Positions 1 through 20,000 of a stretch of DNA of 20,000 nucleotides are shown in pieces. Position numbers and translations under genes: made by a program. How positions within the stretch are numbered: position 1 is the stretch's first letter; each line of letters begins with the position of its first letter. The notes under the pieces were generated by a model that was not told the origin of the DNA, made no database searches, and worked only from the letters and a program-made list of their open reading frames with translations. Origin of the DNA: Proteromonas lacertae (taxonomy: Eukaryota); contig NGBS01001166.1 in the NCBI GenBank assembly GCA_002245135.1, positions 230,222 to 250,221 of the forward strand, read 5' to 3'.

Positions 1-3000
1 ATTTTCATAGAGGTCAATCACTATTTCTATTTTTAGAGAATGCCAAGAATATTGGATTTAAAGGTCATGTTGATTTACACAAATTATTGACATTGACACA
101 ATTTTCATTCAAATCATCAACTATTACCTTATTACCAAATCTAAGACTATCTAATAGAATATCACTCTCTAAAATAGATAATAGTAATAAATTTATTCCA
201 ATACAGAGTATTCCAGGAATTAATGGCATATATTATAGCGATATATTAGATAATCAATATGAAATGATATGTGACATAACAAACTACAATGATGAAGTTA
301 AATCAACTGATTATTACGTTATATTAATAACATATTTAACTGGAGATTTATCAAAATATGATTCAAGTGTTAAAACTGGATTAAAAATAGCATTAGAAAT
401 ATTAAACAATGATAATCCAATATTGAACAGAAATACTCATCCAATCTATATGGATGCAAATAGTAATAACTTAAATGATGAAATAATTCATTATATTAAT
501 TCATTTAATGTTATTGCTATTTATACTACAATGGAATTTACTGATTTTGAAGTATTTACAAATACTGCAAATGAAACAATATTTGAAACTCCATTTATAT
601 ATCTCAATCTAGTACCAAACGAAATAGTGAGTGATAAATACTTCTTAAATGGAATGAATATAGGAAATTTATGGAGAGAAACTAAAACAGCATTAAATCC
701 TAAAAACATATTCTTTATAGGCAGTAAAGGAACAGTATCAGCAAATGCAATATCTTATATATCCTATGATGCTTCATTGAATGGAATTAATGTTAGAGGT
801 AGTTATATATTAGATAGTAATACATACGAACATGCTGTAAATGCGTGTAATGAGATTGAAGCAGAATGTAAACTACATAGTGATTGTTATATTATTACAT
901 TTATGGAAAGGAATTATACTTTGAAGTTTTATGAAGAATATAAGATTGCAAGATTAATATATCCAATTGTGTCTTATAATTTAGATGAATTAATGATTAA
1001 TTCTGTTAATAAAACATATGTATAATTATATTTTTCTTTTTATATTGTATTTAGTATGAAAACCATTATGTTATTGGATATTTCTTCAATGAAATGGAAC
1101 TATCAGATGATGTTGATAATCGATTAAGCGATTACATTAAATCAAATTCATTTTATAAAGATTTTATTGTTACTTCAAACACAGCTATTTTATATTCAGA
1201 AATAATGCTATTATCATCTGTATATTATTGTATTCTAAATTATATGAATAGGTTATTGATATTACAAGGCAAATATCCAAAGAAAAGATTAAATATTCAA
1301 TGAAATATGGTTATGTAATAGGCATAGGAGGTGTAATAAAAGGAAATGATGAAGGATATGCTGATTTTAATGTTCATACAGGAAAGATTAGTAATGGAAA
1401 GATAGAAGAAATTAGTAAATCATTTTTTGTAGAAGTATCAGCTGTCTTTAGTGATTCAACCAAATATTATGATAGAGATTCAAACCAGATTAAAACAAGA
1501 GAAGTTAAGACAATATCTTTCTTATATGTGAGAAATGAAAAGAATGAAGATAGAATCAATCATTATGTATTATATGATTCATTTGTGATTGAATATTTGA
1601 ATAATCAATACAATGGTGTAGCTGGTTATAGAATAAGAACAGCATTTCCTGAATTATATAGTAATGAAGACTTAAAGAATTATGTTCAATCTGTTGCTAA
1701 TAGTGATGATTTATTGTTATTTGTTGGTACTTTGACTTTTGAAGAGAGAGAATCAATTCAACAGCTGTTGATTGATAGTAATAAGTTGTTATTGAGTATT
1801 CATCCTGCTGTTGGAAATCAATGTTATAGAAATATTATTCAAATATCATTTTTTTTCGTTTATTTTTAGCATTTATCTGTTTCTATAATTCTAGTTTATT
1901 TTGGAGTATTGCCTCAACATTATATATTTACAATTATTGCATATTGGTATAAACACAGTAATAATTGCATTATGATATATGGAGATAATGAAGTTAATAA
2001 ACACACAGCAAATTACACTTTAAAATACACTGAAGAAATAAAGAATTATAAATGTGTTGGTGTATATGTATCAGATAATTCAAATCTTACAGAAATCATT
2101 GAAAATGAAATTGTCAATAAATATACTGATGGTGCTGCAATAATAACAGCTTTAGATGAAAGAACAGAATCATTTCTAATAGAAATGAGTAATTATAGTA
2201 GCAGTAATAATTATCTTTATCCAATTATAATCACTGATTATATTGAATATAAATACTTCGAATTAAAATATAAAGAATATTATGAGAACGTTTATTTTAC
2301 ATCATCTTATTCATATCATTTAGATAATGAAGAAACAAGAACAATGTCAGAAACTATTACTAGTTACTATGGCAAATCAAAAGAACTAATGACAACAACA
2401 ACACTTACATTATATTCTGCTTTGAGACTATTTACTGAAAGTTATCCAAATAATTATAACAACAACAGCAATGAAATAAGATATAACATGTATGATACTG
2501 TTATTACATCTCCAATGGGTAAGATTATTGTTGATACAAGTAATCTAATGAGAATGTATACAATGATGATTCAGATAAAGAATAATAACAGTGAAATAAT
2601 ACTAAGTTCTGATTATAGCTATTATGAATCACAATTTGCAGATATTGTATAATTTATCATTATATATATATTAATAATAGTTTAATAATGAATATTTAAC
2701 ATGTCATTTTGAAGAAGGTTCAATATCTGATGTAATAAAGGAAGAGGTTCAAGAAATAGGTATTTGGCTTGAAGATGATGAAAGTGTTAGATTCACAGTT
2801 CAAGAATATCTCTATTATAATAAGTTCACATATGGAACTACTTATGTTGAAAAAACAGTATATTGTTCTGATGAAGAATCGATATTTAAAATGGTTAATG
2901 ATAGTTCAATATCATATATACTTTCAACATGTAATAGAACAGTCAATTCAAATATTGCTGAAGTTGCTAATGAGAAGAATGTAAATATATTCATTTTAGA

Positions 3001-3044
3001 AGATCAATATGAACCAATATGTGAAAAGAGATTGTATATAATAT

Positions 3045-3076
<32 letters not shown>

Positions 3077-6000
3077 GAAATAGTATGGTATTAGGATCTT
3101 CTCCTTCACAAAGACTCATTCCTCTAATTCAATATTTATTTACAGTAGTTGATTCAAATGTATATGTCATTATTCCACTTGCTTTCAACAATTCAATTGA
3201 AATTGATATGATACAAACCACAGTTGATGTAAATGGAGGTAAAGTAATTCAAATCCTATTCATTGATGAAGAAGATGATAGTAAAAATGTGGCAAATGAA
3301 GTGAAAATCAGTAGTTTAATAGCTTCAATTTATAGAAATGGCAATACAGGTGGTATTATACTCAATTACCTTCATAAATATGATAAATACTTATTTATAT
3401 ATCTTGAAAATATGTTAAAATATCATACGCTTGGTCAAAATGAAAAAGAATCTGAATTTATCATTGTTTCAATGGATATTGATAGAATCTTGGATATTGA
3501 AAATCCAAAGTTATTGGATAATCATGTTGCTTTAGGTGTGTCATACATAAGTAAAGAAACTAGTAAATTCTTATATGATATAAGTACAAATACATATGGA
3601 GAAGGAAATATATTAAAGAAAATAGAATCAAGAGGTTTAATTGCTATTGAATTTATATTAACTGTTAGTGTATTATTAGAGAATAGTGAAAATCATGATT
3701 TCATGGATTATATTCATATCAATGAGATTACCACATCTTTAGGAAATATTAGAATTGATTATGATAATTATTTTCCTTCAATAGTTTCCATATATGTTGC
3801 AAATACTACAAATATATTACATATAAGATATGTTTTATCCAACCAATGGCCTGGTGAAACTTATAGAATAACTTATCAAAATATCACATTATTTCCTTTT
3901 TGTGATGTTACAAATAAGAATAAAATTCAAGATAGATTGTCTATTAATGTCATTCTATTTGTTCCATTGCCAAGTAATTATAAATTAGAAGGATATAGAA
4001 TGTTACTCTCTTACTTATCAATAATTGATTATATTAACAAAAACTACAGAGTTAATGGGTTATATATAAATCCAATCGTTATTGATACAAAGGGAGGGTA
4101 TGAAATAGTTAGAGAGGTATTATCAAAGATGTCAATAGAATATAACACCAAAATAGCATTGGGAATTGATAATAGTTTGAATAGGAAAGAAATAGCAAAT
4201 GAATTAGATGATTATGATGTATTATTAGTATATCCAAATGATTTTGAAGGATATGAATGCAAAGAGAATATTATATACGTTGGAGTTCCATTTGCAGCTA
4301 AAGTAACTTACTTACCATGGATCTTAGGTCATTTAAATAACAAAATTTATGTTGTTTATACAGATTCATATGATAATGATGTTATTTCTAAAATGATTAG
4401 TCATGAGTTGAATTTAAGAGGATATTCTATTGTTGGTATTTCAAAAGTACCAGAAACTAATTATATACTAAAAGAAGTGGTCAATATGGTACATATGAAG
4501 ATGAGAAATGGTGGTGTAATATTATCATTCTTAAAAGGAAATGCAGCTAAAGAATTATACAAAGCATGTTATGATGAAGATATTAAATATCCAAATTACT
4601 ATATTATAAGCGATAATTTGAATGTAGCAAATATAAATAATGATGAAGGAGTGTATATGATGAATCATTATATATGGAATACTTATCCTGAAGAGTATTA
4701 TGATGTGGAAGAATATGTTAATGTTTATAACAACAAGTATACATTCATTACAAATCATACAACTAGTTTCGTTCCTGCATTTCTTTCTGTTAAAATATTA
4801 GCATTAGCATTTCAACATATTACATTCAATGAGAATTATTCTTCTGCTTTTACAGTTGATTCTATTCTCAATAAAGTTCATAATGTTTCAACATCACAGA
4901 TTAAAATATATAACAACAATTTCGCATCTTTTACTTTGAGTATAAAACAGATTAAATATAATGAAACTTCAAAACAGTGTTATGGAGATATAATCTATAA
5001 ATATCAATCAAATTCAGAACCAAATCCTTGGGCATCTACTTACAATCTAAATGGTAAATTTATATGTGATTGGAATGAATCAAATCCAAATAAAAATGAA
5101 ACAATTCCAGTGGATGCTGTTTCAATTGCATTAGTATTTCCATTAAGTGATCTGGAATTAGGTAGTTATGCAACTGATATATTAGAATCAGCCATATCAA
5201 CATTATCTGAAATAAATGATAAAAATGGAGGTGTTAATGGTTTGTATATTGATTACATTGTTTTTGATTATAAATATGAAACTGAATCAATACTAACTAA
5301 GATTGCTTATGATATATTAGAGAATGAAAATATTGTGTCTGTTTTTGGATGTTTGAGTGAAACTTGTAAGAATATTATTTCCAGTATATTGCAACAGAAA
5401 TCAATTTCATTATGGTATCCAGGAACAGCATATTGTCTCAGATATGATATCTAAAATTGGTAATATAAGAACAGCAGTATTCTTTTATTTAAGTGGATCT
5501 TTATCATCATCAGTTTTACATGAAATAGAAAATCAAGGTATTAGTTTATCTACAGTTAATCTAATTCTAATGAGATTTTCAAAAGCTGATTATTCAGATG
5601 AATTATTGATGAAATTATCAGGAGCTTTAATACCAGCAACTTATTCTTCAGATTTATCAAGTCCATTAGCAAGATCATTTCAATCAGATATGAAAGGTGG
5701 ATTAGGAAATACAGTAGAAATACCAGAAGAAATGGAATATGTATATTCAGCCTTGCATTTATGGAAAAATAGTTTAGAAACTAGTATAAAAGACAGTGGA
5801 GGTGATATAAACCCGCCAATTGAATATATTCGATTGAATATGATTGATAAAACATTTACATCTCCATCTGGTCCAATGATCTTAGATAAAACATTATATG
5901 TAAAGAGAAGTATGTATGTATTTAGAGTTAGTGATGATGGTAAATTTATTCAAATATATCCAAAGACAGGATCAACTGTATTATATGATCCAATTCCATA

Positions 6001-7248
6001 TCCAGATGGTGTTCCAGCAGAATGTAATTTTGGTAAAAAGAAAGTATATTTTGAATATAATACCATGATGAAAGCTGTTGCTTATGTGTTAATGAGTATT
6101 GCAATAGTTTTATCATTTTGGTCATTGTTATTCACATATGCATCAAGAAATAAAATGATTATTAAATCATTTGGTAGATCTTATAGTTTTATATTTGCAG
6201 TACAGTTGTTGATACTATCATTAGCAGTAATACCAATGGCAATTGCACCAACTAAAAGTAATGGGATTTGCACAGCAAGAGTTGTATTCTTAGGTTTATG
6301 TGTAAAAGGAGTGTTAGGTTTAATGATAGCTAAATGTATGAAAATATATAACAGATATAGAAGATTGAAAAGAAACATTAAAAAGAGTAGAATAAAAATG
6401 GTTAGATTATTATTTACTTGGTTGTTTTTTGAATTATTAGAATCATTAATATTGATATTGTGGTTTACTTTAGATCCAAATGAATATGAAGAAACGTATA
6501 GTCAATCTCTCAGTGGTTATTTTTTCGATGAGTATATTAGAGAATGTACTACATCAACTCCATTTTTGTATATAATATCTATTATATATTTCATGAATAT
6601 ATTTCTAGAATCGTTGAATTTATTACTGATGGAATTCCATTAATAATTCTGTTATATATCACTAATGTAATAAAGAATAAAATTAATGATCATAATGAAG
6701 GAACAGCAATGTTTATTTCTAGTTGTGTGATATATATCTTTTTTTCATTAACATTTATCTTGTTATTAGCTTCATCTTAATGTTTTTTACCTGTTTTTGG
6801 TGTTGTTATGACTGTATTAGATTTTTATGTTAATTCAGAACCTAATACTGTTTTGTTATTAAGAGCAATGGGAATTGAAATTACTCAAATTTTAATGATT
6901 ATGTTACAATATGGAAATATCTTTTTTTTTACACAATTTTCTTAATGATGTTATTTAATTCTATTGTTTACTAAAAATGATTAATGTTTATATTGATGAT
7001 GATTCAAACAGAATAACACAATCAGGCAGCCAAGCAAGTAAAACTGAAAAGAAATATCCTTTTCATATCTTATTCATCCTATTTATTTTCTTAATTTATT
7101 CAATCTGTTAGATTCTTCCCATCATTCTTCTAACTCTCAAAACAAAACTCAAACCTCTACATTCCTTACATCACACATGAAATCTATGTTTACAACATCT
7201 ACATTAAATGCAATTACAAAAAATCAATCATCAAGGAAGTTGTTATAA
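1..7248 (+). CDS. Giant class C-like GPCR: >=5 tandem UrtA/AmiC-like periplasmic-binding (Venus flytrap) domains + 7TM; 5'-partial; one internal frameshift/deletion near 5430
   Basis: Hand-spliced exons: <3-1019, 1055-1219, 1252-1842, 1900-2646, 2681-3033, 3084-6567 (frameshift ~5430), 6609-6733, 6791-6916, 6972-7053, 7104-7248. GT-AG introns 1020-1054, 1220-1251, 2647-2680, 3034-3083 and 6568-6608 each restore the frame. UrtA/AmiC-like motifs: LSEINDKNGGVNGLYIDYIVFD, VFGCLSETCK, LLVYPNDFEGYECKENIIYVG, SPSGPMILD, EPNPW..ICDW. Class C 7TM motifs: IIKS (ICL1), CTARVVFLGL..LMIAKCMKIY (TM3), LILWFTLDP (TM4), ECL2 Cys, HNEGTAM before TM6, LQYGIK at the end of TM7. Confidence 0.85.
1843..1899 (+). 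other. Probable U12-type intron, AT-AT termini, 57 nt
   Basis: Starts ATATCATTTT; branch-like TTCTATAAT at 1881-1889; ends TTTAT. Removes the in-frame TAG at 1867-1869 and gives CYRNIIQ|FGVLPQH, matching the repeat copy ECKENIIYVGVP. Confidence 0.7.
3050..3076 (+). repeat. (TAT)9 microsatellite inside GT-AG intron 3034-3083
   Basis: Directly visible; explains the poly-Tyr in ORF 2891..3094. Confidence 0.9.
6734..6790 (+). other. U12-type AT-AC intron, 57 nt
   Basis: Starts ATATCTTTTT; branch-like CATCTTAAT at 6773-6781; ends TTTTAC. Removes the in-frame TAA at 6778-6780 and gives continuous TM6 SSCVISVFGVVMTVLDFYV. Confidence 0.85.
6917..6971 (+). other. U12-type AT-AC intron, 55 nt
   Basis: Starts ATATCTTTTT; branch-like TTTTCTTAAT (6937-6946) or TTATTTAAT (6951-6959); ends TTTAC. 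Restores the frame to LQYGIKMINVY, the class C TM7/helix 8 junction. Confidence 0.85.
7054..7103 (+). other. Probable U12-type intron, AT-AA termini, 50 nt (alternative AG acceptor at 7111)
   Basis: Consensus U12 donor ATATCCTTTT; branch TTTTCTTAAT at 7086-7095. The AA acceptor at 7103 opens a Ser/Thr-rich tail (NLLDSSHHSSNSQ...SSRKLL, stop 7246-7248). Confidence 0.65.
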
Positions 7249-7302
7249 TAATTGTTTTATTTTTATTATTTTTAGTATTAAACACACAAAATAGTCAAAT
7301 AA

Positions 7303-10300
7303 CTATTTAATATTATAAAAATGGTTTGATAATTCTTTCTTTAATTCTTTACCAATTCCATCTATTGTTATTGATTTAAGTGATGAAAACGATTTTAAAA
7401 ACGATACTAATTCTAATTTATCTATCTCTTCTTTTATTGTTATTGTTAATAGACTTAAACATTCAAACACTTCTTTGTCTTCTGTCATCAATCTTAATTC
7501 TTCTTCATTTAACTTATTTCCTGATAGATTTATCTTCTGCAATGGCTTATGAACTTTTAATCTTTCTATTAACATTTTTAATCCTCTTTCACTCATTCCT
7601 ATATCTATTTCAATTAAAAAACTATGTTATATTCATAAAATACTTGAAATATTTAATATTAATGAATAATTATCATCAATAAATTTATCAAAATTTTCAC
7701 AAATAATCTCTATTCCTTCATCTCCAATTGGATTGTTAAATATTGAAATATAATTTAAATCTTTTGGTATAGATTGAATTAATTCTGATAATCCTTTATA
7801 ACTGATATGATTATTGGATAAATCAAGTGTTTCATAATCAATCTGTTTTATGATGGGAATGTGAGAATCATTGATATTTAAATCTATTGCATTATATACC
7901 TTGATTTAATACTGGATAAATCATAGTATTTATACATATCACTTTTTTTAGTACAATAGTCTAGATAATACTCCAATTCTTTATTTTTCCAAGATGAATT
8001 TTTCATCTGAATGAACGGATATTCTTCATTTTCTAACGATTTTGAACATATTGATTTTAATCCATTCATTTTGATATTATTCTCATTGAGATTAATTACA
8101 TTACACTCTCCAATTAAATATAATATATCTGTAAACATTACGGCACTTTCATCATTTATTGATGTATTACTCAAATTAAGATCACTGTCTATCATTATAT
8201 CCAACTTCTCTTCCAACAATTTTAATCCAATATTACCAATCGGATTATCTATTACACAGAATAATAAAGATTATATAACAATATATATATATATATATAT
8301 ATACTGTTAATAATTAATTGTTCAATATTATCATTCTCTTTCACATAATTCATTAAATAATCTATACCTTTTGAATCAATATTATTATCAGCTAAATCAA
8401 GTACTTCAATCTTTTCATCAGCAATTCTTAAACCATCAACTAAATATTTCATTCCTAATGACGATAATCCCATTTCTATAAAACATTTATAAAACAACAA
8501 ACTATACTCGAACAATTCAGATAACTTCCTAATAAATGGATATGCAGAGATAAAATTCTCATTCCTTCATCTCCTATTTCATTTTCATATAATTGAAGTT
8601 CTTTTAGATTTGGAAATGAAGATAAATTGTTTATCAGTATTTCTACACTTTCACATGTCAGATTATTATCTAAACAAATGGAAATTTAAAAACATACAAC
8701 TCAAATCTAACACTTCTATTTCTTTAAATTCATTTAATCTTAAAGTAATGAATGATTTGAAAAAATCATCATTAATTCCACAATGATTCAGATTTAATCC
8801 ATTATTTTTGTATTTGACAAATTTAATTAACTCTGGAATATCTTTGTCAATCAACAATTCTTTATTTCTTCCATAAATATCAAATACTATTTTTGAAATA
8901 GAAAATTTTGAGAATACTGCTTTTAATCCACTAGAATAAATATCCCAGTTGTATGTAATATTTATTTTCTTTAGATTTGGATATTTAAATAACTCTTCTG
9001 ATAATATTATCATTGATTTATCATTTAAATTCATTCCACAAAGATTCAATTCATTCTTGTCATTTATTAATAAATGAAATATGGAATTAATAATTTGAAT
9101 CCTATTGGACCAATTGGATTATCTATTTCATAATAATCAATACAAATAGAAAAAAATCAATACATTCAAGATTTACATATTTAAGTTTCATAAATGGAAT
9201 TGATTTTACAAATGATTCTATAAAACGATATGTAAGATTACAACTACATAAATTCAACTCTTGCAGATTTGATATTTGATTATATAATGCTCCAAATAAA
9301 GGCTGGTATCTGATCTGAATATCAAGAATTTCTAAACAAGTAAATAATACTACAATAATACCAAATTTTAGTTTTTTAAAATTGGATAGTTTTAGTAATC
9401 TAAAAAAATAATCCATCCCTTCTTCACATAAACAAACACAAAGTTTATTAGCAATGACTCTTTCATTTAAATAATGAAGAAGGAGATTGAAAATCATTTC
9501 ATCTAAACAACAAATCTTGTTTTCTTTGTTTTTGTGATAAATTTGAAATTTCAGTTTATCTTTTATTGATTCATCTCTTTTGATTAGTTTCATCATTAAT
9601 AATATCGATAATATTCTATCATTTGGTTTATTGTTGTAAGATTCAATCAAACCATCTCTCATTAATTCATTCTTATTATATTCTATATAATAGTCTCTTT
9701 GAGTATCTAATGGAGTTATTTCTAGTAAATAATCATTATTGAAGAATGTATATTTTCTTTCATTATATATCATTATATTATTATTTTCATCTCTAAATAT
9801 TTCACTCACTTTTATCATTTCTTTTCTCAACTCTTTTAAACTCAATCTTTCTTCATTCTTCACATTCAACATTCTCTCCATCATCTCTTCCATCATATCA
9901 TCACATTCTACATCTATACGATATTTACATCTCAGAATTTTATTCAGTGTTCTGTTGATATTATTATCTTCATTAAATGGTAATTTTTTGTTTATCATTT
10001 CATATAATATACAGCCAATAGACCAAATCACACTTTTATCATTACATTCTAATCCATTCAATTCTTCAGGGCTTTTGAAGCAGATATCATATAATCTTAT
10101 ATCTTCTTCTTTTCTCAATGTGTTTAAAAACAAATCACAGATCTTTATTTCACCTTCACTTTCATATACTATGTTACTACTCTTCAAATTGTTTATTATT
10201 ACATCATATTCACTCAATACCACTAATATATCACATATTGAACATATAATAGCACAAATATCACCAGTTATCAACGAATTATTATGAATTATTTCTTCTA

Positions 10301-10599
10301 AGTCTCTTTCATAATATTCTCTTGACAATATCATATGATCACCATATTTATTCATCTCAAACACTTTTGAAGGATATAATAACGATTTACAACTATCTAA
10401 CAACAAGGAGTCAGTCTCATAGAATTTTAATATATTCTTTTCTTTTATATCACTAACATTTAACATTTTCAATTTTTTAATATTACTTCCATATTCTACA
10501 ACTATATCTACTTCAGTTACACTCTTTTCTATTCTCTCTTTTAGCTAATAATAATAAATCAATAAAAATACATCTGAATTTGAGGGTAATATCGAGGAT
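7303..10599 (-). pseudogene. Protein kinase-like (probable pseudokinase) + RNI-like leucine-rich repeat gene; 5' end apparently interrupted by the Polinton; frameshift near 9080
   Basis: Exons 10599-10572, 10544-9362, 9331-9164, 9122-8698 (frameshift), 8669-8508, 8475-8305, 8248-7913, 7883-7644, 7604-7303, joined by GT-AG introns of 27, 30, 41, 28, 32, 56, 29 and 39 nt. Kinase motifs: INNLKSSNI, IKICDLF, SPEE, IWSIGCILYEM, ERLS. LRRs: LKELQLYENEIGDEGMRIL, IEVLDLADNNIDSKGIDYL, LQKINLSGNKL. Confidence 0.8.
8281..8303. repeat. (AT)n microsatellite inside minus-strand intron 8249-8304
   Basis: Directly visible; explains the IYIYIY runs in the ORF track. Confidence 0.9.
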
Positions 10600-10700
10600 A
10601 GTAATAATAATAGTAAATAAAGGTTCTGGCACACCGAGCCGTATGACTCGGGCTCCTGGCACACCGAACCAAACTTTTTAAAATTACGTGACATATGTCA
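10600..10700. repeat. Putative left terminal inverted repeat (inner boundary unknown); candidate 6-bp target site GAGGAT at 10594-10599
   Basis: Begins 5'-AG(T) with a short tandem repeat, as Polinton termini do. GC-rich patch with direct repeat CTGGCACACCGA (10626-10637, 10656-10667) and perfect palindrome TGACATATGTCA (10689-10700). Confidence 0.7.
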
Positions 10701-10751
10701 TATTAGGTCATAATTTATTTTTGCATTTTCTAGAATATTCTAATTTCATAT

Positions 10752-11060
10752 ATGGATAATCTAATTAAAGAAGAAGCAGAAAATGGTTTTGATTCTTTAT
10801 ATGAAATGTGTAATGTATATCTCAATAAGAATGATGATGGGAGCAATGACTATCAAACATCAATTAAAATAGCATGTGAGATTATATTAAAATTAAAAGA
10901 ATTAAATGAAGAATATCATTTAGGATTAGATGATATGGTATTACATCAAATAGGAAGATTAGAAGGGAAAAAAATAGCAAGTCAATATTTACAAAAAGAA
11001 TTAGAAAAACAATTAAATGAAATAATACCAAGTTTAAACAATATGTTAAAAATCAAATAA
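10752..11060 (+). CDS. Hypothetical protein (102 aa, helical), Polinton accessory ORF
   Basis: Clean ATG-TAA intronless ORF with protein-like composition; no motif recognised. Confidence 0.6.
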   Translation: MDNLIKEEAENGFDSLYEMCNVYLNKNDDGSNDYQTSIKIACEIILKLKELNEEYHLGLDDMVLHQIGRLEGKKIASQYLQKELEKQLNEIIPSLNNMLKIK

Positions 11061-11068
11061 AAAATTAA

Positions 11069-11542
11069 TTAGTCTTTATCATCTTCCAATCTGTTTTTAA
11101 AAATATAATATATAGAATTTAATTCTGAATTTGTATCGATTAAATAGAGATAATGATTTTTTATATATCTAAAATTTTTAATAGTATTTGCATTCAAATT
11201 GAAATCTTCTTCAGAAATATATGCAAAATCTTCTACATAGAAAGTGTCCAGTTTATTAATTAATTTTTCTAAGTCTTCTATAATATCCAGTCTATAAGAT
11301 GTTAATTCAGATTTGTTAAATGTGGTTGCTATTTTACTTCTGTTATATTTCAATTCGATATTTTGTATGAAAGTTACAAAAGACTTTATTTTATCTCTTA
11401 GATCTGTTTTATCTTTACTACTAAAATTTTCACTTAGATTTAATTTATAGACCCTTCTACTTATATCATTTAAACTACTAATATAATTTTTAAGTACATC
11501 AAAGAATACATAGAATTCATATACTCTAGCAAAATTACTCAT
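11069..11542 (-). CDS. Hypothetical protein (157 aa), Polinton accessory ORF
   Basis: Clean intronless ORF converging on the previous ORF with an 8-nt gap; no motif recognised. Confidence 0.65.
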   Translation of the reverse strand: MSNFARVYEFYVFFDVLKNYISSLNDISRRVYKLNLSENFSSKDKTDLRDKIKSFVTFIQNIELKYNRSKIATTFNKSELTSYRLDIIEDLEKLINKLDTFYVEDFAYISEEDFNLNANTIKNFRYIKNHYLYLIDTNSELNSIYYIFKNRLEDDKD

Positions 11543-11775
11543 ATTTTTTGGTATAAATTAATTAATTAATTAGATATACTACTAATAGAAATTGTTCTTC
11601 CAATTCAAATCTGATCCAAAGAATATAATATAATTCAAGTAAAAGAAAGAAATATAAAGCAATAATATAAAATAATAAATATAAGTCGTAAAAGAATTGA
11701 TATATAACTTTTAGAAATTTCTAAAAGAATAAAAATAATAATAAAAATATAAAAAATTAATTTTTAATTTTCTAG

Positions 11776-14700
11776 ATGAACCCTTTCATCCCTCCTTATT
11801 ATTATTATTCAAACTTTAATTATTATAGTCCACCACCATTTGGAGCACCTTATATTCCTCCTCCACAAAATTATGGATTTAATCCCATGCCCATGCCATA
11901 TCCAGGTATGGCACCTCCTAATATGTATGAACCACCTCCACCTATTCAAAATATTCCAGTAGTTAGAAATTATGTTCCACCAAGAAATCTAGTTACAAAT
12001 ACAAATCCTGGTTTCAATTATTATCCTGGAAATATAGGAGTAGATTCAACACCTCAAATTAATATTCCTGAACCAGGATTTGTAACACCACCTCCCAAGA
12101 GAAGATTAGATTTCGAAAACATAAGTCCTCCAAAAATACAAAGAAAAGGAGGTATGCAGGTTCAAATGCCTAATCCAAATCCTAATCCAAATCAACCTGT
12201 TGTTGTTGTTAATCAACCTCCACCAAATGCACAACAGCGTAATAGAGTAGCTGATTTAAATTTATCTTATCAAGAAGAAAGAGATTTAAGAGAAGCAAGT
12301 GATATATTAGAAAATCATCCTACTAAATTATTAAAATTACCATATGAAAAGAGATTATATTATATGGACTTAATTCAGAGAAGTACAGATAATTATAGTA
12401 GAACATATCAAATTAACTTTTTAAATGATGTAAATGGTAAAGATCCAGATGCTGTTGTTGAAATTATAACTGATCCTAGTAGCCCATTAATTACTAAAAT
12501 AAGAGAATATTTAGAAGATGTTAAATATATAAAAGTAACATTAAGTTTTAGAAGTGGTTATATAGGAGCAGACGATCCAGATTATAATAATCCAAATGGT
12601 AATAAAATTACAAATTGGGTATTCTTAGAATGTAGACCTGTAGTTATTACAGAATCAGAAATGAATGTTGCACATAAAATATTAAAAGATAGAATAAGAA
12701 CAGAAATGGGACCTTTATGGCATACTGAAAAATCAAGTTTAAAATTTAGACATGTTGGTGAAGTTGAAGTTCAATTAGTCAAAGCAACTGCTATGGCAGG
12801 TAGTGGTAAAAATAAAGAACTTCCAGATTGGATTAGAAATAGAAAATGTGTTATATCAATAGATAATAATAAAGAAAATGATCAATTATGTTTTCTATAT
12901 GCTATAGCAGCAGCATTTTTTCATGGTAATAATAATAATAAGAATTTAAATAGAGTAGAACAATATAAAGAATATATTAGAGTTAACTACAATTATAGTA
13001 TGTTATATTTCCCAGTAGATCCTATAAAACATAAAAAACAAATTCATGAATTTGAAACAATAAATCATATAACATTAAATATATTCAAAATAACAGATAA
13101 AGAAGTAGTTCCAATATATGTAACACATATAGATAAGTTCAATAATTATCCACATGTGAATTTATTATATAATGATAAACATTATTCTACTATTACAAAA
13201 TTAAATGTAATATTAATACCTAAAGGAAAGAAGTGTAAAAATGGTTATCCTAGATGTAATTATTGTTTTGCTTTATTATCAACAGATGAAAAAAGAATAC
13301 AACATGAAAAATATAATTGTCAACAACATAAAGGTATTATAAGAAATTTCCCTGAGAAAAATATTCAATTAGAATTTAAGAACTTTAAATATATGCAACT
13401 AATACCTATAGTAATATATTGGGATACTGAAGTTTATCAGGAGAAAGTAACAGATCCAATTTTAAATGAGAAAGGTATTTTATCAAAGCATATATTATCC
13501 AGTTGGTGTTTATATGTTGTATCAAAATATCCTAATATATATCCTAATAAAATTGAGTATGATTTTAAAACACCTAAAGATAATGAAACAGATTTAGAGG
13601 ATAGATTAATAGCTAAATTTATGGAAATACAAAAAGAAATATTAGATTTATATGAAGAAAAATTAAAAAATCCTGAAAAAATGATAGGATATAATAGAGA
13701 AGATCCTAAAAATAAATTGAATTATTGCATATACTGTAAAGAACCATTTGATTATAGGAATAAGAATAAGAAACCTGTTTTACACCACGACCACTTTAGT
13801 GGACAATATATAGGTAGAATATGTAATAATTGCAACTTCCATGTATGTTTAAATAATATGCCAATCCCTTGTATTGCTCATAATTCCAAAAATTATGACA
13901 ATAATTTCATTATTAGAGGATTGTCCAGATGGGATAATAAGTTAAGAGATGAATTTTGTAAAGAAAATAATATTGATCCTAATGTAAATTATGCTTCAGA
14001 TACTGAATCTGATAGTGATACTGAAGAAGAAGATAATACTAGTTATACTAATTCTATTCCTGTTCCACATCAAGATAGTGATACATTTACTCCATTACCT
14101 CCTTATACTAATGGCTTTATAACAGCAAATAAAATAAAAGATTATGTGAAAAATTTAAGAAAAGAAAAACAAGAAGAAAAAGATGATAATAATAATTTCA
14201 GTATGAGTCCATTACATGATTCTTTAAGTGATATGGAAACTCAAGAAGCTGAAAGTGAAGTAATCCAAATTAATAATGAAGAAGTTAATGCATTGTTAGA
14301 ATTAGAAGAAATGTTAAGAAGAGATAGTCCTAGAAATGCAGAAGATGTTATAGATGAAATAGATGAACAATCTGCTTATAGAATTATTAAATGTAAAGAT
14401 GGTAAAATAAGAAAATATAAAAACAAAAAACAATATAAATCACAATTATCAGTATTACCCAAAACAGATAATAAATTTTTATTAATAAAGTTCAACAAAT
14501 TATACTTTATGGACTCTTATCAATTCTTACCAAGTTCTTTAGATTCTTTAACAAAGTCATTATATACTCAAGCAAAAAGAGATAATGGAAATTATCAAAA
14601 ATATTTCAGTTATGTATATGAAGATATTTATAAAAAATATTCTGCTCCTGGTAAATTGGATCATGATATGAATATTGATGCTTTTATCCATAAATGGTGT

Positions 14701-16692
14701 TTATCTAAAGGATATTTTCCATATGAATATGTAGATTCATTATCTAAATATTTTAATACTTTTGAACTACCTCCTAAAGAAGCATTCTATTCAAAGTTAA
14801 AAGATGATAATACTGTAACAGATGTTGAATATGCTAGTTGTCAGGCTTTATGGAAAGTTATTAGATGTGATAACTTAATGGATTACAATTTATTTTATCT
14901 CAGATTAGATGTTCTTACATTAACATGTGTATTTGAACATTTTAGAGATGTTATATGGAATAATTTTACTTTAGATCCATTATGGCATTGTAGTTCACCT
15001 GGTTTATCTTGGAGTATATTCCTTAAAAATTGTGATGTAAAAATTGATTTAATAAGTGACTCTGATATTTATGACTTTATACATTCTGGATTAATAGGTG
15101 GGATTTCTATGGTTGGTAGTATGAGATATGCAGAGTCTTGGAATCATTATCAACCTCAATGGCAAGAGAAAAATAAAAAGGAAGTACAGGATCCAGATAA
15201 TCAAACATATATTATGTATATGGATTATAATTCTTTATATCCAAGTACTATGGCTAGCATGAAGTTACCATATAGTGAATTTGAATGGATTGAACCAACT
15301 ACTGAAAATGTAAAGAAAATATTATCATTACATTACTATGAAGAACAAAGAGAAAAATATTACAATACAGAATGGATTAATAAAAATATGTATGGATATA
15401 TTCTAGAAGTAGATATTTCTCCTCCTAGTAATAGTAATGAAAGAAAAAAATTTGCTGAATATCCTTTGTTACCTGAAAGAAAAATAGTTGACTATGATAA
15501 TTTATCTGAAATACAAAAGAAATGGGCAGAGTCTTTAGGATTAGTTTCAGAAGTTAAAAATAATATTGATAAAACATATAAAGTTAAAAAGTTAAAGTCA
15601 AATGTTCCTAAAATAGTATGTGATTTAACAACAAAATACAACTATGTTGTTCACTATCAATATTTGAAATTTGCATGTGAAATGGGTTATGTTATACATC
15701 ATATTCATAGAATTATCAGATTTAAAGAGTCTAATTATGCACATAACTTTGTAATGATGAATCATAACTTAAGAAGACAAGCTAAATTAGAAGGAAGGGA
15801 TGCCGATGCTGATACTTTTAAGCTTATTCTAAATAGCGCTTATGGAAAGACATGTGAAAATACTGAGAATAGATGTACCTCCAAATTGGTTAATAATGAA
15901 GAAGACTTTTTACAGTGTACTTCCAATCCATTTTATAGAAGTTTTATTGCTATAGATAATAGTAACTTACGTATATGCAAATTTCAAAAATATAAATGCA
16001 CTATTGATAAACCATCTTATATTGGTATGAGTATATTATGTGAATCTAAAAGGTTAATGGCTCAGTTCTGGTATGGACATTTATATAGGAAATATGGGAG
16101 TAGTTTAAGATTATTGATGAGTGATACTGATAGTTTCATATTTATGGTTCAAACTAGAGATTTCTATATGGATATTATGAACGATCCACATTTTGAAAAG
16201 AAAGTTGATACTGGTAATCTTAATAAACAATACTTAATAACTAGAGGTATACACTATTCAAATGTTAATCAAAGTTCAGAACTTAACTTATTAAAAATAG
16301 AAGAAAATAAGAATGGTTTATACTCTATTACTAGATTTGCAGGATTAAAACCTAAAATGTATGCCTATGAAAAAGTAAGAGTAGACGATGATATACATTG
16401 TGTTACACATGATAGTAGAGCTAAAGGAGTTACAACTGGATATAGAATTAAAACTTGTGATTTTGACTTTTATAGAAAAATATTAACAGATGCTGAAGAT
16501 GAAAAGTCTTACAGAGTAGATAAAATCAAACAATATAGTTTCAGAAGTGTTAACCAAACTTTATATACTATGGAACAAAATAAGTTGGCTTTTAGCATAT
16601 TTGATTCTAAAAGGTATTATTTAGATGTTTATCATAGTATTCCTTTTAATGATTATTATCCACCTATTATTAATAACACTACTAATGTTTGA
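11776..16692 (+). CDS. polB: Protein-primed family B DNA polymerase (pPolB) polyprotein with OTU-like module, Zn finger and endonuclease VII/HNH-like Zn insert
   Basis: ExoI IYWDTE, ExoII HNSKNYD, MDSYQFLPSSL, KGYFPYEY, ExoIII YLRLDV, motif A MDYNSLYPS, motif B KLILNSAYGK, motif C SDTDS, KMYA, KGV. N-terminal LCFLYA...KHY; CNYC..H...C; CIYC..HHDHFSG..CNNCN. Confidence 0.95.
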   Translation: MNPFIPPYYYYSNFNYYSPPPFGAPYIPPPQNYGFNPMPMPYPGMAPPNMYEPPPPIQNIPVVRNYVPPRNLVTNTNPGFNYYPGNIGVDSTPQINIPEPGFVTPPPKRRLDFENISPPKIQRKGGMQVQMPNPNPNPNQPVVVVNQPPPNAQQRNRVADLNLSYQEERDLREASDILENHPTKLLKLPYEKRLYYMDLIQRSTDNYSRTYQINFLNDVNGKDPDAVVEIITDPSSPLITKIREYLEDVKYIKVTLSFRSGYIGADDPDYNNPNGNKITNWVFLECRPVVITESEMNVAHKILKDRIRTEMGPLWHTEKSSLKFRHVGEVEVQLVKATAMAGSGKNKELPDWIRNRKCVISIDNNKENDQLCFLYAIAAAFFHGNNNNKNLNRVEQYKEYIRVNYNYSMLYFPVDPIKHKKQIHEFETINHITLNIFKITDKEVVPIYVTHIDKFNNYPHVNLLYNDKHYSTITKLNVILIPKGKKCKNGYPRCNYCFALLSTDEKRIQHEKYNCQQHKGIIRNFPEKNIQLEFKNFKYMQLIPIVIYWDTEVYQEKVTDPILNEKGILSKHILSSWCLYVVSKYPNIYPNKIEYDFKTPKDNETDLEDRLIAKFMEIQKEILDLYEEKLKNPEKMIGYNREDPKNKLNYCIYCKEPFDYRNKNKKPVLHHDHFSGQYIGRICNNCNFHVCLNNMPIPCIAHNSKNYDNNFIIRGLSRWDNKLRDEFCKENNIDPNVNYASDTESDSDTEEEDNTSYTNSIPVPHQDSDTFTPLPPYTNGFITANKIKDYVKNLRKEKQEEKDDNNNFSMSPLHDSLSDMETQEAESEVIQINNEEVNALLELEEMLRRDSPRNAEDVIDEIDEQSAYRIIKCKDGKIRKYKNKKQYKSQLSVLPKTDNKFLLIKFNKLYFMDSYQFLPSSLDSLTKSLYTQAKRDNGNYQKYFSYVYEDIYKKYSAPGKLDHDMNIDAFIHKWCLSKGYFPYEYVDSLSKYFNTFELPPKEAFYSKLKDDNTVTDVEYASCQALWKVIRCDNLMDYNLFYLRLDVLTLTCVFEHFRDVIWNNFTLDPLWHCSSPGLSWSIFLKNCDVKIDLISDSDIYDFIHSGLIGGISMVGSMRYAESWNHYQPQWQEKNKKEVQDPDNQTYIMYMDYNSLYPSTMASMKLPYSEFEWIEPTTENVKKILSLHYYEEQREKYYNTEWINKNMYGYILEVDISPPSNSNERKKFAEYPLLPERKIVDYDNLSEIQKKWAESLGLVSEVKNNIDKTYKVKKLKSNVPKIVCDLTTKYNYVVHYQYLKFACEMGYVIHHIHRIIRFKESNYAHNFVMMNHNLRRQAKLEGRDADADTFKLILNSAYGKTCENTENRCTSKLVNNEEDFLQCTSNPFYRSFIAIDNSNLRICKFQKYKCTIDKPSYIGMSILCESKRLMAQFWYGHLYRKYGSSLRLLMSDTDSFIFMVQTRDFYMDIMNDPHFEKKVDTGNLNKQYLITRGIHYSNVNQSSELNLLKIEENKNGLYSITRFAGLKPKMYAYEKVRVDDDIHCVTHDSRAKGVTTGYRIKTCDFDFYRKILTDAEDEKSYRVDKIKQYSFRSVNQTLYTMEQNKLAFSIFDSKRYYLDVYHSIPFNDYYPPIINNTTNV

Positions 16693-16776
16693 AACTTTTA
16701 TATTTCTTTTTATTATTATATTTTTATATTATTATTATTTCTTTTGTTTTCTTTATATTATAAAAAATAAAAAATA

Positions 16777-18144
16777 ATGTATTTCGGATGGGATCCTGCT
16801 AAAGCATTTTTTAATACTATGAATGATGTAGGTAACTTAATGGATAAAAATATACAACATTTACCTAAACAACCTAAATATCCTGAATCATTGCAATATT
16901 ATATGAATTATGGTAGAGATGGTATACCTAGAGAACCTCCTACTACTGACTATAAATTATATCCTAATCCTGAATATTCTCAATATCAAAATCGTTTACA
17001 ACAACTATATAATAAATATCATTATTTAAGTGATAGAGATTTTATTAAAATGGTAATGAATCCTGCAGATAATAATGAAGTACCACCACCTATAGATGCT
17101 ATAAAAGAATTTTTAGCTAGACAACCTGGTCATCAAATAGTAGACTTTCAGTATAAAAAGGATAATCCTTTCGTTAGTATTAAAAAGCCTGGTTGGTTCC
17201 AGATGGATATAGTTTATTTTTTACCTGAAACACATCATCTGTATTTTATTGAAACTAACTCTCGAAAAGTATGGGTAGTACCTTTGAAAAGAGAAGATGG
17301 AAATACTTGTTTAAATGCTTTCTTTTCTTGGTATTATAAAGAAGATCAAGAAGCTTTTTTAAATCCAAACTATCAACCTAATATAGTAGCTAAAAGAAGA
17401 GTTATTAGTATATTAAGTGATCAAGATGATAGTTTTAATAAAATAAAAGAATTTTGTGATACAGAAGGTATAAATACTTATCAAAAAAATCCTTCAGAAC
17501 ATAGAATAATGAGTGTATTAGATAGAAGTGTATCTATGGTTAAAAAACTATTATATAAACATCTTGTTGAAATAGACTTTCCTGATCCCTTTCGTTATAG
17601 AAATCAAACTCATGCTAAAAGCTTTCCACCTAGTGCATATATGAATCAGTGGCTTACTAACTTTAATCATGAAGTATATAAAGTAGTACAAGACTATAAT
17701 AATAAACCTCATCCTGCATTAAAAGGATATACTCCTAATGAAGTATATCATTCTGAATTACTACAGAAAAGAGTATTAGTTGAAAGCATAAATAAAAATG
17801 TAGATAATGAATTTAAACTAGAAGATAAACAACGATTTAAAGTAGGCGACTATGTTAGATTTAAAGAAAGAAGAAGACAATTAGATAAAATAACTACTTG
17901 GAGTGATGATGTTTATATGATTATAAATAAGTTTAGATTTTCATATCAAATAGGTGATACTAATGGTAACTTTGTACCTAATGTTAGTAATCAGAGGTTT
18001 AAGCATTATGAATTAGAATTAGTAGAAAGAGCGCAAGATAGAAATGCTTATTTTAGAGCGTATCAAGCAAACAGAAGATTTTATAATCAACATTTTAGAA
18101 AAACATTAAAAAGACCAGGACTCAAAAGAAAGGGAATAGTATAA
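16777..18144 (+). CDS. int: Retroviral-like (rve/c-integrase) integrase of Polinton type
   Basis: WFQMDIVY, ILSDQDDSF, VLDRSVSMVKK, YNNKPHPALKGYTPNEV, C-terminal SH3-like FKVGDYVRFK..WSDDVY..ELELV. Confidence 0.92.
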   Translation: MYFGWDPAKAFFNTMNDVGNLMDKNIQHLPKQPKYPESLQYYMNYGRDGIPREPPTTDYKLYPNPEYSQYQNRLQQLYNKYHYLSDRDFIKMVMNPADNNEVPPPIDAIKEFLARQPGHQIVDFQYKKDNPFVSIKKPGWFQMDIVYFLPETHHLYFIETNSRKVWVVPLKREDGNTCLNAFFSWYYKEDQEAFLNPNYQPNIVAKRRVISILSDQDDSFNKIKEFCDTEGINTYQKNPSEHRIMSVLDRSVSMVKKLLYKHLVEIDFPDPFRYRNQTHAKSFPPSAYMNQWLTNFNHEVYKVVQDYNNKPHPALKGYTPNEVYHSELLQKRVLVESINKNVDNEFKLEDKQRFKVGDYVRFKERRRQLDKITTWSDDVYMIINKFRFSYQIGDTNGNFVPNVSNQRFKHYELELVERAQDRNAYFRAYQANRRFYNQHFRKTLKRPGLKRKGIV

Positions 18145-18154
18145 TATATATTCC

Positions 18155-18176
18155 ATTAATTAATTAATTAATTAAT
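18155..18176. repeat. Self-complementary (TAAT)n tract between convergent genes; candidate bidirectional 3'-end signal
   Basis: ATTAATTAATTAATTAATTAAT is a perfect 22-bp palindrome between the integrase stop (18144) and the minus-strand stop (18180-18182). Confidence 0.55.
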
Positions 18177-18179
18177 TAT

Positions 18180-19427
18180 TTAAAGTTCTGATATTTCAAT
18201 AAGTGCTCTGCTATTTACAGGCACTTTTGATAAATTATTTCCTTCTTCTGGAGGAGGAGGAGGTTCTTCTTGTTTAATTTTGGGTTTTGGAGTTTCTTTT
18301 TTTTCTTTAATAATATGGTGTTCTTTTGAAACTCTTCTTCTTTTGTTATATTTTCTATCTTCTTCATAATCACTATCATGATCACTATTATCACTACTAC
18401 TACTACTACTACTATCACTACTAGAACTATCATTTTTCTATATCAACATCTTCATGAGGGAATTTCTGGATATTTGAATGTAGACCATCTATATATATTT
18501 AATTTCTGTTTTCTTTAGAAAATACCACTTTTCATTATTTGATTTAGCATCTTCCTGAAAATTTTTGAAAAATCACCTGTAAATTGGAATATGTAATGTG
18601 CTGAATTTGGCAAATATTTTTATATTACTATTAACATATTTTATTTCATCACAATTAGTTACAGCTATTGTTACTATATTATTTTCTAAAAATTGATTTT
18701 GAAATTCTATATTATTATGTAAATTCATTATATAAGTTGTTGGTAAATATTTCATATAATCATATAAATCAAATTGAAAATCATTAATTAATACATTGTT
18801 ATTTGAATTAAATTTTATCTGGATTTTAGATGAAGTAAAAATTATTTTGTATTTATTTATTAAATTCCTATATTGATAAAAAAAGTATTATCATCCAAAA
18901 TTTTATTAAGAGGAATAGTATTTTTGCAGAATAATGAATTAATTTTACTTCGTGTATTTGTTTTACGATTTTTTGCATCCATATACTTATCTTTTAAATA
19001 AATAAAAATTTCTTGATTTGCAACAAAGGATAAACTATAATATTCTGGATTGTCATCACATATATAAAATTTAGTATATTTACTTTATTTTTGTAATCAC
19101 AACTATATTTGATAGTTGTCCATATATAATTAATATTATTTTTGAGATTATTATTATGTTCCTTAATATATAATTTGATAGGATTATGAATAAACAAAAT
19201 TTGAAATATCTTTCATCCATAATATAAAAAGGAATTTCACAAGACCATGTATAAAAATGTTGACCTCTATTCATATTAGTAACTATTTTTAAACACATAA
19301 AAGTGTTGAATAAGAAAATCCAATTTCGATACCCAGTCCAACTGTGGGTATCTTCATATGCAATATAATAATTGCCTTCCATGTATTTTTTGACACAGGA
19401 ATAATCAACACCAATATTTCCAGACAT
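18180..19427 (-). pseudogene. Single ~410-codon hypothetical ORF broken by several frameshifts/stops; Ser/Asp-rich, basic and poly-Pro C-terminus
   Basis: Fragments 19427-19198, 19197-~19070, ~19070-18880 (FYICDDNPEYYSL...KYMDAKNRK), ~18878-18573 and 18437-18180 (NDSSSSDSSSSSSDNSDHDSDYEEDRKYNKRRRV...EEPPPPPEE) can be chained; the first three joins each need one extra base in a homopolymer run. Confidence 0.55.
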
Positions 19428-19583
19428 TTTAACTAATTATAATTAAAAAATTATGTAAGTGTTTGCTATTATTATATAAAATAATACAACTAATAAAAAC
19501 AACAAAAATATTTAAAACAAATACAGAAATAAAGAATAATATTTTTATGAATATCAGTAAATATAAAAAATATTTATATATAT

Positions 19584-20000
19584 TTATATAATATATTTAT
19601 ATTTTTTGAAAGACTTTTTAAATAATTCAATTTGTTTTTCACCAGTCTGAGTATTAAAATTAGTGCTTTGCTTAAAACTTTTATTTTTCTTTAATATATT
19701 TTCTAAAAATTTTATAGCAAAAAATCCACAATTTGATGTTGTGGACTTTTGATTTTGAATAGCATTAACTTTTAACTCATATTCTTTATTTTTGTTTCTT
19801 TTGAATTTTTTAATAGTATTTTTAAATGTTTCAAAATTCTTTGGATTTTCTCCAAAAGAATCATAGTATAAAAAATTGTTATGAACATTATCAATCACAA
19901 GAGATACCCAATGACCTATTTCATCAGGTTTTGCAGATGTATTTAAAGTGTTAATTATTATTCCCCATCTATTTTTAGATGTATTTATTGGGAGGACTAA
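19584..20000 (-). CDS. pro: Adenain-like (clan CE) cysteine protease, virion maturation protease; 5'-partial
   Basis: Frame open to the window edge: WGIIINT...IGHWVSL...YYDSFG...IQNQKSTTSNCGFFAIKFL, containing the His, Asp, Gln and Cys catalytic residues. Confidence 0.9.
   Translation of the reverse strand, partial: LVLPINTSKNRWGIIINTLNTSAKPDEIGHWVSLVIDNVHNNFLYYDSFGENPKNFETFKNTIKKFKRNKNKEYELKVNAIQNQKSTTSNCGFFAIKFLENILKKNKSFKQSTNFNTQTGEKQIELFKKSFKKYKYII

What the first reader, a model, noticed from the sequence alone, without database searches (positions are those of the whole stretch)
1843..1899. Non-canonical AT-AT intron with a degenerate donor (ATATCATT)
Seen: ORFs 1300..1869 and 1909..2652 share a frame and are split by one TAG in a T-rich stretch. 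A 57-nt AT-AT excision gives NIIQFGVLPQH, in register with the other repeat copies. Known: the minor spliceosome tolerates AT-AN termini at low frequency. Inference: together with the probable AT-AA intron at 7054, this lineage may have relaxed 3' dinucleotide and +6 donor requirements, with the acceptor set by distance from the branch point.
Basis: partly seen in the sequence, partly recalled or inferred. Interest (0 to 1): 0.7.

Follow-up and report, generated by a model that had tools for sequence, protein, structure and literature searches.

The report
Rare AT-AT minor-spliceosome intron
A receptor-like gene of an AT-rich eukaryote holds a 57-base stretch that begins and ends with AT, at a spot where related genes also carry an insertion; it is likely an intron removed by the minor spliceosome, a rare but already known intron type that likely arose from an ordinary AT-AC intron.

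Summary
The intron at 1843-1899 is well supported by comparison, though not by RNA. Related genes carry an insertion at the same codon boundary: 54 nt in one ortholog group and 73 nt (not a multiple of 3) in another, so it is not coding. All 13 homologs without an insertion place a proline five residues after the boundary, as the AT-AT excision does. The in-frame GT-AG alternatives remove conserved residues. Frame-shifted read-throughs in orthologs reveal the bases: one ortholog ends in AC, another has the canonical CC at donor +5/+6. The window copy is therefore likely an old U12-type AT-AC intron whose last base became T and whose +6 became A. AT-AT minor introns, AT-AC/AT-AT switches between orthologs and acceptor choice by branch-point distance are published. 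A lineage-wide relaxation is not shown. Two side findings: 4 of 10 introns modelled in this gene look U12-type, and the gene lacks about 3.7 kb with a frameshift near 5440, so this copy may be broken or misassembled. Verdict: real, a new member of a known kind, modest interest.

The parts
1843..1899 (+). U12-type intron with AT-AT ends, 57 nt, phase 0 (splicing inferred)
1843..1851 (+). U12-like donor ATATCATTT, with A at +6 where ortholog P0079 has C
1882..1890 (+). Predicted branch point TTCTATAAT, A's 12 and 11 nt from the 3' end
   Evidence: motif only
1898..1899 (+). Acceptor AT; the ortholog decoded from P0006/P0046 has AC
1252..1842 (+). Upstream exon, ends CYRNIIQ; 26 of the last 30 residues identical to P0006
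1900..2646 (+). Downstream exon, starts FGVLP; Peripla_BP_5 match E 3.4e-7; 21 of the first 24 residues identical to P0006
1..7300 (+). Host gene: class-C-GPCR-like receptor (repeated Peripla_BP_5 domains plus 7tm_3); 5' end outside the window; about 10 modelled introns
5434..5446 (+). Break: about 1,240 codons present in P0001/P0002 are missing, with a frameshift (real deletion or misassembly)
6734..6790 (+). U12-type AT-AC intron, 57 nt, phase 1; P0001 runs into a matching N-I-F-F read-through and stops at this place
6917..6971 (+). U12-type AT-AC intron, 55 nt, phase 1 (motif and frame only)
7054..7103 (+). Probable U12-type AT-AA intron, 50 nt, phase 2; acceptor not fixed (7094 AA, 7104 AT and 7111 AG are alternatives)

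Best explanation
Bases 1843-1899 start and end with AT and sit where related genes also carry a non-coding insertion; they are likely a U12-type intron, descended from an AT-AC intron, that the minor spliceosome would still remove. Inferred mechanism: U11, then U6atac, pair with the donor despite the +6 mismatch, helped by the T-run that follows. U12 pairs with the TTCTATAAT branch site. The acceptor is the A-N dinucleotide 11-12 nt downstream, so C-to-T at the last base is tolerated and the AG 5 nt earlier (1893-1894) is too close to be used. Splicing is probably less efficient than at a consensus site. Shown: sequence, conserved position, ortholog bases. Inferred: splicing itself, snRNA pairing, direction of change.
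For: (1) Ortholog P0006 (75% identity) and its cluster: 14 of 14 listed members that span the site carry an 18-codon segment from I-S to Y at the same boundary. Identity is 26/30 upstream, 21/24 downstream and 8/18 inside. (2) P0046 enters that segment and leaves in another frame; 22 codons fit P0006 at offset -1 and at most 1 at any other offset tried, fixing the last codon as TAC behind a TTTTCTTTAAT branch site. (3) P0079 reads K-Y-P-F across the donor where the window reads K-Y-H-F, so +5/+6 are CC; its segment is 73 nt, not 3n, and ends in TAY. (4) P0050 (I-S-F, then stop) and P0085/P0087 (Y before LGRLP) show the same boundaries in a more distant ortholog. (5) Of 32 profile hits, 16 matched the boundary pattern; 13 run through with no insertion, and all 13 have P at +5, as the AT-AT excision gives. 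(6) No stop in 2,273 modelled codons although 6.2% of point changes would make one; two neutral hits falling only in the 44 signal bases has P about 0.009, so decay after the gene broke is unlikely to explain the odd sites. (7) AT-AT and AT-AC/AT-AT switches are documented (PMC1557818 Tables 2-3).
Against: No transcript or lariat evidence. No ortholog DNA was obtained: ortholog bases are decoded from single predicted proteins (P0046, P0079), and AC and +6C come from different orthologs, so no single canonical ancestor was seen. P0079 and P0085/P0087 end in TAY, which may be AT. Donor (+6A), branch site (3 mismatches to the consensus) and acceptor are all off-consensus together, whereas human minor donors are almost invariant over nine bases (PMC13602164 section 3.5). 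The host copy has a 3.7-kb gap with a frameshift, so it may be under no selection now. A base-calling error at 1899 or 1848 cannot be excluded without reads.
Confidence: 0.8

Rival explanations
1. The intron is a real ancestral U12 intron, but this gene copy is a recent pseudogene and the damaged sites are no longer spliced, or are spliced without consequence.
For: About 1,240 codons missing with a frameshift at 5434-5446. The neighbouring kinase-LRR gene has two apparent frameshifts. Three off-consensus signals in one intron.
Against: 0 stops in 2,273 codons: neutral drift large enough to change 2 of 44 signal bases would give about 19 stops (uniform mutation model). Identity to orthologs is an even 70-77% on both sides of the gap.
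Confidence: 0.08
2. The T at 1899, or the A at 1848, is a sequencing or assembly error in a canonical AT-AC intron.
For: Orthologs show AC and +6C. The window has one large unexplained junction and two apparent frameshifts. No reads could be laid.
Against: A 1,638-codon polymerase ORF and 2,273 modelled codons carry no stop, so base errors are rare. Two errors in one 57-nt intron would be needed to restore both sites.
Confidence: 0.05
3. The major spliceosome has taken over, using GT at 1823 and AG at 1894 (72 nt, in frame): a U12-to-U2 conversion that shortens the protein by five residues.
For: The pair is in frame and canonical. P0066 and P0072 may have GT donors at the homologous place (V after the boundary, then stop).
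Against: It removes CYRNIIQ, kept as CFKNILQ and CYKNILQ in orthologs and needed for the register in 13 of 13 insertion-free homologs. The donor GTTATA differs from the GTATA start of the five upstream GT-AG introns modelled in this gene.
Confidence: 0.05
4. There is no intron: the segment is a hydrophobic coding insert and the TAG is read through or reassigned.
For: The segment is 3n in the window and 3n without a stop in the P0006 cluster.
Against: It is 73 nt in P0079, shifted by one base in P0046, and ends in a stop in P0050. Identity falls inside it.
Confidence: 0.02

Closest known systems
Non-canonical A-type (AT-AN) U12 introns of human and mouse (PMC1557818; PMC8280824)
   Same: AT-AT ends (6 in human, 6 in mouse, Table 2) and one-base AT-AC/AT-AT switches between orthologs (ERCC5, Gpaa1, Zc3hdc6, Slc9a8, Table 3). 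AT-AN is a recognised class. Branch-point distance of 11-12 nt is within the 11-13 nt optimum.
   Different: Here the donor also has +6A and the branch site is degenerate; the intron is only 57 nt in a 25% GC eukaryote; no transcript evidence.
Expanded, transformed U12 system of Physarum polycephalum (bioRxiv 10.1101/2020.10.12.336362)
   Same: Donors with C or T at +6; many non-canonical ends (AT-AA 27%, AT-AT 8% of non-canonical U12 introns); branch site close to the acceptor.
   Different: Physarum has over 20,000 minor introns, a TTTGA branch motif and a co-evolved U12 snRNA. The branch sites here are TTAAT-like, and genome-wide counts and snRNAs are not available.
U12 introns of Blastocystis ST1 (PMC5608401; PMC10639083)
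   Same: Short (mean about 42 nt), 77% AT-AC, 49% phase 0. Tortoise isolates have 21-23% GC and longer, variable introns (PMC12129017), like this window (24.7% GC, modelled introns 28-57 nt).
   Different: ST1 has about 1% minor introns (346 of 35,412) against 4 of 10 in this gene. That the window is Blastocystis is a guess; no call identified the organism.

Membership tests
U12-type (minor) spliceosomal intron | Extended donor RTATCCTT | tested here: inconclusive
   Window has ATATCATTT, one mismatch at +6; ortholog P0079 has CC at +5/+6.
U12-type (minor) spliceosomal intron | TTCCTTAAC-like branch site about 11-13 nt from the acceptor | tested here: inconclusive
   Distance met (12/11 nt) but 3 mismatches; the decoded ortholog has a closer match, TTTTCTTTAAT.
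U12-type (minor) spliceosomal intron | AT-AC, GT-AG or AT-AN/GT-AN ends | tested here: met
   AT-AT in the window; AC at the end of the ortholog.
U12-type (minor) spliceosomal intron | Position conserved, and the segment non-coding, across homologs | tested here: met
   Same boundary in three ortholog groups with lengths 54/55 and 73 nt or a stop; absent from 13 homologs.
U12-type (minor) spliceosomal intron | Removed from the transcript at these ends | not testable with these tools
   No reads could be laid; see Tried and rejected.
U12-type (minor) spliceosomal intron | Depends on U11/U12/U4atac/U6atac encoded in the genome | not testable with these tools
   No genome held; 0 Rfam matches in the window.
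U2-type AT-AC-like intron (major spliceosome, AT ends) | U2-type donor after the first two bases | tested here: not met
   ATATCA, and RTAYCC in P0079, match the U12 donor and not the GTATA[AT] donors of the five upstream GT-AG introns of this gene.
Physarum-like expanded, relaxed minor-intron system | Minor introns a large share genome-wide, with frequent non-canonical ends | tested here: inconclusive
   4 of 10 modelled introns in one gene, 4 of 16 in the two host genes of the window, 2 of 4 non-canonical; no genome.
Physarum-like expanded, relaxed minor-intron system | Compensatory changes in the minor snRNAs | not testable with these tools

The most novel reading that the evidence does not exclude
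This AT-rich protist lineage is a second case, after Physarum, of an enlarged minor-intron system in which donor +6 and the last acceptor base are free and the acceptor is set by distance alone. In one gene 4 of 10 introns are U12-type, +6 takes three different bases, 2 of 4 ends are non-canonical, and a distant paralog may be AT-AT at the same position.
Probability: 0.2. Interest if true: 0.7.

Novelty: new member of a known kind. Interest (0 to 1): 0.3.

Why it matters
As a single intron it matters little: it is one more AT-AC to AT-AT switch, here in a microbial eukaryote, and a warning that annotation restricted to GT-AG would mis-model this receptor family. It would matter if the density holds genome-wide. 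Four of 10 has probability about 2e-6 at the Blastocystis ST1 rate of 1% and 0.02 at a Physarum-like 12% (assuming independent introns; clustering of minor introns in single genes is known, recalled). A compact genome with many short, degenerate minor introns would make it testable how U11/U6atac tolerate donor mismatches and whether minor introns are being gained.

Tried and rejected
Whole genome: none is held, so snRNAs and genome-wide counts were out of reach. RNA runs for 1-7300: none was listed, which is no evidence either way, and no reads could be laid. Ortholog DNA in metagenome contigs: 0 of 362 and 0 of 223 pattern matches were confirmed. Rfam: 0 matches in the window. Organism: two ESM Atlas searches returned generic kinase-LRR and periplasmic-binding clusters with uninformative taxa, and all listed cluster members are unnamed. 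Pfam on four short 3' exon pieces gave 0 of 4 matches, so it did not test the 6734, 6917 and 7054 junctions. Earlier scan findings: nothing in three look-ups. A full-text search for the +6A donor string with U12 gave 75 papers, 20 listed; by title none concerned natural +6A donors and none was opened for it. This does not show that such donors are unreported. Two primary mutagenesis papers on U12 dinucleotides and 3' site choice were not held and are cited only through reviews. Rejected junctions: AG at 1869 (27 nt, leaves 10 unconserved residues), AG at 1894 from the AT donor (52 nt, out of frame), and the GT-AG pairs (they remove conserved residues). No supplementary files were opened; intron lists in the supplements of PMC10639083 and PMC5608401 may show how common +6A donors are.

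Full report
Observation. The window is 24.7% GC. Bases 1843-1899 are 57 nt, start ATATCATTT, end AT, and contain the one TAG that separates ORFs 1252-1869 and 1870-2652 in the same frame. Excision at these ends is phase 0 and gives NIIQ|FGVLP. Many other pairs also keep the frame, among them five GT-AG pairs and one GC-AG pair, so independent evidence was needed.

Host gene. The + strand ORFs from 1 to about 7300 match Peripla_BP_5 repeatedly and 7tm_3 near the end: a class-C-GPCR-like receptor. A model with five introns up to 5436 and four from 5444 to 7241 has no stop in 2,273 codons. A tenth intron near 7242 is uncertain. Six are short GT-AG introns and four start with a U12-like donor: 1843, 6734, 6917, 7054. 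These are the only four matches to ATATC[ACT]TTT[TC] on + 1-7300, against 0.47 expected; 1 of 300 shuffles reached 4 (pattern chosen afterwards). The introns at 6734-6790 and 6917-6971 are AT-AC. The one at 7054 is probably AT-AA (7103) because that leaves a 48-residue S/T-rich tail, but another AA (7094), an AT and an AG are possible. Branch-like A's lie 12/11, 11/10, 14/13 and 10/9 nt from the four ends; a closer match to the consensus lies further upstream at 6734 and 6917.

Position is conserved. A search with the TAG read as X found one protein among 5,460 candidates, P0006, 75% identical. It is a genomic ORF that reads through an 18-codon segment starting I-S and ending Y at the same boundary. 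Its cluster has 16 members; 15 were listed, 14 span the site, and all 14 have the segment. Identity to the window is 26 of 30 residues before, 21 of 24 after, and 8 of 18 inside. The residues that the best GT-AG rival (1823-1894) would remove, CYRNIIQ, are kept as CFKNILQ.

Register. A profile search of 1.84 billion representatives gave 32 hits. Sixteen matched the boundary pattern (one extra spurious row was dropped). Thirteen run through with no insertion, and all 13 have proline five residues after the boundary, as the AT-AT excision gives; P0055 reads NIIQ|FG. Two (P0050, P0077) enter I-S-F and stop, and one (P0066) enters V-L and stops. P0072, seen by eye, also ends V-L-F at this place.

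Ortholog bases from frame-shifted read-throughs. P0046 follows P0006 into the segment and leaves in another frame. Its last 22 codons fit P0006 at offset -1, and at most 1 codon fits at any other offset from -30 to +30. The fit forces the last codon of the segment to TAC, behind TTTTCTTTAAT, so that ortholog ends in AC. P0079, on a contig of the same length as P0001's, begins upstream in a shifted frame and reads K-Y-P-F where the window reads K-Y-H-F, so donor +5/+6 are CC. Its segment is 73 nt, not a multiple of three, and ends TAY. P0096, a distant paralog, reads on into sequence compatible with M-N-A-x-x-N-Q if exon 2 starts one base into a Tyr codon. That makes the last intron base T, and AT if the Leu before it is TTA or CTA. 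The family proline is not compatible there, so this is a lead only. Each decode rests on one predicted protein; no ortholog DNA was obtained.

Results against a simple reading. Against P0001 and P0002 the window lacks about 1,240 codons at 5434-5446, with a frameshift and no intron to explain it. The copy is a recent pseudogene or the assembly is misjoined. Decay after such a break is unlikely to explain the odd splice sites: 6.2% of point changes would create stops, none is present, and the chance that two neutral hits fall only among 44 signal bases is about 0.009 (uniform model). Donor, branch site and acceptor are all off-consensus at once, which would likely lower efficiency.

Mechanism. 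Shown: sequence, conserved position, non-coding status in orthologs, AC and +6C in orthologs. Inferred from the known minor pathway: U11 then U6atac read the donor, U12 reads the branch site, and the acceptor is set by distance, which here falls on AT and passes the AG at 1893-1894. I put this at 0.8. Rivals: unspliced remnant in a dead copy 0.08, base error 0.05, GT-AG takeover 0.05, coding insert 0.02.

Known context. PMC1557818 (passages and Tables 2-3): 6 AT-AT introns each in human and mouse; AT-AC/AT-AT switches between orthologs; donor information decays from +6. PMC10639083 (passages and the section on non-canonical boundaries): non-canonical ends are about 3.8% of conserved animal minor introns, AT-AA first and AT-AT second; Blastocystis ST1 minor introns are short, 77% AT-AC and 49% phase 0. 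PMC3584512 (passages): optimum branch-to-acceptor distance of 11-13 nt; non-canonical ends often splice less well. PMC8280824 (passages): the AT-AN class, less efficiently spliced. bioRxiv 10.1101/2020.10.12.336362 (abstract and passages): over 20,000 minor introns among 175,198 in Physarum, with many non-canonical ends. PMC13602164 (abstract and section 3.5): human donors almost invariant over nine bases. PMC5608401, PMC12129017 and PMC11347168 (passages): Blastocystis minor-intron counts; 21-23% GC in tortoise isolates. No supplements were read. The organism was not identified; a low-GC Blastocystis-like protist is a guess from GC and intron style.

Verdict. The step from two odd introns to a relaxed lineage is not shown, since orthologs carry canonical bases at both odd sites. 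The lead worth following is the density of U12-type introns (4 of 10 in this gene, 4 of 16 in the window's two host genes), which needs the whole genome. Interest 0.3; the novel reading has probability 0.2 and interest 0.7.

Noticed in passing
window 5434-5446: About 1,240 codons (3.7 kb) present in P0001/P0002 are missing, with a frameshift; the 7TM half is out of frame with the ectodomain. Real deletion or misassembly.
   Followed up: partly
window 6734-6790, 6917-6971, 7054-7103: Three more U12-type introns in the same gene (two AT-AC, one probable AT-AA), giving 4 of 10.
   Followed up: partly
window 7303-10544, - strand: Kinase-LRR gene (Pkinase) with about six short GT-AG introns and two apparent frameshifts near 9070 and 8547. 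The second could instead be a 68-nt AT-AG intron (8543-8476, donor ATATCCAT), though that would shorten an LRR.
   Followed up: partly
window 11776-20000: Polinton/Maverick-like element (label recalled): intact 1,638-aa DNA_pol_B_2 ORF with a weak Endonuclease_7-like stretch, a 457-aa ORF at 16771-18144 that looks integrase-like by eye but had no Pfam or useful PDB match, and a C5/C48-like protease at 19584-20000 on the - strand.
   Followed up: partly
window 10622-10675: A GC-rich island in AT-rich DNA with a 15-nt direct repeat spaced 30 nt apart; possibly near the element's end.
   Followed up: no
P0066, P0072: Paralogs end V-L after the homologous boundary, which would fit GT donors at the same position and so a U12-to-U2 conversion; not verifiable without DNA.
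   Followed up: no
P0096: A distant paralog whose read-through suggests a last intron base T at the homologous position, possibly a second AT-AT case.
   Followed up: partly
P0001-P0005, P0049-P0075: A large unnamed family of receptors with many UrtA-like periplasmic-binding repeats ahead of a 7tm_3 domain; all listed cluster members come from unnamed Logan contigs.
   Followed up: no

What the first reader, a model, noticed from the sequence alone, without database searches (positions are those of the whole stretch)
1..7248. Giant class C-like GPCR with a tandem array of bacterial urea/amide-binding (UrtA/AmiC-like) domains
Seen: repeat units start near 312, 1507, 2750, 3943 and 5122 (~1.2-kb period), most ending in a Cys-containing linker (MICDI, LTCHF, PFCDV, FICDW, AECNF). 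The tail of another unit is at the window start and a 7TM follows. Known: canonical class C GPCRs carry one Venus flytrap domain. The motifs LLVYPNDFEGYECKENIIYVG and EPNPW..CDW resemble bacterial UrtA/AmiC rather than mGluR/GABA-B ectodomains. Inference: a >2200-aa multi-ligand chemoreceptor built from a possibly horizontally acquired solute-binding domain, with strongly diverged copies. I do not know of a characterised receptor with this architecture.
Basis: partly seen in the sequence, partly recalled or inferred. Interest (0 to 1): 0.8.

Follow-up and report, generated by a model that had tools for sequence, protein, structure and literature searches.

The report
Six-flytrap class C receptor, broken copy
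A microbial eukaryote's DNA encodes a string of at least five, probably six, highly diverged bacterial-type urea-binding folds in front of a glutamate-receptor-type seven-helix membrane domain, likely one giant small-molecule sensor whose pockets are predicted to no longer bind urea, but in this copy a frameshifting gap in the last binding unit breaks the link between the string and the membrane part.

Summary
Five ~385-aa units plus the tail of a sixth precede a 7tm_3 domain (Pfam E 1.3e-19). U1-U5 each beat 200 shuffles on a UrtA/AmiC profile; the U0 tail did not. Unit 4's best PDB matches are UrtA and AmiC. The units share only 10-18% identity and keep at most 3 of the 8 conserved UrtA pocket residues, so urea is an unlikely ligand. 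The 'Cys linker' is UrtA's own C-terminal arm. At ~5430 the last unit lacks ~80 codons and the frame shifts, so only half a unit is in frame with the 7TM; one >2,270-aa chain is inferred, not shown. Three or four of nine introns look minor-spliceosome (U12) type. No genome, reads or relatives were found. Bacterial binding domain + 7tm_3 fusions are catalogued in protists and fungi; I found no report of a six-copy UrtA-type array. Unchecked scan notes describe two- and four-domain receptors on other DNA. Verdict: new variant of a known kind, possibly a damaged copy.

The parts
3..278 (+). U0: C-terminal tail of a probable sixth binding-protein unit (92 aa, ends in a Cys motif); the gene start lies outside the window
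   Evidence: Open frame from base 3; aligns by eye with the unit C-termini; not detected by the UrtA profile, so its identity is inferred
279..1470 (+). U1: UrtA/AmiC-like unit, 375 aa spliced; lacks both cysteines of the pair; 0 of 8 urea-pocket residues
   Evidence: 15.6 bits vs 5.4 best of 200 shuffles; residues
1020..1054 (+). Intron 1, GT-AG, 35 nt (predicted)
   Evidence: Removal keeps the frame open; 11% GC
1220..1251 (+). Intron 2, GT-AG, 32 nt (predicted)
1471..2710 (+). U2: UrtA/AmiC-like unit, 383 aa spliced; both cysteines kept; 0 of 8 pocket residues
   Evidence: PF13433 30.1 bits on its second exon; 23.0 bits vs 9.0 shuffled
1843..1899 (+). Intron 3, AT-AT ends, U12-like donor, 57 nt (predicted)
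   Evidence: Of 16 in-frame acceptors tried, the profile score peaks at 1899 (23.0 bits); the 9 GT/GC-AG alternatives scored give 9.2-14.4 bits (9 of 13 listed were scored)
2647..2680 (+). Intron 4, GT-AG, 34 nt (predicted)
2711..3909 (+). U3: most diverged unit, 383 aa spliced; both cysteines kept; up to 3 of 8 pocket residues
   Evidence: 7.1 bits vs 4.0 shuffled, marginal; no Pfam hit on its exons
3034..3083 (+). Intron 5, GT-AG, 50 nt (predicted)
3910..5073 (+). U4: best-conserved unit, 388 aa in one exon, with the UrtA-type C-terminal arm (P-x-P-W ... C-D-W); 3 of 8 pocket residues
   Evidence: PF13433 E 7.8e-23; TIGR03407 E 1.9e-14, far below its cut-off; AF2 pLDDT 83.7 with a 51-row alignment; Foldseek ranks 1-7 are UrtA/AmiC
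5074..5430 (+). U5 N-terminal part (profile positions 23-99), in frame with U0-U4; this frame stops at 5452-5454
5415..5454 (+). Lesion: about 80 codons of U5 (profile ~100-178) are missing and the frame shifts
   Evidence: no reads were available to tell a real deletion from an assembly fault
5432..6031 (+). U5 C-terminal part (profile positions 179-359), ending in the terminal Cys; in frame with the 7TM
   Evidence: PF13433 E 2.8e-11
6032..6973 (+). ~15-aa stalk and class C-type 7TM: seven hydrophobic helices after splicing; TM3 and ECL2 cysteines, TM3 basic pair and TM6 acidic residue present; the TM7 proline is absent
   Evidence: PF00003 E 1.3e-19 on the TM1-4 exon; best PDB hits mGlu4 (E 4e-6), then other mGlu and GABA-B2; hydropathy scan; positions
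6568..6608 (+). Intron 6, GT-AG, 41 nt (predicted)
6734..6790 (+). Intron 7, AT-AC, U12-like donor and branch site, 57 nt (predicted); holds an in-frame stop
   Evidence: GT-AG alternatives are 96-213 nt and cut into the TM6 region
6917..6971 (+). Intron 8, AT-AC, U12-like, 55 nt (predicted)
   Evidence: GT-AG alternatives are 109-235 nt
7054..7103 (+). Intron 9, U12-like donor and branch site, acceptor uncertain; a 74-nt GT-AG alternative (7038-7111) also keeps the frame
6974..7248 (+). Ser/Thr-rich cytoplasmic tail; stop at 7246-7248
   Evidence: no Pfam hit

Best explanation
The locus encodes five recognisable UrtA/AmiC-type flytrap folds (and likely a sixth) followed by a class C-type seven-helix domain; these likely form one giant cell-surface receptor, built by old tandem duplication of a probably bacteria-derived binding domain, in which closure of the membrane-nearest flytrap would switch the helix bundle and the outer flytraps would catch other small solutes, but this copy is interrupted by a frameshifting gap in that nearest unit. 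Shown here: the folds, their order, the 7TM family, the loss of most urea-pocket residues, a ~15-aa stalk with no cysteine-rich domain (the GABA-B-like layout), the co-varying Cys pair, and the gap. Inferred: one transcript; a disulfide pinning each unit's C-terminal arm; ligands other than urea (small amides or amino-acid-like solutes are the nearest guess from the fold's relatives); dimerisation and G-protein output by analogy with class C receptors. For the gap my split is about 50% real deletion (dead or dying copy), 35% assembly fault, 15% bypassed by a cryptic in-frame splice.
For: Exons from 3 to 5430 splice into one stop-free frame of 1,740 aa, and 5432-7248 into 537 aa with seven hydrophobic helices. 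The two halves of U5 are collinear on the profile (23-99, then 179-359) with no overlap, as a simple internal deletion would leave them. No second 7TM, stop or intergenic gap lies between units. GC3 is the same on both sides of the break (14.8 vs 15.4%). The Cys pair co-varies: of 77 bacterial sequences 74 have both, 2 neither, and 1 (a frameshifted locus) only the first; U2-U4 have both and U1 neither; U5 keeps the second, which suggests its partner lay in the missing stretch. Unit 4 folds as UrtA (TM-score 0.75-0.77). Class C TM features named in PMC3727952 (passages) are present except the TM7 proline. Nine predicted short AT-rich introns argue against bacterial contamination.
Against: Only half a unit is physically in frame with the 7TM. 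No transcript, reads, genome or paralogue was available. Three homologue searches and two metagenome scans gave no hit. U0 and U3 are weak on the profile. The AF2 model was driven by 46 bacterial UrtA-like rows of 51, so its likeness to UrtA is partly circular; without an alignment pLDDT was 42.4. The neighbouring kinase-LRR gene also has a one-base frameshift and abuts a mobile element, which fits local decay. Nothing here shows that any unit binds a ligand, and 0-3 of 8 pocket residues kept fits non-binding domains equally well. The TM5-TM7 exons alone match nothing in Pfam or PDB.
Confidence: 0.62

Rival explanations
1. The gene is one receptor, but most or all outer units are non-binding pseudo-flytraps that serve as a long, glycosylated stalk or adhesion arm; only the nearest unit, or none, senses a small molecule.
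For: U1 and U2 keep 0 of 8 pocket residues, and U1 has lost the loop and both cysteines. Units are only 10-18% identical. The 1,740-aa upstream part has 19 N-glycosylation sequons. No geometry is known by which a sixth domain could move the helix bundle.
Against: Every unit keeps full two-lobed length (375-388 aa) and five score above shuffles. Different polar residues sit at pocket positions in each unit, as new specificities would need. Tandem flytraps are proposed as sensors in trypanosome adenylate cyclases (PMC6027212, passages), though their role is stated there as undiscovered.
Confidence: 0.35
2. The break at ~5430 is a large deletion or mis-join that fuses two neighbouring paralogues: an upstream multi-unit gene whose own end is lost, and a downstream receptor whose start is lost. 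The six-unit-plus-7TM chain would then never have existed in this exact form.
For: The link across 5430 is not shown by any read or transcript; tandem receptor clusters are common in protists (general knowledge); a mobile element and a frameshifted neighbour lie close by.
Against: The two U5 halves are collinear and non-overlapping, with a gap of only ~80 positions; a join between paralogues need not land so. No repeat marks the junction among the repeat families shown. Even in this case the upstream gene has at least five tandem units.
Confidence: 0.15
3. The gap is genuine and the locus works as a truncated, secreted or surface-bound multi-flytrap protein, or as a receptor with a half-sized last unit made by cryptic splicing.
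For: In-frame rescue introns exist across the break, one with this gene's usual donor start (5384-5441, GT-AG, 58 nt). The rest of the 7.2 kb has no other lesion. A 7TM-less flytrap receptor is known in Entamoeba (PMC12965686, passages).
Against: That candidate intron is 34% GC against 8-19% for the nine predicted introns, and it encodes a stretch that matches the UrtA profile. A premature stop upstream of four introns would probably trigger decay (general knowledge).
Confidence: 0.12

Closest known systems
Non-animal class C (7tm_3) receptors with bacterial solute-binding ectodomains: chytrid/Allomyces and Dictyostelium (PMC3251606, section 20 and passages), anaerobic gut fungi (PMC5168858, passages), diatoms (PMC3727952, passages), and the 'Peripla_BP//7tm_3' architecture in PMC3971589 (passages and supplement file 3)
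   Same: 7tm_3 bundle behind a prokaryote-like binding domain; no nine-cysteine domain; long and variable N-termini (up to 1,667 aa in PMC3251606, 1,600 aa in PMC5168858); ligands unknown.
   Different: The passages I read name ANF, Bmp, OpuAC, LysR, SBP_bac_1, PBP_like_2, TctC, type II sugar-binding or unspecified Peripla_BP domains, not UrtA/AmiC, and describe no array of five or six; here the ectodomain would exceed 1,950 aa. The supplement lists domain strings without copy numbers that I could read, and figure files were not readable, so multi-copy cases may be hidden there.
Animal GABA-B and metabotropic glutamate receptors (PDB hits mGlu4/6/7/8 and GABA-B2)
   Same: 7TM family; TM3 and ECL2 cysteines, TM3 basic residues, TM6 acidic residue; type I flytrap directly before TM1 with a short stalk, as in GABA-B.
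   Different: One ANF_receptor flytrap per chain there; here five or six UrtA-type folds with no PF01094 match; TM7 proline missing; no NCD3G.
UrtA (PDB 8TG1, 7S6E, 7S6F, 8HIC) and AmiC (1PEA, 1QNL)
   Same: Fold (TM-score 0.75-0.77 for U4), the Y-P-x-x-x-E-G-x-E-C loop and the C-terminal arm with its Cys.
   Different: 17-23% best identity; TIGR03407 53 bits against a 493 cut-off; at most 1 of the 4 urea hydrogen-bonding residues in any unit; no transporter or amidase genes; intron-containing and in tandem.
Trypanosomatid receptor adenylate cyclases (PMC6027212, passages)
   Same: Protist surface receptors with tandem flytrap domains of unknown ligand.
   Different: Two flytraps, one TM helix and a cyclase domain; no 7TM.

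Membership tests
Class C GPCR (7tm_3) | 7tm_3 profile match above the curated cut-off | tested here: met
   71.3 bits vs 33.5, model positions 2-161 of 251, on the TM1-4 exon
Class C GPCR (7tm_3) | Seven transmembrane helices | tested here: met
   Seven hydropathy peaks on the spliced model; depends on predicted introns 6-8
Class C GPCR (7tm_3) | TM3/ECL2 cysteines, basic pair at the end of TM3, acidic residue at TM6 (features per PMC3727952) | tested here: met
   Read from the translation and the mGlu4 alignment; the TM6 acidic residue was placed by eye
Class C GPCR (7tm_3) | PK motif in TM7 | tested here: not met
   Lys present, Pro replaced; the site spans predicted intron 8
Canonical class C GPCR | A single ANF_receptor (PF01094) Venus flytrap | tested here: not met
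   No PF01094 hit at E<=10 in 13 exon pieces; PF13433/PF13458 instead, in several copies
Canonical class C GPCR | Ectodomain and 7TM in one open frame | tested here: not met
   Frameshift with ~80 missing codons at ~5430 as assembled
Class C GPCR (7tm_3) | Dimerisation and coupling to a heterotrimeric G protein; G proteins in the host | not testable with these tools
   No genome held
UrtA urea-binding protein | Type I PBP fold nearest to UrtA/AmiC | tested here: met
   U4: 6 of 6 PDB sequence hits; Foldseek ranks 1-7 (model guided by a UrtA alignment); U1-U3 and U5 by profile only
UrtA urea-binding protein | TIGR03407 score above cut-off | tested here: not met
   53.3 bits vs 492.75
UrtA urea-binding protein | Pocket W120, S122, Y141, Q144, E146, Y190, N246, S274 (PMC10392092) | tested here: not met
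   U1 0/8, U2 0/8, U3 3/8, U4 3/8, U5 1 of 5 scoreable; alignment at 11-23% identity, so single positions may be off
UrtA urea-binding protein | Linked urtBCDE transporter genes | tested here: not met
   None among the window's ORFs scanned; eukaryotic, intron-containing gene
U12-type (minor) introns | AT-AC-type ends, ATATC(C/T)TT-like donor and branch motif (consensus recalled; AT-AC per PMC5608401) | tested here: met
   Introns 7 and 8 are AT-AC, intron 3 AT-AT, intron 9 uncertain; branch-like motifs 8-25 nt before the acceptor
U12-type (minor) introns | Spliced junctions in RNA and minor snRNAs in the genome | not testable with these tools
   No RNA run listed; no genome; no Rfam hit in the window

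The most novel reading that the evidence does not exclude
A new class of 'beads-on-a-string' chemoreceptor: six or more separately re-tuned flytrap pockets of UrtA/AmiC descent, each for a different solute, all read out through one class C 7TM, so that one polypeptide integrates a chemical mixture; its helix bundle is completed only by minor-spliceosome splicing of recently gained AT-AC introns, and intact paralogues form a family in this protist lineage.
Probability: 0.22. Interest if true: 0.82.

Novelty: new variant of a known kind. Interest (0 to 1): 0.55.

Why it matters
Class C receptors are explained by one flytrap per chain closing on one ligand. An intact version of this gene would put five or six very different flytraps on one 7TM, and would make it testable whether outer domains can signal over a distance or only gather ligand. 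It would also add the UrtA/AmiC branch to the list of bacterial binding proteins independently recruited to 7tm_3, which bears on how often class C ectodomains arose. Separately, three or four minor-type introns in a nine-intron, lineage-specific gene (against about 1% genome-wide in Blastocystis ST1, PMC5608401) would be a case of minor-intron gain, for which PMC10639083 reports very little evidence. The break in this copy and the lack of relatives cap the score.

Tried and rejected
No whole genome is held and no sequencing run was listed, so expression, the lesion, paralogues and host G proteins were not tested. The search for homologous proteins returned 0 hits in 3 of 3 searches (U4 longer, U4 near, U5C+TM longer); the U4 'near' search missed even bacterial UrtA, so these blanks carry little weight, and proteins over 2,000 aa were not searched. 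Two metagenome scans found no relative. The HMMER search of 1.84 billion representatives and the VIA second look could not be run, so no sensitive search for eukaryotic relatives was done. ESM Atlas gave only generic neighbours: GABA-B-like 7tm_3 clusters (0.94) and ANF/Peripla_BP_6 clusters (0.95), no multi-unit receptor. Single-sequence AF2 of U4 failed (pLDDT 42.4). A tree of 5 units with 29 bacterial sequences (27 of the 77 genome loci plus 2 plasmid proteins; quick search only) gave unit branches of 8-10 changes per site; donor and monophyly are unresolved and the one-clade test did not finish. The TM5-7 exons alone hit nothing in PDB. Rejected: bacterial contamination (introns, 7tm_3); a recent DNA tandem repeat or collapsed assembly repeat; an ordinary intron as the cause of the 5430 frameshift (both flanks are coding by profile, GC too high); an AT-AG acceptor at 1869 for intron 3 (11.4 vs 23.0 bits). 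Literature: 10 searches; the four that asked for Peripla_BP_5+7tm_3, GPCR+class C+solute binding+Blastocystis, GPCRs+anaerobic fungi+solute binding+class C, and Blastocystis+Proteromonas+G protein-coupled returned 0 papers; none of the listings described this architecture. One paper asked for by DOI is not held. The host was not identified; a Blastocystis-like stramenopile is only a guess from intron size and AT-AC introns.
Full report
Setting. The window is 19-30% GC in 500-base steps. It holds the receptor-like gene on the + strand (1-7248), a kinase-LRR gene on the - strand (about 7303-10544) and, from about 10,600, an element with a protein-primed DNA polymerase and a protease. No genome and no sequencing run is available. 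Short AT-rich introns mark the host as a eukaryote; I did not identify it.

Gene model. Five predicted introns (1020-1054, 1220-1251, 1843-1899, 2647-2680, 3034-3083) join bases 3-5430 into a stop-free frame of 1,740 aa. Four more (6568-6608, 6734-6790, 6917-6971, 7054-about 7103) join 5432-7248 into 537 aa. The introns are 32-57 nt and 8-19% GC, against 26-28% for the two long exons. All splicing is predicted; no RNA was seen.

The units. Cutting at the terminal Cys motifs gives a 92-aa tail (U0), four units of 375-388 aa (U1-U4) and a split fifth unit. Pfam Peripla_BP_5 passes its cut-off in U2, U4 and both halves of U5; ANF_receptor is not hit at E<=10 in any of 13 exon pieces. To test the weaker units I built a profile from 77 of 78 bacterial UrtA/AmiC loci. 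U4 scored 74.9 bits, U5N 29.7, U5C 26.7, U2 23.0, U1 15.6 and U3 7.1; the best of 200 shuffles per piece were 4.8, 3.1, -0.2, 9.0, 5.4 and 4.0. U3 is marginal and U0 was not reported. Units are 10-18% identical to each other and at best 17-23% identical to a bacterial sequence, so the duplications are old or fast-evolving. All 6 PDB sequence hits of U4 are UrtA or AmiC. An AF2 model of U4 with a 51-row alignment reached pLDDT 83.7, and Foldseek ranks UrtA and AmiC first (E 1e-22 to 3e-19, TM-score about 0.76), with CaSR, GABA-B and mGlu ectodomains lower (E about 1e-15). The alignment was mostly UrtA, so this ranking is partly circular.

The Cys motif. It co-varies with the Cys of the loop that follows the Y-P motif: 74 of 77 bacterial sequences have both, 2 have neither, and 1 frameshifted locus has only the loop Cys. 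U2-U4 have both and U1 has neither. A disulfide between them is inferred; I did not inspect coordinates.

The pocket. PMC10392092 (passages) names eight conserved UrtA pocket residues, four of which hydrogen-bond urea and are each needed for binding. U1 and U2 keep none, U3 and U4 keep three each (one hydrogen-bonding residue each), and U5 keeps one of five scoreable. Single positions may be misaligned at this identity, but the overall loss is clear. Urea is therefore an unlikely ligand.

The membrane domain. The TM1-4 exon matches 7tm_3 at 71.3 bits (cut-off 33.5) and mGlu4 at E 4e-6, with other mGlu and GABA-B chains below. The spliced model has seven hydrophobic helices. Of the class C features listed in PMC3727952 (passages), the TM3 and ECL2 cysteines, the TM3 basic pair and the TM6 acidic residue are present; the TM7 proline is not. 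About 15 residues separate the last Cys of U5 from TM1, with no cysteine-rich domain.

The lesion. The upstream frame matches the profile to position 99-100 and stops at 5452-5454; the 7TM frame picks up at position 178-179 from about 5432. About 80 codons are missing and were not found in a six-frame search of the window. In-frame rescue introns can be drawn, but the best-looking one is 34% GC and removes profile-matching sequence. The 4.9-kb polymerase ORF and the 2.4-kb exon are free of frameshifts, so the assembly is not generally noisy. The neighbouring gene has a one-base frameshift near 9080 with no GT-AG rescue. I put a real deletion at about 50%, an assembly fault at 35% and a cryptic splice at 15%. 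What is shown is a five-and-a-half-unit string, and separately half a unit plus a 7TM; their union is the best inference.

Minor-type introns. The pattern ATATC[CAT]TTT occurs 5 times on the + strand of 1-7250, against a mean of 0.56 in 500 shuffles (1 of 500 reached 5; the pattern was chosen after seeing the sites, so this overstates significance). Four of the five sit where the frame needs an intron. Introns 7 and 8 end in AC. For intron 3 the profile score peaks at an AT acceptor among 16 in-frame positions and beats the 9 GT/GC-AG alternatives scored. Intron 9 has a GT-AG alternative. Blastocystis ST1 has 346 U12 introns among about 35,000 (PMC5608401, section 8), mostly AT-AC (PMC10639083, passages). 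The neighbouring gene shows no such donor.

Mechanism. By analogy with GABA-B-type receptors (general knowledge), the flytrap next to TM1 would close on a ligand and move the helix bundle within a dimer. Outer flytraps cannot touch the membrane domain directly; they would either pass strain along the chain, concentrate ligands or act as a stalk. I favour one receptor whose units have drifted to non-urea solutes (0.62 for the single-gene architecture), with a non-binding stalk role for outer units as the main rival (0.35; not exclusive of the first). No binding, dimerisation or G-protein step was tested.

Comparison with what is known. Fusions of bacterial binding domains to 7tm_3 are described in fungi, Dictyostelium and diatoms (PMC3251606 section 20; PMC5168858 passages; PMC3727952 passages), and the supplement of PMC3971589 lists a Peripla_BP//7tm_3 architecture without a copy number I could read. 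Two tandem flytraps are known in trypanosome cyclases (PMC6027212 passages). Ten literature searches found no description of a UrtA/AmiC-type or a five-to-six-copy ectodomain on a 7tm_3. The library omits most subscription papers; figure supplements of PMC5168858 and most supplements of PMC5608401 were not searched. Unchecked notes of this scan describe a two-domain class C receptor in Rozella and a four-domain protist receptor with another membrane part; I did not test them.

Verdict. The architecture is real at the level of domains and order, and unusual in domain type and copy number. It works like a class C receptor by inference but fails the canonical membership tests (flytrap type, copy number, continuity), and its units are not UrtA proteins. 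New variant of a known kind; interest 0.55.

Noticed in passing
window 10600-20000: Polinton/Maverick-like element: protein-primed DNA polymerase B ORF 11776-16692 (PF03175 E 8.4e-18), ORF 16771-18144 that looks like an integrase by recalled motifs but has no Pfam or PDB hit, and a Ulp1/adenain-like protease 19584-20000 on the - strand (PF02902 E 6.2e-9). A short GC-rich direct repeat at ~10620-10670 may belong to its terminus.
   Followed up: partly
window 11776-16692: The polymerase ORF is unusually long (1,638 aa) with a proline-rich N-terminal ~150 aa, an acidic insert near the middle and a weak Endonuclease_7 match at residues 649-688 (E 0.02).
   Followed up: no
window 7303-10544 (- strand): Kinase-LRR gene (Pkinase E 3.4e-20) whose catalytic motifs look degenerate by eye; several GT-AG introns; a one-base frameshift near 9080 with no GT-AG rescue; its 5' end runs into the mobile element at ~10600.
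   Followed up: partly
window 1843-1899, 6734-6790, 6917-6971, 7054-7103: Three or four of nine introns of the receptor gene look U12-type, one with AT-AT ends; none seen in the neighbouring gene.
   Followed up: yes
window 7246-7305: The receptor and kinase-LRR genes converge with only ~55 bases between their stop codons.
   Followed up: no
L002 2902-5584 (Kovacikia plasmid NZ_CP083583.1): A UrtA-like sensor domain fused to GAF and histidine-kinase domains appears split into two ORFs at ~3582-3602.
   Followed up: no
L001 1294-3540 (Parageobacillus plasmid NZ_CP063415.1): A 777-aa protein with an N-terminal AmiC-like domain sits divergently from nitrile hydratase genes, probably their regulator.
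   Followed up: no

Follow-up and report, generated by a model that had tools for sequence, protein, structure and literature searches.

The locus analysed here raises the question of whether four short, AT-starting stretches in a receptor gene are introns of the minor (U12-type) class and, if they are, whether they are old or newly gained. It lies in a 20,000-nt window (the whole stretch of DNA analysed; G+C content ~25%) of a Proteromonas lacertae contig, the features of which are collected in Table 1. The gene was assigned to the class C GPCRs based on the presence of both a 7tm_3 domain (Pfam E 9.5e-19) and an extracellular periplasmic-binding-type domain (Peripla_BP_5, E 4.7e-30), and both domain types were also confirmed in the ESM Atlas. 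Its 5' end lies upstream of the window, which covers the 3' part only. Removal of five GT-AG introns (32-50 nt) and four AT-starting introns leaves the receptor frame open except for one break near 5433. A preliminary description of the locus had reported four of nine introns to be U12-type; our count of four minor introns agrees, with nine referring to the part of the receptor gene inside the window.

Table 1. Features of the 20,000-nt window (positions are those of the window).
Feature	Position	Strand	Length (nt)	Phase	Basis and remarks
Class C (7tm_3) GPCR gene with tandem Peripla_BP_5 domains	1-7248	+			Pfam
GT-AG intron	1020-1054	+	35		Frame restoration alone, without homologue comparison
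GT-AG intron	1220-1251	+	32		Frame restoration alone, without homologue comparison
Probable U12-type intron, AT-AT	1843-1899	+	57	0	Homology; in-frame stop; within one periplasmic-binding repeat
GT-AG intron	2647-2680	+	34		Frame restoration
GT-AG intron	3034-3083	+	50		Gene model; P0002 and P0076 start with intron-like read-through here
Deletion junction	5426-5436	+			tblastn of P0001; ~1,236 codons missing and frameshift (stop 5452-5454)
GT-AG intron	6568-6608	+	41		Gene model; P0001 and others end by read-through here; lies immediately 5' of the three minor introns
Predicted U12-type intron, AT-AC	6734-6790	+	57	1	Homology; in-frame stop; branch-like CATCTTAAT at 6773-6781
Predicted U12-type intron, AT-AC	6917-6971	+	55	1	Homology; frame-shifting; branch-like TATTTAAT at 6952-6959 or TTTCTTAAT at 6938-6946
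Probable U12-type intron, AT-AA	7054-7103	+	50	2	Perfect donor ATATCCTTT; 7103 end putative
Protein kinase and leucine-rich-repeat gene	7303-10544	-			Pfam
Polinton-like element, intron-less	about 10,600-20000				Pfam for polymerase
Protein-primed DNA polymerase B of Polinton-like element	11776-16692				PF03175
Integrase-like frame of Polinton-like element	16771-18144				No Pfam match
Adenain/Ulp1-type protease of Polinton-like element	19584-20000	-			

A full HMMER search returned 65 homologues of the receptor. Of 26 proteins traced to their source from the top of the family, nearly all are Logan or JGI sequences, the closest being Logan proteins. Like other protist class C GPCRs with periplasmic-binding (Venus flytrap-like) domains, the receptor combines 7tm_3 with Peripla_BP_5/6, but the family differs in that homologues of 2,000-3,000 residues carry five to seven tandem binding domains. 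Word-index protein searches gave no match among longer proteins or short C-terminal fragments; with the 1252-1842 exon they returned a single orthologue fragment. In JGI metagenomes, none of 65 stretches from a protein search was confirmed as a related locus, and none of 45 loci carrying the 6917 junction pattern had a tblastn match.

The break near 5433 was examined by alignment to the closest homologue, P0001. Residues 1-743 of this protein match 3208-5433 at 71% identity and residues 1979-2360 match 5426-6571 at 77% in another frame (tblastn); the missing part corresponds to roughly 3.7 kb and three binding-domain repeats of the orthologue. Because ~1,236 residues and the frame are lost here relative to P0001, the receptor copy is, judged by this alignment, either a recent pseudogene or an assembly misjoin, and it may therefore not be expressed. 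No further lesions were found in it over ~1,120 aligned residues. A GT-AG intron at 5460-5493 was considered as a repair of the break and rejected, since a stop remains. The preliminary description makes no mention of this deletion and frameshift.

Downstream of the receptor, the gene for a protein kinase with leucine-rich repeats has six GT-AG introns of 28-56 nt, none of them minor, and probably a seventh near 10546-10580; a one-base frame slip was also observed near 9077. The remainder of the window is occupied by the Polinton-like element, in which the frame at 16771-18144 is tentatively named integrase-like from its motifs. In IMG/VR, no viral contig related to the element's polymerase was found. 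At the border between host gene and element (10626-10670) we also observed a G+C-rich 15-nt direct repeat with copies 30 nt apart, which may be the end of the element. Polinton-like viruses have been described in Proteromonas lacertae (bioRxiv 10.64898/2026.07.28.741278).

Whether the AT-starting stretches behave as introns was addressed by enumerating every single removal of 18-90 nt, with any ends, that opens the reading frame, the products at 6734 and 6917 being scored against 16 homologues running through the last helix. Among the 1359 open solutions at 6734, a length of 57 nt scored best; the 978 solutions at 6917 gave 55 nt and the 1249 at 1843 gave 57 nt. At 6734 the AT-AC register takes ninth place, the eight better-ranked solutions being slides of this 57-nt deletion without spliceosomal ends; at 6917 it ranks third with 16 references and first with the four closest; and at 1843 the ATATC register ranks eleventh, again behind slides of the same length. 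Among single introns of 18-90 nt, none with GT/GC-AG ends opens the frame at 6734 or 6917, and the best of the five that do so at 1843 stands at rank 455. Across the 3' region, the best of 4132 models with none, one or two GT/GC-AG introns scored 433, as against 851 for three AT introns. Similarly, an HMM of 16 homologue C-termini rose from 81.6 bits with the GT-AG intron only to 132.3, 150.1 and 155.3 bits on successive removal of the 6734, 6917 and 7054 introns, the best GT-AG alternative reaching 102.0 bits. The frame thus needs exactly 57, 55 and 57 nt out at 6734, 6917 and 1843, lengths that fit ATATC starts and, in two cases, AC ends. These results bear out the earlier proposal that splicing opens a frame that GT-AG introns fail to open, and its donor coordinates were recovered exactly (ATATCTTTT at 6734 and 6917, ATATCCTTT at 7054, ATATCATTT at 1843). 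With these lengths fixed by homology, independently of the splice motifs, we regard it as highly probable that the 6734 and 6917 stretches are real AT-AC introns.

The 1843 stretch is likely to be a real intron as well, given that the spliced form outscores the unspliced form in all 15 homologues compared. The orthologue fragment P0116, which is 74% identical, reads I-S-F at the junction and further on passes into the following exon with its frame shifted. It also has Leu where the window has Phe, and since Leu requires C as the last intron base, its intron at this site should end in C. P0116 is thereby inferred to carry a 55-nt AT..C intron starting with ATATC, in which case the AT end in the window is probably a mutated AC. 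A homology between the 1843 and 3034 introns was rejected, as their positions in the periplasmic-binding repeat differ.

At 7054 the helices are already complete upstream of the intron, and the evidence comes from the tail. Acceptors in frame at 7094-7124 yield a tail of 70-80 residues with ~32% Ser+Thr, comparable to homologue tails of 59-89 residues with 30-35%, and give tail scores of 181-211 versus 26 unspliced. The acceptor at 7103 was picked for its AA end and its position 9 nt past the branch motif; an AT-AG intron ending at 7111 was rejected as the main solution (score 10). We consider the 7054 donor likely to be real, with its acceptor at 7103 placed loosely. From the AC, AA and AT acceptors of the preliminary description, AC at 6790 and 6971 and AT at 1899 are thus retained, and AA at 7103 is putative, unfixed by homology. 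Its term "ultra-short" has to be taken as relative: at 50-57 nt, the four exceed in length the eleven GT-AG introns of the window (28-56 nt, median 35).

The splice signals were compared with the donor consensus RTATCCTTT (as given in bioRxiv 10.1101/2020.10.12.336362), to which the donor at 7054 matches in 9/9 positions and those at 6734, 6917 and 1843 in 8/9; the five GT-AG donors match in 5-7/9. Intron ends are AT-AC twice (6734, 6917), AT-AT at 1843 and, provisionally, AT-AA at 7054, which are canonical or tolerated ends; among the non-canonical ends of animal minor introns, AT-AA and AT-AT are the most frequent two (PMC10639083). Candidate TTAAT/ATAAT branch motifs end 10, 13, 9 and 11 nt before the acceptors of the 6734, 6917, 7054 and 1843 introns; for the conserved U12 branch sequence TTCCTTRAC, the reported optimum is 11-13 nt from the 3' end (PMC3584512). 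The motifs are weak (5-7/9 matches to TTCCTTAAC, against 5-6/9 for AT-rich strings in the GT-AG introns), and in two of the introns, 6734 and 6917, the 9-mer that matches best is located further away, 39 and 26 nt upstream. Across the window the bare donor with one mismatch shows no enrichment (71 seen, 64.9 expected). As many as three ATATC[ACT]TTT motifs within 720 nt (6541-7260) occurred in 0.1% of 1000 shuffles, which averaged 0.16; the + strand of 1-7300 contains five such donors, one of which (2313) lies in coding sequence. A composite donor-branch-AC motif (2 seen, shuffle mean 0.007) was discarded as evidence, having been tuned on the two introns themselves. Taken together, the donor matches, the failure of GT-AG solutions and the HMM gain uphold the proposed U12-type character.

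In minor introns, U11 pairs with the donor motif and U12 with the branch motif. Under the mechanism proposed here, the four AT-starting stretches would be removed by a minor spliceosome, which the host would have to possess, with U11 pairing with the ATATCYTTT donors and U12 with a branch motif that is relaxed and shifted towards A/T, 9-13 nt before the intron end. The 3' site would be set by its distance from the branch motif, such that AA and AT ends could be tolerated. On the signals described above, we consider minor-spliceosome processing of the four introns probable.

How old these introns may be was examined in the homologues, whose intron states were read from protein read-through (genes called on unspliced DNA) and not from DNA. 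Because many homologues were called on unspliced DNA, read-through into an intron reveals its donor. At the 6734 codon, a phase-1 donor read-through was found in all seven clusters that break off there versus none of the 19 proteins that continue, the latter being those captured by the anchor, with four distant ones uncaptured. Three of the seven (P0013, P0025 and P0063) are of an AT-ATC type, reading Y-I-F or N-I-F, and four (P0022, P0050, P0052 and P0129) are of a GT-ATA type, reading C-I-I, S-I-T or R-I-I (C/S/R-I-I/T); the C-I-I read-through also fits a GT-starting U12-like donor. One AT-type protein, P0020, breaks off in H-I-F-F at the 6917 codon; the last residues of P0039 are I-Y-L-F, a phase-2 minor-type read-through that is a loose match, five codons from the 7054 site. 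Both run through the 6734 site unbroken, and some copies therefore lack the 6734 intron. The AT-type homologues share 23-39% identity with the window receptor, and the 1843 position is shared with its orthologue fragment P0116. The suggested comparison of intron positions thus finds the 6734 and 6917 sites common to diverged copies, and we consider it likely from this distribution that the 6734, 6917 and probably 7054 introns predate subfamily diversification, after which individual copies would have lost some of them.

Phylogenetic trees of 39 and 21 rows placed the AT-type rows as several subgroups on one weakly supported side; three GT-type rows fell in one starred clade, and the AT-side clade was unstarred (92/94). 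One change of state suffices for the 6734 site on the tree, and a single switch of class between an AT-AC and a GT-type intron likely occurred there. When the tree is rooted on distant homologues, the AT-type rows nest together as one group, outside which the GT-type rows occupy two separate places. Grouping all GT-type rows into a single clade was not rejected (p-AU 0.077 and 0.176), so that the switch may have gone in either direction; by default assumption it would have run from minor to major.

Further break sites were also observed among the homologues. Ten proteins (P0005, P0007, P0008, P0009, P0010, P0019, P0030, P0031, P0046 and P0053) share two more intron-like breaks in the 7TM region, one following helix 3 and the other a P-N-E-Y motif; both are GT-type by read-through and absent from the window gene; on these two sites, intron turnover in the receptor family is apparently high. 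P0002 (a cluster of 8) has intron-like read-through at its start, which falls on the 3034 site, and is unbroken through 6568, 6734, 6917 and 7054, and its sister P0003 breaks at 6568; P0002 is either a partly spliced transcript contig or a case of 3'-biased intron loss. In the P0004, P0010, P0014 and P0022 clusters, members come from separate runs on near-equal-sized contigs, including seven P0010 members on contigs of 8,113-8,132 nt whose frame ends in intron-like read-through.

The stops and shifts at the 3' end might be attributed to pseudogene decay or assembly errors, as the large deletion and frameshift near 5433 and the slip in the neighbouring gene could suggest. However, the extra DNA is non-coding and T-rich, measures 55-57 nt and carries consensus ends, and homologues from other sequencing runs break at the same sites, which decay would not produce; this explanation is refuted for 6734 and 6917 and has next to no probability overall. 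Removal by the major spliceosome in a host that lacks the minor one, whether by U2-type AT-AC splicing or by relaxed splicing machinery, is unlikely. The GT donors here start GTAT or GTATA, close to ATATC, the weak branch motifs and the GT-type intron at the 6734 site in homologues are compatible with it, and neither minor snRNAs nor U11/U12 protein genes were found in the 20-kb window, where an Rfam scan gave no match at all, a single window being uninformative for the genome. Against this, all four AT donors have C at +5 and T at +7 to +9, a combination that no GT-AG donor of the gene, of which there are five, shows in full; the AT introns form a longer length class; and their AC, AA and AT ends at a fixed branch distance are typical of U12 introns (PMC3584512; PMC10639083; bioRxiv 10.1101/2020.10.12.336362). 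Recent insertion of introner-like mobile elements mimicking minor splice sites would account for the similar lengths and for the identical first 12 bases of the 6734 and 6917 introns, with a Polinton-like element in the window and Physarum as a proposed precedent (bioRxiv 10.1101/2020.10.12.336362). The interiors are nonetheless unrelated, all six intron pairs falling in the shuffle range (p 0.12-0.90), and the four introns lack terminal inverted and flanking direct repeats. Given also the positions shared with diverged homologues, ongoing or element-driven gain is unsupported; the "active minor-intron gain" of the preliminary description is not sustained, and its introner form is largely refuted and very improbable.

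More weight, though still on the doubtful side, attaches to the possibility that the lineage made minor introns de novo, or converted major to minor introns, on a large scale long ago, giving a U12-rich genome like a small Physarum. At the rate of Blastocystis ST1 (346/35,412), four of nine introns in one gene has a binomial P of ~1e-6, for a gene chosen post hoc. In addition, the 1843 intron interrupts one repeat of a UrtA/AmiC-like domain, termed bacterial-type here on account of its Pfam family and of the name that P0036 bears in JGI, and the five matched Peripla_BP_5 stretches of the orthologue P0001 lie in one uninterrupted frame of 2,367 residues. An intron in a single bacterial-type repeat gives a hint of an old, post-LECA gain; loss from the other repeats would explain it too. 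The outgroup rooting, with AT-type rows nested and GT-type rows outside, also favours this possibility, but the single GT-type clade that was not rejected speaks against it. Likewise, the neighbouring kinase gene has no minor intron among six, U12 introns are reported to cluster in genes in 21/21 genomes (PMC7367187), and U2-to-U12 conversion is held to be highly unlikely (PMC3584512). One gene cannot show a whole genome to be rich in minor introns. The reading that we prefer, with good confidence on the sequence comparisons above, is that the four U12-type introns are old features of the receptor subfamily, not ongoing gain, and are removed by the minor spliceosome.

These introns were also compared with known systems. 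As in descriptions of U12-type introns (PMC3584512; PMC10639083), they have an RTATCYTTT-type donor, a candidate branch motif ~9-13 nt from the end, AC, AA or AT ends, positions kept in diverged genes, loss and class switch, and a phase other than 0 in 3/4 cases. Unlike those described, they make up four of nine introns in one gene, three of them consecutive, their donor +6 and branch motif are shifted to A/T, and the host gene is a lineage-expanded receptor and not an information-processing gene. Blastocystis ST1, reported to have 346 minor introns in 319 genes (~1% of introns; PMC5608401), 77% of them AT-AC with a mean of just under 42 bp (PMC10639083), is similar in having very short, AT-AC-dominated minor introns, longer than its 30-nt major ones, in a compact protist genome (PMC5608401; PMC10639083). 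It differs in the receptor family, table S5 of PMC12129017 giving zero GPCR-family-3 domains in 8/8 Blastocystis strains; an origin of the gene in those strains is therefore improbable, and a Proteromonas-like gut stramenopile is the better fit. For Proteromonas lacertae (27% G+C) the same table gives 116 GPCR-family-3 C-terminal and 182 periplasmic-binding-protein-like I matches, and matches to U11/U12-25K and RNPC3/RBM41 are also reported (PMC12129017). For Physarum polycephalum, bioRxiv 10.1101/2020.10.12.336362 describes an RTATC[C/T]TTT donor and a branch 9-12 nt upstream. The two systems have in common this donor, the AT-AA and AT-AT ends, which are frequent in Physarum, a minor character kept between paralogues, and introns missed by GT-AG annotation. 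In contrast to Physarum, the present introns have no TTTGA branch motif and no inverted-repeat signature, in a comparison that covers one gene and its neighbour. Among other protists, minor introns are reported in Pelomyxa (PMC8887013; PMC10639083), and no minor snRNAs in the ciliates examined in PMC13685798, which disfavours a ciliate host. A literature search, with most subscription journals outside its scope, returned no title dealing with minor introns of Proteromonas or of this receptor family.

The origin of minor introns is an open question, and a 2023 survey describes very little evidence for their de novo creation outside Physarum (PMC10639083). It is possible, though clearly less likely than not, that the present lineage has created minor introns de novo to a substantial extent and so joins Physarum as a second case, with 1843 gained in a repeat, 6734 changed from major to minor, and AT-AC introns at several percent or more genome-wide; if so, such introns would have gone unseen because GT-AG annotation truncates the genes that carry them. 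What is unusual is the density of minor introns in one lineage-expanded receptor, together with minor, major and absent states across its paralogues. A paralogue family with an AT-AC, a GT-type or no intron at one codon offers a system in which to measure loss, class switch and possible gain. Annotation restricted to GT-AG introns would truncate these receptors before the last two membrane helices, and the family is therefore probably mis-annotated wherever it is present.
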